From the IMG/VR virus record IMGVR_UViG_3300044712_001462, positions 1 to 64,000 of that record: a stretch of 64,000 nucleotides of DNA. The stretch is one strand, 5' to 3'. Positions within the stretch are counted from its first letter, which is position 1. Each line of letters begins with the position of its first letter. Below, one piece after another: positions 1-64,000 of the stretch. The notes under the pieces were generated by a model, which saw nothing but the letters and a program-made list of their open reading frames with translations, was not told where the DNA came from and made no database searches. A program made the position numbers and the translations under genes.

Positions 1-8162: not shown

Positions 8163-8480
8163 TTAAAACCCGATCATAAACCTGCGTTCTTGCGTTCGTT
8201 TTCGCTCTAATTCCTCTTTCACCGAGCGAATGTATTCACGGCTTGGGCGATAGAAGCCCAGCTTTTCCAGCGCGCGGTATATCTTGCTTACCGTCTTATC
8301 GCCGATGTTTGGAATCCCTAGTAGCTCTTCAGGGCGACTCAGTAAGAGGTCGCGAATCGTCCGCACAACCGGCGGGTGACTAGGATTTTCTAGAGCATTT
8401 GTTGTCCGAACATCAAGACCAAGAACTTGCACAGGCTCATCTAAGAGAGCCTGTTGTTCGCGTGTCAATCCTTCAAGCAT
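8163..8480 (-). CDS. stand-alone RNA polymerase alpha C-terminal-domain protein
   Basis: LGLDVRTTNALE...TIRDLL...EELLGIPNIGDKTVSKI matches alpha-CTD (L.LSVRS.NCL...I.DL....LL...NLG.KS..EI). Confidence 0.85.
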   Translation of the reverse strand: MLEGLTREQQALLDEPVQVLGLDVRTTNALENPSHPPVVRTIRDLLLSRPEELLGIPNIGDKTVSKIYRALEKLGFYRPSREYIRSVKEELERKRTQERRFMIGF

Positions 8481-8806
8481 TCAGATTCCTGGGATACATA
8501 GAAATAGCCACACATTTCCTTCGGATCACTGCGCGCACCGAAGCTGATAACTGCTGCACGATATTTATCCTGCAGAATAGGCAGGAGGTACTCTATCGCT
8601 TCCCTCACAGCCAACTCTGATCCAAGATAGCGCACTACAGCACGTCCACCATAGTACGACCAGTCGACTCGCTGACCACTCAGCTTGGCCACAGCGCGAA
8701 CCCAGTTTTCAATCTCAGCACACGGCACCGTATGTGTAACAAATATTGCTCTACCGTGGGAAAACACATCCGCATCGCACGGCGGTAATTCCTTACTCAC
8801 AATCAT
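8465..8806 (-). CDS. hypothetical protein
   Basis: ORF in tightly overlapping gene run; start re-chosen (track 8827). Confidence 0.65.
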   Translation of the reverse strand: MIVSKELPPCDADVFSHGRAIFVTHTVPCAEIENWVRAVAKLSGQRVDWSYYGGRAVVRYLGSELAVREAIEYLLPILQDKYRAAVISFGARSDPKEMCGYFYVSQESECLKD

Positions 8807-9080
8807 CCTCTCTTGCTGCGGCCTCAATCAAATGTGGTGGCACCGGCACGTCCTGGATCCTAGCCACTCGCTGCAGTCGTCGAGCTATGTCAGGCGGACA
8901 ACCAGGATCGTCCCATCCGCTTAACGTCTCCACAGGCGGCAACAGACACTTCAACAACTCCACATCCTCACGCAGACTGATTATATCTCGCTGCAAAAAA
9001 TCAATCAGCGTCTCGGGTCTCGGCTTAGGCACACGACCGTACCCCTGCGACTCGCACCAGGCCTTATAACTATCACTCAC
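8793..9080 (-). CDS. hypothetical protein
   Basis: ORF coupled to neighbours by overlap. Confidence 0.65.
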   Translation of the reverse strand: MSDSYKAWCESQGYGRVPKPRPETLIDFLQRDIISLREDVELLKCLLPPVETLSGWDDPGCPPDIARRLQRVARIQDVPVPPHLIEAAAREDDCE

Positions 9081-9508
9081 CCTCTATCCTCCCCGTTATC
9101 TACTGGCTCCCGCGGCGTATCCCACTGAGGCTTCAGACTCGAGCCCAGAATATTCTGTTTCCACAACGGCCATGTTTTCACTTCTGCGCTTGCCCACTCC
9201 AGATGTTTCTGGAACAGCGCGTCTTTGAATTGCCGTAACTCATCGCGCAGCCACACTATCTCTGCGTCCTGCTCCTCAACCCGCTTCCTCAACTTAACAA
9301 TCTCGCTACACTGTTCCCGCCAGTCGGGCAGAAACTCATCCATCTCCAAGGGACCAAACCCGCCTCGCTCAGCTAATCGTTCCAGCGATTGACGTCGTCC
9401 GTACTGCGCGGCGTATACAGAATACGCCAACTCAGCCACGCTCCACGGAATCAACAGCGGGTGCGGCTGAGCCCCTCGTTGCGGCTGAATCGGAAACATT
9501 TTTGTCAT
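9077..9508 (-). CDS. hypothetical phage protein
   Basis: 143-aa ORF with a QSLERLAERGGF motif and coiled coil. Confidence 0.7.
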   Translation of the reverse strand: MTKMFPIQPQRGAQPHPLLIPWSVAELAYSVYAAQYGRRQSLERLAERGGFGPLEMDEFLPDWREQCSEIVKLRKRVEEQDAEIVWLRDELRQFKDALFQKHLEWASAEVKTWPLWKQNILGSSLKPQWDTPREPVDNGEDRG

Positions 9509-9514
9509 ACATCA

Positions 9515-9534
9515 CTCTCTAATAGCGCTATCTC
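9515..9534 (-). promoter_or_regulatory. conserved intergenic motif GAGATAGCGCTATTAGAGAG (copy A)
   Basis: Near-identical copies at 26642, 38505, 57321 and 17549. Confidence 0.5.
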
Positions 9535-9917
9535 GGAGTTTCAGAACTCGGAGACAGCTCAATACCCAGTAGCTCAGCAGCCTTCCTCACATCAGCCAGG
9601 GTGACACTACTCAGCTCTATCCGATAGCCATAAGTCTTTTGGTGAATCTCCGACACTAGACGCGCAAACTCTACCCTGTCGTTGTAGTGCTGCTCGGAGT
9701 CATACAAAGTGCCCGGAGATGAATACTCACCTCCATCAACCTGTCGCCAGTATTTGTCTGTCTTGTCAAAGCGATGACCGTTAGACAAGGTACACCACTT
9801 CCTACCCACCTTTGTCACCGTTACTGGTCCAGATGTATTGAACCTCTGAGCACCAACAAACCAGAACGTGTCACCTACTTTTACATCCACTACTATCTCT
9901 CCCCCGAACTCTAGCAA
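9528..9917 (-). CDS. hypothetical protein (SH3-like beta-barrel)
   Basis: VKVGDT...VTVTKVGRKW motif. Confidence 0.7.
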   Translation of the reverse strand: MLEFGGEIVVDVKVGDTFWFVGAQRFNTSGPVTVTKVGRKWCTLSNGHRFDKTDKYWRQVDGGEYSSPGTLYDSEQHYNDRVEFARLVSEIHQKTYGYRIELSSVTLADVRKAAELLGIELSPSSETPR

Positions 9918-10621
9918 GCTACCGACTCGTCGCAGTACACCAACGGTTCCAACACCTCGTTGATCTCTCCATACGACGGCAGAATATCACTGCGCAACTC
10001 CTCGCCGATAATGAACGTCCCATTCCGCTCAACATCACTTAGATCAGTAGCCCAGTTCTTATCGATCGAATGCAGCATCTCGTGCTGATCCGCCCGGCCT
10101 TTACCGTGCATCTCTTTGTGTGAGAAGTAGTGCCCACAGTACATGGTTACGGAGTTCCGTTCCCAGTCCTTCGCTCTCCAGAGAAAGTAGTTGACTACCT
10201 CCTCTCGAGGAATATTAAACGCACGGGCATCAAATGCAGCCATCAGCTGGCTATCCTCGCACACTCCCCAAATGAAGCGGTTAAACGTAGCCGTAAACAG
10301 ACTAGCTGTGATTGATTCCAGCTTGCTCTTCACGTAGCCGAACCAACCCTCTGTCTGATGTGTGTCATAGTCTGTCAGCAAGAAAGACGCCTCATCACTC
10401 TGGATGTACGCCGCCTTAAATCCTTGCATCTCTTTGGACACCTGCTGGGCTGAATCGCGCATAGCATCAATTATCAGCTCGGAAAACGGCCTATCAAACG
10501 ACCGCGTATACGTGTGAAAAGCTCGCCCATCCACCCGTATAATCACAGGCATCCGCCGCACCAGCTGATGTCGACTTGGAAACTCGTAATTCGCCTTCAT
10601 TCTTGCGCCAATGTCCATCAT
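9911..10621 (-). CDS. thg1: tRNA(His) guanylyltransferase Thg1-like protein
   Basis: IRVDGRAFHTYT, YIQSDEAS, FDARAF, NYFLWR..DWERNS motifs. Confidence 0.93.
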   Translation of the reverse strand: MMDIGARMKANYEFPSRHQLVRRMPVIIRVDGRAFHTYTRSFDRPFSELIIDAMRDSAQQVSKEMQGFKAAYIQSDEASFLLTDYDTHQTEGWFGYVKSKLESITASLFTATFNRFIWGVCEDSQLMAAFDARAFNIPREEVVNYFLWRAKDWERNSVTMYCGHYFSHKEMHGKGRADQHEMLHSIDKNWATDLSDVERNGTFIIGEELRSDILPSYGEINEVLEPLVYCDESVAC

Positions 10622-10830
10622 TACCTCCTTGGGCCCAGGTGATAATTCCCCACATACCCCTTTGTATAGATGTCCAACATCACGTCGTCCGGTAGGTCTA
10701 ACACCTCGTCACACAGACTTACCAGGTCGGCTAACCAGAACTCGTCACCGACCTTACCAGTAAGCTGTTCTTCCCGCAAATACCGGAGACAGCATCCGAT
10801 CACATACTCAGCGTCACTCTTACGCACCAC
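10621..10830 (-). CDS. hypothetical protein
   Basis: GTG start after GAGGAG; TAATG overlap with thg1. Confidence 0.55.
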   Translation of the reverse strand: MVRKSDAEYVIGCCLRYLREEQLTGKVGDEFWLADLVSLCDEVLDLPDDVMLDIYTKGYVGNYHLGPRR

Positions 10831-11272
10831 GCATCTCCTCCAGAGCTTCCCGTGCCGCTTCAATACGATCCTCATCCTGCCAGTCAAACCGCCAGGCAAT
10901 GTCATCCAACGTGCTGAGAGCCAGGTCTAACTCTTGCTTCTGTTTTTGCATCTGCTCAGCCCGCTGTGCCAGCGTATTCCGGATGAACTCACTGGGCTTG
11001 GTACTTGTTGCGCAGACGACCCGCTCTAGATCATCCTCATTCTCGATCCCGCTCACGGCTTTCAGGCACGCCATTACGGTGTCTAGGGCATCCAGCTGCT
11101 TCTTGCGCACCGTTTCCAGTTCTTCTTCAAGAACCTTACAGCGTCGGGCTAACACCGGCACCATGGCCATACTGTCGTCAACCCAGCCCTCTAGGATCTC
11201 GTCGTATGTCCAGGCTCGCTCTTGTAGCTCAACACCCAGAGACACTGTCTCCATTGTTTTAACAGGTTCCAT
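10820..11272 (-). CDS. hypothetical coiled-coil protein
   Basis: Start MEPVKT after GAGGAG (track start 11455 overlaps the next gene). Confidence 0.65.
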   Translation of the reverse strand: MEPVKTMETVSLGVELQERAWTYDEILEGWVDDSMAMVPVLARRCKVLEEELETVRKKQLDALDTVMACLKAVSGIENEDDLERVVCATSTKPSEFIRNTLAQRAEQMQKQKQELDLALSTLDDIAWRFDWQDEDRIEAAREALEEMRGA

Positions 11273-11858
11273 CACACTGCTCCTCGAATTTGCTAATACC
11301 CCAGACGATCGCTCGACAGGCGAAAATGAAATGATACGTATAGGCGTGCAGATTCGCCTCGTAGAAGTCCTGAAATACAAGATGTCCATCGTACTCGTAG
11401 TCGTAGCACAGACGGCGAAGATAATCCTCCCCCTCTTCAACAGCAGGGAGGACATCGCTGTAAACAGCCCGCTTTAACACCGAAGGGTATTCTCTTACCC
11501 AGTCCTTAATAGCCGTAGCCGCTGTTCGCGCGTCGTACCTCATGACCCCCTCTGTACCACTGGCAATGACTTTCTCACCCCAGTACTGCGGATTAATCCG
11601 TCTACCGCGGAAGAAATCAAACATGTCCTCTATTCGGGCAAACACATAGGTTCCCATGTCGCCCGTATAGCAGAGGTGCCCTGACCAGGTCAGGATGTCA
11701 AAAGCATCCACAGACCCATATGGGCCACGAAATTTCAGATGGCGCTTCTGGCCTACCACAAAACTCTCTACGAGCTTGTGATCCTTAACCCGACGCAAAA
11801 ACTCTTGCTCTATTGGCAGATAAGTATCTAGGGTTATCGTTCTACTTTCCGTCTCCAC
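11259..11858 (-). CDS. conserved hypothetical phage protein
   Basis: FDILTW.GHLCYTGDMGTYVF.R..DMFDFFR...INPQYWGEK, a motif pattern typical of phage accessory genes. Confidence 0.8.
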   Translation of the reverse strand: METESRTITLDTYLPIEQEFLRRVKDHKLVESFVVGQKRHLKFRGPYGSVDAFDILTWSGHLCYTGDMGTYVFARIEDMFDFFRGRRINPQYWGEKVIASGTEGVMRYDARTAATAIKDWVREYPSVLKRAVYSDVLPAVEEGEDYLRRLCYDYEYDGHLVFQDFYEANLHAYTYHFIFACRAIVWGISKFEEQCDGTC

Positions 11859-12177
11859 CGTGCTCCTTTAGCTCCATAGATACCACCATCCCCTGCGCAT
11901 AGAAGTACTCAGTGCTCGGAAGCTTAATCTTGCTCGGAAATGGCTTACACTCGAGCCCATCCAGGCATTGCCTCGCTAAATGCGCTTCATAGCTTCCAGG
12001 GGTCGTACCCGCGATCAGATCCAGTCCAGACCGCAGCCGCTCAATCTCTTCCTGCTGAGCTCGCAGCACGACCACAACATCTTCCAGATCAGCGTACGTC
12101 CCGTTTCGTACAATCCACTCGGTGATCTCTCCGCTAAATGGATTCTCATGCTTACGAACAAGCCACACATCACTCAT
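11842..12177 (-). CDS. hypothetical protein
   Basis: Start MSDVWL; overlap with neighbours. Confidence 0.6.
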   Translation of the reverse strand: MSDVWLVRKHENPFSGEITEWIVRNGTYADLEDVVVVLRAQQEEIERLRSGLDLIAGTTPGSYEAHLARQCLDGLECKPFPSKIKLPSTEYFYAQGMVVSMELKEHGGDGK

Positions 12178-12373
12178 CTTCTTGTGCCTCCAGCTTCTCC
12201 CTAAACTCCACCAAAGAGTTGAAATACCCGCCGTCCAGCGAAAACACCTTCTTTGTAGCCAAGTCGACCGACCAGCCATCCACCTGACAGTCGTACAACC
12301 ACTTATAAGCCTCTCGCTCGGCATCAGAAAACTTAGCCGGAAGATCATCCCGTCTATCCTTCGTCTTTCTCAT
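12170..12373 (-). CDS. hypothetical protein
   Basis: Start MRKTKD after GGAGGG. Confidence 0.6.
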   Translation of the reverse strand: MRKTKDRRDDLPAKFSDAEREAYKWLYDCQVDGWSVDLATKKVFSLDGGYFNSLVEFREKLEAQEDE

Positions 12374-12525
12374 CTTGTATCCCTCCACGCCTCACACCCG
12401 GCCCGCCAGCCCATCGAGCAGGCCACACTACCACAAAACAGAATTCGCCCGGCGTACATAGGCAAGAGCCACAGTAGACGCCAGGCGATAATGTAAGGCG
12501 GATTCCAGTCTTCAGGCCACTTCAC
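12370..12525 (-). CDS. small hydrophobic protein
   Basis: GTG start (MKWPEDW), Trp-rich hydrophobic stretch. Confidence 0.5.
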   Translation of the reverse strand: MKWPEDWNPPYIIAWRLLWLLPMYAGRILFCGSVACSMGWRAGCEAWRDTR

Positions 12526-12796
12526 TGCGAACAGGCTCCTCCAGCAACCAAGGGCAACGAGTCGCCCACTCTTCGTCGAAATCCGCGGGACCGTAAGATG
12601 TTGCATCCTCGTAGTAATGCCTGGCGCAGTTTTGAGCCTCGTCTAACTGCGCCTGTAACTCATCCACTCGCTTAACCAGCAAAGCATCCCCACCTTGCCA
12701 GATGTGTACTCGCGCACCGTGGGGAGCCTCCACGATCAATGAACCATCATCACAGTCCTTGACAATTACCCAGCCAGTCAAATCACTGATGGTCAT
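12512..12796 (-). CDS. hypothetical protein
   Basis: Start MTISDL after GGAG. Confidence 0.6.
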   Translation of the reverse strand: MTISDLTGWVIVKDCDDGSLIVEAPHGARVHIWQGGDALLVKRVDELQAQLDEAQNCARHYYEDATSYGPADFDEEWATRCPWLLEEPVRSEVA

Positions 12797-13073
12797 TTCC
12801 ACTCCAATCTGCAATCTGCCGATCTATAGCCGCAGCAAACGTCTCACCAACAGGGCTAACCGTAGACACCCACCGCCACGTACCATCATTACGGCAGTCC
12901 TTGTTTATCACCATGTGATCGCGAATGTACTCAAATCTCCTGGCAGAAGCCTGTAACTCAGCCACCTGCTTCTCCAAATCCCGGACCCGAGCCCTCAGCG
13001 ACTCGTTGGAGGCCCGCTCCACCCCCTCTGGACCCTCTGAGCCTCGTTCAATCATATCTCCAATGTCACTCAT
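12783..13073 (-). CDS. hypothetical protein
   Basis: Start MSDIGD, ATGA overlap; ARRFEYIR...AAIDR motif. Confidence 0.65.
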   Translation of the reverse strand: MSDIGDMIERGSEGPEGVERASNESLRARVRDLEKQVAELQASARRFEYIRDHMVINKDCRNDGTWRWVSTVSPVGETFAAAIDRQIADWSGNDHQ

Positions 13074-13645
13074 TTCACGCCTCCAACCGCCCTGGCTCGC
13101 TCGATCCACTCATCCCACACCACCTCGTACGTATCTCCGCTATCCCAGATCTCCACAGCCTCCTGCAGCAACTCCTGTGACGACTCCAGGCGCTGCATCA
13201 TCGGCGCAATCACCTTCCTGGCTTGCCGCTCCCAGGCCCCAAAATACTCGTCGCCTGGACAAACATCATCTGGAAGAAAGTCTGCAATGTACGCACTGAG
13301 CAAACTCAGCACGTCGTTCACGGTCTTCGGATACGCGTCATCGGTCTGCGCGTCCGTATCCGGTCGACAAGGCTCCAAAAGCTGGCATAGACGCTCAACC
13401 TCCGCTGTCTTCTCAGCCAGCTGCTTTCTTAAACACTCAACACAGACACCGCAGGAGCCATTACCAGCATCTTGCTCCTCCTGGCACGATCGCAAAACAG
13501 CTACTTCCAGGTCAGCCACATTTAACCGGTGGAGACAGGAAGCCATCTCATTAGACAAACACCTGGAGCACCAGTAATTACCCACTGCCCGCACGTGGTA
13601 ACCATATGACACGTCGCCGCATTTACAGCATTTCGTCACTTCCAA
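13070..13645 (-). CDS. Cys-rich hypothetical protein
   Basis: CCKC...CSRC and CGVCVEC motifs. Confidence 0.65.
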   Translation of the reverse strand: MEVTKCCKCGDVSYGYHVRAVGNYWCSRCLSNEMASCLHRLNVADLEVAVLRSCQEEQDAGNGSCGVCVECLRKQLAEKTAEVERLCQLLEPCRPDTDAQTDDAYPKTVNDVLSLLSAYIADFLPDDVCPGDEYFGAWERQARKVIAPMMQRLESSQELLQEAVEIWDSGDTYEVVWDEWIERARAVGGVK

Positions 13646-13891
13646 CTATCCTTTCTCCTTGCCACATCGCTCGCAGCGCCGCTTAGCCGTCATGCTGTCG
13701 AGTAGACAGAGCATTGGACTCATGAACAACTCAATACCGTATCCTGAGGCGTTGCGCTCTGACATCGATCCAGGCTTGTAAGGTTCGTCGACACGCCGCC
13801 ACTTATGCCAACCAAACCAACAGAAAATCCGCGTCACTCCCCACCAGAAAAATAGCCACATCACTCCCAGCCAGTAGAGAAATCGCATCAC
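13646..13891 (-). CDS. hypothetical protein with C..GWH...C.RCG motif
   Basis: Hydrophobic N terminus; CWFGWHKW...CERCGK. Confidence 0.65.
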   Translation of the reverse strand: MMRFLYWLGVMWLFFWWGVTRIFCWFGWHKWRRVDEPYKPGSMSERNASGYGIELFMSPMLCLLDSMTAKRRCERCGKEKG

Positions 13892-14253
13892 TCGCCCTCC
13901 TCAAGTCTTATCAGCACCAAATCCGAACCGGCATACACCAGACGACAGCCAGCAGCGTGGATGGCCTTACTCACCTCTGCGGAATCTCTCGTCTGAGCCT
14001 CGTAGGCTTTCCGATACCCATTGCACTCGGACTGAGATGTGGCAAGCTGCTGCTCCAGATCGGCCACGCGAACGATCACGCCATTCTCGACGTCTTCACA
14101 CTTCGTGACCGCTTCCGCAAGCTGCTGCTGTGTCGCCTCCAGCGCATTAGCCAGCTCACCAATCAACTCCCCGCAGTAACAACAAAGCCAACCAATGCCG
14201 TTACGTAAAGGATTCGCCTCTGCGTGGCGGGCTCGTTCGAGTAAATCGCTCAC
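13888..14253 (-). CDS. hypothetical coiled-coil protein
   Basis: ORF with 4-bp overlaps on both sides. Confidence 0.65.
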   Translation of the reverse strand: MSDLLERARHAEANPLRNGIGWLCCYCGELIGELANALEATQQQLAEAVTKCEDVENGVIVRVADLEQQLATSQSECNGYRKAYEAQTRDSAEVSKAIHAAGCRLVYAGSDLVLIRLEEGE

Positions 14254-14522
14254 GGTCGCGCTCTCGTCATCTTGGCCATCTCCTTATCTCGACACTCGCC
14301 GAGGCACAACAGCGGAGCACCGTCCCAGCGCACCGCATCCCAGTAATATCCAGAAGGATCTGGATACAAATCCGCCGAGCCACACACTTTACATGTTGGC
14401 GGAGGCAGCTGACGGGCCATAGCCTCTGCAATCTTTTCAAACTCCTTAGACCTCTCTCGCCAAAAATCAATGTCTTTTTGCATCTGGAGCAGTCGGGCGC
14501 TAGTAACAATACGGAGCATCAC
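14250..14522 (-). CDS. hypothetical zinc-finger protein
   Basis: CKVC...CLGEC. Confidence 0.6.
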   Translation of the reverse strand: MMLRIVTSARLLQMQKDIDFWRERSKEFEKIAEAMARQLPPPTCKVCGSADLYPDPSGYYWDAVRWDGAPLLCLGECRDKEMAKMTRARP

Positions 14523-15016
14523 TCACCTCCCGCTTGTGCCGCCTCAGCCGTTGAATAGAACTTCGTCGGGTCATCAACGATGTGACACCCATTCCAGTCC
14601 ACCCAGTAAGCATCCAGCTTGGCTATCGGATCATAAAGGTTACGCGACATCCGATCGCCTCTGAACAAATCCATTCCGGGTCGAATCGGAACACCGTCTT
14701 TGGTCTTAGGCAGTGAATCAACAATCTCCTGGGCCGCGGAAAGCTTCTGCTCGAGTGATTCAACTTCATCATCCGTGTCATGCAGCTCTTGCACGGCATC
14801 TGCGTGCGTCATCGTTTCGCTGCCGCCGTCGATGATCGACCGCAGCTCCTCGTAAAGCGATTCCGTCCTTCCCAGCCTCTCGTTCTCAGTCGTAATTCGC
14901 TCTAGCTCATCGGCAGCCTGACAAACAATACAACTGTAATCGATCCTACTCCGGCACTCTGCGTACGGATTGAGCATCGCGCACAGTTTGCGCAATTCGT
15001 CAGGCAGGTTACTCAT
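14519..15016 (-). CDS. hypothetical protein
   Basis: QAADELER, LPKTKDGVPIRPG, FYSTAEAA motifs. Confidence 0.7.
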   Translation of the reverse strand: MSNLPDELRKLCAMLNPYAECRSRIDYSCIVCQAADELERITTENERLGRTESLYEELRSIIDGGSETMTHADAVQELHDTDDEVESLEQKLSAAQEIVDSLPKTKDGVPIRPGMDLFRGDRMSRNLYDPIAKLDAYWVDWNGCHIVDDPTKFYSTAEAAQAGGE

Positions 15017-15284
15017 CCATACACCCCTTCGCCGCCTTGATTTTGTTAATTATTGCGTCCGTTATCGGCGACTGTTCCGCAACTACCTCCAACGACTCTA
15101 CTCTCCGCTGCAGTCTCAAATTAACAGCCTGTAGCTCAGCGAGCTGCTGCTCCAGCTCTTCGACCAACTCTTGCGCACATTCGTCGCAATATTTAGTGGG
15201 CTCATATCCATCACGAAGAAAAAACGCCCGATCACAGCGGGCGCAAATTACATCATCGTAGCCGTCGTCCGTACAACCACTCAT
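15009..15284 (-). CDS. hypothetical zinc-ribbon protein
   Basis: CARC...YCDEC; start MSGCTD with TAATG overlap. Confidence 0.65.
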   Translation of the reverse strand: MSGCTDDGYDDVICARCDRAFFLRDGYEPTKYCDECAQELVEELEQQLAELQAVNLRLQRRVESLEVVAEQSPITDAIINKIKAAKGCMDE

Positions 15285-15463
15285 TATTGTCCACCCGGCC
15301 AAACAACCGCATCGGCCTTGCCTCGCAACACCGACCAGGCTGCTCGTACTCGCAACCAAAACAGATACCGGCCATTAACAGGTCTGGCCGGCACCCAAAT
15401 GCCGTCGATATGCGCGTGATTTTCCGTGACATGTTTTACAAGTGAATTAATTGTCCAGATCAT
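15284..15463 (-). CDS. hypothetical phage protein
   Basis: WVPARP...RVRAAWSVLRGKADAVVWPG. Confidence 0.7.
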   Translation of the reverse strand: MIWTINSLVKHVTENHAHIDGIWVPARPVNGRYLFWLRVRAAWSVLRGKADAVVWPGGQ

Positions 15464-15753
15464 TCGTCTTTCTCCTCTCCCACAGGACCCCATTCGTTGT
15501 CTTCCCACCAAGCATCCAAAGGCTCTAGGTCACCATTGTTGTGCCAACCAGCTACCTCGAGACCTTGGCCACACAGACACTCGCGAATATGCCGCAGACG
15601 CTGATTAGCCTCAGCCAACTGCTCCATAGCGTCTGTGTACCCACAAAACACCTGCCAACCGTAAGCATCACTCCGGGCACCACACTTCTCACAGCGCAGA
15701 GATGTGTGTTCGCATTTTGCGAACTTTTCCAAGCTCTTTACCAGATCGCTCAT
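15460..15753 (-). CDS. hypothetical protein
   Basis: Start MSDLVK; GLEVAGWH.NG.LEPLD. Confidence 0.65.
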   Translation of the reverse strand: MSDLVKSLEKFAKCEHTSLRCEKCGARSDAYGWQVFCGYTDAMEQLAEANQRLRHIRECLCGQGLEVAGWHNNGDLEPLDAWWEDNEWGPVGEEKDE

Positions 15754-15974
15754 TACGCCTCCCACTTCTGATACTTCTCCAGCGCCCCGTTGTAGAAATG
15801 CCAACTCCCTGAGTCCGGGTCATGATCATCCCGGGCCCACCTCACAACCGACAATAAGCCTGCAATAGTCTCTCTGGCTTTCGCCAACTGGAGCTGAGCA
15901 TGGATTGCATTACGCTTAAACAGCATCATTTCGCGCTGAGCTTCTACTACTTCTTCGGCCATGATTCCCACCAC
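15753..15974 (-). CDS. hypothetical protein
   Basis: Overlapping ORF run. Confidence 0.55.
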   Translation of the reverse strand: MVGIMAEEVVEAQREMMLFKRNAIHAQLQLAKARETIAGLLSVVRWARDDHDPDSGSWHFYNGALEKYQKWEA

Positions 15975-16120
15975 TTATCTGACAGAACCGGCCCGCCTTG
16001 CATCAGATGGATTAGAGCTCCGGGCCCAAAACCAATGCAAGCGATCCCAAACATCAGCCACCAAGCCATCAAGTAGGGAAAAGTCCACAACAGCATCCAA
16101 CCGCGGATTAGCCATCGCAT
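15947..16120 (-). CDS. small membrane protein
   Basis: MRWLIRGWMLLW... hydrophobic. Confidence 0.55.
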   Translation of the reverse strand: MRWLIRGWMLLWTFPYLMAWWLMFGIACIGFGPGALIHLMQGGPVLSDKWWESWPKK

Positions 16121-16263
16121 GGTTCTACTCCAACAGGCCAGGGTTTCCACGAGACCACCACCTCGCCCTGGCACAGAGGACAGTGTGGCTCAAGAACATT
16201 CTCCAAGTTCCACCACTCCATGCCGCATGTTTCACAAATCCAGTTACAGTACGTCTCCGGCAT
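16108..16263 (-). CDS. small zinc-ribbon protein (51 aa, below track cutoff)
   Basis: Hand translation MPETYCNWICETCG...HCPLCQG; fills a gap in the gene run. Confidence 0.55.
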   Translation of the reverse strand: MPETYCNWICETCGMEWWNLENVLEPHCPLCQGEVVVSWKPWPVGVEPCDG

Positions 16264-16579
16264 CCTCTTCCTCCTGCACATGTTGTGTCAGCAGACTCAG
16301 AAACTCGCCGCGGCTCAGCCGGTAACCGTACACCAGCTCAAACTTCTCTTTGCCCCACATGCCTTCCATGGCCTCCCAGAGCAGGCGCTCAATACAATAC
16401 CCAGGGACCTTGTGGCCTACTTCAATGTGTTGCAGCAGGTGCTCACAGATCTCATCGAAATCCTGGCTCACCCAGCTACCATAGGCATCCGGACCTAAAC
16501 GGCACCCGCAGCAATTGATGTTCTCGCCGTCGGAATACACGTACACATCGCTCTCATCACAGAAACGGGCGTAGCTCAT
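16244..16579 (-). CDS. hypothetical phage protein
   Basis: MSYARF..SDVYVY...CCGC...HLLQH...GHKVP. Confidence 0.7.
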   Translation of the reverse strand: MSYARFCDESDVYVYSDGENINCCGCRLGPDAYGSWVSQDFDEICEHLLQHIEVGHKVPGYCIERLLWEAMEGMWGKEKFELVYGYRLSRGEFLSLLTQHVQEEEDAGDVL

Positions 16580-16914
16580 TCTGTATCCTTCTTCTTCTCT
16601 ACCCTGTAACCACACCGGCCAAGAGCCTCGTGGAGAAAACTCATTCCTACGTTACTACCCAGCCACTGCACCACCGTAGCCGCGATAATCCGGTCACGCT
16701 CAGTGGTCTCACCTAAAGGAAACAGCCTATACCCCGTCAACGACCCCGGATTCCACACTCGTACGGCACCTTTGTCATCCGGATCACACTCAGGTGAGCA
16801 CAACGATTGCAGAACGTCCCGCCACTCATGTTCCTGGTCCCACTGAGCCGCAAAAGCCACCTCTCGGGGGTTGTGTTCGTTCAAGCGGCGAACATGCAGG
16901 CCTTTTACACTCAT
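16576..16914 (-). CDS. hypothetical phage protein
   Basis: REVAFA.QW...TERDR.IAATVVQWLGSNVG..FL. Confidence 0.75.
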   Translation of the reverse strand: MSVKGLHVRRLNEHNPREVAFAAQWDQEHEWRDVLQSLCSPECDPDDKGAVRVWNPGSLTGYRLFPLGETTERDRIIAATVVQWLGSNVGMSFLHEALGRCGYRVEKKKDTE

Positions 16915-17267
16915 TCTTTCTCATCCTTAACCGCATCCACTGCAGCCTTTAGTGTGGCGTTGATCCGCTCTCCTGTCTTCCGCAAAGCCTGTGAGACACT
17001 CGCAGTAATCACCCCACGCATCTGGTCCGTGATCGCCTCGTTAATCCACTGCTTGATTTGATACTCATTGCAACGTAAGTAGTTTCCTACCTCGGTTGTG
17101 ATGCGCTCACGGATCCGGTCGCTCAGAACAACGTTAGCGATGCACATCCCCCGCATATCCAAACCCTGCTCGATGTGCTGCCTCACTTGTTCTGTCACTT
17201 GATCGCGGCAGACCTCAGCCACAGCATCCACTAGTCTATCCAGTTCGTCTTTAGCAGCTCCCATCAC
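16911..17267 (-). CDS. hypothetical protein
   Basis: 4-bp overlaps. Confidence 0.65.
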   Translation of the reverse strand: MMGAAKDELDRLVDAVAEVCRDQVTEQVRQHIEQGLDMRGMCIANVVLSDRIRERITTEVGNYLRCNEYQIKQWINEAITDQMRGVITASVSQALRKTGERINATLKAAVDAVKDEKE

Positions 17268-17647
17268 TCTTCTTCACCCTTATGCCTCTCCAAATAATTA
17301 CTCAGCGCTACAGCCAGATCGTCTCTCAGCCGCTTCTCGTACTCCTCAGACCCGTCACAGAGCTCTACCAGGTCCTCTAGCACGCGCTGCATACCCAGAC
17401 GGTAAAGAACCAGAGACACTGAATACTCGTCTCTGGGACCTTCATGGACACGCAGACGCCTGCGGCACTCTTCAAGCTGCTGCTTTAGCTCCTGGCGCTG
17501 CAGATAGTCTGAGATGGCTTTCTGCTTGTAGGCTTGAATATCAGATTGTAATAGCGATATCTCATTCTTTCCCTCAGCCTCAGCCCAAATGGCTTCCTCT
17601 TTCCCGACTGACCAAGCCAGCTCTGGCCGTTCTCTGTTGTCACTCAT
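17264..17647 (-). CDS. hypothetical protein
   Basis: Start MSDNRE. Confidence 0.65.
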   Translation of the reverse strand: MSDNRERPELAWSVGKEEAIWAEAEGKNEISLLQSDIQAYKQKAISDYLQRQELKQQLEECRRRLRVHEGPRDEYSVSLVLYRLGMQRVLEDLVELCDGSEEYEKRLRDDLAVALSNYLERHKGEEE

Positions 17648-17966
17648 TCTCAATCTCCGAAGGATTCCAGGGTTCTTTAATAGGTCCAATCCAGTAATGG
17701 CGATCAGGCGTATACTGCCCTCCAGCCTCGGTCAACCAGTTTTCAGAATCAAGATACTTATGCAGCAGACGTCTCAATCGCGCCGTCAGACAACGCTCAG
17801 CCTCAAGCTCAGCCTTGAGCTCAGACTTTCGACAGCACCACTCAACAGCCATTTCCGAAGAACTAACCCACGCAGCTCCCAGAGCCAACGCCGCATCCCG
17901 ACACAGTGGATCCTCTGACCGCTCCAACTCAGCATACAATTTCCAGTCAGGCATTATCGCCGCCAC
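17640..17966 (-). CDS. hypothetical protein
   Basis: Overlapping ORF run. Confidence 0.6.
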   Translation of the reverse strand: MAAIMPDWKLYAELERSEDPLCRDAALALGAAWVSSSEMAVEWCCRKSELKAELEAERCLTARLRRLLHKYLDSENWLTEAGGQYTPDRHYWIGPIKEPWNPSEIENE

Positions 17967-18217
17967 CCTTTCCTTATTTCACGCCAAGGCGCACCATCTG
18001 TACGCTCAATCAACACCGCCCAGTCATTGTCGTCGTGATCTCCGTCTGAATCGCGATAACGGTGACACGAGTATCCAAGCCGTCGCCTCAACTCTCTCAC
18101 AGCCTGTCGTAGCTGAGCCAGAGTAATGTTGAAGCTAGGGACAGATAAGCCCTTCTGAGGCGTATAAGCCTGCTTCTCGCAATCCCACGTCCCTACGCTG
18201 TAAAGTGGTTCACTCAT
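17954..18217 (-). CDS. hypothetical protein
   Basis: Start MSEPLYSVGTWD. Confidence 0.65.
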   Translation of the reverse strand: MSEPLYSVGTWDCEKQAYTPQKGLSVPSFNITLAQLRQAVRELRRRLGYSCHRYRDSDGDHDDNDWAVLIERTDGAPWREIRKGWRR

Positions 18218-18386
18218 TTTGTGCCTTTGCTTCCTCGATACACTTAGGACACACCAGGAGCTCATCCAGATAAGCCCAGCCCGTAAGCATGACAGTTGGG
18301 TCGCTATACAACCAAGTTTCCTCATGTGTCGTATGCGACTCCCCACAAATCTCACAAACGAACAAATTGATTTGGTAAATAGACAT
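18210..18386 (-). CDS. small zinc-finger protein (58 aa, below track cutoff)
   Basis: Hand translation MSIYQINLFVCEICG...LVCPKC, AAGGAG RBS. Confidence 0.6.
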   Translation of the reverse strand: MSIYQINLFVCEICGESHTTHEETWLYSDPTVMLTGWAYLDELLVCPKCIEEAKAQNE

Positions 18387-18389
18387 CTC

Positions 18390-19349
18390 TTACTCCTTAA
18401 CTAACGAAGAACACTCACTTCTCCCAGACTTACCAACAAACGCCCCAAACATCGCTTTGAGTCGAACCTTAGGCGCTAGAGCCTTGGCCCGAAGAAAAGG
18501 CTCAAGAGGCTGATCCTCTTCAAACAGCTCCCCAGGCATCCAGTCCTCTGGATACGCACACGCCTCAGCAATCAGCTTCGCTACGTCTAAGCGATGAGAC
18601 ATCGCATCATGAATACAGCGATAGTAATGTCGATGCTCATTCTTCCTCTGTTTGGCTGGAACATCCTTCGTTCTACCCAGAACAAGCACAGCGCGCTGCG
18701 CTAACCACTTCTCTCCATCTGGGATCACGGTGAACAGACTCTGGGCTCCTATGGCGTATCCTGGGATCTTGGACTTATGGAGACTCGGAAGATGCCGGAG
18801 GAGCTTAGCCCCCTCTCTTGGGGATCGAACCCTATACGTCCGGTTTTCCAGTGTGTACTCCACAGATAGATCCCAAGGCCTCACATCCTTCCCAAGGTCT
18901 CTGAGACAAGTCTTGTAGTTGGTCAGAGGATCGAGGATCCGGTGCGCAATCGGAGCCACTACATTTCGTTGCCAGCAGAAGCAACAGATAAACTGAAACT
19001 TACAAGTCCTGGTGACTGGATAAATCGGTGTGTCAGCCGGATGGCAGTTCATGATGAAGTAGTAGTCCGCTGGTTTGATCAGCTTCTTACTCGCCAGATG
19101 GGCGCACAGATAACGCTTCTCAGCTACCAGACGGTTGAAAGCTGTTTTGGTTGCACTACGCGTCAGGATCTCCCGTTCCGTCATTCTGGGCAGAGCCCTA
19201 CGCAGAGCCTGGGCGTAAGGAGTCTTCCGTAGCTCCTGAACAGTGAAATACACGCGCTCCTTAAAACCAGCCTCATGATCTGCTCGATAAGCAGAAAGGT
19301 GTCGAGTGGTATCTCGACGTTTCGACTTCTTCACTCCTCCGTACCTCAT
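18390..19349 (-). CDS. basic protein with Rep/IS91-like 4-Cys zinc motif; candidate origin-binding protein
   Basis: MNC-x13-CKFQFICCFCWQR; Arg/Lys-rich; directly beside the repeat region. Confidence 0.6.
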   Translation of the reverse strand: MRYGGVKKSKRRDTTRHLSAYRADHEAGFKERVYFTVQELRKTPYAQALRRALPRMTEREILTRSATKTAFNRLVAEKRYLCAHLASKKLIKPADYYFIMNCHPADTPIYPVTRTCKFQFICCFCWQRNVVAPIAHRILDPLTNYKTCLRDLGKDVRPWDLSVEYTLENRTYRVRSPREGAKLLRHLPSLHKSKIPGYAIGAQSLFTVIPDGEKWLAQRAVLVLGRTKDVPAKQRKNEHRHYYRCIHDAMSHRLDVAKLIAEACAYPEDWMPGELFEEDQPLEPFLRAKALAPKVRLKAMFGAFVGKSGRSECSSLVKE

Positions 19350-19940
19350 TTAAAAAAACAACACTTCTCCCACAGGACAATCAAAAAACCTGGGACTTAT
19401 CCTCACTCTCTCTCCTATAGAGAACCGTTAAGACATATACACCGTCTTCGGTGTGTATATGAATTGAGAAAAAACGCTTAGTAAGGTAAGTAGATTAGAT
19501 TCAACCAGCCAAAGACAGCAGATAATTTACGCACATAGGATCCTCTTGGCGTAAATTTGAAAAAACATCACATCGCCTATCCCATCTCAAGAAAAAAACC
19601 TGGGACTTATCCTCACTCTCTCTCCTATAGAGAACCGTTAAGACATATACACCGTCTTCGGTGTGTATATGTTAAAAGAAAAGTTCCTTAGTTTAGTAAG
19701 TATTAAGCTTAGTCTTTCATTGTTGTTCGCTCTTCCGAGGCGGAAGAGAAACAGCCATGAAAGCGATTTCTGAGTCCGCGAACCCTGGTTGATCGCTTCG
19801 CTCTCAACCTTAGGGCTCGCAAACTCTCTGACACAAGGTGTCTGCGCTTTTGTTCAAAGGGAGAAGAAAGGTGCTGTGAGGAGCGAATCAGGTCTCTTAT
19901 TTACGTAGATAGGATTCTATCTGGGTAAATTCTGAACACC
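19350..19940. other. candidate replication origin region
   Basis: Largest non-coding gap, A-tracts, direct repeats, hairpins 19731-19747 and 19778-19820, apparent C>G to G>=C skew change. Confidence 0.5.
19383..19671. repeat. two perfect 79-bp direct repeats (19383-19461, 19593-19671), 210-bp period, each ending in a hairpin
   Basis: AAAAAACCTGGGACTTATCC...CATATACACCG-TCTT-CGGTGTGTATATG identical in both copies. Confidence 0.97.
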
Positions 19941-20126
19941 TCACAGATTCTGGATGAGTGTGTTTGCCAGTCCAAAGGTTTGAAGCGTAGCAATATGATC
20001 TTCTTCAACCACTTCATTCTCCTCATCTCTGGTCATTCGATAAACATCCCACCAGTCATCTCCATTGAGTCTGCACACATATACTCTGCCATCGATGTCG
20101 AATAAGACGTGTTCAAGCATCATCAC
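19941..20126 (-). CDS. hypothetical protein
   Basis: GAGAGG RBS. Confidence 0.6.
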   Translation of the reverse strand: MMMLEHVLFDIDGRVYVCRLNGDDWWDVYRMTRDEENEVVEEDHIATLQTFGLANTLIQNL

Positions 20127-20170
20127 CTCTCAATCACTCTGTGAATCACTATGGCTCGCGATGTACGCGC

Positions 20171-20551
20171 TTAACACTCTGTGAAGCTGTCGGTTTGTTG
20201 TCGGTCAGAATAAGGACACGTCTCATCGGTACAAAATCCATACCTATCGATGTCTGACCCGCATCTCTTACAGCCAACACCTACGACATACCCGTTCCTA
20301 GTAGACACACCGTCTAGATTCAGTCGTCTTACATACCACCCACTTAGGTTAGTATTGATGTGTGTCGCTAAAGCAACCTCATCCAGTTTGACGACTTGAA
20401 CACTCAGTGCAGGATAGTTATCTGGATAGAAACTCACCTCGAGTCGATTGTCACCCTGAAGTCCTATCCAGGCGATGATGGCTCCGTTGTCAGCTGTGAG
20501 TAAGGTGTTTCCACGTTCATCTTCATGCCAGTGGTCATGTAGTTTGATCAT
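20171..20551 (-). CDS. hypothetical protein with C-terminal Cys cluster
   Basis: CKRCG...C.DETCPYSD. Confidence 0.65.
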   Translation of the reverse strand: MIKLHDHWHEDERGNTLLTADNGAIIAWIGLQGDNRLEVSFYPDNYPALSVQVVKLDEVALATHINTNLSGWYVRRLNLDGVSTRNGYVVGVGCKRCGSDIDRYGFCTDETCPYSDRQQTDSFTEC

Positions 20552-20892
20552 TCTTCGTTTTCCTCAATGGAGAGGGTTTCGATCCATTCTTCGTCCCCTT
20601 CTTCGATGTGTTTCTCGTCGTAGGCCACCTGACCAGTCCTACACAGCTCTTCTGCTTCTTCTGGCGTACTGGCCTCTATGGCATAGTAAAAGGTGCGCAC
20701 TACAAACTTCTCTAAGGCAACAACGTTAAACGTCTTCGTTGGAGCCTCAAACTCGGGTACATCGACACCCACGACCATAATATTCACCAGTCTGGTATCG
20801 ATTTCTCCCAAGGCCTCTTGGGCTGTGTCGAAGATGGGCCCAGTTAGCATCGTTTCAGAAGCGTAATCGTATAAAGCGTATTTCTTGGTCAT
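20548..20892 (-). CDS. hypothetical protein
   Basis: IEASTPEEAEE motif. Confidence 0.7.
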   Translation of the reverse strand: MTKKYALYDYASETMLTGPIFDTAQEALGEIDTRLVNIMVVGVDVPEFEAPTKTFNVVALEKFVVRTFYYAIEASTPEEAEELCRTGQVAYDEKHIEEGDEEWIETLSIEENEE

Positions 20893-20898
20893 TTCTGT

Positions 20899-21168
20899 TT
20901 ACTGATCCTTAAGGTCTGGTTGATAGCTTCTGGTTTGTTTTGCCAGTTTAGCCGCCTTCGATCTCTGATTTGGCGTGAGTTTGTTTAGGGCCTCGGCTAT
21001 GATCTCACCGTAAAAATCCAGTTCTTCCTGGGTCATGGCTGCAGCACCCGTTAGTTCGATCGTGACTGCGTTGAGTTTCTCTTGACCTAGAAAGATGTGA
21101 CCTTCTGCGTGATCTCGGTAGTGCTTCCGGTAGACCACACCATCTGTCGTTACCTTTTTTCCAGACAT
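20899..21168 (-). CDS. hypothetical protein
   Basis: AAGGA RBS. Confidence 0.65.
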   Translation of the reverse strand: MSGKKVTTDGVVYRKHYRDHAEGHIFLGQEKLNAVTIELTGAAAMTQEELDFYGEIIAEALNKLTPNQRSKAAKLAKQTRSYQPDLKDQ

Positions 21169-21181
21169 AGTGTTTTCCTTG

Positions 21182-21883
21182 TTAGTCGTGGTAATCCACA
21201 GTCACACACAGCCAGTCATCCTGGGGGGTATGTGATTGGCGATACTCATCGCTGTAGTTCTGCAGTCTGCTCTCCAAGGTCTCGAGTGCTTTAGCAATCG
21301 TGCCATCCCAGGTTGTCTCTTCGCTATTCACTCCGTTCCAAATCTGTTGCGACAGCATGAATATGGCTTCATAGGGCCCGGAATAGACACTAACGCCTTC
21401 TGGTGGGTGCGGAACGAAGCTTGGGCCCGCCACGATGACCCTGGCAGCCGTAGCGTGTTTAGACCTGCTAAGAGGCCATACGTCGCCGTCTAACGCATCC
21501 AGAACAGCAGTCGCAAACTGGTTATTAGAGTGCTGGAAAAGCGGACAGGAAACCTCCTGGCCATCTTCTCGAGGAAACATCTCGTTCCACTTTGCATCGA
21601 CTCGGGGAATTTGTGTTGCTGGTTGAAGACTCTGCTTTCCAGCGATCAACCCAGATACGGTCAGTTTTTCGTTGTCGCACCAGTCGTAAAATTCTTGAAG
21701 TTTGTCCTGGTCGAGACTGTCTACGAATTTGTCTCCGGCCCAACGCCCGCCGATCACGTACCAGTCGTAGAAAGGATGGTACGCTTCTTCCTTGTTTTCG
21801 TCGAAGGGCTCCATAATGCTAGAAATTGCGCCCTCCACGTTGTCAGTTGGGGGCATGATGATTTCGAGATGGTAATGGGACAT
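21182..21883 (-). CDS. conserved hypothetical phage protein
   Basis: MSHY...PFDEN...YDWYVIGGRW...VTVDYH; start after GGGAG. Confidence 0.8.
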   Translation of the reverse strand: MSHYHLEIIMPPTDNVEGAISSIMEPFDENKEEAYHPFYDWYVIGGRWAGDKFVDSLDQDKLQEFYDWCDNEKLTVSGLIAGKQSLQPATQIPRVDAKWNEMFPREDGQEVSCPLFQHSNNQFATAVLDALDGDVWPLSRSKHATAARVIVAGPSFVPHPPEGVSVYSGPYEAIFMLSQQIWNGVNSEETTWDGTIAKALETLESRLQNYSDEYRQSHTPQDDWLCVTVDYHD

Positions 21884-21896
21884 AGTATCTCCCTGG

Positions 21897-22094
21897 TTAT
21901 TTAAGGATTTCGTAGAGGAACCATTTACCAGCGTTGATGTTGCTAGTAAAGCAATAGAGACAGGTGGCACCTTTCACGCGGCGCTCTGTCATAATCTGCT
22001 GGAGACGGGCCCGAGCGTGGGCTACGTCAGAAACATCTTCGTAATAATCTTTGCCGCGGAACCACCAATGAAGGCGGTAGAGCCTTTCGCTCAT
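21897..22094 (-). CDS. hypothetical protein
   Basis: Fills a gap in the gene run. Confidence 0.55.
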   Translation of the reverse strand: MSERLYRLHWWFRGKDYYEDVSDVAHARARLQQIMTERRVKGATCLYCFTSNINAGKWFLYEILK

Positions 22095-22097
22095 GCC

Positions 22098-22445
22098 TTA
22101 GTATCTGTTCCCTAGAGCATCCAGGCATGTTTCGATGGCTTCGTTTACCCGAGGATCTTCTGACTCGGTAATAACACCGGCGCAAACTAGCGACAGTAGG
22201 AATGACTCCAGGGTGTGCAGGCCAGCGTTAACACAGTGTCGTCCGAGAGCATCCTCTTCACTCTCTGTGTTGTTTTCATCAGCTCCCTGGGAGCCATCGC
22301 AGTCATTGAAGCAGTCCTCGAGGCCACAGCTTGGGCAGGTTTCTCTAGCGAGCCCCATTATGACGCTGCCACTCTTGTCTACGTCGCGGATAATCAACAC
22401 GTTTTTGTCGTAAAAACTCAGGTATTGTGCGCTGGTATGACTCAT
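22098..22445 (-). CDS. hypothetical protein
   Basis: Start MSHTSA, ATGA overlap; CPSCG..DC..DC. Confidence 0.65.
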   Translation of the reverse strand: MSHTSAQYLSFYDKNVLIIRDVDKSGSVIMGLARETCPSCGLEDCFNDCDGSQGADENNTESEEDALGRHCVNAGLHTLESFLLSLVCAGVITESEDPRVNEAIETCLDALGNRY

Positions 22446-22972
22446 GTTTTTCGCGTGATGTCCTGAATGTTCCACTTTAGTTGTTCTGTCAGCCCGATTT
22501 GAGATTTTCTGCTCAGATTCGCGAGATCGTGACAAACTCGTTGGTAATCCAGTTGGTCTCGATCGATATGGTGCGCGGTAATTACCAGCCCTTGTCGGAC
22601 AACTCCGAACATGGCCAGCCACAGCTCGCGATTCGTTTTGAGCGTTGGCGAAACGAGGAGCTTGTCATCTGCCAGTCCATTTATGACGTATTGACTGTCT
22701 GAGATAACGTGAACACGATATCCGCCATTTCTGACTTCCGCGGCATTTACCAAAAACATCAGGGGGTGCAGAATAGCGAGAATTTCTGAAAGATTATTTG
22801 TTCCACACGACATTCCGCCATGAAACGCTTTAACGTGCACGTCATCTCGTCGAATAAGTAGCGATCCCCAGCCCGCCTCGCGCTCCCAAGTTGTCGCCGA
22901 ACCGTCGCCGATGACGATCGCGTCCCAAAGATGATCCTCGATCTGGAAATACTCGAGTAGTTCTTTAATCAC
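22442..22972 (-). CDS. rnhA: ribonuclease HI-like protein
   Basis: GDGS, TNNLSE, SDSQYV, NRELW, CHDLA catalytic pattern. Confidence 0.85.
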   Translation of the reverse strand: MIKELLEYFQIEDHLWDAIVIGDGSATTWEREAGWGSLLIRRDDVHVKAFHGGMSCGTNNLSEILAILHPLMFLVNAAEVRNGGYRVHVISDSQYVINGLADDKLLVSPTLKTNRELWLAMFGVVRQGLVITAHHIDRDQLDYQRVCHDLANLSRKSQIGLTEQLKWNIQDITRKT

Positions 22973-22994
22973 TGCTGTCCTCTTTCTAATATCG

Positions 22995-23029
22995 AAAACA
23001 GAAAGCCAGCCGTTTTACCGACTGGCTCT
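22995..23029 (-). terminator. probable intrinsic terminator
   Basis: Minus strand AGCCAGTCG-GTAAAA-CGGCTGGCT followed by TTCTGTTTT. Confidence 0.6.
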
Positions 23030-23048
23030 CTCCTTACTGTCTTGATAT

Positions 23049-23246
23049 TCAATCCACGATGAGTAGTGTTGGTGGGGGACGATCCTCATCGACATCTGCA
23101 AAATCGTGAACAAACATTAAAAACAACTCACCAGATTCGCCTCTCACTGGCATGCAGTCAGGTAGGTCGGCGATTAAAGACTTCAAATCAGCAATGGTAT
23201 CAACCGTCATATTACATCCCATGTGTATCCACTGCTCGTCGCTCAT
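23049..23246 (-). CDS. hypothetical protein
   Basis: TIADLKSLIADLPD.MPV motif. Confidence 0.6.
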   Translation of the reverse strand: MSDEQWIHMGCNMTVDTIADLKSLIADLPDCMPVRGESGELFLMFVHDFADVDEDRPPPTLLIVD

Positions 23247-23466
23247 TCAACTTCCTCACGTAGCGATTCAGGTTGTCAAGGTCCGTCCAGCACTGACTGG
23301 TACGTACGGTAGTGGATTCGGCCTCTTCCGTCGGGTACAGAGCAACCCACTGCTGGTTCTCCATAAGCTGTTTAATCCGCCTGACTGAGATGGTGCCGTC
23401 ACCTCGGATAACAAATACCGTATCACCCTTGTGAAGAACGTGGCCGTCTGCGCTAGTCAACTGCAT
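23212..23466 (-). CDS. hypothetical protein
   Basis: ORF run. Confidence 0.6.
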   Translation of the reverse strand: MQLTSADGHVLHKGDTVFVIRGDGTISVRRIKQLMENQQWVALYPTEEAESTTVRTSQCWTDLDNLNRYVRKLNERRAVDTHGM

Positions 23467-23647
23467 TACGTTTCTCCCAATCTCTGTTCATTAATCGAAA
23501 CGCTTCGCCGCGCTCCTGGGCCCAGCCGATGTTAACGAAACACACACCTTGCTCTAATCGTTCTTTCCGATCTATGGCGAACCGACATGGCAGCTTCCAC
23601 CCCGTGAATTCCTCAATCCGATAGTCTTGCGAATCGTGGATGATCAT
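23453..23647 (-). CDS. hypothetical protein
   Basis: Start MIIHDS, ATGA overlap. Confidence 0.55.
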   Translation of the reverse strand: MIIHDSQDYRIEEFTGWKLPCRFAIDRKERLEQGVCFVNIGWAQERGEAFRLMNRDWEKRNAVD

Positions 23648-23880
23648 GTCTCTACCTTCATCATGTCGTATTTGGTTGCCGCTGACTCTGTCCACCCCTT
23701 CATAAGTTTCGGGGCGTGTAGACGCACCACACAGCAGAAACAATCGTACCGCCCCTTATACGGGAGAATGGCAAGGATCCGTGCCATGTGCTGGCCGGGT
23801 TCTCGACCGTCGTCAGTCTCCCAGAATACGGGGCCGAATTCGTCGCCTACTTTCAGTGTCTCTGGTTTTTTTGGTCTCAT
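23644..23880 (-). CDS. hypothetical protein
   Basis: ORF run. Confidence 0.6.
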   Translation of the reverse strand: MRPKKPETLKVGDEFGPVFWETDDGREPGQHMARILAILPYKGRYDCFCCVVRLHAPKLMKGWTESAATKYDMMKVET

Positions 23881-23881
23881 T

Positions 23882-24319
23882 TCATTTCAGGCGCATGGCC
23901 GAACGGTAGCCTGCGGGTAATACACCGACACAGACTCGCGAAACATGGCCCTTGAAAACGCCTTTTCCTTCCCTCACCAGTCGCCCAGACTTGGAAACGA
24001 CATCTGCTTTTCGCCGGTACGTTCCGTGGAATCGGTAGATCTCGCTAGGTCCGAGCTTTACCTTTCCTTTGTCGACACACCGTTGATTTAGTGTTTCATG
24101 CAAGTCTTCGTAAACCCAGGGTGAGTCTTCGAGCTGGATACCGTCAACAGTTTCAAATGTCCAATCGATAACTGTCACATCACCGTAGTAGCCATGTGTG
24201 AAAAGAGCGAACCCGGCGTACACTTCCTCTGGAACAGGAGCTAAGTGGCCCCATGTCTCGTGAGTGATTGTTCTGGCGTAAACATCTTCTGCGGCGGCGA
24301 ATTGGTCAGCTAGAGACAT
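23882..24319 (-). CDS. hypothetical phage protein
   Basis: TWGHLAP...DSPW.YE...IYRFHG motifs. Confidence 0.7.
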   Translation of the reverse strand: MSLADQFAAAEDVYARTITHETWGHLAPVPEEVYAGFALFTHGYYGDVTVIDWTFETVDGIQLEDSPWVYEDLHETLNQRCVDKGKVKLGPSEIYRFHGTYRRKADVVSKSGRLVREGKGVFKGHVSRVCVGVLPAGYRSAMRLK

Positions 24320-24452
24320 TAGTAGCTTTCTGGATTGCGGATCTTAGAAGGTTTACGGCTTCCCTGTTGTCATCGGAGTAATCCTCGTTAGCCCCAAACT
24401 GGATCAGCGACAACGGGCAGGCCTCAAGTAATTCCCGGTCGTGTCTGTTCAT
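24306..24452 (-). CDS. 48-aa truncated paralog of the C terminus of 25150-25461
   Basis: MNRHDRELLEACPLSLIQFGANEDYSDDNREAV...; 30 bp identical to 25219-25248. Confidence 0.6.
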   Translation of the reverse strand: MNRHDRELLEACPLSLIQFGANEDYSDDNREAVNLLRSAIQKATNVSS

Positions 24453-24458
24453 GCTGAC

Positions 24459-24683
24459 TCATTCACTTTTGGTTTCATTCTTTTCTTCGTGATGGATGCA
24501 CCCAAACTCGGGCCCAGTTTTAAGACCACAGTGCAGTCCCGTGTCGTCAGCCGCATCAGCGTAAATATCAAAAAGGGTAGCCGGATTTCTGGTAGCTGGA
24601 ATGTTTCCGACTTTATCACACTCACCCGGAAACCATACTGACCAGCACTTACATGTTTGACATGTCTTCATACTTGTTCTCAC
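24459..24683 (-). CDS. Cys-rich hypothetical protein
   Basis: KTCQTCKCW...GEC...TGPEFGCIHH. Confidence 0.65.
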   Translation of the reverse strand: MRTSMKTCQTCKCWSVWFPGECDKVGNIPATRNPATLFDIYADAADDTGLHCGLKTGPEFGCIHHEEKNETKSE

Positions 24684-25153
24684 ATCTGCCCCGCTTCCAC
24701 TAATACCTTCGTCAACTCATCCACAACCTCTTGGCCTGGGAACTCCCCTTTTCCTCCCGCAATGTGCCAGGCGTCTCGTACATCACACAGAGTCTGGAGC
24801 GCCTTTTTACAGGCTTGAGCCATTTCTGGGGCTCTGAGGATCAACCGTGTGTTGGCATAGCTGACCTGCAGCGGTGGAGCATCGTTGTGGCACCTATTAT
24901 CGGTCATAATAGCGATCCAGCAACCGTCGGCATCGTGGATAGATGTTTCCGGTATTTGCCACTCCGTAGCCACCCAGGGAGCCGAGCTGTGCTTTGAAAT
25001 CTCTTCGAGCTTCACCCATGAGCCGTCAAGAGGAAGGTGTAACTCAAACGTTTCTGACTCAGAAAAGCGATCAGCAAAATTCAAGCCCGTCCAGCCATAT
25101 TCGTTGGACCAGAACAGTCCGTCGTCGATCTGGTTAATAATGACGTAGGTCAC
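24680..25153 (-). CDS. TPGPW...NARLIAAAP-family phage protein
   Basis: HSSAPW...ANTRLILRAPEM. Confidence 0.7.
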   Translation of the reverse strand: MTYVIINQIDDGLFWSNEYGWTGLNFADRFSESETFELHLPLDGSWVKLEEISKHSSAPWVATEWQIPETSIHDADGCWIAIMTDNRCHNDAPPLQVSYANTRLILRAPEMAQACKKALQTLCDVRDAWHIAGGKGEFPGQEVVDELTKVLVEAGQM

Positions 25154-25461
25154 TCTTCCTCCTCCCCCTCCAAAGCCGCTCGAATAGCCTCTCTGAGAGC
25201 ATCTACAGCTTCCTTGTCGTCATCGGAGTAATCCTCGTTAGCCCCAAATTGGATGAGGGCTAACTGGCAAGCGGCAAACATTTTTGGCGAAGCGGCTATC
25301 AGCCGAGCATTCGCCTCCCGCTCCTCCTCACTGATAAAAAGGGCCGCCAGATCATACCGAGCTACGGTAGGCGTAGCTCCGTCGTCTCGCTCAGCCACGC
25401 TTTTGATGTGTCCAAGCGTTCCGCCGTAATCTTTTACCCAGGGACCTGGTGTAAAGGTCAT
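25150..25461 (-). CDS. TPGPW...NARLIAAAP-family phage protein
   Basis: FTPGPW...ANARLIAASPKM. Confidence 0.75.
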   Translation of the reverse strand: MTFTPGPWVKDYGGTLGHIKSVAERDDGATPTVARYDLAALFISEEEREANARLIAASPKMFAACQLALIQFGANEDYSDDDKEAVDALREAIRAALEGEEEE

Positions 25462-25793
25462 TCTGTCTCCCATCTTGTTGAGTTGTTGATAACTTCACGG
25501 CAGCGATCTGCGTGATACTCCCATCCGCCAACAATTTTAGCTTTGACGAGCCCAGCTGCCTTCTGAACCGCATCACGGATGACAAGTTCTGCCTGCTGGA
25601 GTTCAGCCAGAAGGGCTGGTGCGTTACTTATTAGCTGGGCGTTGTTTTCTTGGACAACGCCTGGACATGCCTCGTCATCTAGCTCGAGATCAGCACAAAC
25701 ATTCGCTACTATGTTTCGGTCTGCCGCGTAAATAGGGATGTCATCTGAGTCTGACCAGGTTTTGGCTTCCCACGGCCCAGGTGAGTGGGTCAT
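25458..25793 (-). CDS. TPGPW...NARLIAAAP-family phage protein
   Basis: HSPGPW...NNAQLISNAPALL. Confidence 0.75.
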   Translation of the reverse strand: MTHSPGPWEAKTWSDSDDIPIYAADRNIVANVCADLELDDEACPGVVQENNAQLISNAPALLAELQQAELVIRDAVQKAAGLVKAKIVGGWEYHADRCREVINNSTRWETE

Positions 25794-26179
25794 TCTGTTC
25801 CTCCCGCGATTGGATCAAACCGCTCCCACGACGCCAGCAACTGAGCTACATGCGTAGCAATCAAACCCTCTGCGCCTTCTTTGCTGTGTAGATCCAGATT
25901 GAATCTGCCGGTCTCAGACCAGCTTGGTATTGGAAATAGATTCATGCGCAATTGCGACTCGAACGGGTAGATCACAATCACGTCCGTCTCCGCGGCTCCA
26001 TCCGGCGCGCGCATGCATAGCGCATATTCCTGATTTCGCTGCTCAAACCGCCCGACTGTCTGACCGAGCTGCCGCAGTAGTTCTTGGAAGTACTGATATT
26101 TATCTTGCCGTGCAGCGTAGTCGGCGTGGTGCTTGTCCAGCTCTTGGTTTATCCGGTCAATCACTGTTTGGTAGGTCAT
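25790..26179 (-). CDS. hypothetical protein, paralog of 26176-26568
   Basis: INQEL...YQYFQELLRQLG...IATHVAQLL. Confidence 0.7.
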   Translation of the reverse strand: MTYQTVIDRINQELDKHHADYAARQDKYQYFQELLRQLGQTVGRFEQRNQEYALCMRAPDGAAETDVIVIYPFESQLRMNLFPIPSWSETGRFNLDLHSKEGAEGLIATHVAQLLASWERFDPIAGGTE

Positions 26180-26568
26180 TCTTCCTCCTCCAGTCGTAGC
26201 GGTTCATATCGATCCATGTACATCAGCATCTTTGCCACGTGCTCGGCGATCATAGTCTCTACAGCGTCGTTGCCGTAACCACCTAGATCTACTGTGGTGT
26301 TTTCTTTCGTTAAACACTCACCCAGAGTCATGGTGATCTGATTCAGGTCTAGTGTGATCGTGATAGTGTGTACGTCGTGTGTCCGCCCGGTATTTGGAAT
26401 AACCAGTGTGGTACTGTACTCATCTTGGTTAATCGTCTGTCCTGTCTGTTTCCCGAGTTTTCTCAGTATTTCTTGAAAATAGGCATACCTCGCCTCACGT
26501 TTTCTACGTTGTTTCAGCCCTGCTTGAAGTTCCTCGTTGATAACTTTGACAATGCCTGAATAAGCCAT
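26176..26568 (-). CDS. hypothetical protein, paralog of 25790-26179
   Basis: INEEL...YAYFQEILRKLG...IAEHVAKML; start MAYSG after AAGGAG. Confidence 0.7.
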   Translation of the reverse strand: MAYSGIVKVINEELQAGLKQRRKREARYAYFQEILRKLGKQTGQTINQDEYSTTLVIPNTGRTHDVHTITITLDLNQITMTLGECLTKENTTVDLGGYGNDAVETMIAEHVAKMLMYMDRYEPLRLEEEE

Positions 26569-26591
26569 ATCCACTCCTTTTCCTCTGTGCC

Positions 26592-26632
26592 CCAAATAAA
26601 AACACCCGACTACCGTCATGGTAGCCGGGTGT
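26592..26632 (-). terminator. intrinsic terminator
   Basis: Minus strand ACACCCGGCTACC-ATGAC-GGTAGTCGGGTGT followed by TTTTATTTGG. Confidence 0.75.
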
Positions 26633-26641
26633 CCTGTTTTC

Positions 26642-26661
26642 CTCTCTGTTATCGCTATCTC
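26642..26661 (-). promoter_or_regulatory. conserved motif GAGATAGCGATAACAGAGAG (copy B)
   Basis: 18 bp identical to 38505-38522. Confidence 0.5.
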
Positions 26662-26666
26662 AATCT

Positions 26667-26999
26667 TTACTCATCGCTAACGTAGCCTCCCTGTCGGGGT
26701 GTGCGACAGGACCAGTGAGTCATGTCGTTAGCCAAATTGGCTAGGCGGCAGACAGCCAACGCATATACCGGGAGCCGATACCACACCGTACCAGTCAGGT
26801 ATTGCGCTGTCAGATACCACCCCGTCACAATAAGTGCAGTGTGCATTGACAAGCAAAATGGACATAGCAACAGCGAACTAAAGAATCCGGAGCCTAGCTC
26901 CAACCGGGCCCGCCAGTCAGCAAAGATACTTCCATGATGCCATACTTCGACGGCATGCCAGACGGCGGTAGCACAAATCAAAATATCGAGTGGTGTCAT
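26667..26999 (-). CDS. DUF1360-like membrane protein
   Basis: Hydrophobic helices with IF..WR...LLLCPFCLSMH; start MTPLDI. Confidence 0.65.
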   Translation of the reverse strand: MTPLDILICATAVWHAVEVWHHGSIFADWRARLELGSGFFSSLLLCPFCLSMHTALIVTGWYLTAQYLTGTVWYRLPVYALAVCRLANLANDMTHWSCRTPRQGGYVSDE

Positions 27000-27032
27000 A
27001 TTCGACCTTCTAAAAACGCTCCTGTAAGTGCC

Positions 27033-27383
27033 ATGCCGAGAATCATAGCCACGAGAAGCAACCACTCACCGTTGAAGAGGGCTTGGAATAGCCCTACCCC
27101 TAAAATCACCCAACACAAGTTCTTGATACCTGCGCGGTCAAAACATCCAGGCATTAGAGCGCCTCATGAGGCCACGGACGCGCCGCATAGCGATCGGGAG
27201 CCTCTGACTCCCTCACGAGCTGGACGACGTCTGGTGGCGGTAGGGGAGCTTCCAGAGGGAGATTATGAGCCAAGAGGTTACAAGGCTGGAGCCTTGGTTC
27301 CGGATTCACATAGGCTTGGATCAGCCCGGAACGTTGAAGGAACGTTAAACCACTCTTGGAATCGTACATCGGGAAGCTCCTAA
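27033..27383 (+). CDS. possible hypothetical protein upstream of terminase
   Basis: 116-aa Pro/Arg-rich frame filling the gap; no RBS or motif seen. Confidence 0.3.
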   Translation: MPRIIATRSNHSPLKRAWNSPTPKITQHKFLIPARSKHPGIRAPHEATDAPHSDREPLTPSRAGRRLVAVGELPEGDYEPRGYKAGALVPDSHRLGSARNVEGTLNHSWNRTSGSS

Positions 27384-27448
27384 ACATCATTTCTGAGGAC
27401 ACACGTCACTCAGATTGTACTTGAGGAAAGTAAGGGAAAGGAATCTGT

Positions 27449-29308
27449 GTGAGTTCGTTAGCACGCCAGTCGGATATCCGCCGGTCGATGCAGGTCATGG
27501 CTGACCGGATGGTCGACAAAGAGCTGGCCCAGAAGATGCTTCGGGAACTCGAGTATCTCATGTCGACGGGGATCCCCAACCTGTCCCCGCTCCTCCCTTA
27601 CATGCTGTCGCTCAAAGGGAAGCCATATACGCTGGAACGGCACTTTCCGTTGGAGCCGTTTTTTAACACCAATATGCCTCGCAAGATCTTGTTGAAGGCC
27701 GGTCGTCAGATAGGCAAGTCTACGGTTCTGGCAGCGCAAGGTATCGTGTCAGCCGCAACGATACCCTTCTTCAACATTCTGTACATCACGCCGCTGTTCG
27801 AAATGATTCGGCGTTTCAGCCACAACTACGTGCGTAGTTTTATAGAGCAGTCGCACATCAAGCACATGTTGGTGAGGAATGAAAATAGCCAGAATGTGCT
27901 TCAGCGTCAGTTCGTGAACAACTCAAGTCTCTATTTCAGCTTTTGTTTTACTGACGCAGAAAGAACTCGAGGAGTGCCCGCCTCCAAAGTGGGGGTAGAC
28001 GAAATTCAGGACATAGATAGTACATTTTTGCCTGTAATTCGCGAGACTTTAAGCGGTTCTGAGGACTGGGGACTTGAAAGTTTTGCTGGCACACCCAAGA
28101 GTCTCGATAACACAATTGAACAACTTTGGCAAAAATCTTCAGGCGGAGAATGGTGCATACCTTGCAGCAACTGCAAGTATCTGAACGTACCAAGAGAGTC
28201 GCATGATTTAGTAGACATGCTGGGTCCGTGGCGCGACGACATTTCCGACGAAAAACCGGGGACAATCTGCGCAAAGTGTGGACACATCATTGATGCGCGA
28301 AATGGGTTTTGGGTTCATGAGTATCCAGAGCGTGTTGCAGAGTTTGCGGGATATCACTTACCCCAATGTATCTTTCCTCTTCATTATGCGAGCAGCGATA
28401 AATGGAAAATTCTCAAAGGCAAACAAGAGGGAGCATACAACACACAGGTCAACACATTTTTTAACGAAGTGCTAGGTGAGTCATACGACACCGGCTCACG
28501 TCTGTTAACTCAGACTGAAATTCAAGCTGCGGCTTGTCTGCATCCTAATGACGAAGACATCGCGATGCAGACAATCGGTCAGTACGATTTACGTGTTCTT
28601 GGAGTGGACTGGGGTGGTTCCTCAGAAGGGGGGGATAGTTATACGGTGTACATGGTTGTGTGTAGGCGCTCCGACGGGTCCGGAATTGATGTTATCTATG
28701 GTTTCAGATCCCTTACGCCAAATGACCATCAACGAGAGGCGCGTATAGCTATAGACATTGTTAAGAAATTCCGTTGTCACTACATCGCGCACGACTACGG
28801 AGGAGCCGGTCAGTTTAGAGAAAAATACATCGTGGATGCCGGGTGGCCGGTCGAACGTCTCATACCGATTGTCTATGTAAGGTCGTCGGTACAGGGGATG
28901 TTTCGGTTTCTACCGGCTACGGATATTCATCCAAGAAACAGATACAGCTTGGATAAGACACGAAGTCTAGTGCTCATGTGCCACGGTATTAAGAATAAGT
29001 TGATTAAGACGTTTGCTTGGAACCTAGAAGAAGAAGCCGCCTCCGGGCAACAGTCGATCCTCGGAGATCTGCTTGCGCTGGTCGAGGAGAAAACCGATAG
29101 CCGCACCGGAAGCGACATGTACACGATCATCAGAAAACAAAATCAGAGCGACGACGCCTGCCATGCTCTTAATTACGGGTGTTGCTGCATATGGCACATC
29201 CGTAATGAATGGCCGAACGTGGCCGACATGGATAAATACACCCCGAGTGAGGAGTTCTTGAAAGCTGCTGAGCCTGAAATTGGTGCTAGAGACTGGGATG
29301 ACGCCTAG
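27449..29308 (+). CDS. terL: terminase large subunit (GpA-like)
   Basis: KAGRQIGKST Walker A, VGVDE Walker B, GTPK coupling motif, CxxC...CxxC insert, NEVLGE, GVDWG RNase-H nuclease motif, DDACHA. Confidence 0.92.
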   Translation: MSSLARQSDIRRSMQVMADRMVDKELAQKMLRELEYLMSTGIPNLSPLLPYMLSLKGKPYTLERHFPLEPFFNTNMPRKILLKAGRQIGKSTVLAAQGIVSAATIPFFNILYITPLFEMIRRFSHNYVRSFIEQSHIKHMLVRNENSQNVLQRQFVNNSSLYFSFCFTDAERTRGVPASKVGVDEIQDIDSTFLPVIRETLSGSEDWGLESFAGTPKSLDNTIEQLWQKSSGGEWCIPCSNCKYLNVPRESHDLVDMLGPWRDDISDEKPGTICAKCGHIIDARNGFWVHEYPERVAEFAGYHLPQCIFPLHYASSDKWKILKGKQEGAYNTQVNTFFNEVLGESYDTGSRLLTQTEIQAAACLHPNDEDIAMQTIGQYDLRVLGVDWGGSSEGGDSYTVYMVVCRRSDGSGIDVIYGFRSLTPNDHQREARIAIDIVKKFRCHYIAHDYGGAGQFREKYIVDAGWPVERLIPIVYVRSSVQGMFRFLPATDIHPRNRYSLDKTRSLVLMCHGIKNKLIKTFAWNLEEEAASGQQSILGDLLALVEEKTDSRTGSDMYTIIRKQNQSDDACHALNYGCCCIWHIRNEWPNVADMDKYTPSEEFLKAAEPEIGARDWDDA

Positions 29309-30006
29309 CCACACTTCTTCCGGGCCGACAGTCGGTCTAACACTTGATCTGGGTTTTGTCCTCGAGTGCGAATATACCAGTAAGCAAGCATATATGGCAC
29401 ATTTGCAAGCTTGACAGCCTGACCCAGCGTCATCGTTTCTCCGCGGTAGGTAATCATGACATTGTTACGTTTGTTATTGCCTTGCGTAATAGAGTCAGCC
29501 CAGCAGCAGTTTTCTTTAGAGTATCCCCTGTTGTTATCGATTCGTTCAATGGAATGACCGTCAGGGCATCTGCCCATGTCGTTAAAGAAAGTTTGAAACG
29601 AATTCCATTCGTCACAGACTGTTATCCCCCGGCCTCCGTAGTTATGAAAGTACTTATTAGACGGACACTGGCAGCGTTGTCGCATGTGCATCCAGATTCT
29701 GTATTCGCGTGTTCCTCGGTAAAGAGAGTCTCGAAGCTTGTGCTTGTTTGGTGCGCCATGCGACTGTCCGTGTGTGATAGACCTGGCACTAAGTTCTTCG
29801 GCGCGCAGACAACCGCAACTCTTCGATCTGCCGTTGCGCAGATCACCTGCTTGTACTTCGCGGTAACGACCACACTCGCACAAACAGAGATAAATAACCT
29901 GTTGCGATCTTCGGCGTACAGGCCCCAACGCGGTCAACCGCCCAAACACCTTTCCATTCAGCGGTTTTGCGTTTTTGTGTAACTTAATGAACTGAGGTAA
30001 CTCCAT
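29305..30006 (-). CDS. free-standing HNH homing endonuclease
   Basis: GRLT..CLCECG..SCGC N domain; W..MRQRC, YGGRGITVC..W, SIERIDNNRGYSKENCCWA. Confidence 0.9.
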   Translation of the reverse strand: MELPQFIKLHKNAKPLNGKVFGRLTALGPVRRRSQQVIYLCLCECGRYREVQAGDLRNGRSKSCGCLRAEELSARSITHGQSHGAPNKHKLRDSLYRGTREYRIWMHMRQRCQCPSNKYFHNYGGRGITVCDEWNSFQTFFNDMGRCPDGHSIERIDNNRGYSKENCCWADSITQGNNKRNNVMITYRGETMTLGQAVKLANVPYMLAYWYIRTRGQNPDQVLDRLSARKKCG

Positions 30007-30047
30007 ACGTGTTTCTCCTAGAAACGGATTTCTAAAACGAGGCTATA

Positions 30048-30731
30048 GTGGCACGAAAAAAGAACGGCAACATTGCAGCTACTCCCGAGACCACTTCCAA
30101 ACTTTTGAAAGAGTTCAAACCAAAAACAGTTAACCAGGCAAACTATGTTCGCGCTATCTCAGAGTCCGACGTGATCATCTGCACGGGCCCCGCGGGTACC
30201 GGAAAGACGGCAGTGGCCATCGGACTAGCGATCGAACATTTGATGAACGGCAAGATCGCGAAGATTGTGTTGACGCGCCCGGTGATCGAAGCGGGACGCG
30301 GGATGGGCTTTTTGCCGGGTACGGCCAGCGAGAAGCTGCATCCGTATCTCTTACCCATGCTGGATGAATTGGAGGCTTACCTCAGTCCTCCGGAGATCCA
30401 CAAATACATGAATCTGAACTTGGTGGAGGTGGCCGCACTTGAACATATGCGCGGGCGTAATTTCCACCAAAGTTATATGGTTTTAGACGAGGCGCAGAAC
30501 GCGACGATGAAACAGATCAAGATGTTCATCACGCGCATGGGTCGCAATTCGAAGTGCATCATCAACGGCGACCTTCGGCAGAGCGATCTGGAGAGGTTCG
30601 GAAAGTTGGATCTAGAGCTTTGCCTGGAGAAGCTGGACAATGTGCCGCGGGTCAGCCTGGTAACGCTGACTAGCGAGGACATTGTTAGAAATCCGCTGAT
30701 CGCCGACATCCTCGACCGGCTTGAGAGCTAA
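30048..30731 (+). CDS. phoH: PhoH-family ATPase
   Basis: GPAGTGKT, LTRP, GFLPG, MRGRNF, LDEAQN, GD..QSD, DIVRNP. Confidence 0.96.
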   Translation: MARKKNGNIAATPETTSKLLKEFKPKTVNQANYVRAISESDVIICTGPAGTGKTAVAIGLAIEHLMNGKIAKIVLTRPVIEAGRGMGFLPGTASEKLHPYLLPMLDELEAYLSPPEIHKYMNLNLVEVAALEHMRGRNFHQSYMVLDEAQNATMKQIKMFITRMGRNSKCIINGDLRQSDLERFGKLDLELCLEKLDNVPRVSLVTLTSEDIVRNPLIADILDRLES

Positions 30732-33472
30732 ACCGCTCTCAATCTGAATGGCCTCTCGGCGGCAGCGTGCCTACTAAGCGCCTGCCGCCACCACTCTCCT
30801 TGGATTAGCCAGCAGTCTCTGCCCATATGCTCGCAGAGGCCCAGCAGCGCATTGTCTGTCTCTAGCTGTTCTGTGATTCGATCCGCAGAAACTAGTAACC
30901 GAGTGTTCTTGAGGATGAGCTGCACGAGATCCGCTTTGGGGACCAAGATGCCAGGCGGATCCGTAGCCTGCCAGCAGCAGTTCGTCTCGTAAGGGAAGCT
31001 CTCTGGCAGCTGCTTAAGGTGACCCTGCTTGAGGAACAACCAGAGCAGCTCACCCAGCGCATCGGCTTGTCCCGAGTCACCAGCCAGCATCAAAGAGTCT
31101 TCACCCTCTTCGATCACTGTTGTGTCGTGGTGCATCGCCCTTAGCCACTCCACCACATCATTCCGGATATCGAGGATCAACTCTCCGCCGGTATACACCC
31201 CTTCGAAGTGCCGCTGACAAAGATGCTGGAGATACCCCGTGAGTAAGGGGGAAGATGCTAGCTCAGGTGAGTGGTTAAAGTGGCCGGAATCATGAAGGTT
31301 GATAACGTGCCAACCACTACTGAGTCTTAAAGCTGAGAGGTATCTAGGTTTCACCTGCACCAAGCAGTTCCTACCCAGCGGCTCTAAGAGCCAAGGCTCT
31401 TTCACCTTAGCCCGATCCTCATTCGACACCTTCACCACGATCGGCCATGTATGCGCCTTCTCGTTATCTGCGTAGTCCCCAAACGGTACATCCGGGTAGA
31501 CCTGGCAGCCACAAGCGAGTGCAGCAGCGCCCGCCACAGACGTTGCAGCGTCAGAGGCTGTAGCAATACCTCTATAAGGATGATTGAAAACGGGGGCTAC
31601 GATGTTTGAGACTAAAGCCAACCAGGCATTCCAGAACTCTTTGTTAGCCGGAGTAGGAGCCAGCCAGTTCTCCGTGTCTCCTGGCTCGATCGGTCTGGGT
31701 TTAGGCAGCGCGGCTCCAGGGAGGTGCGAGTCAGGGATAATGTCTTTGTGGTCGAGGACCTGACCACCAAACTCGATCCGGAACGTCGGCAGAATGAACG
31801 CCGACTTCTGGGAATCCCAGCCTACGAGATCCACACCTGTTGAGAACTTCGGTTTCTGGAACTGAGTCGCCAGTGTCACGAGCCGGTTATTCCACGAAGC
31901 ATTAAACCGGAGGAGCCCTTTTTGCTCCTTTACCAAGAGCCGTTTCATCCAGTTAAATGCTTTTTGCTCCACCTCGTCTGCCGGTGCCGAGTAAGGGATC
32001 TCTTCACCTTGGTAGAGAATCCGGCCCTGGTAGTAGGTTTTGTCGGCTCGAGGATGATAAACAGCTCGATCGATTCTCAAGACACCATCGGAGATCAGCT
32101 CCTCACCAGCCTCACCTCTTCGAAACCAGCCCTCACTCCGCTCCTCAATTGGAGATTTATCCACAATGATCACACTTGTGGCATCCGATTTCTGTAAGAG
32201 ATCCTGGATCCTTTTTCTTACAGTGTGATCACACTTACTCAGGATTCCAGCTTGCTTGTCTCCACTGAGTTGCATTCGGAGGAATAACTCTTCGATCTCA
32301 TGGTCTTCCATCCTCGGGATCTCAAAGTTTAACCGCTCTGTCCAGTGCACGGCTTGGCGCTTCATCCATTTGAGGAGACTCCCAGGATCCTGCTCCATGG
32401 CATAATCCAGAGCCTCATCTGGGCCCAAGGCCTTAATCCCAGCACGACAGAGATAACCATCCGTCTGAATCGCCTGGATTAGTCCTTCCGCGGTGAGTCT
32501 GGGAGCCCAGAAATAGATCTTCCTCCCAGCAAACATCCGCCAAGCAAACCGAGATCTCCACTTCTCCTGAGCGCCCCAACACACAATATCCAGTGGTTCT
32601 GGCTCGAGGTAGAAAGACTCGACGTGGGTTCTCAGGTAGAGGAAGGGGTCGTTGAAAGCGTAGATGTCATTGCGACGGTGATTCAGGATATCGGGGTGAA
32701 AAGCGAGTCCGAAGTCAGGGTTCTTTGATTTCGTGCCATACGGGGAGACCGTCTTGTACCTGATATCCTTCGATCGGTCGCAATCTCGGCCCACACAGCA
32801 CCAAGCAGAGACTCTAAATGGTTGGCTGTAAAATGGAAAGAACGCAGCATACCGCCACTTGGCCCCAGTAAAAATGCGCCCAGCAGAGGGGTTTGCGATC
32901 CCCGCTTTCTTCCCATACTTGTTCTGTTCATTGGCGGAAGCGGCCTTAGGAGCCTGGCAGACCTCGATATCATGCACATGAGCGGCACCCAGAATCTTCC
33001 CCGGACCATCCGCTTGCCATGAGGTGGTCTCTGCCCTGAGCTTGGCTTTCTTCAGGATATCTTGGATCTCTGGCTGCTGCATCCGCCAGGGGTTCTGGTT
33101 GGCCTCCCAGAAGTCCGTATAGCGCTTCCAGCGTTCGAGAGTCCACTCCTCGTAGTTGTTGAGGAGTGTTTCATCGACGAGTTCTGGCGGGTAGTAGACG
33201 TGGCTGTTGGAGAGTTTGGTGACTGTAGCGGGGATACTGAGCTTCCAAGCCTTTGAAAGGAGGCCTAACATGTTCCCATAGTTTTTACAGCGGGAGCAAT
33301 AATACCATTGCCCGTCGATGGTGGGATCTGCGAAAATTACTAGCTGACCCGAATTACAGAGCGGACACGGTATTTTCGCCGGTAGTGCCGCTGATTCAAC
33401 CGACACTCCCAACAGGTCTAAAGCGTCTTTCCAGGTTGGGTACTTGTTATACGAAGTGTGAGAGTCAGCCAT
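30728..33472 (-). CDS. zinc-finger DnaG-like / DUF927-like primase-helicase fusion with eroded catalytic motifs
   Basis: CPLC...WYYCSRC..GN zinc finger; FFPFY...W..VGR primase-like core; VDLVGWD...FILP; no TOPRIM E/DxD or Walker A found. Confidence 0.55.
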   Translation of the reverse strand: MADSHTSYNKYPTWKDALDLLGVSVESAALPAKIPCPLCNSGQLVIFADPTIDGQWYYCSRCKNYGNMLGLLSKAWKLSIPATVTKLSNSHVYYPPELVDETLLNNYEEWTLERWKRYTDFWEANQNPWRMQQPEIQDILKKAKLRAETTSWQADGPGKILGAAHVHDIEVCQAPKAASANEQNKYGKKAGIANPSAGRIFTGAKWRYAAFFPFYSQPFRVSAWCCVGRDCDRSKDIRYKTVSPYGTKSKNPDFGLAFHPDILNHRRNDIYAFNDPFLYLRTHVESFYLEPEPLDIVCWGAQEKWRSRFAWRMFAGRKIYFWAPRLTAEGLIQAIQTDGYLCRAGIKALGPDEALDYAMEQDPGSLLKWMKRQAVHWTERLNFEIPRMEDHEIEELFLRMQLSGDKQAGILSKCDHTVRKRIQDLLQKSDATSVIIVDKSPIEERSEGWFRRGEAGEELISDGVLRIDRAVYHPRADKTYYQGRILYQGEEIPYSAPADEVEQKAFNWMKRLLVKEQKGLLRFNASWNNRLVTLATQFQKPKFSTGVDLVGWDSQKSAFILPTFRIEFGGQVLDHKDIIPDSHLPGAALPKPRPIEPGDTENWLAPTPANKEFWNAWLALVSNIVAPVFNHPYRGIATASDAATSVAGAAALACGCQVYPDVPFGDYADNEKAHTWPIVVKVSNEDRAKVKEPWLLEPLGRNCLVQVKPRYLSALRLSSGWHVINLHDSGHFNHSPELASSPLLTGYLQHLCQRHFEGVYTGGELILDIRNDVVEWLRAMHHDTTVIEEGEDSLMLAGDSGQADALGELLWLFLKQGHLKQLPESFPYETNCCWQATDPPGILVPKADLVQLILKNTRLLVSADRITEQLETDNALLGLCEHMGRDCWLIQGEWWRQALSRHAAAERPFRLRAV

Positions 33473-34675
33473 ATGAAAACTCTTGACCAGCGCGGCGATA
33501 AGTCCTTCTCAAAACTCAACCGGTATGTCCAGCTTTACCCGGTTCCCGACTTTGCCAAACAAGCCTCAGCCGCTGACGTCTGTCAACCGCCTGAGGAGAA
33601 GGCGCAGTTCTTTGCGGATGTCCGGCATCCTTACCAGTTCCCCTGCCACAGCAAAGCTGCCACATTTGTCTCCTACATGTACTTCCTCGAGAACGGATCT
33701 GACTTGAACCCTAAAGTCCGACCTCTCGTTGAAGAGCGGTTGGACAAAATGGCGAGTTACTTTGGGATCAACAACGCCGTGTTGGCTCTGAAAAGCAAAC
33801 ATGCGGCTTTACATGAAGATCCCGAGAACAGCTTGCCTGATTCTGCTTATGCGATTGTACGGGCGTCGGATGATGGGCGCAAAGAGCGAATGTATCCTCT
33901 CCGGAATGCTCTGGAGGTGAAAGCGGCAGCTTCTTGGTTTGTTGATTACTTACCGGAACTGCGTGAAGCGCTTGAGTGGTCGGATCGCCAAGGAGTAGCG
34001 AACAAGATCCTCAACAAGGCCGCGGAGTTCGGTGCAGACGTTGGTGACTACTTAGAGACACTGGAAAAATGCGCTGGGCGTGGTCTCTGTGACAAGGCAA
34101 AAGCCGCGGGGATGATTCGGGATCGCGTCAAAGCGGCTTATCGGGTTGCGCCTGCTATGCAGGAGGCCATGAATAAGTTCGCCAGCATGATCGAAGAGAA
34201 GCCCTTGGCTTATTTTGATCCAGCGACGATGACGCAGATGGCAGGAGTGGTCGATCGGTTTGATCGGTCCCACAGCTTGCTGAACAAGTACTCAGAACTG
34301 ATTCCAGCTCCTGAGGATGTGTTGTTCGAAGGCACGTACTCCAAGACCGCGGAGTTTGTGAAAGATGCCTGTACGCTGACCTCGGGTTCCGTCTACGACA
34401 AGCAGGACTTCACCAAGCTGTCGCTCCAGAGTCTCAAGGATGTGTTCGGCGACGACATCGCTACGAGTGTGGCGAGCGGATACAGCGTGGATCCAGAGAA
34501 GATGGCGGAACTGGCTTGCACGTTCCCTCGTCCGGATGCGGAGATGTTTGAAGACTTGTTATCCGAGGTGGACATCAAGCCGATGGCCAAACAAGCAGCC
34601 CTCCAAGGGGTCGGAATCCCCGTGGAGGTACTGCGAAAGATGGCTGAAGCTACTGACGACTGTAAAAGTCGTTGA
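33473..34675 (+). CDS. hypothetical protein with two DUF6582-like repeats and many K-x-A motifs; possible head protein
   Basis: FAD...FPCHSKAA...RLDKMASYFG and LPDSAYA...YPL..VKAA..KILNKAAEFG; ATG at 33473. Confidence 0.65.
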   Translation: MKTLDQRGDKSFSKLNRYVQLYPVPDFAKQASAADVCQPPEEKAQFFADVRHPYQFPCHSKAATFVSYMYFLENGSDLNPKVRPLVEERLDKMASYFGINNAVLALKSKHAALHEDPENSLPDSAYAIVRASDDGRKERMYPLRNALEVKAAASWFVDYLPELREALEWSDRQGVANKILNKAAEFGADVGDYLETLEKCAGRGLCDKAKAAGMIRDRVKAAYRVAPAMQEAMNKFASMIEEKPLAYFDPATMTQMAGVVDRFDRSHSLLNKYSELIPAPEDVLFEGTYSKTAEFVKDACTLTSGSVYDKQDFTKLSLQSLKDVFGDDIATSVASGYSVDPEKMAELACTFPRPDAEMFEDLLSEVDIKPMAKQAALQGVGIPVEVLRKMAEATDDCKSR

Positions 34676-34910
34676 TCTCTTTCTGGTGGTCGGCTTTTAG
34701 TGCTTGCTTACCTCGTCTCCACGGAATGTAGACTCCGATGTAAGCACTCGCTACACCTACGACTAGCAACCCAGGCAGTGCTAGTAGTAACCAATTCCCT
34801 GATTCAGCAAGAGTTGTCTTAAACACAATAGCACTAAAAACACCCCAGAGCCCGACTGCCATAGTGTAAACACAAGCCACAGCCACGATCTTACCGAGTC
34901 TGTCTGACAT
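34650..34910 (-). CDS. small two-TM membrane protein
   Basis: Two hydrophobic helices, basic C tail. Confidence 0.6.
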   Translation of the reverse strand: MSDRLGKIVAVACVYTMAVGLWGVFSAIVFKTTLAESGNWLLLALPGLLVVGVASAYIGVYIPWRRGKQALKADHQKEINDFYSRQ

Positions 34911-35032
34911 AATCTTCTACTGCAGCTCTTTGTGCAGCCTCACAAACTCAGCCCAGGCCCCTTCTTGGTGGCTTGGGCTTTTTCTTTAATCTCATACGCC
35001 TTATACCAGCGTATCACTTCACAAATCGTCGA

Positions 35033-35755
35033 TCAAGCAGCTGCCTCGGGCTTCTTGATTTGATGTATCTGCTTACCAGTACTGTAGTTACTGAAACAGA
35101 TCCCACATTTTTCACAGGTGATTTTCACCTTTCTCTCTACGCCCTGTTCGACCGGACAGACCAGATTATTGTGTGCCCCGACTCGTTTCTTAGGCGTGTT
35201 GTTCCGCACACGGAACACCAGATCCACTTTGAACCACGGCTCATCCCAGTCGTCGATCGACATGTAGCAGCGTCGGATCCCCTTGAATTTCGGCGGTACC
35301 GGCATGGTACGGTCACAGGACAGCCAACCATATACGTTTGGCTGTTGAGCAAGCTTCTTCAGATGAGGCAGCAGTTCGGAGATTACCCATGAGCGCGTGT
35401 AAAAATAAAACACAGTTTCAGGACAGTCTCGAACAATTCGCTGCCAGCGCTTGATGTACGTTACGTTGTCGAAATCACCTGAAGCGTGAATACGTACGAT
35501 TTTTGTCTTTGATCTGTTAATGCTCTCAATCATTTTTGGTACCCAATCTCTGCGGTTACGTGCTTGTCGTCTACGTTTATACGACTCTTGCACGTTCACA
35601 TTCTTGTACATGTGGTGTCTAGCGTAGCAGACCGAGGAACAGAGATGCGAGGCTCCTGGACAGGTATGCCACGCGGGAAGGTTCCAGTTGAGAATCCGCC
35701 CAAGCTTACGATTACCGGGCGACAGAGACGGAATAGTCAGTTGAACTAGTTGCAA
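35033..35755 (-). CDS. GP88-like (radical-SAM-related, Cys-cluster) phage protein
   Basis: GNRKLG..WNLPA..TCPGAS..C...CYA, RIHASGDF, FYFYTRSW, CP...TCEKCGIC. Confidence 0.85.
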   Translation of the reverse strand: MQLVQLTIPSLSPGNRKLGRILNWNLPAWHTCPGASHLCSSVCYARHHMYKNVNVQESYKRRRQARNRRDWVPKMIESINRSKTKIVRIHASGDFDNVTYIKRWQRIVRDCPETVFYFYTRSWVISELLPHLKKLAQQPNVYGWLSCDRTMPVPPKFKGIRRCYMSIDDWDEPWFKVDLVFRVRNNTPKKRVGAHNNLVCPVEQGVERKVKITCEKCGICFSNYSTGKQIHQIKKPEAAA

Positions 35756-35791
35756 TCAATCCACTCATCCCTGAGTTCCTCTACTAAGGGA

Positions 35792-35822
35792 CCAAATAAA
35801 AAACCCGGGAACTGGCCCGGGT
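35792..35822 (-). terminator. intrinsic terminator
   Basis: ACCCGGG/CCCGGGT stem followed on the minus strand by TTTTTATTTGG. Confidence 0.7.
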
Positions 35823-35848
35823 AACAGAGAATCACGTTGTGGTGACGC

Positions 35849-36535
35849 TTACGCCTGTTCGCGTATGCGTTTGAGCAGATTCGAAGGATCTCCGTTTTGT
35901 AACGGGAGAGACTCAATCTGTTTAATGAGTTCCGTCAGATTGCTCCGGATCAGTTCTTTAATCTCAGAGCTCTTAGCCTGCTGAGACTGGTACAGTGCGG
36001 AGTACATGACAGGATCGCCTGAAAAATCAGCTAACGGATCCGCGGCTTGTTTGCGGATCGCCAATCTGAGAACATCAGGCGCATCAACTACGCCTTCCTC
36101 ATCCAACATCGACCCGATGTACCACCGGATCTCATCACAAAAATGCTCTTCTGCTTCAGGAGGATTGATAAGCAGGGCCTCGGTAATACTCCAGGCCATC
36201 TCACTCACATCCGCGATATCGAAGACAGACGGGTCAAAGGTGTCGTCGGCCAGCACGTTACACAGCTGAATGAACGAAGGGAGACTCCGTTCAAACCGAT
36301 CTGTAGTCAGAATCGTGATCGCCGCCATGAGCTTGTGCATGTTCTGATTCGGAAGCTGTACTCCGAAATCATCCTGCAGCTCATACCGAATTGTCTGGGG
36401 ATGCCACGTGAGTACCTCAGTGCCGTATCGGTCTAAAGCCAGTACAAGCAGAGTGGTGGCATACGTCTCTGGGCTAGTAAGGATTTGCTGAACATACTGC
36501 TTGTTGAAGAGCAGCTTGTTCTGTGTAGTTTCCAT
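35849..36535 (-). CDS. hypothetical protein
   Basis: 228-aa ORF. Confidence 0.8.
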   Translation of the reverse strand: METTQNKLLFNKQYVQQILTSPETYATTLLVLALDRYGTEVLTWHPQTIRYELQDDFGVQLPNQNMHKLMAAITILTTDRFERSLPSFIQLCNVLADDTFDPSVFDIADVSEMAWSITEALLINPPEAEEHFCDEIRWYIGSMLDEEGVVDAPDVLRLAIRKQAADPLADFSGDPVMYSALYQSQQAKSSEIKELIRSNLTELIKQIESLPLQNGDPSNLLKRIREQA

Positions 36536-36986
36536 GATTTCTTACCTTCGCCAGAGTTGCGAGAAACTGTTGCCACACCACGGCTAAGTCGAGACTGACC
36601 GTAAACAACGGCGCTTTGAGCGTCTCGACTATTTGCATGTTGGGCAGTTCAAAAATATCAGGGCATCCGTCTAGCAGGATGTACCGACCATCCGCCAGCA
36701 TGACCCGCCAAGGTGTTGTCTGAGCGAACAGAGGCTTCCGGGTTTCGATTCTACGCGCGATCTGCCGATAGATATGCGGCAAGACGGCTTTCCCAGTAAA
36801 CATACCCAGCGTGCTCTCTAGCATGTTGTAGATGGCAGCCCCGTACGCAGCACCCCAAGGGATCGCAATCTCGTAGAGCGAGTCCTCAGGCAGAGAGCAG
36901 ACATAGTTCACGGCGTAATGGACGTCTGTGAACTGGAGTTGCGGGCAGGCTTTTAACAGCTCATCAAAAGTTGGATTACCAATCAT
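36474..36986 (-). CDS. hypothetical protein
   Basis: 170-aa ORF, ATGA overlap. Confidence 0.7.
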   Translation of the reverse strand: MIGNPTFDELLKACPQLQFTDVHYAVNYVCSLPEDSLYEIAIPWGAAYGAAIYNMLESTLGMFTGKAVLPHIYRQIARRIETRKPLFAQTTPWRVMLADGRYILLDGCPDIFELPNMQIVETLKAPLFTVSLDLAVVWQQFLATLAKVRNHGNYTEQAALQQAVCSANPY

Positions 36987-37261
36987 AACAGTTTGCGCGT
37001 CACCGGCACGTCGGCACGAAAAGCCACCATCTTCTGAGTCGTCGGATCCTCGACTTCTTTCCCCGACTCATCGACAGCATACACGTTGACGGTGCCGTTG
37101 ATCCGCGGATCCGGGAGACCGAGTTTCGAAGCGTGAGAGATAGCCATCTCCATTGCGGGAGCCGCCCGCAACTCATCAAACGCAGCCGGGCCCAGAATCG
37201 AGCTCTGTAAAACAATCGTGCCTTTGGTTTCATTCAGATCAGAACTACAGACGGAAATCAT
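36983..37261 (-). CDS. hypothetical protein
   Basis: GAGGT RBS. Confidence 0.7.
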   Translation of the reverse strand: MISVCSSDLNETKGTIVLQSSILGPAAFDELRAAPAMEMAISHASKLGLPDPRINGTVNVYAVDESGKEVEDPTTQKMVAFRADVPVTRKLL

Positions 37262-37334
37262 AATTACCTCACATTGTCAGGGAAAATACACGTACCGGCG
37301 TCATTGTAGCGCCCGGTAAGAAGGGGCATAAAGA

Positions 37335-37844
37335 TCAATCACTTTCCGCCGCTTGCGCCACCAGCCACTCTGCCAGGTACTTTTTGGCGACTTCAAAGCG
37401 AGCGAACAAATACGGGACATAAGCATCCTCCAGTAGACGATTCAGTTCGGGGATGAGCTTGTCGCAGCCTTTCTTGTTCCGCTTCTTCGCTACGTCCGCG
37501 GCGATAGCTGTGACAGCAGGATCCTCTAGAGCCATGCCTAGGAAGATCTCGGGGTCCATCCAGGTGGCAGGCGCGTCGGTATCTCTCTGCCCGTAGTGCG
37601 TGAGCCCGTAGCGGTCATCCACAAACACGAGCCCTGTCGGTTGCGCGTACCCTTTGTCTGCCGTCATCATGCGTGCACGCCAGAACTTAGGCTTTCCAAA
37701 AATCTCCATGTCCTCACCAGGCTTCGACAGGGGAATGAGATGATTCGGTACAGTCATTCCGTCAAGTCGTTCCGTAGCCGGTGTCTTGGGCTTTAAAAGA
37801 TCAGGTTCAGAGGTTTTTCTTCCTCGGCGGCGTCTCCGCGCCAT
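37335..37844 (-). CDS. hypothetical protein with Arg-rich N terminus
   Basis: MARRRRRGRK after GGGAG. Confidence 0.75.
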   Translation of the reverse strand: MARRRRRGRKTSEPDLLKPKTPATERLDGMTVPNHLIPLSKPGEDMEIFGKPKFWRARMMTADKGYAQPTGLVFVDDRYGLTHYGQRDTDAPATWMDPEIFLGMALEDPAVTAIAADVAKKRNKKGCDKLIPELNRLLEDAYVPYLFARFEVAKKYLAEWLVAQAAESD

Positions 37845-37876
37845 GTAAACTCCCAATAGTTAAAAGGGAAGAAATA

Positions 37877-38028
37877 GCTAACAACGGGCTTTCCTTTAAT
37901 ACAACGAGCCCTGCTTTGCGTGGAAGTGTAATTACTTCCTGGCAAAGAGGGCCCGTTAAGGCAGCCAGACGCGGTTAGCGCAAATGGGACATAAATGAGA
38001 CAGTTAAACTGGTTCCGTCTATTATGTC
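37877..38028 (-). ncRNA. candidate structured RNA / leader switch
   Basis: Nested stems 37877-82/37974-79, 37903-27/37934-57 and 37988-94/38022-28; an A.C mismatch becomes G-U on the minus strand. Confidence 0.4.
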
Positions 38029-38049
38029 ACGCTTTTTGCCCGAATTTAG

Positions 38050-38499
38050 CTATCTCAAGACGCTGTGCAAGGCTTTAGGAGCATAGTGTTTAGGCGGATC
38101 GGTGATGGGTCGCCGTATAACACGGGGGTAATATTCCACGTCTGTACGCTCGGGATCCCAGGTAGATTGTGAGTACTTCACGCTGGATATATGAATACGA
38201 CGAAACACTTGCGCACGTCGATCAAAGAAGACGATGACGTAGCCAGGCTGGCCGTGTACTCTGCGAGCCACCGACATAGAAGGGCTGATGTGTGATCCAA
38301 TAATCAGAAAGTCATGTGCGTGCACTAGCCCATCTTTAGGATCCAGCGCCCACAAGATGATCTGCGGCAGTGCCGGATCTCCCTTGTGGAAGGGCAAGAG
38401 ATTGTTGAACTCGGCAATGTCGTAGGTGTCTTCGATGTAGTCAGGCCGAAGACCTAGATCGCTGACAAGAGACAAGCAGATTAATGTGCATCCAAGCAT
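38050..38499 (-). CDS. hypothetical protein
   Basis: 149-aa ORF with QIILW and SQSTWDPE motifs. Confidence 0.7.
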   Translation of the reverse strand: MLGCTLICLSLVSDLGLRPDYIEDTYDIAEFNNLLPFHKGDPALPQIILWALDPKDGLVHAHDFLIIGSHISPSMSVARRVHGQPGYVIVFFDRRAQVFRRIHISSVKYSQSTWDPERTDVEYYPRVIRRPITDPPKHYAPKALHSVLR

Positions 38500-38504
38500 T
38501 GCAA

Positions 38505-38522
38505 CTCTCTGTTATCGCTATC
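38505..38522 (-). promoter_or_regulatory. conserved motif GATAGCGATAACAGAGAG (copy C)
   Basis: Identical to 26642-26659; 5 nt before the ATG at 38499. Confidence 0.5.
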
Positions 38523-38826
38523 AGAAGGTCATCTTCACCTTCTGCTTTTTACTGTTTACGAAATACAGGCGTACCTTCTCCGCATCCACCATCTTCTTGA
38601 ACTTCACCTTCTGGTCATTCGCCAGACTGCCGATGGCAACCTTGATACCGTTGTAGTCAAAACCGTTCTGGACTCGCTTCGCCGCACAGGGCTTACAGCG
38701 CGGTTTGCTTGTCTGTGGAGCGACCCGACTGGCCAGGTTGGACATGAATGGAAAGGCAGTTACCAGCTCCTGATTGCGAAGGAGCTGGGTAATGACGGAG
38801 TCTTCGAGGACAAGCAGTGGTGTCAT
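38521..38826 (-). CDS. hypothetical basic protein (CxxC)
   Basis: RCKPC; Lys-rich. Confidence 0.7.
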   Translation of the reverse strand: MTPLLVLEDSVITQLLRNQELVTAFPFMSNLASRVAPQTSKPRCKPCAAKRVQNGFDYNGIKVAIGSLANDQKVKFKKMVDAEKVRLYFVNSKKQKVKMTF

Positions 38827-38828
38827 GA

Positions 38829-39266
38829 TTAGCCCAACGAAGAGGAGGAAGAAGAATCTGTACCGGCAGAAAGGGTCACCGTCTCGTCAAGCACTAGGTT
38901 GTCTAGGGAGGACAACAGAGTGAGCAGGCGCTGGACTTGTGAGTTGATCTCAGCCTTGGTGTCTTCGAACATCCTAACGGTGGGCAGAAGAATATCGATC
39001 TCGGCTTTGCGGAAGTAGGCCGGGCTCTGGGTGGGATTCGGTTCGCCTGCGGGGTAGATCGATAGCTCGTAAGGGGAGCAGATAAAGCTGAACTCATCTT
39101 GCTGCGCGCCAGTAGCCGGATCTACCAACGTCTTCTGGTGTCCGAAGATCTCCGTAGGCATGTTCACCGCGTTTGAGGCTAAACATACCAGTCTGAAAAC
39201 TTCTCGACCTTGAAAAGCAATCGGCTCTGGAGATTGAAACGAGAGATCGATCGAATACAGGGCCAT
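38829..39266 (-). CDS. hypothetical protein, probably virion-associated, with Ser-rich C tail
   Basis: FSFICSP.EL..YP...P..YFR; DSSSSSSLG end. Confidence 0.7.
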   Translation of the reverse strand: MALYSIDLSFQSPEPIAFQGREVFRLVCLASNAVNMPTEIFGHQKTLVDPATGAQQDEFSFICSPYELSIYPAGEPNPTQSPAYFRKAEIDILLPTVRMFEDTKAEINSQVQRLLTLLSSLDNLVLDETVTLSAGTDSSSSSSLG

Positions 39267-39276
39267 GGTTTGTCTC

Positions 39277-40206
39277 TTACTGCCAGGGGAATTTCTCTTT
39301 ACGACCCCGCTTCAGACCTTGGCCTGCGGGAGGTGTAAATACGAGGTTTTTTGCGGAATTGAAGTCTTTGATCTTGTATCCATTTTGGTAAAGCTGTTCC
39401 CCAATCACAATGTCACCGCCTTTTTGCAGCAACCGACGATCCGGAATATCACACTGTCGAATGGCTTCCGCACTAACCACAAAGAACCAATCGGAGCAGA
39501 AGTGAATGGTATCTCCATTGGGAATCGGAGAGCCGTGCTTTGACCGGAAGTCTTTGCCTCTATACCAGCTTGACTGCTGAAACCAGCCACGGGGATCTTT
39601 TTCTTGGTGCAGTTTGAATGTGCGATAGCTTCGGGGGCCATAAGCGCCGACTTGCTGACTCTGCCTGTGAATGTCGTCCGCCAGAATATTGAGCCAGTTG
39701 AGGTGTTTGACCCAGGTGTTGTCGTCAAACCAGGCTACGTAATTGGTGGTGATTGGATGATCTGGGTCCCAGAACATCTGGCGCATCGCTGGGTATTTGA
39801 AGATGTTGCCCTCGTTAATGTAGAGGGCTGTTGGAGAGAGCGTGCGAACGTATTCGAGAACCTGTGTCGAGCAGGCGTTGCAAGTAATGCGGAGGTCTAA
39901 CTTGTCCGAAGGAATTGTCTTGAGAATTCCGTCTAGGCAGGCGCGCTGGGTCCAAAAGTAATCGCCGTAACACAGTACACAGACTGTTAACTTGCCCCCG
40001 AGTTCGAAGTAATCAAGGCCTGTACCGCAATTATCGGTGATATTGGGTGCTGGTTTAGGGTCTGACACACCAGGCTGCCAGGCTGTTGACGTATCCAGGA
40101 GTACCAAGTCCGTGAAGATGGGATCAGACCAGATCAACGGATGAGGCTGATGGGCGTCCGCGCGCAGTGGATACTTGTCGAGAGGGCGAATAATCGCGGA
40201 AGTCAT
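39277..40206 (-). CDS. GT-A fold glycosyltransferase (GT2-like)
   Basis: TVCVLCYG, N..KYPAMR, YVAWFDDN, GGDIVIG. Confidence 0.8.
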   Translation of the reverse strand: MTSAIIRPLDKYPLRADAHQPHPLIWSDPIFTDLVLLDTSTAWQPGVSDPKPAPNITDNCGTGLDYFELGGKLTVCVLCYGDYFWTQRACLDGILKTIPSDKLDLRITCNACSTQVLEYVRTLSPTALYINEGNIFKYPAMRQMFWDPDHPITTNYVAWFDDNTWVKHLNWLNILADDIHRQSQQVGAYGPRSYRTFKLHQEKDPRGWFQQSSWYRGKDFRSKHGSPIPNGDTIHFCSDWFFVVSAEAIRQCDIPDRRLLQKGGDIVIGEQLYQNGYKIKDFNSAKNLVFTPPAGQGLKRGRKEKFPWQ

Positions 40207-41282
40207 GATTTTGACCAGTGCTGGTCCCAGTTAATCGGGCAGCTGAATACGTTGTGAGGAGTTGCTGTTATTGCATTTCGGGCATACCAGTCGCGAACTT
40301 CCCACTGCGGGAGCCCGATCGGCGGTAAATAACCCTGCTCGTAGTACGACATAACGGCTTCGCACACCGTTGCTGGTGTGATCAGGTTCATGCAGGCCGG
40401 TAAAGGCTGAGACCCGGGCGGTTGAGGGGCCCGCTGATGACAGATCAGTTTGTCTTTAGGGTGCGGCATGACTTTATTGCGCCAACAGCCGCGGTCTTTA
40501 CAGCACTCTAGCAAGCCAATCGTGTGCAAATATCTGTGTGGCACACGAATCGGAGCCGCTTTGGTACCAAACTGCCCATCATTTGTGTAAGCTTCCCAAG
40601 CCCAGTGCTCTCGACCTCCAGCTATAACCACAACCGGCTTCTCAAACGCAGCACCCATGTGCATTGCACAGGTGATCGGGCAGATGATGCCTTCACAGTG
40701 ATAGATTTGCCACATCAGCTGTCGGATGTAGCCCCAACCCAGCAGACTCATGACTCGCTGCATAGGCGGGTGGACACTGTCGGGTTTAGCTGATCCAGAT
40801 TGTGCGAAGCGCAAGCCGTAGGACTGCAGCGTGTCGATCGTCTCTTGATACCAGCTGTAGCGCCAGTGTTTGACAGTGAAGTCGGTCTTTCCGCCTCCAA
40901 ACACTAACCAATAACGTCCGCGTATCGGAGAACACTCTTTTTCGACCGTCGAGAGGTGCAAATCCGTCTTCGACTGGAGGCAATCAACGTGAATCCCGGT
41001 TTGCGCCTCGAAATTACGGTGAAATTCCGTAATGAAGTGGTGTTTATCGCCTCGTTCCACCGTAGTCATGCCTTTTCGGTAGCACAACTTGATGGTTTCG
41101 GCTTCGCTGTCCTGCAGAGGAGTCAAATATGGGTTGCATTCGTAGATTGCTCGAAACGTGTTCCGAAAATCAACTGCATACCTGTCGCCATAGGTTAGTA
41201 CGATGTCCCGGACTAAGGCGGTTGTACAAGTCTCATCTCCCGGTGCGAGATGATGTGTCAGGATAAATTTGCGCTCGGGCAT
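40203..41282 (-). CDS. GT9-like (ADP-heptose:LPS heptosyltransferase family) glycosyltransferase
   Basis: APGD...TALVRD, NPYL, K.W....Q, T..MHMGAAFEKPVVVI, C...CW, CM..ITP..V. Confidence 0.85.
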   Translation of the reverse strand: MPERKFILTHHLAPGDETCTTALVRDIVLTYGDRYAVDFRNTFRAIYECNPYLTPLQDSEAETIKLCYRKGMTTVERGDKHHFITEFHRNFEAQTGIHVDCLQSKTDLHLSTVEKECSPIRGRYWLVFGGGKTDFTVKHWRYSWYQETIDTLQSYGLRFAQSGSAKPDSVHPPMQRVMSLLGWGYIRQLMWQIYHCEGIICPITCAMHMGAAFEKPVVVIAGGREHWAWEAYTNDGQFGTKAAPIRVPHRYLHTIGLLECCKDRGCWRNKVMPHPKDKLICHQRAPQPPGSQPLPACMNLITPATVCEAVMSYYEQGYLPPIGLPQWEVRDWYARNAITATPHNVFSCPINWDQHWSKS

Positions 41283-42016
41283 GTTTGCAGCGTTTGGATG
41301 TGATGACGAATTTCGGTCACGTAGTCATCAATCTTAGCCGGATGCAAAGAAATGCGGCCAGGTGAAACAGGTAACTGACCAATGCGCGCGTAACTGGCGT
41401 CACCTTTAGCCGACAAGTGATAACTTGGTGAGTGCCAGCGGTAGAAGTAGTAGGTTTTTTCGAGGCCTACCGGTTCTCTCACCACCTCCACACCGAGTCT
41501 GCGGATTTTGTGCTCCAGATCAATGTCCTGACCGGAGTTCATAACAGTAAAGCCGCTGACTTTTTCAAGTAACTGCCTGGTCCAAATGGCTTTTGAAGGC
41601 GCAGGGTAGACTCCGGTGTCTTCAAACTGCAAACCAGCGCCTGTTTTCATCCAAATTTCACGACTCTGCCAGATTTCAGACCTTGTCTGCCATAATTTGT
41701 TGAGCGAGTAGCGTAATCGCCAGGGAAAACTGATGTCATCATCGTCAAAGCGACAAATATAGTCGCCTTGGCACTGCGAAATCGCAAAATTGAGCTTCTC
41801 TCCGAGCGTTTGAAAGCGCTCAGCGCGGTTGATGACCCGAATTTTAGGGTGCTGGAGCTGAAAGACCTGCTCTGGGCAGTCGTTGACCAGAATCAGCTCA
41901 GTATTCGGGTGATTTTGGGCCAAAAACGACCCTACAGCGTGCTCAACCAGCCACAATGCGTGTGGATACCGGTTGTAAGTGGGCATCACGCATGAGACTA
42001 GATCACAGGAGGACAT
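41258..42016 (-). CDS. GT2 glycosyltransferase
   Basis: VSCVMPTYNR, ELILVND, LGEKLN, GDYICRFDDDD, GQD; start MSSCDL (track 42058). Confidence 0.9.
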   Translation of the reverse strand: MSSCDLVSCVMPTYNRYPHALWLVEHAVGSFLAQNHPNTELILVNDCPEQVFQLQHPKIRVINRAERFQTLGEKLNFAISQCQGDYICRFDDDDISFPWRLRYSLNKLWQTRSEIWQSREIWMKTGAGLQFEDTGVYPAPSKAIWTRQLLEKVSGFTVMNSGQDIDLEHKIRRLGVEVVREPVGLEKTYYFYRWHSPSYHLSAKGDASYARIGQLPVSPGRISLHPAKIDDYVTEIRHHIQTLQTCPSANLS

Positions 42017-42848
42017 ACTGAGATGATTTCTGGGGGGTTGAATGGATCCCGCACTCATCGAGGACGCGCTGATAGGCGTCGGCCGGTACTTTTTCTTTGA
42101 AATGCTCCAGTACCGGCTCTAGATCCAGTTTTAGTTCTTGCAGACCGATTAGGTAGTTGCGGAATTTGTCGACGGTTTGACAACGGTAAGGAATCCCAGC
42201 GGGTCGATTAAAGCGGTGCATCCATTTGAAATCAGGCAGACAGATGACTTGTCCGCCTTGTTGTCTGATCTTCTCGTGGATATACCCCTCTTCACCGCCG
42301 AATCCGCGGAAGCGCGGGTTGAATCCGGGCCAGGCAGCTTTGGTACAGGCCATGACACCGGTACCTTGCTGTGGAATCACCACTGGTTCCGTACTTAGCT
42401 CCTGCCTGGCCCACGTCCCCCACATTTCGCTGCGCCAGTTCGCATCCTGGTGTGTCGCTGAGACTTTGAAGTTGTCATCGATCAGTGGACCCTGGATCAG
42501 GTCCTTATCATTTCCACGGAAGTCCAAGTAATGGAGGAGGTACTGCAGGCTCCCAGGAGGAAAGAAGACGTGACAGTCCATGCAGAGCACATAGTCGGTG
42601 TCTGCGATGGTAAAGACCTGGTTTTTTACCGTGGTTCCTTGCCACTCGGTAAACGTCTCGTAGCGACCACCAATGCGTTTAAGAAAGGCAGCTGTGGCTT
42701 TGCCTGCTGCGCTCTCTGGCTGATTATCCACCACCAGAAGGTCAGATCGCTCAAGAATTTCCGGGTGATAGAGCCGGATGGCTTGGACGGAGAAATACAC
42801 TCCATCGTAGTCATCGTACACAGCCATACCGATTGTCAGTCGCTTCAT
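42003..42848 (-). CDS. GT2 glycosyltransferase
   Basis: LTIGMAVYDD, LVVDN, VLCMDCH, GFNPRFRGFGGEEGY. Confidence 0.9.
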   Translation of the reverse strand: MKRLTIGMAVYDDYDGVYFSVQAIRLYHPEILERSDLLVVDNQPESAAGKATAAFLKRIGGRYETFTEWQGTTVKNQVFTIADTDYVLCMDCHVFFPPGSLQYLLHYLDFRGNDKDLIQGPLIDDNFKVSATHQDANWRSEMWGTWARQELSTEPVVIPQQGTGVMACTKAAWPGFNPRFRGFGGEEGYIHEKIRQQGGQVICLPDFKWMHRFNRPAGIPYRCQTVDKFRNYLIGLQELKLDLEPVLEHFKEKVPADAYQRVLDECGIHSTPQKSSQYVLL

Positions 42849-42854
42849 ATTTGA

Positions 42855-44099
42855 TTACGGCGGAGGAGGCGGTATCTCCGTAGATGTACTAGCCGGACCA
42901 TCCGAAGTAGGTGCTGAAGTGGATGGCGATGAAGTAGGTTCTAGTGTTGAGGATGTTGGCGCTGGTGTTGTCGTTGTGGTTGTGGGCGCATCCGTTGTCG
43001 GCGGATAGGTTGTCGGCGGATAACTGGTCGGAGGCGTTGTTGTAGTCGGCGGACACGGGCATACAATCTCAACCTGACCGTAATAATCTCCAGTGATTCC
43101 CGGTGCCACACAGGCCGGATCGCTTCCAGCTACGGGCATCCAGGTTCCCGGTGGGCACCACACAAACCAGCAGCACTCTCCATCTGCGTAACTTTGGCAG
43201 AGATGGAAGGTGAAGACAATCTCAACGCTACATTCCCCGTAGGGCACGACTTCCACGTCGACGGTAGGTGTCGTACAGTCATAAGCCACAACCACAGTGG
43301 AGGAGACGGTTACGTCGGGTGTACAACCGTCGTCTCCTGGAGGTCCAGGAGGTCCTGGCGGTCCATCCAGTCCCGACATCGCGGCGAAAGCTGGAATGGG
43401 TACATCAATGGCAGGACAATCCGTTAGAGGCTCTGGCGCATCAGGTACATCGCAGTCGTTAATGATTGGGACGTCTTCGATGGGGCATACCGGAGCCATT
43501 GAGCAACGAGCTGGGGCAAAAACAGGTGTGAAGGGCTCCGCGCAGGGATCCAATGTTGTGGGTCCCTCGACTGAGACAAATTTACCCTCGAGGAAAGCCA
43601 CATTGATGGCATTCTCTGGGGACTGGAAACGGGTGACCTTGTTGCCGTCTTCGTCGACGAACCCTGTGATCTGCAGGACAATGCCACTGGATGACACTGT
43701 CTGGGGTAATGAGTTCTTGAAGTCGACAAAATCGCGATCCAGCCAAGGATCTCCGGTATCATTTGAAGTCTCCGTGTGCTTGAACCGGACTTCAAAGATT
43801 GCCTCGCCGACGTCAGCCACCTCGACGGTGAGCTTAAGATCCACTTCACCCAAAAAGACCCCATCGCGAATCTCTTCATTGAAATGGCGTAGGGATCCGA
43901 GAATAAACGTGGCACCGATCTCGACGTCGGTATTATCGATGCCGCGGAAGCCATAACCGCTGGCTGCGTTATTTGTGTTGTCAGGCTCACCCCAGTGAAT
44001 ACGCGCTTCCGTACCCAGTGTGCTGAGATACAGATTGGTGATGCCGGACGGCGTCCAGTCATTCCAGGCGGAGCGAATTTGGTTGATATGTACGGTCAT
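42855..44099 (-). CDS. fibre/adhesin: choice-of-anchor-K-like beta domain, short collagen (GPP) segment, Cys-rich region, mucin-like P/T/S tail
   Basis: WGEP...SGYGF...FILG.LRHFN..I...ETSN; GPPGPPGPPG; PTTYPPTT...STSTE. Confidence 0.7.
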   Translation of the reverse strand: MTVHINQIRSAWNDWTPSGITNLYLSTLGTEARIHWGEPDNTNNAASGYGFRGIDNTDVEIGATFILGSLRHFNEEIRDGVFLGEVDLKLTVEVADVGEAIFEVRFKHTETSNDTGDPWLDRDFVDFKNSLPQTVSSSGIVLQITGFVDEDGNKVTRFQSPENAINVAFLEGKFVSVEGPTTLDPCAEPFTPVFAPARCSMAPVCPIEDVPIINDCDVPDAPEPLTDCPAIDVPIPAFAAMSGLDGPPGPPGPPGDDGCTPDVTVSSTVVVAYDCTTPTVDVEVVPYGECSVEIVFTFHLCQSYADGECCWFVWCPPGTWMPVAGSDPACVAPGITGDYYGQVEIVCPCPPTTTTPPTSYPPTTYPPTTDAPTTTTTTPAPTSSTLEPTSSPSTSAPTSDGPASTSTEIPPPPP

Positions 44100-45145
44100 G
44101 GGGAGGTACCGCAGTCGCAGGGGTCTTCGGATTCAGCTGGCATGGGTGCAGGAGCACCGACGTCTCGGAATTGCGGACAGATGGCCATATTCTGTAGATC
44201 CGCGTTGATGATGACTTTGTGTTCATCGGGAACCGGTGTGATGACCACACCGTTGCCGCCTGTGATGTTAAAGAAGCGGGAACCAATGCCGTTCAGGCTG
44301 CGCACCACTTCACCGCAGCGCAGCGCTCCATCCAGAGCCGTACGGCCGTTGGGTGCCGCTTCCGCTGGGAACAGCAGAACGTCTTCACAGGGTTCGCCTT
44401 TTCCTGCTCCTACGTTCGCTTCAATCACAATTCGATTACCATCTGTCTCTTGACGAATGGAAATGTTGTACCCTTCCTCGAACTTCACATCTCCAACCAC
44501 ATATCCGTCCGCCACATAGTGCTCGTAAGCCGGGAATGACCAACAAAGGTCACGGCAGTCTTCTTTAGTTGTGGCGCGTGTGCGTTCCGCGTTAGCAAGA
44601 CTCAGGGAGTTTACAAAAGCATTGGAAGCGTTGGTGACTCGGGAGGGCTCAACTGTGGCCGTGTTCACCCAGTCGCCAGTGGCTAAGAACTCAGCGAGGC
44701 GGGACAGATCCCCGGAGACCATAAACCCATACCACAAGGGCATCGTGTAAGTATCGTCGAGAGGAGAGAAAGGAGGCCACAGTTCCGCTAGACTAACAAA
44801 GGGATTATCCCAAAGCTGCACAACAACGGAGTAACTGCTGGCGGCTTCTTCTGAGACGGAAGAGTTGGAATAGGAGGAGATGTAGTTACCGTCGTTGATG
44901 TCTCGTTGAAACAGTAAGCAGGTGCCTAAGGTGCCTGCGGCGTTCGAGCGGAATTCAAACTCAATCAGACTTCCGCTCAGACGCATCGCATAGAGATAGA
45001 CGGAATGCGTGGCATCCACGAATCCGGTTCCCGAGTTCACAACACAACCAAAATCCACGATTGCATAGTCGGGCAGATCAGACTGCGGTGTGTAGATGAA
45101 CGGATAGCTACGGTTCAGATTGTCGTTGAAGAAGCCAGGACGCAT
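44096..45145 (-). CDS. Cys-rich tail/baseplate fibre scaffold paralog 1
   Basis: N-terminal NDNLNRSYPF; C-terminal VRSLNG. Confidence 0.7.
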   Translation of the reverse strand: MRPGFFNDNLNRSYPFIYTPQSDLPDYAIVDFGCVVNSGTGFVDATHSVYLYAMRLSGSLIEFEFRSNAAGTLGTCLLFQRDINDGNYISSYSNSSVSEEAASSYSVVVQLWDNPFVSLAELWPPFSPLDDTYTMPLWYGFMVSGDLSRLAEFLATGDWVNTATVEPSRVTNASNAFVNSLSLANAERTRATTKEDCRDLCWSFPAYEHYVADGYVVGDVKFEEGYNISIRQETDGNRIVIEANVGAGKGEPCEDVLLFPAEAAPNGRTALDGALRCGEVVRSLNGIGSRFFNITGGNGVVITPVPDEHKVIINADLQNMAICPQFRDVGAPAPMPAESEDPCDCGTSP

Positions 45146-46686
45146 TACCGAATATCCTCAAGTTTTTCACCGACTGCTTCAATGATCAGACCCTCGCTAG
45201 AGGGGCGTACCCGCAAGATGGTATCAGGCACATCTTGGCTACCGACTGTGATGTTGATGTTGCCACGTTCCCCAGGGCCACAGCACAGAATCTGTGAGAG
45301 GACAGCCGGGGAGCCTTCTCCGCTGGTGACCACGGTGATCACAGAGTCTACAATTGCGGCGGCGACTTCAGCCGCTACTGCTGTATTCACGCTGTGGTAG
45401 ATTCCGCCATCAGTTTCTGTAGTGATGGTAGACGCCTGATAGCGGCCATCGGACGGAGCAGGGCCCGGAGCATCGAGACCCGCGCCAGCTGCCTTCTGGT
45501 TTAAGGCGAAGACTGCGATGTTCTGGTCGACGAGTTCATTGAGCGTGGCTTGAAAGGTGGGATAAGGTTGACCCTTTGCGCCATCTTCCCAGCCAGGGAC
45601 ATCCCCGGCCCAGAGAATTCCTCGCCCAGCTGTGCTACTACCGGTTAATGTATCCCAACCTGTCGCGATGTGCAGTAAAGCAGCGAGGTTCTGTTCTGAG
45701 GTATCTCCACCTCCACCTGCGGTTAGCGCGTTGATTGCAGAGAGGATGGAAGCGCTATCGCTGGTAAAAGGAAGGTGGAGCTTGTAGCCGTAGCTGGCGT
45801 AGTCTCCGCCGTCTTCATAATCTCGATATCCGGCTACCGCCCAACGAATTGTGGCGTCCGGTGCCGTGGCGGTTACAGTCGTCAGGATATCCGGCATAAC
45901 TGTCTTCAAAGTGGATAGAAAACCACTCATCGAGCCTGTGGTATCCACCAGGATCAAGATGTCGGCATTACCTTCACTGTAGACCTCAGATGTACCTGTC
46001 CCTTTGAGTTCGGGCGTGGTAAAGCAGATCCGCTCGATAAACTGAGAGGTTTGGAATTGGGCTGGTGAAGCGCATAGGGCTCGACGGAAAAGCGGATCGC
46101 CTACAGCGTCTACCCTTACAGCTGTAAAAGTGCGCTGAGCGGTTTCGCAGTATCCTCCCACGGTGACTTGGCTACTGGAGAGGACGATGCCACCATCTCC
46201 TACTAACCACACATCCCCTGAAACAACCGAGCCATCATCCAACAAAAGTCCTTGCACCCCGATCCCAGGCATAGGAATGCAGACGGAAGCCACGAAGGGA
46301 GTTTGGCTGGAGGAAAAGGTATGCGTCCCCACGCCCAGCGACTTGAGCTGAGTAAGCCTTACGGCTTCAGAAACCAGCAAACCCGCCGCTCGTCCGTAGG
46401 TATCCACTAAGCGCAACGAATCTGGGACAGCATTGGATTGAAACGAGGCGGAAGCCAGCTGGGTGTTTGTTTCGTCTCCCACGTAAACGGTAGTCGTCGT
46501 GTTGGTAATGACGAGCTTTGAGAGGTAATATTGTCCGGTTCCGCCGACAGGATAAAGCGCCGCGTCTAAGAATGTAGACGGATCGATCGTAATGCCTGCG
46601 GCGTTAGTGAGCAGGGCATCATCCTCAAACGGATAGTTGGTCGGGTCGTGACTGTCTCGCCACTCAGGATGCCGAATGTGTGTCAT
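45145..46686 (-). CDS. fibre scaffold paralog 2 with inserted vWA domain
   Basis: EWRD..TNYPF; DILILVDTTGSM MIDAS, YRDY, GGGDTSE, AGD. Confidence 0.8.
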   Translation of the reverse strand: MTHIRHPEWRDSHDPTNYPFEDDALLTNAAGITIDPSTFLDAALYPVGGTGQYYLSKLVITNTTTTVYVGDETNTQLASASFQSNAVPDSLRLVDTYGRAAGLLVSEAVRLTQLKSLGVGTHTFSSSQTPFVASVCIPMPGIGVQGLLLDDGSVVSGDVWLVGDGGIVLSSSQVTVGGYCETAQRTFTAVRVDAVGDPLFRRALCASPAQFQTSQFIERICFTTPELKGTGTSEVYSEGNADILILVDTTGSMSGFLSTLKTVMPDILTTVTATAPDATIRWAVAGYRDYEDGGDYASYGYKLHLPFTSDSASILSAINALTAGGGGDTSEQNLAALLHIATGWDTLTGSSTAGRGILWAGDVPGWEDGAKGQPYPTFQATLNELVDQNIAVFALNQKAAGAGLDAPGPAPSDGRYQASTITTETDGGIYHSVNTAVAAEVAAAIVDSVITVVTSGEGSPAVLSQILCCGPGERGNINITVGSQDVPDTILRVRPSSEGLIIEAVGEKLEDIR

Positions 46687-48281
46687 CAGGTAATCGGATT
46701 GTTAGCGAGGGTGATCGTAGAGTATTCCGTCGCGGAGCGGTTGCTGAACAGACCGACGGTGCCTTCCGCGGCTCGATAGTTGGGCGTATAGACCGGTCCA
46801 ATCGTCGATAAGACGGCGTCATCGAGACCGGTCACAGTAGCCGTAATCCAGGCCGCATCACTGAGCGTGGAGACAGGCAGTACTGTCACATCAAGTGTAT
46901 AGCGATTATCAATGGTTAGCCCGGTCAGCGCGATCTCTGCGAGAGAGATGAAGGTGGAGCCATTAAACCACCGCACACGCATCTGCTTGTAATCATCCCA
47001 GGTGATATCTACCAGCCAGTAGTTATAGGTCGTGGGACTATCTGGTGTGGTGCGGTAGTTGAGAACCACTCCCGCGTTGTGTAAGGCACCAATATCTCCG
47101 GAACGAATACGACAGGTGGTGGTAATGCGTTTGTAGAAGGTCGTCCAGCTCGGTTCGCCGGTAGGACTGTCGGAGTTGAATAGCAGGAGGTTGACACCGC
47201 CACCATCGGAGAAGAAAGCGGATTGCCCTAGTTCAGCGTCTGCAGCCACCACCACGGATCCCCGGATCAGATCCATATCACCTGTCGTGGTATCTTCGAA
47301 GTTGATGGTGACAGGCAGAGAAGCCAAAACATCGCCTGCTCCCGAGACCAGCTCTTCGAACGTGGGAACTTCGGAGGGGTCGTCAGAGAGATCGATACTG
47401 ATGTCTACGAGGCTGGCGCACAGATCATCATACTCATTAGGCAGTTTGCCAGTCGCATCAGGTAATCGATCCGCCGTAGGACAGGCCTCACCCAGGCCAA
47501 AGCCACAGTCGAGTACGATATTGCAGTTATCAATGTCTTTGCTGATGGCTACGCAGCCCCGAAACTCAAACGTCAGATTACCACAACAGTCCGGACCCAC
47601 ATTGTTGATGAATTCAATGGGCTCTGGTGAGCCGCAGTTCCTCGACTCGGGCCGTTTCCCGCAGGGGCCCGCGTAGTCCTCATAGATGTTGCGCTCACCC
47701 TGATCCGTGTCAGGCTTCAGGCGAATAACCACCGCCTCGTGAATGACTCCCTCGATCTCACGGTCTTCTTTCACGATCTCGATATCATTACCGGCAGACA
47801 GGCGGACGAGACCCGTCAAAGAAGCCTGGTTGTTGAGTGTCCCTAACGAGGTTAGCGGAGCCGGGAAGTATTTACTCGCTGAGCGAAATTGTAAGCGCGA
47901 CTGAGCCAAGGTGGAGAAACGGTAACTTTTCAGGTGCTCTGTCTCAATGCCGTTACCAAACACAATCCAGCCGGACACGCCTGGATAGATGGACTCCAGG
48001 GCATAGTGTCGATAAATGTCGACAGGCCGCGGCAGGCTGATCGAAGCCACGGGCGTGTAGACCGAACTGGCAGCCAGGAAGGTCGCGGTGACGATATTGG
48101 GACCCACAGTAAGCGAGCTGAGTAAAACTTCGTCACCCAGAATACTTGGGAAGCGAAGCTGAATGTCCGCCAGAATATCGTGGGGTAGCCGCTGACCTGC
48201 GTCATCGATCAGCGTGGCGGCATCATCCAGAGGCCAGGGCCGCTGTTCATTCAGGTTGTACCAGCCGAGATTACGCGCCAT
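46686..48281 (-). CDS. fibre scaffold paralog 3 with C-terminal beta-sandwich (lectin-like) domain
   Basis: WYNLNEQRPWPL; INNVGPDCCGN; AGVVLNY...GTVGL. Confidence 0.7.
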   Translation of the reverse strand: MARNLGWYNLNEQRPWPLDDAATLIDDAGQRLPHDILADIQLRFPSILGDEVLLSSLTVGPNIVTATFLAASSVYTPVASISLPRPVDIYRHYALESIYPGVSGWIVFGNGIETEHLKSYRFSTLAQSRLQFRSASKYFPAPLTSLGTLNNQASLTGLVRLSAGNDIEIVKEDREIEGVIHEAVVIRLKPDTDQGERNIYEDYAGPCGKRPESRNCGSPEPIEFINNVGPDCCGNLTFEFRGCVAISKDIDNCNIVLDCGFGLGEACPTADRLPDATGKLPNEYDDLCASLVDISIDLSDDPSEVPTFEELVSGAGDVLASLPVTINFEDTTTGDMDLIRGSVVVAADAELGQSAFFSDGGGVNLLLFNSDSPTGEPSWTTFYKRITTTCRIRSGDIGALHNAGVVLNYRTTPDSPTTYNYWLVDITWDDYKQMRVRWFNGSTFISLAEIALTGLTIDNRYTLDVTVLPVSTLSDAAWITATVTGLDDAVLSTIGPVYTPNYRAAEGTVGLFSNRSATEYSTITLANNPIT

Positions 48282-48287
48282 AGCTAC

Positions 48288-51200
48288 TTATTCACCCGTT
48301 TCACAGCAGCTGCCTGAATCCGATGAGACAATCAAACCCGAGGCCCACGAGATCGGAGTGGCTCCGCCTGGGTTCGCTCCGCCTGCTGCAGAAGCGGAGA
48401 CGGTTAAGGCCACGATGTCGGAGGCGGTACAGCCCGGAAGCTGCAGGACAAACGTAACATAGCCGTTTTCACCCTCGTTGATACAGTCGAATGATGCGGT
48501 GAAGAGGGGCCATTCACCACCCAGCTTGTACGGCATGAGTTGAGAAGGTGGAATGTTGCGATAGGGATCCACGTTTCCGCGTCGGTAAGTCGTGCCGCAG
48601 AGGACACAACCGGCAATCGTGGAAGCCGAGAAGTCCAGAGTCAGCTCCCCGTCGAGGAGTGGTTCCGTGGTTCCATTACACAGAGAAGCTGCCACCGCTA
48701 GACGACACGAACCAATGGGGAGCAGAGCCATCTGGAGTAGATTGGCTTGTCGGCAAGACTTCTGGGCATTCCAGCGGTCAATGTTCTCTTTGTACTGGTC
48801 GCGTACCGCTTCCGCGCGTCTCCCTAACTCAGCGTAACGATTACTGACACGGCGGATGGCTTCGTAAACGTTGACGAAGTCATCGCACTCGCAGCAGGGC
48901 CCGCAGTCATTCGAGATCTTGAGCGTGGCTTGGTTCAGCCGAATATTCCGAGTGCCACCCAGATAGGTGTACTCCAGAGGACCCAGCTCAGAGACGGCTT
49001 CTGGATCACTCTCGAGGATAGGCTGTTCAAGTCGGTAGCACTCCGCAGCATCCAGTCTCAGGTTACCGGCATCATCCGCGGTGACTCCGTTGATTCGGCG
49101 CAGCACTGGGACCGCATCACAGCCCGGATATTGTCCGAGTCCGGCTCCGGGTACTGCCTCCAATAAAACGTTGGTGACTCGCCGAGTGCCATCTACATCG
49201 GTCTGACTCTGGACATCCAGAATACTGTTGTAGCCTGCCTGCCAAACCACAGGAGAGCCTGCGGGGATAACAACGTCACCTGAGGTATCTACCAGCGCCG
49301 TGCCGACTCGCAGCTCCGTAACTTGAGAAACAACACGCTCATAAGTACGCGGATCGAGTCGAGCATCAAGCGGCTCGAAATACCGAGGCCAGTTTCTGGG
49401 TGTCTCGCCGATGGCCCAAGTGCGATACAACGTCAGGCGCAAGATCTCGTCGTCCGACGTCGTCCACTGCAGGATTAGTTTGGAGGCGGCCCAGGTGTTG
49501 ATGGAGAAATCAAATGCATCTCGAGAATCGAAGACGACTCGGTCCTGGGCATCCGTAATCGCCACATCATACCGATGTACCTCTCCAGTGGGATTCGTTG
49601 CGGCAAGCGTACCAAAACCTGAAAGCCAAGCAACTTTGAACGGCTGCTCGAGCTGGCAGTAATGATCCTGATAGCGCAAATAGAGATCCCCGATCAGGAT
49701 GTCCAGATCATCCGAGGGATCCACAAAGGGGAAGCGTGTTCCACCTTGGTTCTGATCGACCGCGACCTGCTGTCTGCCTACCTCGTCGAATACCGTGAGC
49801 GAAGAGGATGAGACATACGATTCACTGCTTACCAGTGAGCTGGAGAGAGAGCTCTCAGGGTACACGTAACTGGAAGAGGACGTCAGGCTGGAGTAGGAAC
49901 TAGTGAGGCTGCTACTGAACTCCGCGCCCAGGCTGGAGTAGCCGTTGCAGTTATCGAAGTAGAAGTAATCGTAGAACGTACCTGCTGTGGAGTTGAGGAC
50001 GCGAATACCAAACTTGGTAGCCGTAACGTTGTAGTCCGCAGTGAACGAGAGACTGGCTAGGGTGGTAGTACCATTCCAGATCGTGACGGTCGCCAGGTTA
50101 CCGTTGATCTGGATGACAGCTATTAGCCGAGTATCGAGAGGCAGGTACGGAGAGATAGCCGTGCTGGCAATCTCCGTGACGCCATCCTTGAGAATTTGAA
50201 TGCGGGCTTGGGTAATGTGCACATGGGTATAGGTGTTGTCATCCACCACCCGCAGTACAAAGCCAGCCGCTTTGACCAAGCTGGAGGTATGGAGCTGGAA
50301 AGCAGATGTCAGGGTCCCGTTACAGTATCCGGCGTCCACATACGCCATCGTCTCCGGCCAGAGCGAGCCAAAAGGCCGGACGACCATCTGACCAATAATG
50401 GAGAGGTAGGGTGCGGCATCGCCTTCCCAGACGATTCCGTCTCCGCCGAGATAGGTTATTCCGTTGGTAGACAAACCATCGGTATACCCCAGACCACTGG
50501 CTGACGACCGGGCAAAGCTGTCACCGATCCAGGGAATACACGTCGTAGGGGTCAGAGAGCTACTGGAACTGGTGAGACTACTGGTAGGTTCATCCGGAGT
50601 GTAGGAACTGCTCAGCGTGATCGAGCTAGAAGTGAGGTAGCTACAGGCAAAAAGCTCCACATCATCGATGTCGATCTGGGTGAAGGTACCTTCTAGTTCG
50701 ACGACCGCGGAGATCCGTCCGCGCACATACCCGGAAGCAGGGACGATGAAGCTGACTTCAAAGAGTCCTGTGGTGGACGTACTTGCGGAGGCCAGTAAGG
50801 AGCCATTACTAGCGTCATAGACTGCGGCGGTCAGCACTGCAGGCGATGACCAGTGTACAGCTTGAATCTGTACCGAGAGTGTTCCTGCCGTAGCCGGAAC
50901 TAATCCAGAGACCGACTGCTCCACGTACGCAGGATCCGCATACTCGGCATAGAGCCGGACTGTTTTGTCCGACAGAACTGTAGCCAGGTGATTACCCCAG
51001 CCCACAAAGTCATAGTCAAACGTGCTGTTGATAAACTGGTTGTAGCAATAGTACGGCGATTCAGAAGAGCTGATCACCGACTCGGAAGATGTATCGGAAC
51101 TACCGGCTAACCCACCAAACAAAAAGGCAAACACTTGTCTGGCTGTGGTATCTACCGAGGACCAAGTCAGTGCAATATTGGTCTCGTTGAGGGCTACTGT

Positions 51201-52346
51201 GGAAACTGCGGCCGCAGCATTGACTCGATCGGTATTTTTCCAGAGACGTAGCGCGTAGTTGCTATACTCACGGAAACCATTTTGCGGAGAAACACTGCTT
51301 TTATCGTCGGCCCACACAGCGGCCTGCACACCAGGAGCCGAGACCGCGCCAATCGCGATCTGAGCATGGGAGGTGGCGGATGTGGATGCTACCTTACCGG
51401 TACTCAGAAACAAAGCGGCTTGGGCGTTGACCGCTGAGGAGACTGTTTGGGTCTGTGCTGTTGTAGGCTGGGTGATGGAGAGAATATCTGTCTCCATTCC
51501 CTTTAAGCAGATGGCCCAGAAATAGGTGCTGGCCGCGGAGGTGAGCCCTGTGAAGTTCATCGTAAACCCGTCAGCATCAAACGATGTCAACGAGCCTTCA
51601 CCTACTGACGCTCCCGTGGTTGAGGAGAGATACTGTAGGAGCGTGGTGGAAAGTTGCTTCGACCAGCAGCTGGTGGTTGTTGGGACGTCGGCGTAGTTTT
51701 CAGACAGCGTCACCGAAGCCTGACTGGTGGCGTTCGCCATCCCAATACAGGCATAGGATCCACCAGTGACTGCGCTGGCTCCTCGGGCCCCGAATACCAA
51801 TACGGAGTCGGGCTGAAATCCACATCCAGTGAATGATTTGGAGCTATTGCTGGCGGGGACTCGGCACTGTCTGATACAGACGTTCTCAATATCACTCCCG
51901 CCCAGCGCCAGATAGTTAACCACCAGCGGAGAAGCGATCGATTCAACAACCCACCGCAAGGTAAAACCGGTGGACGAGAAGCTCTGCACCACACCTCCCG
52001 CAGGGTCTTCTGGAAATCCGGTCGCATTGCAGCGAAAGATGGTGACAGAGGTGTCGCGGTTGGCATAGGTCAGGGCTGTGGGGGTTGTACCGCCTTCCGT
52101 GCTGCCTGTAGATAGGTAAGCGGAATCAACGAGACCCTCGGTAACAATGTCCGGAATTCCCGGGGCAACGGCGGCACCAAATCCAAAGCCATATTCAGGG
52201 GCCGTAGCTCCGTCTTCGTCAGCCGTACCCCAAAAGAACAGAATCAGCTTGGGCTCAAAGCCTACTGAGATTGTCTGATCGAAGGTAGTTGGAACAGCCC
52301 CTGGGAGCGGGATGTTAATGGTGCCTGCGCGAGTCAGCAGAGCCAT
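48288..52346 (-). CDS. large tail fibre / receptor-binding protein (scaffold paralog 4)
   Basis: Repeated GF.P..V and S.GFT..W units, CBM-like NSTF...W...IDDVEL domain, lectin-like domain, Ser-rich linkers, RRINGVTADDAGN and NDCGPCCEC. Confidence 0.75.
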   Translation of the reverse strand: MALLTRAGTINIPLPGAVPTTFDQTISVGFEPKLILFFWGTADEDGATAPEYGFGFGAAVAPGIPDIVTEGLVDSAYLSTGSTEGGTTPTALTYANRDTSVTIFRCNATGFPEDPAGGVVQSFSSTGFTLRWVVESIASPLVVNYLALGGSDIENVCIRQCRVPASNSSKSFTGCGFQPDSVLVFGARGASAVTGGSYACIGMANATSQASVTLSENYADVPTTTSCWSKQLSTTLLQYLSSTTGASVGEGSLTSFDADGFTMNFTGLTSAASTYFWAICLKGMETDILSITQPTTAQTQTVSSAVNAQAALFLSTGKVASTSATSHAQIAIGAVSAPGVQAAVWADDKSSVSPQNGFREYSNYALRLWKNTDRVNAAAAVSTVALNETNIALTWSSVDTTARQVFAFLFGGLAGSSDTSSESVISSSESPYYCYNQFINSTFDYDFVGWGNHLATVLSDKTVRLYAEYADPAYVEQSVSGLVPATAGTLSVQIQAVHWSSPAVLTAAVYDASNGSLLASASTSTTGLFEVSFIVPASGYVRGRISAVVELEGTFTQIDIDDVELFACSYLTSSSITLSSSYTPDEPTSSLTSSSSSLTPTTCIPWIGDSFARSSASGLGYTDGLSTNGITYLGGDGIVWEGDAAPYLSIIGQMVVRPFGSLWPETMAYVDAGYCNGTLTSAFQLHTSSLVKAAGFVLRVVDDNTYTHVHITQARIQILKDGVTEIASTAISPYLPLDTRLIAVIQINGNLATVTIWNGTTTLASLSFTADYNVTATKFGIRVLNSTAGTFYDYFYFDNCNGYSSLGAEFSSSLTSSYSSLTSSSSYVYPESSLSSSLVSSESYVSSSSLTVFDEVGRQQVAVDQNQGGTRFPFVDPSDDLDILIGDLYLRYQDHYCQLEQPFKVAWLSGFGTLAATNPTGEVHRYDVAITDAQDRVVFDSRDAFDFSINTWAASKLILQWTTSDDEILRLTLYRTWAIGETPRNWPRYFEPLDARLDPRTYERVVSQVTELRVGTALVDTSGDVVIPAGSPVVWQAGYNSILDVQSQTDVDGTRRVTNVLLEAVPGAGLGQYPGCDAVPVLRRINGVTADDAGNLRLDAAECYRLEQPILESDPEAVSELGPLEYTYLGGTRNIRLNQATLKISNDCGPCCECDDFVNVYEAIRRVSNRYAELGRRAEAVRDQYKENIDRWNAQKSCRQANLLQMALLPIGSCRLAVAASLCNGTTEPLLDGELTLDFSASTIAGCVLCGTTYRRGNVDPYRNIPPSQLMPYKLGGEWPLFTASFDCINEGENGYVTFVLQLPGCTASDIVALTVSASAAGGANPGGATPISWASGLIVSSDSGSCCETGE

Positions 52347-52361
52347 GAATTGTTCCCTGTG

Positions 52362-53318
52362 TTATTCGCACGGCGTAGCGGGTGTGCAGCCTCGATCGCC
52401 TAGGCGACTACCCAAGATGACTTGATCCGTCTGCGTGACACGCGCTTCCAGGCTGACGAGGAAGTTCTCGAGTGTTGTCGCCTTCTCCCCAAACGATTCC
52501 AGCGCCTGAGTGATCGTGACTAGCTCCGAACAGCCGCAGCAGGGCTCCGAGCAGACATCGTTGAAGGTGAGCGCATGGGTACCGGAGTTGATCTCCATGC
52601 AGTCATTACCCAGAAACGTGAAGTTCCCTTCGCTATCTGGAGTGATGCCGTTGAGTGTGCGAATCGGAATGGTAGAGGTGTCGTCACAGATACAGGTCTC
52701 AGTCAGCCCTTCACCCTCAATGGCATCGAAGACAATGATTGGGGAGACGCCTTCAGCCAATACCGGAGTCAGACGGAAATTGCGCCCAGCCACGAGCCGA
52801 ATAACGCCTGTGAGTTCGTCACTGAGCTCTCCGCCATTATCTAGCTGGAGAGCGGTAACACCCCGCAGATTCGGTCGGACAACGTCGGGTTCCAGGCGAC
52901 TACCGTCGACATCGAAGTTCCAGAGCCCCGCCGGTTGGATACCGATGTTGTGCAGTGAACCGATCTGGAGCCATCCCCAGCTGTCTGCGAAGTCACCTAA
53001 CCCACCGAGACCGTAGACCTGGTTAGTGGTGTGACTAGCGGAAGAGATGAGTGCTGAGGCGACGTCCACGTCTCCGTCGTTGGCGGCATACCCAATCGTG
53101 AGGCTGTAACCCACCGGACCCGCTTCAATTTTGCGTACAAAGAAGCTGGCCGGATTGATATTATTGGCCCAGGTCACAGGCAGATACAAAGCCACGAGGA
53201 AATCCTCGGGTATCTCGAAGGTACCTGTGGTGTCTTTCTTCGTACTCTCTGCAGTCAGAGGGTACGAGCGCTGCGCATTATGTGCGAGCCAGTCTAAGTT
53301 AAAGTGACCAACAGGCAT
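52362..53318 (-). CDS. fibre scaffold paralog 5
   Basis: DWLAHNAQRSYPL; IRTLNGITPDSEGN; NDVCSEPCCGC. Confidence 0.7.
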   Translation of the reverse strand: MPVGHFNLDWLAHNAQRSYPLTAESTKKDTTGTFEIPEDFLVALYLPVTWANNINPASFFVRKIEAGPVGYSLTIGYAANDGDVDVASALISSASHTTNQVYGLGGLGDFADSWGWLQIGSLHNIGIQPAGLWNFDVDGSRLEPDVVRPNLRGVTALQLDNGGELSDELTGVIRLVAGRNFRLTPVLAEGVSPIIVFDAIEGEGLTETCICDDTSTIPIRTLNGITPDSEGNFTFLGNDCMEINSGTHALTFNDVCSEPCCGCSELVTITQALESFGEKATTLENFLVSLEARVTQTDQVILGSRLGDRGCTPATPCE

Positions 53319-53333
53319 CCTTGCCTCCTCAGG

Positions 53334-55145
53334 TTACACCGCGGCGGTGATGACAGGTCGCTGATCAATGACGTGCATGTCGCCGCTATAGCCGTCTCCG
53401 CCGTATCCATTCCTGGTGACCGAGAACAGCACTACATCCCCCGGGTATGCTGTGAATGTACTCGTGGCGACTTCGATGTATTCCGCAGCACCCATGGCTG
53501 TGGGAGCCTGGGCTGCCGACATATCCAGAGTCAGGGCCGTATCGGTTAACGGCAAAGCGGTATGAGTCGAAGCGGGACTGGGTCTGGGGATACGGCGATA
53601 ACTCACGTCCAGATCGGGTAAACTACCAGCGCTGATAGCGAGCAAGCGCAAACGAATCTGCATGGTTACCGAAGTGATACCGTCCAGCGTAGCAGGGATT
53701 TCAAACCGCGCTCGATAAGCTGAATCACGACCGGCAGGCATTCCCAAGCCAAGTACATCTTCGTAATTCTCCTCAGTCACTCCATCCAGGCGTACCAACT
53801 GAACAGGCAGTTCTCCGCCCAGAGCACTCGTGATGACTGCAATGTTGACGGTTCCACGGTGCTCATCATCGGCTGTATCGGTGCTCGTCAAGTACACGTT
53901 ACTGGAGCTGGACGTAATGGCTTCGACGACGGGTCCTCGCCGGAACTGATTGTTCACGAGTTCCTTGAATACAATGTGACCGGCTGTCGTCGTATCGGAG
54001 GCCACAACATTGTCGGAATCAAACGCGATCTGCAGGGCCCCAGTGGAACCAGGAAGTCCTGTGGAGACGCAAGTAATGTCGAGGAAGTTCTCACTGCCTT
54101 CAGCCACCTGGAGAGAGGTAACGACGTTTCCAGCAGTCATAAACGTCATCCGGGCGAACCACAGGGTGAGCTGCATCTGGAGGTTACGCGGACATTCCAG
54201 ACTGTAGCTGCTGACAATGCTCGAGACGGCAGACGAGTCGTAGTCGACGGGCCAAGGCACATCTCCGTAGCAATCACTCATCCACCAGATGCCGTTCTCG
54301 TCGATAACTGCCAGACCGTCTGGGCCCAGCGGAACACCCATACCTAGGTAGTCTTTGAGTTCCCCTTTGTTCCACTCCAAGTACACGTTGGAGAGCGGAA
54401 TCGGAGGCCATAGGTTGTTCAAAGCGCTGGCAGACAGGTTGTAACCAAACGCTGCGCCATAGGGGGCTTTCCCGGCGAAGATTGCGTGATCGGCAGGGAG
54501 CCAACCTTCTACCGCCGTATCTGGATTCGTGATCTCGTGTCGGAGATCCAGAGCCGGAGGTGTATGATCCCCGGCCGGGAGACACACCAGCTCAAACTTG
54601 TAGTGCCGGTGGTCCATAAAGGCGTCGTAGAGCCGTGGGTTGATGAACACATGTCCGTCGTCATCTGCTGAGAGCACCGGGACTGTTACTGCAGGGGACT
54701 GCTGTGTCAGCAATCCGGGAGAACCGGCTGACAGGAAATAGATACCTGGCTCGACTGTGCCACCCGTAGCCAACGAGATATCGAGTTCCGCATAGCCCGT
54801 AAGCAGAATATCCGCGGAGGTGCTGTTGTGCTTCGTGTGGACCACACCCCAGACCTGGGCGGATTCATTCGTAATGAGATCGCCTTCAGCGCTCATCGTG
54901 GAAGCCGCTAAGGCGAGTTCAAAACGGTTGCTTACCGAGTTGAAGTAGACGGGAGCACCGACAAAGGTATTCGAAGCAACAGTGACGCTACGAGCAAACA
55001 CAGCCGAACCTAGTTCCGTAGTGTCGATCAGCTGCTTGAGATACTTGATGTTCCCATCCAGCTGTCGCAGCACCCGGTTGATGGTCCCCGAGTCGACCGG
55101 GTCACCGTTGCGGATGAGTGTAATAAGATCTTGATAGGTTGCCAT
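53334..55145 (-). CDS. virion tail/baseplate protein
   Basis: IRNGDPVD..TINR.LRQL..N..YLK N terminus; position in tail module. Confidence 0.7.
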   Translation of the reverse strand: MATYQDLITLIRNGDPVDSGTINRVLRQLDGNIKYLKQLIDTTELGSAVFARSVTVASNTFVGAPVYFNSVSNRFELALAASTMSAEGDLITNESAQVWGVVHTKHNSTSADILLTGYAELDISLATGGTVEPGIYFLSAGSPGLLTQQSPAVTVPVLSADDDGHVFINPRLYDAFMDHRHYKFELVCLPAGDHTPPALDLRHEITNPDTAVEGWLPADHAIFAGKAPYGAAFGYNLSASALNNLWPPIPLSNVYLEWNKGELKDYLGMGVPLGPDGLAVIDENGIWWMSDCYGDVPWPVDYDSSAVSSIVSSYSLECPRNLQMQLTLWFARMTFMTAGNVVTSLQVAEGSENFLDITCVSTGLPGSTGALQIAFDSDNVVASDTTTAGHIVFKELVNNQFRRGPVVEAITSSSSNVYLTSTDTADDEHRGTVNIAVITSALGGELPVQLVRLDGVTEENYEDVLGLGMPAGRDSAYRARFEIPATLDGITSVTMQIRLRLLAISAGSLPDLDVSYRRIPRPSPASTHTALPLTDTALTLDMSAAQAPTAMGAAEYIEVATSTFTAYPGDVVLFSVTRNGYGGDGYSGDMHVIDQRPVITAAV

Positions 55146-55165
55146 CGCGTATATTCTTCTCCGGC

Positions 55166-55783
55166 TTACTCGCCTGTAATGTCCCAGCTAAGACCAATCT
55201 GACTGTTCTGGGCGACAACGATCTGGTTCTCGGTAGTGAAATAGGTCCGGCTGAAAATGACATCCTGAGAGGGATCATCGTATTCCGGACAGGCGACCAG
55301 CGATGCGCCATAGACATAGCTACCCAGACCACAGGTCAACCCGTTAACGCCGGTTTTCGTCTCGGTCTGGGCAAAAAAGCGGGCTCGGTTGTCGACCAGA
55401 AACAAAGTGGAATCCGTGTTATCCAGTCGCGTAGCAATCACAGGCACGCGCAAATAGTCCTGGTTGGGATCTGTGTCGTTTAACGAGGCGTAGTAATCGA
55501 CAGAACCACCGCGAGTTGCTGTGGGAGGCGTGGGCGCGGAACCCGAGTTGTCAAACTCGATGTACATCGCGTTGATATGCCACGACTTCCCATCTGGTCG
55601 ATTACATAGGTTCTTCACCAGGATGCCTGCCCAGTCGTAGCAGATGGCATTGGGCGTGGTGTAGAGGGGGTTATTCCAGTCCCAGAAATAGGAGAGTTCC
55701 GAATCTCCAGGTAGACGTTCTTCGTGTACACGGTAGAGAGTAACCTGGCCTTTAAGCAACCAAGCGGGAATCAGTCTGTCCAT
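55166..55783 (-). CDS. baseplate/tail structural protein
   Basis: Beta-rich; position in baseplate cluster. Confidence 0.65.
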   Translation of the reverse strand: MDRLIPAWLLKGQVTLYRVHEERLPGDSELSYFWDWNNPLYTTPNAICYDWAGILVKNLCNRPDGKSWHINAMYIEFDNSGSAPTPPTATRGGSVDYYASLNDTDPNQDYLRVPVIATRLDNTDSTLFLVDNRARFFAQTETKTGVNGLTCGLGSYVYGASLVACPEYDDPSQDVIFSRTYFTTENQIVVAQNSQIGLSWDITGE

Positions 55784-55789
55784 GAGAAC

Positions 55790-57304
55790 TTACTCGCAAG
55801 TAGTATCGATTAGGCGTACAGTGAGTGTTTCAGTGAGGTACGTGGTTCCGTTAACCGTGTCTGCGCTGTGCGCTCCAGATTCATAAGTACCGATGGCTTC
55901 GGACATACTGGAGGCTGAGATCGAATCCGAAGCTGGAGCCTCCATCCAGATAATCAAAGCGGTCCATGGTGGAACGATTTTAGGTAGGACGCTAGGCAGC
56001 AGCTTTCCTAAGAGCTCGGTGTCGACGACTCCGGTATTGATGCGAACACAGAAGGCGTGGAAGCGGAGAATGTTGGATACCAGGAACTCCAGAGGATTGA
56101 CGGTACTGGGCAGGCTAGCTGCGGTGGGCTCAGATACCGCTGCGGGACCCCTAATGTCGAGTAGATGTCCGAGAGTAGTGTCTGCTGCCATTCCGCGAGC
56201 ATGCACGTCGTTCCAGAATGCTCGAACGTCTGTATTTTGTCCCCCCAGCTCGAAGCTGACTTTGGTGTATCCATCAACATTCTCTTCTACGATTAACGGA
56301 ACGGACTCGTTACGGAATGTCAGGTTATCGGCATATCCCGAAATGAAACCGTTATCCAGTGCCAACGCATACAGATCGGCTGGGACTTCGCCGTGGTTCA
56401 ACTCATAGAACCGGAGTCCAGCTGTGAGCGATTGCCCGGCATATACCGTGTCACCCACATCAACAATGGGCTCATCTGATAAGTGAAACCGGTAAACGTG
56501 CTGATCGGTGGCAATGACCAGATAGTGGTTATCGCGCTGGATAAGCTCAACCGTTTCCTCATCTTCAACCACTAACGGTATACCGGTTAGCGCGGAAAGC
56601 GCCAGTTCAACTGGCTTTTTACTTGAGCCTTCCACAAGCGCGTCGAATACTGCGTTAATGGCGGCTGTGTAATGGTCGCTGCTTTCTGGCGCATACAGTG
56701 AGACAACGTAGCCAAAGTGTTTGCGCGCATACTCCCAATCAAACTGGCCCCGGAACAACCATAAGACGGCTTCATGATCTGTTAATTCTCCGTCCTCAAA
56801 GATCTCCCGACTCGAGACCAGGGCGTTGTTAAAGGGATTCTCGCGGAAAACAATCCGTTGTCTCTCTGTGTCGATCGTGAAATCTAGCCCTGACACCCAG
56901 CTCAAGGATGGCTCAGTGATTCTGTTAAAGAGACACGTAACGGCTTTGAGGTCTTCCGGAAGGGGAAAAGCGTAGAGGGGTCGGTCATAGGGGGTCCCGT
57001 AGGAGTAGGGCCCGCCGTAAACTCCTCCCTCGCCGTACCGAAGAGGATCGCTATCCTGATCCGACTCTTTGAGCGTCAGCATGTACCAGTTGTCGGTATG
57101 GTGCGTCCGGATTTCCAGACGGCACATCGCCTGCTGCGCCTCAGTCAGGTTCAAGGCGGACTGTTGCTCTTCCAGGGCCCGGGCTTCCACATACTGCTTT
57201 ACCAGGTCGTGACCAGCGTAGGTGTGCTGCCAATGACTACCCAGTAGCGAGATGAGAAAATCCGCTCGCTCAAGATCGTTGGAAGGATAGGTGTAAGTAG
57301 TCAT
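55790..57304 (-). CDS. baseplate wedge protein
   Basis: Directly downstream of baseplate J; FGYVV...Y..AINAVF..L..G, PKIVPPWT. Confidence 0.65.
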   Translation of the reverse strand: MTTYTYPSNDLERADFLISLLGSHWQHTYAGHDLVKQYVEARALEEQQSALNLTEAQQAMCRLEIRTHHTDNWYMLTLKESDQDSDPLRYGEGGVYGGPYSYGTPYDRPLYAFPLPEDLKAVTCLFNRITEPSLSWVSGLDFTIDTERQRIVFRENPFNNALVSSREIFEDGELTDHEAVLWLFRGQFDWEYARKHFGYVVSLYAPESSDHYTAAINAVFDALVEGSSKKPVELALSALTGIPLVVEDEETVELIQRDNHYLVIATDQHVYRFHLSDEPIVDVGDTVYAGQSLTAGLRFYELNHGEVPADLYALALDNGFISGYADNLTFRNESVPLIVEENVDGYTKVSFELGGQNTDVRAFWNDVHARGMAADTTLGHLLDIRGPAAVSEPTAASLPSTVNPLEFLVSNILRFHAFCVRINTGVVDTELLGKLLPSVLPKIVPPWTALIIWMEAPASDSISASSMSEAIGTYESGAHSADTVNGTTYLTETLTVRLIDTTCE

Positions 57305-57320
57305 GGAGATCCTAAGTTTG

Positions 57321-57335
57321 TAATAGCGCTATCTC
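57321..57335 (-). promoter_or_regulatory. conserved motif GAGATAGCGCTATTA (copy D)
   Basis: 15 bp identical to 9520-9534. Confidence 0.5.
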
Positions 57336-58992
57336 AAACCACGTCCATCGAGTTCACCGTCCGGGCGGAAATCGCAATGTCATCCCGAGACAAAACAAAG
57401 GTGACGGTGCGCGATGACACCATGTCGTCTGGCAGATAAGGGATGGTCAGCACTTCCGTACTACGGAGATTCTCGACAGTGTTATCCGGCTTCCGGATCT
57501 GCCCAAACATATCAATCTTGCTGACCGCCACTCGACCACTCAGGAAGTTGTGAATTCGATCGGCCAGTTCCGAAGCATAGAGCCGACCGCAGAACCCCAG
57601 TGAGTTCACATGATCAACGAGATCGTCTTTGATGGCTTCCGGATCGGGCAGGGCTTCACCCGCATAGCCTTCCAGCGAGAAAGACAAGCTGACAAAGCAA
57701 GGAATAGCCGCTTTGATCAGTACATCTCCCGCGTAGTTGCGGTACTCGCGGGAGTTCACAAAGGACTGAATGTCGTCCAGCAGAGGCATATAGCGCACGG
57801 TGACGGAGTAATCTTGTGTTGCCCACAAAGCTAGGCTGGAAGCATCGGTCAGCGTATCCACGAAACGAATGATTGCAGTCTGGTAGCGGCTGTAGACACC
57901 CTCGATCGGATCCTCGATGTCCGGAGTCAGCTCATTCGCTAGGGGCGCTAAGTCCGCTCCGCGCACGTCGTAAGTAATCTCGAACCCACCCGTGATCTCA
58001 CTGAGTGAAGGCGGCTGGATCGCAGTAATGTCGTAAAACCCAGGGGCGTCATCTCGAGAGATGGAAAACTGCCAGGTTCCGACTCCGTCTGGAGTAACTG
58101 AAACCAGCGCTGCAGTTTTAGTGAGCGCAACCTGCTGCGGCAAAGCCTGAGTACGCAGATACCAATCCGCTCTGCCCCCGTAAGACACAGGGAAGAGGGA
58201 GTGCTGATCGCGGATCATCTCGGCATCCCCGTAACCGATGATTGAGGAAGCGACAATCCCCGAAAAAGCCGGTTCGTTCTGTAGTAGCGCCAGCATGTTC
58301 ACCCGGTTCGACAGGGCTTTGCAGGCGATACCCGTCTGAAGCCGAGACAGCATTTCCGCGTTTGTTTCAGTATCCGTGCCATCGGCGAAGTCGCTCGTCG
58401 CGTAGGCCTTCACAAAGTTGACGATGGCGGAGCTGGGAATCAGCAGCGTGTTCTTTGTCAGCTGCGAGGCGCTCCCGACTTCCGCGGCGGTCACGGTAAT
58501 CGTAAAGGCATACGTACCGTCACCCAGAGAGGTGAGTACTTTATCCGTTGCTGACTGGGTGCTTCCGGAGGTTGTTCGAGCGACATAGGAAGCATTCGAG
58601 CGGTATTCTTTACCGTTCGCGGTAAACACAGCGCCATTTTCAACCGTTGTTGTAGCGAGAGCCGAAACAACGATGGTAACGCTACCCGTGGCTTTCTGAC
58701 CGGTTTGCCTGGTGACTCGGTAATTCGAGAGGACAGCATCTACTACGTCATCGTCAGCCAGCGTGGGATCTGCTTCGATCTCTAGGAGACTACTGGAGCG
58801 GCGGAGCTTATCGATGTTCTCCTGAGTACCTGCAGCTAACAGCGAGCTGTAGTGCAGTAGCAAATCGTGGAGCACACCGCGCTTCAGGTCGAGGGCGGGA
58901 TTCGCCTCTTGCAGTAACTGAGCCAGTGTCTCGCGGATCTGCTCAACGCTGGTAGTCGAAAGTTCAGAGAGGCTACTGATCTCTAAAGCCAT
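57334..58992 (-). CDS. baseplate J-like wedge protein
   Basis: NP.LDL..G.L.DLL, RVTR.TG.KATG.V, GTDTETNAEM..R, GGRADWY. Confidence 0.85.
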   Translation of the reverse strand: MALEISSLSELSTTSVEQIRETLAQLLQEANPALDLKRGVLHDLLLHYSSLLAAGTQENIDKLRRSSSLLEIEADPTLADDDVVDAVLSNYRVTRQTGQKATGSVTIVVSALATTTVENGAVFTANGKEYRSNASYVARTTSGSTQSATDKVLTSLGDGTYAFTITVTAAEVGSASQLTKNTLLIPSSAIVNFVKAYATSDFADGTDTETNAEMLSRLQTGIACKALSNRVNMLALLQNEPAFSGIVASSIIGYGDAEMIRDQHSLFPVSYGGRADWYLRTQALPQQVALTKTAALVSVTPDGVGTWQFSISRDDAPGFYDITAIQPPSLSEITGGFEITYDVRGADLAPLANELTPDIEDPIEGVYSRYQTAIIRFVDTLTDASSLALWATQDYSVTVRYMPLLDDIQSFVNSREYRNYAGDVLIKAAIPCFVSLSFSLEGYAGEALPDPEAIKDDLVDHVNSLGFCGRLYASELADRIHNFLSGRVAVSKIDMFGQIRKPDNTVENLRSTEVLTIPYLPDDMVSSRTVTFVLSRDDIAISARTVNSMDVV

Positions 58993-58999
58993 AATCTTC

Positions 59000-59467
59000 T
59001 CACAGTACGACGTTTAAGGGGGCAATGACTTCGCGATCAGTTCCAGCGCTGCTGGTGATGCGTACCGTAATCGATGCGTTACCGGGAGCAAATGTTACAT
59101 TGACAACTTCAGCCTCTTCAAAACGTTCATCCAGAGGATCGTAAGACGTTTCCTCGTCTTGGAGATTGCGTTTGATATCCACGAGAGCCGAAGAGAAGGA
59201 AGCCATGACGTCAAAGGAATTGCCAAACATCCCGAGCCGAGCATCCGTCATAAACAGACAGCCTCGGTTGGGCAGATAAGCGATAGAGCCCGCCTCGGTA
59301 AGCAGCTCCAGCAAAAACCGCTGAGCTAACTTTTGAATACCCGTACAGATCTGTCCGTTGTTGGAGGACTGCACCAGTTCCTGAGTGGTCAGCACTTCAC
59401 CTACGGCAGGCGCATCTTGGTAAGCCAGCAGATCGATTGTGCGGTCTACATACTGGGCAACACTCAT
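59000..59467 (-). CDS. gp25/GpW-like baseplate wedge subunit
   Basis: TGIQKLAQRFL.ELLT..GS..Y.P.RG; next to baseplate J. Confidence 0.75.
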   Translation of the reverse strand: MSVAQYVDRTIDLLAYQDAPAVGEVLTTQELVQSSNNGQICTGIQKLAQRFLLELLTEAGSIAYLPNRGCLFMTDARLGMFGNSFDVMASFSSALVDIKRNLQDEETSYDPLDERFEEAEVVNVTFAPGNASITVRITSSAGTDREVIAPLNVVL

Positions 59468-59964
59468 GAGACCACCTGCTGATTCTTACTCGCCTGGAGC
59501 ACACTTTCGACGTGCCGGAGGAGACCTTTCTGGAGTGTACCGTTGACGTGAGCGTGTCCGCGGCGACGACCTAGTGCATGAAACCAAGCCCGCACCGGCG
59601 TACTGTGCCGGGAACGGAAAGCACGCTCCATGGTGGCCATCCAGTCACCCTGCAGACTGATCGCCATCAAGTCGCCGCTGGTGCCAGGAGCCGCCGGGTC
59701 AATGACCTTCAGGAAGTCCTGCTCGATGGCCTCTCGATCAAAGGCTTTACTCATATCTTCGAGATTAAACAGGCTGCCATCCCAGGCTTCCCACCCGTCG
59801 GCGCGCGTAATGTCTTCGTAAGCCTCGCCGTTGCCGACTTCAGGCTGTTTGGGATCTGCGTGCTCAAGGATCGCTTTGACCTGATTGTCAGCCGTATGCT
59901 GGAGGGCCTCGATCCCTTGCTTCTGGAAGGTCTGGCGAATTTCACTAACTGACTTTGCGGTCAC
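59464..59964 (-). CDS. hypothetical protein
   Basis: 166-aa ORF coupled by overlaps. Confidence 0.7.
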   Translation of the reverse strand: MTAKSVSEIRQTFQKQGIEALQHTADNQVKAILEHADPKQPEVGNGEAYEDITRADGWEAWDGSLFNLEDMSKAFDREAIEQDFLKVIDPAAPGTSGDLMAISLQGDWMATMERAFRSRHSTPVRAWFHALGRRRGHAHVNGTLQKGLLRHVESVLQASKNQQVVS

Positions 59965-60710
59965 TAGAAGTTCCCTCCCAGCTCTTGCATCTCATCGAGC
60001 TGCTGCTGAATACGTTGTTTCCGCTGGGTAATCGCTCCAGGAGTTAGTCGGAGACGTCTGGCAATTTCTTTGTTGGGCAGCATAGGGCTGTTATTCAGGC
60101 CCATAGTCCACTCCAGAATTTTCTGGTTGGTGGGATCCAGGTCGTAATACAGCACTTCGGCCCAGTTGCTGTCTTGGGTGGGGTTCACAGCCATGTTAGC
60201 TGAGTCCCCTTGGGTGTTCTTAGCGTAGACACCCTCGGAGAGCGCCATCTGGGAGTTAAGTGCTCTGTTAATGCGCTTTACCGAGAAGCCGGTATAGTCC
60301 GCCAGCTCTGCCGTGGAAGGAGCTCGGCCCATATCGTCTTCGAGTTCTTGGGACAGACGTTCAATCTGTTGCCGGTCATAGGACAGGCGCTCAGGGACAG
60401 CAATGATATCTGTTTGTTTCCGGTTGATGCGCTTGAGCCCTTGGAGCGAATTCACCACATGAGTGCCCAGCTTGGCTTTTGTGGGGTCGTAATTCTTCAG
60501 CGACTGCAGCGCCAGCTTCCGGGCCCGGCTTTTCAGTAACGGGTTATCTGCCCCTACATGAGCAAACACACCACGCCGAATCTCAGGCTCGATCGCTCGC
60601 AGCAGATTTCCGGTATTCGCCTTATCCGGCTGGGCTTGCCACATGCGGAACGGCTCGGCATAGCTCGCTTCGAGCTTGTTATCCGCTTCGGGGTCAAGAA
60701 AGGGCATCAT
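59964..60710 (-). CDS. sigma-70-family (FliA/sigma28-like) RNA polymerase sigma factor
   Basis: YDPTK.KLGTHV (region 2), GRAPSTAELAD (region 3), NKEIARRLRLTPGAITQ HTH (region 4); ATGA overlap at 60710. Confidence 0.88.
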   Translation of the reverse strand: MMPFLDPEADNKLEASYAEPFRMWQAQPDKANTGNLLRAIEPEIRRGVFAHVGADNPLLKSRARKLALQSLKNYDPTKAKLGTHVVNSLQGLKRINRKQTDIIAVPERLSYDRQQIERLSQELEDDMGRAPSTAELADYTGFSVKRINRALNSQMALSEGVYAKNTQGDSANMAVNPTQDSNWAEVLYYDLDPTNQKILEWTMGLNNSPMLPNKEIARRLRLTPGAITQRKQRIQQQLDEMQELGGNF

Positions 60711-62470
60711 GCATCTCCAAAACAGCAATCCGTGCCTTCCTCCGCAAAGGCCAGATCTGGCACAAGCGGCGCACCCAAAAAGAGGGTGGTATAGAGCGGG
60801 TGGTGCTCAATGGAAGTTAAATCACTCTTATTTTCCGCTTCTGACCGGACATGTTTCAATGTGAAACCAGTTCCGGCCTTCCCAGACTCGGCATTGATGT
60901 CGATGGAAACACTGACCACGCAGCCCACAAACACACCGGCCAGATCGTCTTGGTCTTCTTCCGCATGCTGCTCACCGGCTACTTCGACCTTCACCGTGGA
61001 GCCTGGAGCGATATCAAAGCGCAGCTTCCCGGCTACGTTACCTTCTCTGCCGCGCAGAGCCTCCAGGACATAGAAGGCTTGAGCGTACCGGTCATACATG
61101 TGCTTGACTGAGAGAAAGACGTCTGCGGGCTTCGTGCCTTTCTCGTGACCTTTGATTTCCTCTTTGGGCTCACCATCAATGGGTGTGGTTGCCGTGCTGA
61201 TTTCGACTTCGGCTTTGGTTCCGGAAGTCTTTTCCGCGGAATACGGGATAGAAGATACGTTGTAGAGCCAGGCTGGCGCGTCGACGAACAACACCATGCC
61301 GTCCTGAACAGTGGCATCCGCTGGGGCGAAACAGCCACCCAGTCCCATGATGCCTGCCGCCTTGGCATCTTCACCTTCACCTGTCATGAGCCCGGCATCG
61401 GATTCCAGCCCAGACCAGACTCCGATGGCGCGGAGAGGTCGGTTAATGGTAGCAGGTAAGCGAATGAAGTCGTAATCGTTGATGCTGATGACTTTGCAGT
61501 AGGTGTCCCGGGTTCCGCAGCAGAGCGGTACAACCAGCGCATGCTCGGCTTGGGGGATCACCGAGAAGAAGAAGGTGGAACCATAGCTGAGGAGCTTTGT
61601 CCAGGCAGTCTGACCGGCAAACGAACCTACCATGTCTCGACCCACCAGCTCTTGTACCGCTTCCGCAACTTCAAAGGGTACGAACTTTCCCTCTTCGGCT
61701 GGTGAGAAGGAAAGTTTGGGAGTGTAGCAGGAGTAGGCCAGATCGGTGTCTTTACGGTCACTGACCCCTTCGATCTTCTTCAGGGCCTGTAAAGCCAACT
61801 TGTTATACCCTTCCAGCTCACCCAGGCAGTCAAAGGTCTCTGTCGCAAACTGCACGTGTTTTTCTTCCGCCATCCGACAGAAGATCGGCTTCAGAGCTTG
61901 TCCCCAGAAGTCGTCCGCTACCGTGTCCACGGTGATTACATTACAGAGGTCGGACTGGTAAAGCATGTAGATGCCATCCCCGTCACCGCTGGCCCCTTCA
62001 CCTTCCTCGCTATCTGATGTGGAGGCAGGATTCACGATCGCCTGAAAGGTGTACTTCGTGTTGTTGGTAACGTGGCTGTATTTGGAGATCGCGGAGGTGC
62101 AGTCCAGGTCGTACAGCCAGTGCATGATATTCACGGAGTACTGCACGTTGCCGCCTGACTTCTGGAAACCGGTGCCGGTGATGTAACCCTCGAAGATGAC
62201 GGTTTCTTTGTCAGGCCAGGCGATGTTTGGGCTGTATTCCCCGTAGCCGCGGAAGTACACCTTGCACCGGGTACCCTTTTTGAGCTTCGAGAGCTGGGTA
62301 TGGACCTTACTCGACTTATTACCAGCTAGAGCTTCCCGGCCGATCTCCAAAATACAACTAGCCTGTGGGATCTGGTTGAGCGTAAAGACAGCTCCAAAGT
62401 GGGCCACTCGGAAGCGAGTCGACTCCACCTCTAACGTCACATCAAGTTCGGAGCTGGCATAGAACGTCAT
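60707..62470 (-). CDS. baseplate hub / tail (gp27/VgrG-like) protein
   Basis: FTLNQIP.A, IFEGYITG, GKLRFDIAPGS.V...G.V.SV; start MTFYAS via ATGA overlap. Confidence 0.65.
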   Translation of the reverse strand: MTFYASSELDVTLEVESTRFRVAHFGAVFTLNQIPQASCILEIGREALAGNKSSKVHTQLSKLKKGTRCKVYFRGYGEYSPNIAWPDKETVIFEGYITGTGFQKSGGNVQYSVNIMHWLYDLDCTSAISKYSHVTNNTKYTFQAIVNPASTSDSEEGEGASGDGDGIYMLYQSDLCNVITVDTVADDFWGQALKPIFCRMAEEKHVQFATETFDCLGELEGYNKLALQALKKIEGVSDRKDTDLAYSCYTPKLSFSPAEEGKFVPFEVAEAVQELVGRDMVGSFAGQTAWTKLLSYGSTFFFSVIPQAEHALVVPLCCGTRDTYCKVISINDYDFIRLPATINRPLRAIGVWSGLESDAGLMTGEGEDAKAAGIMGLGGCFAPADATVQDGMVLFVDAPAWLYNVSSIPYSAEKTSGTKAEVEISTATTPIDGEPKEEIKGHEKGTKPADVFLSVKHMYDRYAQAFYVLEALRGREGNVAGKLRFDIAPGSTVKVEVAGEQHAEEDQDDLAGVFVGCVVSVSIDINAESGKAGTGFTLKHVRSEAENKSDLTSIEHHPLYTTLFLGAPLVPDLAFAEEGTDCCFGDA

Positions 62471-63270
62471 AGCAAGTCCGTATGGTAAATAAGCGCCAAC
62501 AGTAGGCCACCCAGGCAATACGGTAGCTCTTTACGCTGTTCCCAGAGATTACGGAAGGTGGTAAATGGCTCTGATGATCCAGCCGAAGTACCAGTGAGAA
62601 ACAACGTGGTGAACGTCTCAGTGCCCAGTGTTCGGAGCGTAGCCGCTAAAGTTCCCAAGTCGTATTGGGGACGGATCGTGTGCTGAATGTGATAACTAAG
62701 ACCGGCTGTGTCGCGCACCTGTACAAATAGACTTGAACCGGGTAATTGAACGGGCTGACTGAGTTGATTGGTAAATGTCAGGTCTACGGTGGTTGTGCGT
62801 GCAGGATTTGCGGAGGTTATGTCGAGCTGGCTGGAGCCGTTGATCAGGATCCACCAATCTCGGCGCATATGACCCGTCACGTCAGGAAAATCGGGCCGGT
62901 TCTCATCCCAGGTCACAGCGATGTCAGTCAGATCACTGGGGGAGTAACTTCCCATCAGTGTTGCTACAGGTTTGAAGCGCGTACTCGAGAGTGACTCTGT
63001 ACTGGTGAAGTCGTAAGTGATACGGCTATCCAGAGCGGTGATGAAGCTCTCTAGTTCCGTGCGATGGAGCAGTGAGAGGAGCTGTCGGCAGCGGTAGTTC
63101 AGCATCGCCCGATCAGGATTCGCACCAAACAACACCCGGCGGATGTTCTGTAAACCCTGAGGAAGTACTTTGGGCTGATACGTGGCGGGAATGATTTCCT
63201 CGCCCAGTTCTGGGTTCAAGGAAGCAGCTCCCGGGATGTTCATCAACAATGTGCGAGCGTGATTGATCAT
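62467..63270 (-). CDS. virion structural protein
   Basis: MINHARTLLMN...LDSRITY; tail module. Confidence 0.7.
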   Translation of the reverse strand: MINHARTLLMNIPGAASLNPELGEEIIPATYQPKVLPQGLQNIRRVLFGANPDRAMLNYRCRQLLSLLHRTELESFITALDSRITYDFTSTESLSSTRFKPVATLMGSYSPSDLTDIAVTWDENRPDFPDVTGHMRRDWWILINGSSQLDITSANPARTTTVDLTFTNQLSQPVQLPGSSLFVQVRDTAGLSYHIQHTIRPQYDLGTLAATLRTLGTETFTTLFLTGTSAGSSEPFTTFRNLWEQRKELPYCLGGLLLALIYHTDLL

Positions 63271-63986
63271 GGGGCTACTGTGCGCGTAAGTGTTGTATTG
63301 GGCCCGGTACCATAAGCGGAATAGCCGCTACCCGCTGGAACCGCCACGGTGACATCGGTCGAGGTGATGGCTCCCCCGGAATCTACTGAGACAAGTCCCA
63401 TACTCGGATCTGGTGTGGGAAAATCTCCAATCATCCCTGAGCCTGGAGCCGGTGTTCCGGTTGCCGGAGTGGTGGTACCGGAACCGGCAGCTGGGCTATC
63501 TGCTAAAGATTTCCGTTTCTTCGGGAAGGGAATCAGCGCCAGCTTGTAACTGAATTCCCAAATGCGAGACTTGGGATCCGCGATCTGACAAGTCATTCCC
63601 ACCAGGTACGTCACAAACGTCGAAGCCACACCCAGAGTGATCTTGAGTGGCATGGCCCGATTCGAAGCGCGGTTCTGGTTGTAATACTGCATGACATGCT
63701 CGACACCGATCAACCCGGCTGAGTTGTCGCAGGTACTGTCGAATGCCAAGCCGTTTAGCGAGAACGTGCCTACGCGATCTCCAAACACATACACGTAGAT
63801 GTTGCCACCCATGGTGTGAAGGAATTGAAGATTCGTCTGGGCCGAAAGCATGGCGGAAGTAATGACTGACTTCTGTACCAGGTACCCGTCCCAGTCTTCC
63901 AGACGAATCAGGGTACGAGCTGGAATCGTGGGGTCGGTAAAGGCTGCGATCTGTCCGACCTGACGGCTAAAAAAAGTGATTGCCAT
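63267..63986 (-). CDS. tail tube initiator-like structural protein
   Basis: QFLHT.G..YVYVFGDR.G..SLNG; start MAITFF via TAATG overlap. Confidence 0.6.
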   Translation of the reverse strand: MAITFFSRQVGQIAAFTDPTIPARTLIRLEDWDGYLVQKSVITSAMLSAQTNLQFLHTMGGNIYVYVFGDRVGTFSLNGLAFDSTCDNSAGLIGVEHVMQYYNQNRASNRAMPLKITLGVASTFVTYLVGMTCQIADPKSRIWEFSYKLALIPFPKKRKSLADSPAAGSGTTTPATGTPAPGSGMIGDFPTPDPSMGLVSVDSGGAITSTDVTVAVPAGSGYSAYGTGPNTTLTRTVAP

Positions 63987-64000
63987 TAACACATCCCTGC

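What the first reader, a model, noticed from the sequence alone, without database searches (positions are those of the whole stretch)
19383..19705. Two perfect 79-bp repeats with terminal hairpin and a patchily conserved extension
The copies are identical, 210 bp apart, and each ends in CATATACACCG-TCTT-CGGTGTGTATATG. For ~32 bp beyond them only islands are kept (AGAAAA-n4-CTTAGT-n3-GTAAGTA) with variable bases between. The unit is too long and too few for CRISPR. It could be duplicated origin/initiator sites, or two small RNAs with a constant scaffold and a variable part, which would make them guide candidates for the RAMP/Nop proteins.
Basis: partly seen in the sequence, partly recalled or inferred. 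Interest (0 to 1): 0.6.

Follow-up and report, generated by a model that had tools for sequence, protein, structure and literature searches.

The report
Duplicated hairpin units beside Rep-like gene
Two identical 79-bp hairpin-bearing DNA units lie in the largest non-coding gap of an uncultured 224-kb phage, just upstream of a gene for a distant, atypical relative of rolling-circle replication initiators, so they are most likely that protein's origin or operator sites and not CRISPR-like guide RNAs.

Summary
The core 19383-19461 equals 19593-19671 (79/79, spacing 210). Each core ends in the stated hairpin and is followed by about 31 bp in which only AGAAAA, CTTAGT and GTAAGTA are kept. It is the longest exact direct repeat in the 224,528-bp phage genome and has only two copies. 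An independent, about 2.5% diverged strain carries the same arrangement.

The units lie in the genome's largest (591 bp) and most AT-rich gap. On the sense strand they sit 34-350 nt upstream of ORF 18390-19349 (P0001). P0001 is a near-orphan. A confident model (pLDDT 84) resembles Rep_1 (pC194/pUB110-type) initiators. It has an invariant Cys4 motif and an invariant Tyr-Pro at the catalytic-Tyr position, but no HUH histidines.

In relatives 20-36% identical, the gap upstream of the homologous gene also carries repeats. These are specific to each lineage, often contain hairpins, and vary in copy number.

My best reading (about 0.4) is that the units are DNA sites (origin and/or operator) for this Rep-like protein. 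The main rival (about 0.3) is tandem promoter/leader modules. Small RNAs are possible but unsupported. The guide-RNA/RAMP idea has no support: no Cas-like hit among the 20 nearby proteins scanned, no Rfam match and no real variable segment. This is a new variant of a known kind, of moderate interest.

The parts
19350..19940 (.). Non-coding gap that holds everything below. It is the largest gap of the 224.5-kb genome, with GC 0.42 against about 0.52 overall.
19383..19461 (.). Unit 1, the perfect 79-bp core. Read on the - (gene-sense) strand it runs hairpin, TCTTAACGGTTCTCTATA, polypurine tract GGAGAGAGAGTGAGGA (19415-19400), TAAGTCCCAGG, T6.
19593..19671 (.). Unit 2, the perfect 79-bp core, identical to unit 1. 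Its A/T run is one base longer (19592-19598).
19434..19461 (.). Hairpin of unit 1 (11 pairs with a 2-nt bulge, 4-nt loop).
19644..19671 (.). Hairpin of unit 2.
19462..19492 (.). Patchy extension of unit 1. On the - strand it reads TACTTAC-n3-ACTAAG-n4-TTTTCT-n5 and lies 5' of the hairpin. The island pattern is typical of protein-binding sites.
19672..19702 (.). Patchy extension of unit 2, with the same islands and different spacers.
19524..19557 (.). Palindrome P1 (AATTTACGC...GCGTAAATT) in the spacer between the units.
19897..19932 (.). Palindrome P2, related to P1 (32 of 52 alignment columns identical), 9 nt after the stop of the upstream - strand ORF.
19728..19748 (.). Further GC-rich hairpin CTCTTCCG-AGG-CGGAAGAG.
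18390..19349 (-). P0001, 319 aa. It has a Rep_1-like fold, a Cys4 motif (C102, C116, C122, C125), an invariant Y266-P267 and no HUH histidines. The true start may be GTG at 19253, because the homologues begin there.
19350..19406 (-). Possible mini-ORF of unit 1: AGGAG, 5 nt, then GTG, 18 codons. Its TAA abuts the ATG of P0001. Unit 2 has a 9-codon version at 19587-19616. Status uncertain.
   Evidence: read from the sequence

Best explanation
The two units are cis-acting DNA sites of an origin/operator-type control region that serves the protein encoded immediately downstream (P0001). P0001 is a very remote relative of Rep_1 rolling-circle replication initiators that lacks the HUH histidines.

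Inferred mechanism: the protein recognises the short conserved islands (TACTTAC, ACTAAG, TTTTCT on the sense strand) beside an extrudable 11-bp hairpin. It then melts or nicks there, using the family's invariant tyrosine, or simply loads there, to start DNA synthesis and/or to control its own promoter. The old duplication provides two such sites 210 bp apart. The 79-bp cores are kept identical by gene conversion between the copies.

Shown: the repeat anatomy, its uniqueness in the genome, the position next to the gene, the Rep_1-like fold and motifs of the protein, and the recurrence of lineage-specific repeats upstream of homologous genes.

Inferred: binding, nicking and origin function.
For: (1) Position. 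The units lie 34-350 nt upstream of P0001 on its sense strand. In pC194 and pUB110 the double-strand origin lies about 180-190 nt upstream of rep on the sense strand.

(2) P0001 is Rep_1-like. ESM-Atlas neighbours by features and by structure carry PF01446. The AF2 model from 19 homologues has pLDDT 84 and pTM 0.83. It matches Rep_1 clusters at TM 0.58/0.55 over 236-242 residues. The top PDB matches are HUH Rep nuclease domains: SIRV1 ORF119 at Z 6.2, vientovirus Rep at Z 5.2, then nanovirus, circovirus, parvovirus B19 and Helitron at Z 4-4.7. BFVD gives hits at E 1e-6, and the one named related hit is a microvirus replication initiator. Motif level: the family's C-x5-CPFCW-x-R resembles pC194's C-x4-CPVCAWR; P0001 EACAY-P resembles pC194 EMAKY (E210/Y214); RLxxxGxL resembles RLISYGGLL. 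The only hhalign alignment puts Y266 on the catalytic Tyr.

(3) Classical origin signature: the largest and most AT-rich gap of the genome, holding five strong hairpins and two repeat families.

(4) Recurrence. Upstream gaps of homologues carry their own repeats: L003 2x109 nt (97%), L004/L007 2 or 3 x 36-nt hairpin units, L016 2x35 and 2x22 nt, L008 12-mers in both orientations plus a 19-bp inverted repeat and a (TA)n tract, L012 3x13 nt. In 5 of 9 lineages the longest direct repeat beats every shuffle, against 6-11 nt in the 37 other gaps of this genome. Sites in both orientations (L008, L017) fit double-stranded DNA recognition.

(5) Gene neighbourhood. The family sits in a conserved replication/recombination module, RNase H ... 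P0001 ... SbcD/SbcC. In a different element (L017) it sits next to a primase-like 889-aa protein and an integrase.

(6) The units are unchanged in a strain about 2.5% diverged in the flanking genes.
Against: The HUH histidines that define classical Rep_1 nucleases are absent from the whole family; Arg/Lys occupy that strand. Nicking by the usual chemistry is therefore doubtful.

Sequence-profile support is not significant (hhalign probability 1.7%; no PHROG or NCBIfam hit). Structural Z-scores of 5-6 are in the range the tool warns can reflect a common fold.

The pC194-type nick consensus CTTGATA is not in the units.

The GC-skew step lies at about 18.3-18.5 kb, at the 3' end of P0001, and not at the repeats. 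It is also seen in L003 and L007 but not in more distant relatives.

Perfect identity of 79 bp is more than any binding site needs, so it needs an extra assumption (gene conversion).

Two active rolling-circle origins in direct orientation would be expected to delete the 210-bp interval.

Nothing here separates 'origin' from 'operator/promoter'.
Confidence: 0.4

Rival explanations
1. Tandem promoter/leader modules acting at the level of transcription and translation. Each unit would supply a promoter for a non-sigma70 or phage-modified RNA polymerase, with the conserved islands as its elements. It would also supply a structured 5' leader: a hairpin, then a CUCU/AGAG stem that hides a Shine-Dalgarno-like polypurine tract, then a mini-ORF. 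Together the modules would drive and tune expression of P0001 and the long - strand gene block behind it.
For: 260 of 303 genes are on the - strand, and the gap heads a block with distinct composition. In L003 the gap opens with a strong intrinsic terminator, so a promoter must follow. P0001-family genes have no Shine-Dalgarno sequence of their own. A polypurine tract (GGAGAGAGAGTGAGGA in the window, GGAGAGAGAAGGA in L003, GGAGAGGGGGAA in L004) followed 5-9 nt later by a start codon is the one feature shared by the three closest lineages. In the window the mini-ORF's TAA abuts the ATG of P0001. The CUCU-loop-AGAG stem shows one compensatory change between the window and L004. Two cDNA-labelled runs have their only contigs on the 1741-nt stretch inside the gap.
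Against: No sigma70-like promoter is found in the window gap or in the L003 gap. The islands recur nowhere else in the genome, so they are not a general phage promoter. The mini-ORF peptides are not conserved, and coupling to the main gene exists only in the window. The tool itself rates the cDNA runs as 'probably DNA', and two fragments falling in the gap by chance has p of about 0.1. Repeats in both orientations in L008 and L017 fit DNA recognition better.
Confidence: 0.3
2. Two copies of a small non-coding RNA gene. This includes the first reader's version: a constant scaffold plus a variable part that guides RAMP/Nop-like proteins.
For: The units are compact, carry a stable terminal hairpin and end in a T run on the - strand. 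The + strand fold is better than shuffles, z -2.4 to -2.8. Local contigs were found in cDNA-labelled runs.
Against: No Rfam family matches even at E 10. No hairpin precedes the T run in a way that would make an intrinsic terminator; only the internal hairpin scores, and it has a poor tail. No promoter was found. The 'variable' part is 12 scattered bases, not a guide-length segment. There are no PADLOC/Cas hits in the 20 neighbouring proteins scanned. The unit sequence is not conserved in relatives, whereas the position next to the Rep-like gene is. GGA (CsrA-site) motifs are not enriched.
Confidence: 0.1
3. A functionless duplication: a segment copied by slippage or unequal recombination and homogenised by gene conversion, tolerated in a non-coding gap.
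For: Repeat copy number varies between otherwise identical relatives, 2 copies in L004 and 3 in L007. The phage encodes recombination functions.
Against: Both copies persist unchanged in a diverged strain. The extension keeps discrete islands while the bases between them have diverged, which indicates selection. The same kind of repeat recurs upstream of homologous genes in lineages only 20-36% identical.
Confidence: 0.1
4. Assembly artefact, a collapsed or expanded repeat.
For: A 79-bp exact repeat is longer than the k-mers of short-read assemblers. No raw reads were available.
Against: Independent contigs from other samples join copy 1, the spacer and the start of copy 2, and join the left flank to copy 1. 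The two extensions differ, so the copies sit in distinguishable contexts.
Confidence: 0.02

Closest known systems
Double-strand origin (dso) of pC194/pUB110-type rolling-circle plasmids with their Rep_1 (PF01446) initiator
   Same: The cis element lies 100-200 nt upstream of the initiator gene on its sense strand. It combines a binding part with a hairpin-capable part, as described for a dso with bind and nick sites (PMC5714925). The protein shares the Rep_1 fold, the Cys-rich CP.C.WR motif, the E-x3-Y-P tyrosine helix and the RL...G.L tail.
   Different: There are no HUH histidines. There is no CTTGATA nick consensus in the units. The site is present twice in direct orientation. The replicon is a 224-kb tailed phage, not a 3-5-kb plasmid. 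Profile similarity is not significant.
pMV158 origin: a nic locus hairpin plus a distant bind locus of direct repeats for RepB (PMC1851628)
   Same: An initiator that contacts two separate DNA regions in one origin, with a hairpin plus direct repeats tens of bp apart.
   Different: RepB is a Rep_2 HUH enzyme. Its repeats are 11-bp iterons, not 79-115-bp units. Nothing here shows binding.
Iteron-type phage origins such as SPP1 oriL/oriR: direct repeats plus an AT-rich unwinding element bound by gp38 (PMC6316719)
   Same: Direct repeats in an AT-rich tract in one of the longest intergenic regions, next to replication genes. Two copies of the origin sequence sit in one phage genome.
   Different: SPP1's two origins are 13 kb apart, and gp38 is not Rep-like. 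The units here are much longer than iterons and each carries a hairpin.
Phage T7 primary origin: tandem promoters phi1.1A/phi1.1B followed by an AT-rich region (own knowledge, not checked here)
   Same: Tandemly duplicated transcription-type units at the head of a gene block that double as an origin. This would reconcile the origin and promoter readings.
   Different: No promoter could be identified here, and there is no evidence of transcript-primed synthesis.
CRISPR array
   Same: Direct repeats with a palindromic part, separated by unique sequence.
   Different: There are two copies only. The repeat is 79-115 bp with a spacer of about 95-131 bp, no cas genes were found nearby, and the repeat is imperfect at one end.

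Membership tests
Rep_1 / HUH rolling-circle initiator (for the adjacent protein P0001) | HUH motif: two metal-binding histidines on a central beta-strand | tested here: not met
   The strand aligned by order and spacing to pC194 NPHFHVLIAV reads W.V.RR.L.LV in the family. No conserved His pair is present in 19 sequences.
Rep_1 / HUH rolling-circle initiator (for the adjacent protein P0001) | Catalytic tyrosine on the helix after the sheet | tested here: met
   Y266-P267 is invariant in all 17 sequences that cover it, and sits at the C-terminal edge of helix 249-263 in the model. The only hhalign alignment places it on pC194 Y214. E262 (equivalent to E210) is kept only in the three closest members.
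Rep_1 / HUH rolling-circle initiator (for the adjacent protein P0001) | Rep_1 fold | tested here: met
   TM 0.58/0.55 over 236-242 residues to PF01446 clusters. The top PDB matches are Rep nuclease domains at Z 6.2 and 5.2, but Z is below the tool's safe level of 8.
Rep_1 / HUH rolling-circle initiator (for the adjacent protein P0001) | Significant sequence or profile match to the family | tested here: not met
   hhalign probability 1.7%, E 0.03. No PHROG, NCBIfam or PDB sequence hit. No Pfam domain on record for homologues.
Rolling-circle double-strand origin (for the repeats) | Nick-site consensus of the family (CTTGATA for the pC194 group) | tested here: not met
   It is absent from both units. 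Only CTTGAG occurs, once, just outside unit 2, and similar pentamers in L003 and L004 are at chance level.
Rolling-circle double-strand origin (for the repeats) | Site-specific nicking and covalent Rep-DNA adduct; ssDNA intermediates | not testable with these tools
   This needs biochemistry or strand-specific read data. The single read-laying run returned contigs only and showed no joints.
Iteron-type origin | Multiple direct repeats plus an AT-rich region adjacent to the initiator gene | tested here: met
   Two unit copies and two palindrome copies lie in a gap of GC 0.42 against 0.52, next to P0001. Binding is untested.
CRISPR array / guide RNA locus | Three or more regularly spaced 23-50-bp repeats with unique spacers and associated cas genes | tested here: not met
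   Two copies of 79-115 bp. No Cas/RAMP hit in the 20 neighbouring proteins scanned.
Small RNA gene | Own promoter and terminator, discrete transcript, or a match to a known RNA family | tested here: inconclusive
   No Rfam match. No sigma70-type promoter and no convincing terminator. Contigs from cDNA-labelled runs cover the region but are rated 'probably DNA'.

The most novel reading that the evidence does not exclude
An HUH-less, tyrosine-bearing Rep_1-like enzyme of a jumbo phage initiates at one hairpin unit and terminates at the other. This would spin out a 210-nt single-stranded DNA circle, or multicopy ssDNA, carrying the P1 palindrome. It would be a phage-made DNA minicircle with a regulatory or counter-defence role. 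A milder version is that this Rep-like family, with arginines in place of the metal-binding histidines, is the long-sought origin-nicking initiator of a whole clade of uncultured jumbo phages.
Probability: 0.07. Interest if true: 0.85.

Novelty: new variant of a known kind. Interest (0 to 1): 0.45.

Why it matters
To my knowledge (not checked here), the replication origins and initiators of most jumbo phages are unknown. Here a specific, testable pair is proposed. One half is a conserved near-orphan protein family with a Rep_1-like fold, an invariant tyrosine and a Cys4 motif, but no HUH metal site. The other half is the repeat- and hairpin-rich gap that always precedes its gene. If the pair is an origin and initiator, it would extend rolling-circle-type initiators to 200-kb tailed phages and show an HUH fold working without its histidines, or recycled as a DNA-binding regulator. 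If it is only a promoter/leader region, it is an ordinary though unusually elaborate control region.

Tried and rejected
1. CRISPR or guide RNA: rejected (two copies, no Cas-like hit among the 20 nearby proteins scanned, no guide-length variable segment).
2. Known RNA family or tRNA: none.
3. CsrA-sponge or CsrA-regulated leader. The phage encodes a CsrA homologue at 8006-8146 and the units have GGA motifs, but GGA is not enriched in any of seven upstream gaps (z of 1.1 or less), so I dropped this.
4. General phage promoter motif: the islands and other unit sub-motifs occur nowhere else in intergenic DNA. Sigma70-type scans are empty.
5. Close relatives of the DNA: no blastn hit in 50,697 phage records and no exact hairpin match in IMG/VR. 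P0001 peptide patterns found nothing in IMG/VR, and tblastn against the phage records found nothing.
6. The word-index protein search found only the protein itself. The exhaustive search was needed and gave 9 remote relatives.
7. The single-sequence AF2 model was useless (pLDDT 36). Foldseek against PDB gave nothing.
8. GC skew as an origin marker is ambiguous. The step is about 1 kb away, at the 3' end of P0001.
9. Coding reading of the units (+ strand ORFs 19275-19481 and 19557-19691 share KKPGTYPHSLSYREPLRHIHRLRCVY). I judged this spurious: wrong strand for this genome, no Shine-Dalgarno sequence, a TTG start, and one ORF overlaps P0001 antisense. It was not searched further.
10. Mobile mini-element (MITE/REP-like): only two copies, both in this gap.
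11. Shared short motifs across lineages (CTTGA, TGTCATTC, TTTTTGAC, CATAT) are at or near chance expectation by my estimate and serve as leads only.

Full report
**Setting.** The window is the first 64 kb of a 224,528-bp IMG/VR virus record that CheckV rates complete. It is an uncultured jumbo phage. PHROG hits include a large terminase, a baseplate wedge protein, SbcC/SbcD, a helicase and RNase H. Its terminase is at most about 33% identical to any cultured phage, and there is no DNA match in 50,697 phage records. By a simple ORF map, 260 of 303 genes lie on the - strand. Runs holding the sequence come from rhizosphere, activated sludge, groundwater and wastewater.

**The observation.** It holds exactly.
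- 19383-19461 and 19593-19671 are identical over 79 bp, 210 bp apart. Each ends in CATATACACCG-TCTT-CGGTGTGTATATG.
- Similarity continues for 31 bp, in which AGAAAA, CTTAGT and GTAAGTA are kept and the 12 bases between them differ.
- It is the longest exact direct repeat in the genome. No third copy exists even with many mismatches allowed.
- The longest internal repeat in each of the 37 other gaps of 150 nt or more is 6-11 nt.
- The hairpin folds at -8.4 kcal/mol as DNA on either strand, z about -4.5.
- In run X3, a strain about 2.5% diverged in the flanking genes, one contig spans copy 1, the spacer and the first 30 nt of copy 2. It has two changes, both in the spacer. Contigs from X6 and X8 cover 19300-19488 and 19468-19642.
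- These are assembler contigs, not reads, and 19643-19769 was not covered. The duplication is therefore independently supported but not read-verified.

**Anatomy of the region.** The units lie in the gap 19350-19940. This is the largest non-coding stretch of the genome and has the lowest GC (0.42 against about 0.52). Almost all genes, including both neighbours, are on the - strand. Read in that sense, the gap holds, in order:
- the stop of a 61-codon ORF;
- palindrome P2 (19932-19897);
- a GC hairpin (19748-19728);
- unit 2;
- palindrome P1 (19557-19524; 32 of 52 alignment columns identical to P2);
- unit 1;
- 33 nt later, the ATG of a 319-codon ORF (P0001, 19349-18390).

In the same sense each unit reads TACTTAC-n3-ACTAAG-n4-TTTTCT-n5, then the hairpin, then TCTTAACGGTTCTCTATA, then GGAGAGAGAGTGAGGA, then TAAGTCCCAGG and T6-7. 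All five hairpins fold far better than shuffles.

**The neighbouring protein.**
- P0001 has no PHROG, NCBIfam, PADLOC or PDB sequence match. In the 5.8-billion word search it finds only itself. That justified the exhaustive search.
- The exhaustive search gave nine relatives at 20-36% identity. Pattern scans added nine loci.
- The alignment shows invariant C102, C116, C122, C125 and W126 (NCPP...C-x5-CPFCW-x-R) and an invariant Y266-P267.
- A model built on 19 sequences is confident (pLDDT 84, pTM 0.83).
- It matches ESM-Atlas clusters of Rep_1 (PF01446) at TM 0.58/0.55 over about 240 residues (the Atlas's own model gave the same lead).
- Against 48,161 PDB chains the two best matches are Rep nuclease domains: SIRV1 ORF119 at Z 6.2 and vientovirus Rep at Z 5.2. 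Nanovirus, circovirus and B19 Reps and the Helitron transposase follow at Z 4-4.7, among other ferredoxin-like folds. The tool warns that Z below 8 can be generic.
- BFVD gives E 1e-6 matches without names, and a microvirus replication initiator further down the list.
- Reading pC194 RepA from the plasmid record shows the same motif order and similar spacing. SCKNRFCPVCAWRKA corresponds to the family's Cys motif. EMAKY (E210/Y214) corresponds to P0001 EACAY. The Rep_1 tail RLISYGGLL corresponds to RLxxxGxL.
- hhalign finds only that last region, with Y266 on the catalytic Tyr, at a non-significant probability of 1.7%.
- The defining HUH histidines (pC194 NPHFHVLIAV) are replaced by W.V.RR.L.LV throughout the family.
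- I therefore call P0001 Rep_1-like in fold and in some motifs, but not a demonstrated member. Whether it still cuts DNA is open.

**Comparative evidence.**
- The gene keeps its neighbourhood across relatives: RNase H, one to three small genes, a long gap, the P0001 homologue, then an RNA-polymerase alpha-CTD-like protein, CsrA, SbcD and SbcC. In this genome the alpha-CTD-like and CsrA genes lie about 10 kb further on (8166-8480 and 8006-8146).
- One distant homologue (L017) sits instead next to an 889-residue primase-like protein and an integrase.
- The gap upstream of the homologue is repeat-rich in most lineages, each with its own sequence:
  - L003 has two 109-nt units, 97% identical and 159 nt apart. 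Each carries a CACACAC/GTGTGT hairpin, a polypurine tract and a GTGTTAACGTTAACAC palindrome. The second unit ends 10 nt before the ATG.
  - L004 and L007 are otherwise identical but carry two and three 36-nt units with the hairpin GGGGGT-CTACAT-ACCCCC.
  - L016 has 2x35 nt and 2x22 nt palindrome units. The last one contains the start codon.
  - L008 has a 12-mer in direct and inverted copies, a perfect 19-bp inverted repeat and a (TA)n tract.
  - L012 has three 13-mers spaced 22-31 nt apart.
- In 5 of 9 lineages the longest direct repeat exceeds every shuffle.
- A repeat set that changes with the protein but keeps its place next to the gene, and that in some lineages occurs in both orientations, is what cognate DNA-binding sites look like.

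**Best explanation (confidence about 0.4).**
- The units are cis-acting sites for P0001: an origin, an autoregulatory operator, or both. In plasmid and phage systems these two functions usually overlap.
- The arrangement mirrors pC194 and pUB110, whose double-strand origins lie 180-190 nt upstream of rep on the sense strand. [quoted passage not shown]
- pMV158, with a nic hairpin and distant direct repeats (PMC1851628), is a precedent. So is SPP1, with two origins of direct repeats plus an AT-rich element in its longest intergenic regions (PMC6316719).
- The contrast between a perfect 79-bp core and a patchy extension implies an old duplication whose core is homogenised by gene conversion. This is an inference.
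- Weak points: no HUH, no CTTGATA in the units, a GC-skew step about 1 kb away, and no binding data.

**Rivals.**
- (a) Tandem promoter/leader modules, about 0.3.
  - For: the one feature shared by the three closest lineages is a polypurine, Shine-Dalgarno-like tract followed 5-9 nt later by a start codon of a tiny ORF. In the window the 18-codon version stops at TAA directly before the ATG of P0001, and P0001-family genes have no Shine-Dalgarno sequence of their own. L003's gap begins with a strong terminator, so a promoter must follow.
  - Against: no sigma70-type promoter, no genome-wide recurrence of the islands, and non-conserved peptides.
- (b) Two small RNAs, about 0.1. Nothing supports this beyond compactness. 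The contigs from two cDNA-labelled wastewater runs fall in the gap, but the tool rates those runs as probably DNA and chance is about 0.1.
- (c) A functionless duplication, about 0.1.
- (d) An assembly artefact, about 0.02.
- The guide-RNA/RAMP idea is unsupported.

**Novelty and verdict.** The repeat is real and non-random. I read it as part of an elaborate control or origin region belonging to a previously undescribed protein family: Rep_1-like fold, no HUH histidines, conserved in a clade of uncultured jumbo phages. That makes it a new variant of a known kind (initiator gene plus upstream repeated and hairpin sites), of moderate interest. The protein family and the recurrent repeat architecture are the more valuable finds. 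The most novel reading still open is Rep-type initiation at one unit and termination at the other, releasing a 210-nt ssDNA circle. I give it about 7%.

Noticed in passing
window 18390-19349 (-) and loci L003, L004, L006-L013, L016, L017: P0001 defines a near-orphan protein family: about 10 representatives among 1.8 billion, plus a few metagenome loci. It has a Rep_1-like fold, a Cys4 motif NCPP..C-x5-CPFCW.R and an invariant Tyr-Pro, but Arg/Lys where the HUH histidines should be. It keeps a fixed place between RNase H and CsrA/SbcCD in uncultured jumbo phages.
   Followed up: yes
window 8006-8146 (-) and 8166-8480 (-): The phage encodes a CsrA homologue (38-47% identical to those of relatives) and an RNA polymerase alpha-subunit C-terminal-domain-like protein (64-79% identical). 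The pair is adjacent and conserved in relatives, which suggests manipulation of host transcription and translation.
   Followed up: partly
window 9911-10621 (-): Strong match to PHROG 4717, a tRNA-His guanylyltransferase (Thg1-like), E 9e-75. ARAGORN found no tRNA gene in the window.
   Followed up: no
window about 18300-18500; whole genome: There is a sharp GC-skew step, from about -0.25 to about -0.08 on the + strand, at the 3' end of P0001, although genes on both sides are on the - strand. The strongly skewed domain runs from about 96-124 kb through the record ends to 18 kb. The same step occurs just downstream of the homologue in L003 and L007. Whether the cause is replication or expression class is unresolved.
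   Followed up: partly
window 19524-19557 and 19897-19932: A second local repeat family: two related palindromes (AATTTAC..ATAGrATyCT..GTAAAT), found nowhere else in the genome. One lies between the two units and one lies right after the upstream ORF's stop.
   Followed up: partly
window 19350-19406 (-) and 19587-19616 (-); L003 1281-1304 and 1440-1463: A mini-ORF lies behind a strong AGGAG in every unit. In the window the 18-codon copy ends in a TAA that abuts the ATG of P0001. In L003 one of the three differences between the two units changes GTG to TTG, which keeps a start codon.
   Followed up: partly
L004 598-653 and L007 2363-2454: Two otherwise identical contigs differ by one 36-nt hairpin unit (2 against 3 copies) directly upstream of the P0001-homologue start. 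This is a live copy-number polymorphism.
   Followed up: partly
window 19349 / 19334 / 19253 (-): The start of P0001 is uncertain. Homologues begin near residue 30. A GTG at 19253 preceded by AAGGAG would remove the 32-residue N-terminal extension and lengthen the non-coding region to about 690 nt. The public gene call (P0002) starts at residue 6.
   Followed up: no
G000 132232-132756 and 208319-208918 (outside the window): The next-longest exact repeats of the genome (60 and 47 nt, 76 kb apart) probably mark a pair of paralogous genes.
   Followed up: no
window 19300-19642, runs X6 and X8: In two wastewater libraries labelled RNA-Seq cDNA, the only contigs on the 1741-nt stretch lie on the repeat region (189 and 176 nt, k-mer depth 7 and 10), with none on the P0001 body. 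This could mean local transcription or just duplicated DNA fragments.
   Followed up: partly
L005 1995-3002: In one distant relative the P0001 homologue has no upstream gap. It directly follows a nucleotide-sugar epimerase gene (PHROG 540), so the repeat-rich gap is not universal.
   Followed up: no

What the first reader, a model, noticed from the sequence alone, without database searches (positions are those of the whole stretch)
39277..44099. Virion glycosylation cassette: four glycosyltransferases directly behind a mucin-like fibre
Three GT-A/GT2 genes and one GT9 (heptosyltransferase-like) gene follow, in the same operon, a fibre ending in a ~65-aa Pro/Thr/Ser tail (PPTTYPPTT...). Ser-rich tracts also occur in 48288-52346, 44096-45145, 53334-55145 and 38829-39266. 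Phage-encoded virion glycosylation is established for some actinophages. A GT9 plus dedicated mucin-like acceptor tracts in a myovirus tail suggests an O-glycan, possibly heptose-containing and LPS-mimicking, that shields or stiffens fibres (inference). No nucleotide-modification genes are adjacent, which argues against DNA as the acceptor.
Basis: partly seen in the sequence, partly recalled or inferred. Interest (0 to 1): 0.65.

Follow-up and report, generated by a model that had tools for sequence, protein, structure and literature searches.

The report
Tail-fibre glycosylation cassette in jumbo phage
An uncultured 225-kb soil and sludge phage carries four sugar-transferring enzymes inside its tail-fibre operon, right after a fibre-like protein with a mucin-like tail; two of them form a unit conserved across a whole clade of large phages, so the fibres are probably sugar-coated, but nobody has measured this.

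Summary
On the minus strand, 39277-44099 encodes a 414-aa protein ending in a 65-aa tail that is 80% Pro/Thr/Ser. Four soluble glycosyltransferases follow: GT-A 281 aa, GT2 266 aa, GT9 359 aa and a GT-A of 309 aa that Pfam misses. Gaps are 10 nt or less, or the genes overlap.

New findings:
- The window is the first 64 kb of a 224.5-kb IMG/VR jumbo phage with a contractile-tail baseplate and no cultured relative.
- GT9 plus GT-A309 is the conserved core. Relatives were found in 158 IMG/VR contigs. The two are fused into one protein in 44 of 63 dereplicated loci.
- The core always sits between a hypervariable fibre slot and two small conserved genes.
- GT-A281 and GT2_266 are accessory genes.
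- Ser/Thr/Pro tracts, up to about 400 residues of poly-Ser, are enriched on the fibre side.
- More than 500 bacterial homologues of this GT9 subfamily exist, mostly in Planctomycetota and Verrucomicrobiota. They lie next to Ser/Thr-rich proteins more often than chance, and sometimes next to genes with the domains of ADP-heptose synthesis.
- The subfamily has an invariant four-Cys insert that recalls TibC's iron finger.

Virion fibre O-glycosylation is the best reading (about 0.5). Host envelope remodelling is the main rival. The PT tail cannot be the only acceptor. "LPS mimicry" has no support.

The parts
42855..44099 (-). 414-aa protein in the hypervariable fibre slot. It has an N-terminal choice-of-anchor K domain, a Cys/Pro-rich region, PPGPPGPPG, a Cys-rich beta region and a 65-aa P/T/S tail.
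   Evidence: NF038131, 82.6 bits against a cut-off of 30. Only two relatives were found by word search: one at 74% identity that keeps the tail, and one at 30% identity without a long tail. No TM segment.
42858..43052 (-). Mucin-like C-terminal tail, residues 350-414. Candidate O-glycan acceptor.
   Evidence: 80% P/T/S. Top S/T/P window in the whole genome.
43596..44069 (-). Choice-of-anchor K domain, residues 11-168.
42003..42848 (-). Accessory GT-A glycosyltransferase, 281 aa, with DxH and W-x-H metal-site motifs.
   Evidence: PF00535 24.5 bits. Sub-threshold Glyco_transf_7C hit. Profile A3 best matches the PDB entry TarP, 5e-7. Homologues occur only in L001, L002, L028/29 and L037.
41258..42058 (-). 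Accessory GT2 glycosyltransferase, 266 aa. The real start is probably Met15 at 42016. DxD motif within DDDD.
   Evidence: PF00535 4e-15. Weak hits to WcaA and EpsE. The L002 and L028 homologues start at the equivalent of Met15.
40203..41282 (-). Core GT9-fold glycosyltransferase, 359 aa. Invariant Asp16 and an invariant four-Cys insert.
   Evidence: PF01075 28.2 bits. Profile hit to WaaF, 2.6e-7. VIA Z: 23.2 to 3tov, 20.8 to WaaF, 20.6 to TibC, 19-19.6 to WaaC. 22 of 26 strain differences fall at third codon positions.
40392..40505 (-). Cys-rich insert in the C-lobe of the GT9 enzyme, residues 260-297. Probable metal knuckle.
   Evidence: C260, C266, C281 and C297 are invariant in 46 phage sequences and in 35 of 35 sequences in the alignment of bacterial homologues plus the window's protein.
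39277..40206 (-). Core GT-A glycosyltransferase, 309 aa, previously unassigned. It is fused to the GT9 domain in most relatives.
   Evidence: AF2 pLDDT 84 and Foldseek GT-A hits. Fusion proteins P0045 and P0048 align to it at 42% and 37% identity.
38829..39266 (-). Conserved 145-aa protein that follows the core pair across the clade. It ends in a poly-Ser run.
   Evidence: Found within 4 genes downstream in 49 of 63 loci. 21% of unique homologues carry an S/T tract of at least 9 in 12 residues, at varying positions. No family or Atlas hit.
38521..38826 (-). Conserved 101-aa protein downstream of the 145-aa gene.
44096..45145 (-). Conserved 349-aa fibre-module protein. It marks the upstream edge of the hypervariable slot.
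   Evidence: Fused to the VWA protein in L002.
45145..46686 (-). 513-aa protein with a VWA-like domain, conserved in the module.
   Evidence: Sub-threshold VWA_4 and VWA_2 hits. Synteny.
48288..52346 (-). 1352-aa fibre-like protein with three Ser-rich interdomain linkers, near residues 415-430, 571-601 and 803-850.
57334..59467 (-). Baseplate J-like and gp25-like baseplate genes. They anchor the operon as a contractile-tail module.

Best explanation
The cassette is a phage-encoded cytoplasmic protein-glycosylation module that decorates tail-fibre proteins as they are made.

Core. The GT9-fold enzyme (40203-41282) and the GT-A enzyme (39277-40206) work as one bifunctional unit. The GT9 enzyme probably uses host ADP-heptose and attaches the first sugar to Ser/Thr hydroxyls of fibre proteins, as TibC and Aah do on autotransporters. 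The GT-A enzyme adds the next sugar.

Accessory pair. In this phage GT-A281 and GT2_266 extend the glycan or start a second one on the Thr/Pro-rich tail of the 414-aa protein just upstream.

Likely effect. Dense O-glycans would keep the low-complexity linkers and tails extended and protect them from proteases.

Shown: the enzyme folds, conserved catalytic-type motifs, gene order, the fusion, tract enrichment, and purifying selection.

Inferred: the acceptor, the donor sugars, the order of action, and the benefit.
For: 1. Position. The genes are packed without gaps inside the baseplate and fibre operon.

2. Conservation. IMG/VR has 158 relatives. In 63 dereplicated loci the order is p531, VWA, p349, a variable slot, GT9/GT-A309, p145, p101. 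The pair is fused in 44 loci and split in 7.

3. Variable genes next to the core. One relative carries an epimerase/dehydratase, a methyltransferase and a DUF5672 protein directly upstream. Glycan-tailoring genes next to hypervariable fibre genes suggest a diversifying surface glycan.

4. Tract enrichment in phages. ORFs with at least 20 of 30 S/T/P residues number 27 of 415 on the fibre side and 3 of 623 downstream (Fisher p = 1e-8). Some tracts are extreme: about 400 aa of poly-Ser in L019, and long tracts in L063, L077 and L028. In this genome the two richest tracts flank the cassette.

5. Independent bacterial evidence. In 59 bacterial loci with this GT9 subfamily, ORFs with at least 20 of 30 S/T residues lie within two genes of the GT9 gene in 15 of 210 cases, against 2 of 355 farther away (odds ratio 13.6, p = 1.6e-5). 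Nearly all are co-oriented with it.

6. Donor. Co-oriented bacterial neighbours include PfkB (5) and CTP_transf_like (6), the HldE domains. The phage has neither, so it would use the host's pool.

7. Enzyme features. All four lack TM segments. The GT9 enzyme has an invariant Asp16 and a four-Cys insert. TibC, a GT9-fold protein O-heptosyltransferase, matches as well as the LPS enzymes (Z 20.6) and has a four-Cys iron finger inserted in its C-lobe (PMC4358343).

8. Selection. 22 of 26 differences between strains in the GT9 gene are at third codon positions (p = 1e-7).

9. Precedent. Mycobacteriophage capsid and tail-tube C-termini are glycosylated by phage enzymes (Freeman 2023, as cited in PMC12619734).
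Against: - There is no direct evidence of glycosylated virion proteins and no expression data. No RNA run was found.
- Long S/T tracts are sporadic: 21% of p145 homologues, 15% of p531 homologues, and absent from many loci. The core pair is found throughout the clade, so its conserved acceptor is unidentified.
- L002 keeps both accessory enzymes and the core GT9 gene before the contig ends, yet it has no long tail on the homologous protein.
- The best sequence-profile match of the GT9 enzyme is WaaF, an LPS enzyme.
- ADP-heptose genes beside the bacterial homologues fit LPS synthesis equally well.
- The enrichment tests count related loci as independent and rest on my own crude ORF calls.
- Fibre proteins of many phages have low-complexity linkers without any glycosylation.
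Confidence: 0.5

Rival explanations
1. Host envelope remodelling. The GT9 enzyme and its partners add heptose and further sugars to the host's LPS core or another surface glycan during infection. This would mask the receptor, so that progeny virions are not lost on debris and rival phages cannot adsorb.
For: - Characterised GT9 enzymes are mostly LPS-core heptosyltransferases, and the best profile hit in the PDB is WaaF.
- A study of huge phages in wastewater annotates a phage heptosyltransferase as an LPS auxiliary gene (PMC10747093).
- The closest solved relative of GT-A281 by sequence profile is TarP. From my own knowledge, TarP is a prophage-encoded enzyme that glycosylates host wall teichoic acid.
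- LPS heptosyltransferases also lack TM segments.
- ADP-heptose synthesis domains beside the bacterial homologues fit LPS synthesis.
Against: - The genes sit at a fixed position, overlapping their neighbours, inside the fibre operon across the clade.
- The neighbours tallied around the bacterial homologues showed no Kdo-transferase or lipid A genes. They showed Ser-rich giant proteins, methyltransferases and zinc-ribbon proteins instead.
- The subfamily has a four-Cys insert. No WaaC or WaaF alignment covers it: profile hits end at position 223 and VIA alignments end near residue 320.
- The accessory gene set changes together with the hypervariable fibre slot.
Confidence: 0.25
2. The enzymes glycosylate a non-virion target or make a free or carrier-bound oligosaccharide. 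Examples are a host cytoplasmic protein, or a glycan that the fibres then bind. Their place in the fibre operon would then reflect only the timing of expression.
For: - The conserved acceptor of the core pair is not identified.
- Many loci have the pair without any obvious S/T tract.
- The bacterial homologues sit in very diverse contexts: kinases with WD40 repeats, RHS-repeat proteins, RDD proteins.
Against: - No flippase, polymerase or lipid-carrier genes were seen in the cassette.
- Proximity to Ser/Thr-rich proteins is non-random in both phages and bacteria.
Confidence: 0.15
3. DNA is the acceptor. The enzymes would hypermodify hydroxymethylated bases, as in T-even phages and the newly described systems.
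For: Phage GT-A and GT-B enzymes do glycosylate DNA (bioRxiv 10.1101/2023.12.21.572611).
Against: - Those systems sit beside thymidylate-synthase-like, TET/JBP or C5-methyltransferase genes and replication genes. None of these families was found in the 224.5-kb genome (the TET control found no match in any control genome, so that absence is weak).
- The cassette lies in the tail module.
- The GT9 fold is not among the DNA glycosyltransferases described there.
Confidence: 0.03
4. The proteins have lost their enzyme activity and now act as fibre chaperones or structural virion parts.
For: One fused relative, P0048, has F-E-S in place of the F-D-D motif.
Against: In this phage and most relatives the catalytic-type motifs are invariant: Asp16, GGK, GGRE, DxD and DxH. 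The GT9 gene is under purifying selection.
Confidence: 0.05

Closest known systems
Mycobacteriophage virion glycosylation (Che8 and others; Freeman et al. 2023, as cited in PMC12619734)
   Same: The glycosyltransferases are phage-encoded and lie with the structural genes. The acceptors are C-terminal extensions of virion proteins. Glycosylation would occur in the cytoplasm before assembly.
   Different: - The host there is an actinobacterium and the acceptors are capsid and tail-tube subunits.
- Here the candidates are fibre-slot proteins of an uncultured jumbo phage with a contractile tail.
- The conserved core here is a GT9-fold enzyme joined to a GT-A enzyme.
- Nothing has been measured here.
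- The original paper was not available to me.
Bacterial autotransporter heptosyltransferases TibC and Aah (PMC4358343)
   Same: - GT9-type GT-B fold (VIA Z 20.6, 274 residues aligned).
- Soluble and cytoplasmic.
- They attach heptose from ADP-heptose to Ser residues of a surface protein encoded next door.
- Four invariant Cys lie in an insert in the C-lobe, before the last helix.
   Different: - The phage enzyme has no N-terminal beta-barrel. The alignment starts at TibC residue 93.
- No sequence-level match was found.
- The Cys spacing differs and the metal is unknown.
- The candidate acceptors are low-complexity tracts and fibre proteins, not an autotransporter beta-helix.
- The enzyme is partnered with, or fused to, a GT-A domain.
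LPS core heptosyltransferases WaaC and WaaF (GT9)
   Same: Same fold and Pfam family. The best profile hit is WaaF, 2.6e-7, and VIA Z is 19-21.
   Different: - Identity is only 15-18%.
- The phage enzyme carries an extra four-Cys insert.
- Its gene lies in a tail-fibre operon rather than an LPS core cluster.
- The bacterial members of the subfamily lie beside Ser-rich proteins.
Serine-rich repeat adhesin glycosylation (GtfA/GtfB) and mucin-type O-glycosylation (GT27 ppGalNAc-T)
   Same: Dedicated soluble glycosyltransferases densely decorate long Ser/Thr tracts of a surface protein. GT-A281 has a DxH metal motif, and GT27 enzymes are among the fold matches of GT-A309.
   Different: No membership is shown. 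GT27 matches are no better than other GT-A families, and there is no lectin domain and no GtfA/B-type GT4. The comparison rests on my own knowledge of these systems.
Giant-virus capsid glycosylation (PBCV-1)
   Same: The virus encodes a multi-enzyme glycosylation machinery for its own structural proteins. This genome carries at least seven glycosyltransferase genes, two methyltransferases and an RmlD-like gene.
   Different: PBCV-1 has a eukaryotic host, N-linked atypical glycans and unrelated enzymes. The comparison is from my own knowledge; mentions the PBCV-1 capsid glycosyltransferase only as a fold match.

Membership tests
GT9 (Pfam PF01075, CAZy GT9 fold) | Sequence score above the family's gathering threshold | tested here: met
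   28.2 bits against a cut-off of 22. 29 bits in the six-frame search. Relatives score 41-47 bits.
GT9 (Pfam PF01075, CAZy GT9 fold) | GT-B fold with two Rossmann lobes, closest to solved GT9 structures | tested here: met
   VIA Z is 23.2, 20.8, 20.6 and 19-19.6 to 3tov, WaaF, TibC and WaaC. The next non-GT9 enzyme family scores 10.8.
GT9 (Pfam PF01075, CAZy GT9 fold) | Catalytic Asp at the start of the N-lobe | tested here: inconclusive
   Asp16, in the motif A-P-G-D after strand 1, is invariant in 46 phage sequences and in 35 of 35 sequences of the bacterial alignment. I could not make a residue-level superposition on WaaC Asp13 or TibC Asp110.
GT9 (Pfam PF01075, CAZy GT9 fold) | ADP-heptose as donor | not testable with these tools
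   Only context is available. PfkB and CTP_transf_like neighbours occur in 5-6 of 115 co-oriented neighbours of bacterial homologues. The phage has neither domain.
BAHT family (TibC/Aah protein O-heptosyltransferases) | [quoted passage not shown] | tested here: not met
   The model starts directly with the Rossmann strand at residue 4. The alignment to TibC begins at TibC residue 93.
BAHT family (TibC/Aah protein O-heptosyltransferases) | Four-Cys iron finger inserted in the C-lobe | tested here: inconclusive
   Four invariant Cys (260, 266, 281, 297) lie in an irregular insert before the last helices. TibC uses Cys339, 342, 358 and 370. Neither homology of the insert nor metal binding is shown.
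BAHT family (TibC/Aah protein O-heptosyltransferases) | Acceptor is a neighbouring autotransporter passenger domain | tested here: not met
   No autotransporter is present. The neighbours are phage fibre-module proteins.
GT2 (PF00535), 266-aa protein | Score above the gathering threshold and a DxD motif | tested here: met
   56.5 bits against 23.3. A D-D-D-D run follows the second strand region.
GT2 (PF00535), 281-aa protein | Score above the gathering threshold and a metal-binding motif | tested here: met
   24.5 bits against 23.3, which is borderline. D91-x-H93 and W209-x-H211 are invariant in 5 homologues.
GT27 polypeptide GalNAc-transferases | GT-A domain plus Gal/GalNAc-T motif plus ricin-type lectin domain | tested here: not met
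   Glyco_transf_7C scores 16.9 bits against a cut-off of 23. GalNAc-T4 gives only E 0.073. There is no lectin domain.
GT-A fold, 309-aa protein | Single Rossmann-like alpha/beta/alpha fold with a DxD motif | tested here: met
   Foldseek probability 1.0 to many GT-A enzymes, TM about 0.45-0.5. Asp161 is invariant and Asp162 nearly so. It reaches no Pfam threshold itself. One homologue has a precomputed PF00535 hit.
Choice-of-anchor K proteins (NF038131) | N-terminal domain above the cut-off | tested here: met
   82.6 bits against 30, residues 11-168.
Choice-of-anchor K proteins (NF038131) | C-terminal sorting signal such as PEP-CTERM | tested here: not met
   The protein ends in a P/T/S tail and P-P-P-P-P, with no hydrophobic segment (maximum KD19 of 1.0).
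Phage virion glycosylation systems (mycobacteriophage type) | Glycosyltransferase genes located with the structural genes | tested here: met
Phage virion glycosylation systems (mycobacteriophage type) | Glycans demonstrated on virion proteins | not testable with these tools
   No isolate exists and no proteomic data are available.

The most novel reading that the evidence does not exclude
This GT9 subfamily is marked by the invariant four-Cys insert. It is usually joined to a second GT-A domain, and it occurs in a large clade of jumbo phages and in hundreds of Planctomycetota, Verrucomicrobiota, Acidobacteriota and Eremiobacterota. It would be a new, widespread family of cytoplasmic protein Ser/Thr O-heptosyltransferases that build glycans on poly-Ser/Thr tracts. 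The tail fibres of a whole phage clade would then be heptosylated, making this the first virion glycosylation system outside actinophages and the first to use heptose.
Probability: 0.3. Interest if true: 0.8.

Novelty: new variant of a known kind. Interest (0 to 1): 0.6.

Why it matters
Virion glycosylation by phage enzymes has been shown only in a few mycobacteriophages.

If this module glycosylates tail fibres, the trait would extend to a large uncultured clade of jumbo phages found in soil, sludge and groundwater. It would also bring in a different enzyme type, a GT9-fold enzyme joined to a GT-A enzyme.

Three consequences would follow:
- Phage 'heptosyltransferases' now annotated as LPS auxiliary genes would need re-reading.
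- Hundreds of unexplained bacterial GT9 genes that sit next to poly-Ser proteins would gain a testable function.
- A small set of soluble enzymes would become available for putting sugars on Ser/Thr tracts.

The first test is simple, because E. coli already makes ADP-heptose.

Tried and rejected
- PHROG scans of all cassette and fibre proteins found nothing except for the baseplate genes.
- blastn and tblastn against 50,697 GenBank phages found nothing for the region, baseplate J, GT9 or GT-A309.
- phmmer of GT9 and GT-A309 against PDB sequences found nothing useful. Profile A1 against the PDB also found nothing.
- TibC was not reached by sequence profile even at E 10.
- The ESM Atlas had no hit for the 145-aa protein.
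Physical binding of the split pair was therefore not tested.
- Model coordinates are not exposed, so I could not measure Cys-Cys distances in the GT9 model.
- I took a 514-aa neighbour in some bacterial loci for HldE. In L100 it is a Methyltransf_24 protein. In L104 it is homologous to the C-terminal extension of the long GT9 fusions, which in L104 includes a Mannosyl_trans3 domain. I did not identify which neighbours carry the PfkB and cytidylyltransferase domains.
- A post hoc test linking GT-A281 to Thr-rich tracts was not significant at my first threshold (p = 0.14). Collagen-like G-P-T repeats and a truncated contig confuse it. I report it only as a hint.
- The Freeman 2023 paper is not in the library.
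- Whether the phage belongs to the 'moraphages', which have four core glycosyltransferase groups and a sigma factor (PMC12619734), could not be tested without their sequences.
- No alternative genetic code was needed.

Full report
**What is there.** The window is the first 64 kb of a 224,528-bp IMG/VR virus record that CheckV rates as complete. From about 63 kb down to 38 kb the minus strand carries one densely packed run of genes. It includes:
- a baseplate J-like gene (57334-58992; PF04865 4e-8, phrog_6 3e-16) and a gp25-like baseplate gene (59000-59467);
- several large proteins with no family match: 603, 318, 1352 and 531 aa;
- a protein with a weak VWA domain (513 aa) and a 349-aa protein;
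- then the region of the finding.

A sheath-like match lies at 71.5 kb (29 bits, just under the cut-off). A contractile tail is therefore likely but inferred. There are no tRNA genes in the window.

**The observation.** It is confirmed.
- The 414-aa product of 42855-44099 ends in 65 residues with 22 Thr, 20 Pro and 10 Ser. This is the richest S/T/P window among 287 ORFs I called in the whole genome. The second richest lies in the 1352-aa neighbour.
- The next four genes follow with gaps of 10 nt or less, or overlap. No minus-strand promoter-like site lies between them, and terminator-like sites are no more frequent than in shuffled sequence.
- The 266-aa protein is a clear GT2 (PF00535, 56.5 bits).
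- The 281-aa protein is a borderline GT2 (24.5 bits against 23.3) with an invariant D-x-H and a later W-x-H.
- The 359-aa protein passes the GT9 threshold (28.2 against 22). Its AF2 model (pLDDT 94.5) aligns to every solved GT9 structure at Z 19-23, and the next enzyme family scores 10.8.
- The 309-aa protein has no family hit. Its model (pLDDT 84, built on 20 homologues) is a GT-A fold with a conserved W-F-D-D.
- None of the four has a hydrophobic segment.

**The upstream protein.** It is not a recognisable phage fibre by sequence.
- Residues 11-168 are a choice-of-anchor K domain (NF038131, 82.6 bits against 30). This is a bacterial surface-protein module, here without any C-terminal sorting signal.
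- A Cys/Pro-rich stretch, P-P-G-P-P-G-P-P-G and a Cys-rich region follow, and then the tail.
- It sits in what comparison shows to be the hypervariable slot of the fibre module. Proteins in that slot in relatives often carry collagen-like G-P-T repeats.
- 'Fibre or fibre-tip protein' is therefore a reasonable inference.

**Relatives and anatomy of the module.**
- The 414-aa protein has only two detectable relatives. One is 74% identical and keeps the P/T/S tail (L001). The other is 30% identical (L002, 693 aa). It has a Cys-rich extension instead of a long tail, yet it is still followed by homologues of GT-A281, GT2_266 and GT9 in the same order.
- The GT9 protein has 219 or more relatives by word search. 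A scan of IMG/VR confirmed 158 relatives, and the 80 loci fetched include many from contigs of 150-260 kb.
- In 63 dereplicated loci the order is p1352-like, p531, VWA, p349, one to four variable genes, GT9/GT-A309, sometimes a small gene, p145, p101.
- GT9 and GT-A309 are one polypeptide in 44 loci and adjacent genes in 7. In 12 loci the second domain is too divergent for my search. Fusion proteins align to the 309-aa protein at 37-42% identity.
- The core is therefore a bifunctional GT9 plus GT-A unit. The two GT2-type genes of this phage occur only in a few lineages: this window, L001, L002, L028/29 and L037.
- Another relative has instead an epimerase/dehydratase, a methyltransferase and a DUF5672 protein at that spot.
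- GenBank phages have no match to GT9, GT-A309 or baseplate J. The lineage has no cultured member in that collection.
- The DNA occurs in rhizosphere (the probable source), activated-sludge and groundwater metagenomes.
- A sludge strain differs from the window at 44 of 2088 bases across GT9 and GT2_266. Of the 26 listed differences inside GT9, 22 are at third codon positions (p = 1e-7). The gene is under purifying selection.

**Ser/Thr/Pro tracts.**
- In the relatives, extreme tracts are common in slot proteins and also occur in p145, p531 and p349 homologues. Examples are a 399-residue poly-Ser tract in L019, about 200 residues in L063, 316 residues in L077, and a 105-residue S/T tract in L028 just upstream of GT-A281 and GT2_266 homologues.
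- ORFs of at least 100 aa with at least 20 of 30 S/T/P residues number 27 of 415 on the fibre side of GT9 and 3 of 623 downstream (p = 1e-8).
- The tracts are sporadic, however: 21% of unique p145 homologues, 15% of p531 homologues, and none in many loci. They cannot be the only acceptor of a core pair found throughout the clade.
- Thr-rich, mucin-like tracts, as opposed to poly-Ser, occur in the lineages that have GT-A281: this window and L001, L028/29, and L037. This is a post hoc observation on few lineages, and L002 is an exception.

**Bacterial homologues.**
Most are in Planctomycetota and Verrucomicrobiota, with some in Eremiobacterota, Acidobacteriota and Armatimonadota. Several lie on megabase contigs.
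- Three hits (L088-L090, binned with Aquaspirillum and Alcaligenaceae MAGs) are phage-type loci.
- In the bacterial loci the contexts are cellular: Ser/Thr kinase with WD40 repeats, RHS-repeat giant proteins, RDD and zinc-ribbon proteins. The GT9 domain is often fused to Methyltransf_24 or Mannosyl_trans3-type domains.
- Of 59 loci with a labelled GT9 gene, 15 hold an ORF with at least 20 of 30 S/T residues. Such ORFs lie within two genes of GT9 in 15 of 210 cases, against 2 of 355 farther away (odds ratio 13.6, p = 1.6e-5). Nearly all are on the same strand.
- Among 115 co-oriented neighbours the commonest families are Methyltransf_24 (7), CTP_transf_like (6), PfkB (5) and further GT9 (5). 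PfkB plus cytidylyltransferase are the domains of HldE, which makes ADP-heptose. This supports heptose as the donor but fits LPS synthesis equally well.
- The four Cys at positions 260, 266, 281 and 297 of the phage enzyme, and Asp16, are invariant in all 35 aligned sequences: 34 bacterial homologues plus the window's protein.

**Comparison with known systems.**
- TibC is a GT9-fold enzyme that puts heptose on Ser residues of an autotransporter. It has a four-Cys iron finger inserted in its C-lobe, which is needed for assembly and substrate recognition (PMC4358343).
- The phage enzyme matches TibC as well as it matches the LPS enzymes (Z 20.6 over 274 residues). That alignment reaches furthest into the C-terminal part.
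- It lacks TibC's N-terminal barrel and shows no sequence-level match. It is therefore not a BAHT member, although it may work like one.
- Phage virion glycosylation has been shown for mycobacteriophages (cited in PMC12619734). I found no paper that links a heptosyltransferase to phage fibres. One study of huge phages calls such a gene an LPS auxiliary gene.

**Weighing.**
- In favour of fibre glycosylation: fixed position inside the fibre operon, the fusion, co-variation of accessory sugar genes with the hypervariable slot, tract enrichment in phages, and the independent association in bacteria.
- Against: there is no measurement, the conserved acceptor is unknown, the statistics ignore relatedness and use crude ORF calls, and host LPS or surface remodelling remains a sound alternative.
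- DNA is an unlikely acceptor. The genome lacks thymidylate-synthase-like, TET/JBP and C5-methyltransferase genes, and the known DNA systems sit beside such genes.
- My estimates: virion protein glycosylation 0.5, host envelope remodelling 0.25, another target 0.15, and the rest small.

**Limits.**
- The host is unknown.

Noticed in passing
Outside the window: G000 159867-164272 (L086:5867-10272) and 138910-139887 (L087:4910-5887): A second sugar cluster lies here: methyltransferase, GT2, GT4, methyltransferase, an unknown gene, and a GT4-like gene. It is flanked by an SbcD-like exonuclease and ATPase/helicase genes. An RmlD-like reductase lies 20 kb away. The phage therefore encodes at least seven glycosyltransferases in two separate clusters. 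The target of this second cluster is unknown.
   Followed up: partly
window 59964-60728 (-): A sigma-70-like factor gene (Sigma70_r3, phrog_351) sits inside the baseplate module, between structural genes.
   Followed up: no
window 45145-46686 (-) and L002:246-3242: A protein with a VWA-like domain is a conserved member of the fibre module. In L002 it is fused with the 349-aa protein into one 998-aa product.
   Followed up: partly
L019:4277-6280, L063:7023-7883, L077:909-2354: Relatives encode fibre-slot proteins with poly-Ser tracts of about 200-400 residues. These are among the longest I have seen in phage ORFs. They are on the operon strand, but I did not check them for assembly or frame artefacts.
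   Followed up: partly
L004:16531-17112: A relative (JGI contig, 74 kb) encodes a protein with PCRF and RF-1 release-factor domains a few kb downstream of the module. The window itself reads cleanly in the standard code.
   Followed up: no
L100, L107, L117 (Planctomycetota MAGs): In L100 and L107 the bacterial GT9 homologue sits next to an RHS-repeat protein of 2,100-2,200 aa with a long poly-Ser region. L117 has a 2,258-aa Ser-rich neighbour that I did not scan for domains. These may be orthologous loci. They could be natural enzyme-substrate pairs.
   Followed up: partly
window 41258-42058 (-): The longest ORF of the GT2 gene overlaps the upstream gene by 56 nt. Homologues start at the equivalent of Met15, so the true start is probably 42016, leaving a 14-nt overlap.
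   Followed up: partly
Protein P0048 (Logan contig of SRR25572339, no DNA held): In this fused GT9-GT-A relative the F-D-D motif of the GT-A domain reads F-E-S. The locus has gained an epimerase/dehydratase, a methyltransferase and a 946-aa DUF5672 protein. This may be a change of donor or a loss of the second activity.
   Followed up: no
window 43326-43373 and 42978-43021: Short contigs from other metagenomes match only the collagen-like P-P-G and the P/T-coding repeats, at 80-90% likeness. These stretches attract unrelated low-complexity sequence and should not be read as strain variants.
   Followed up: no
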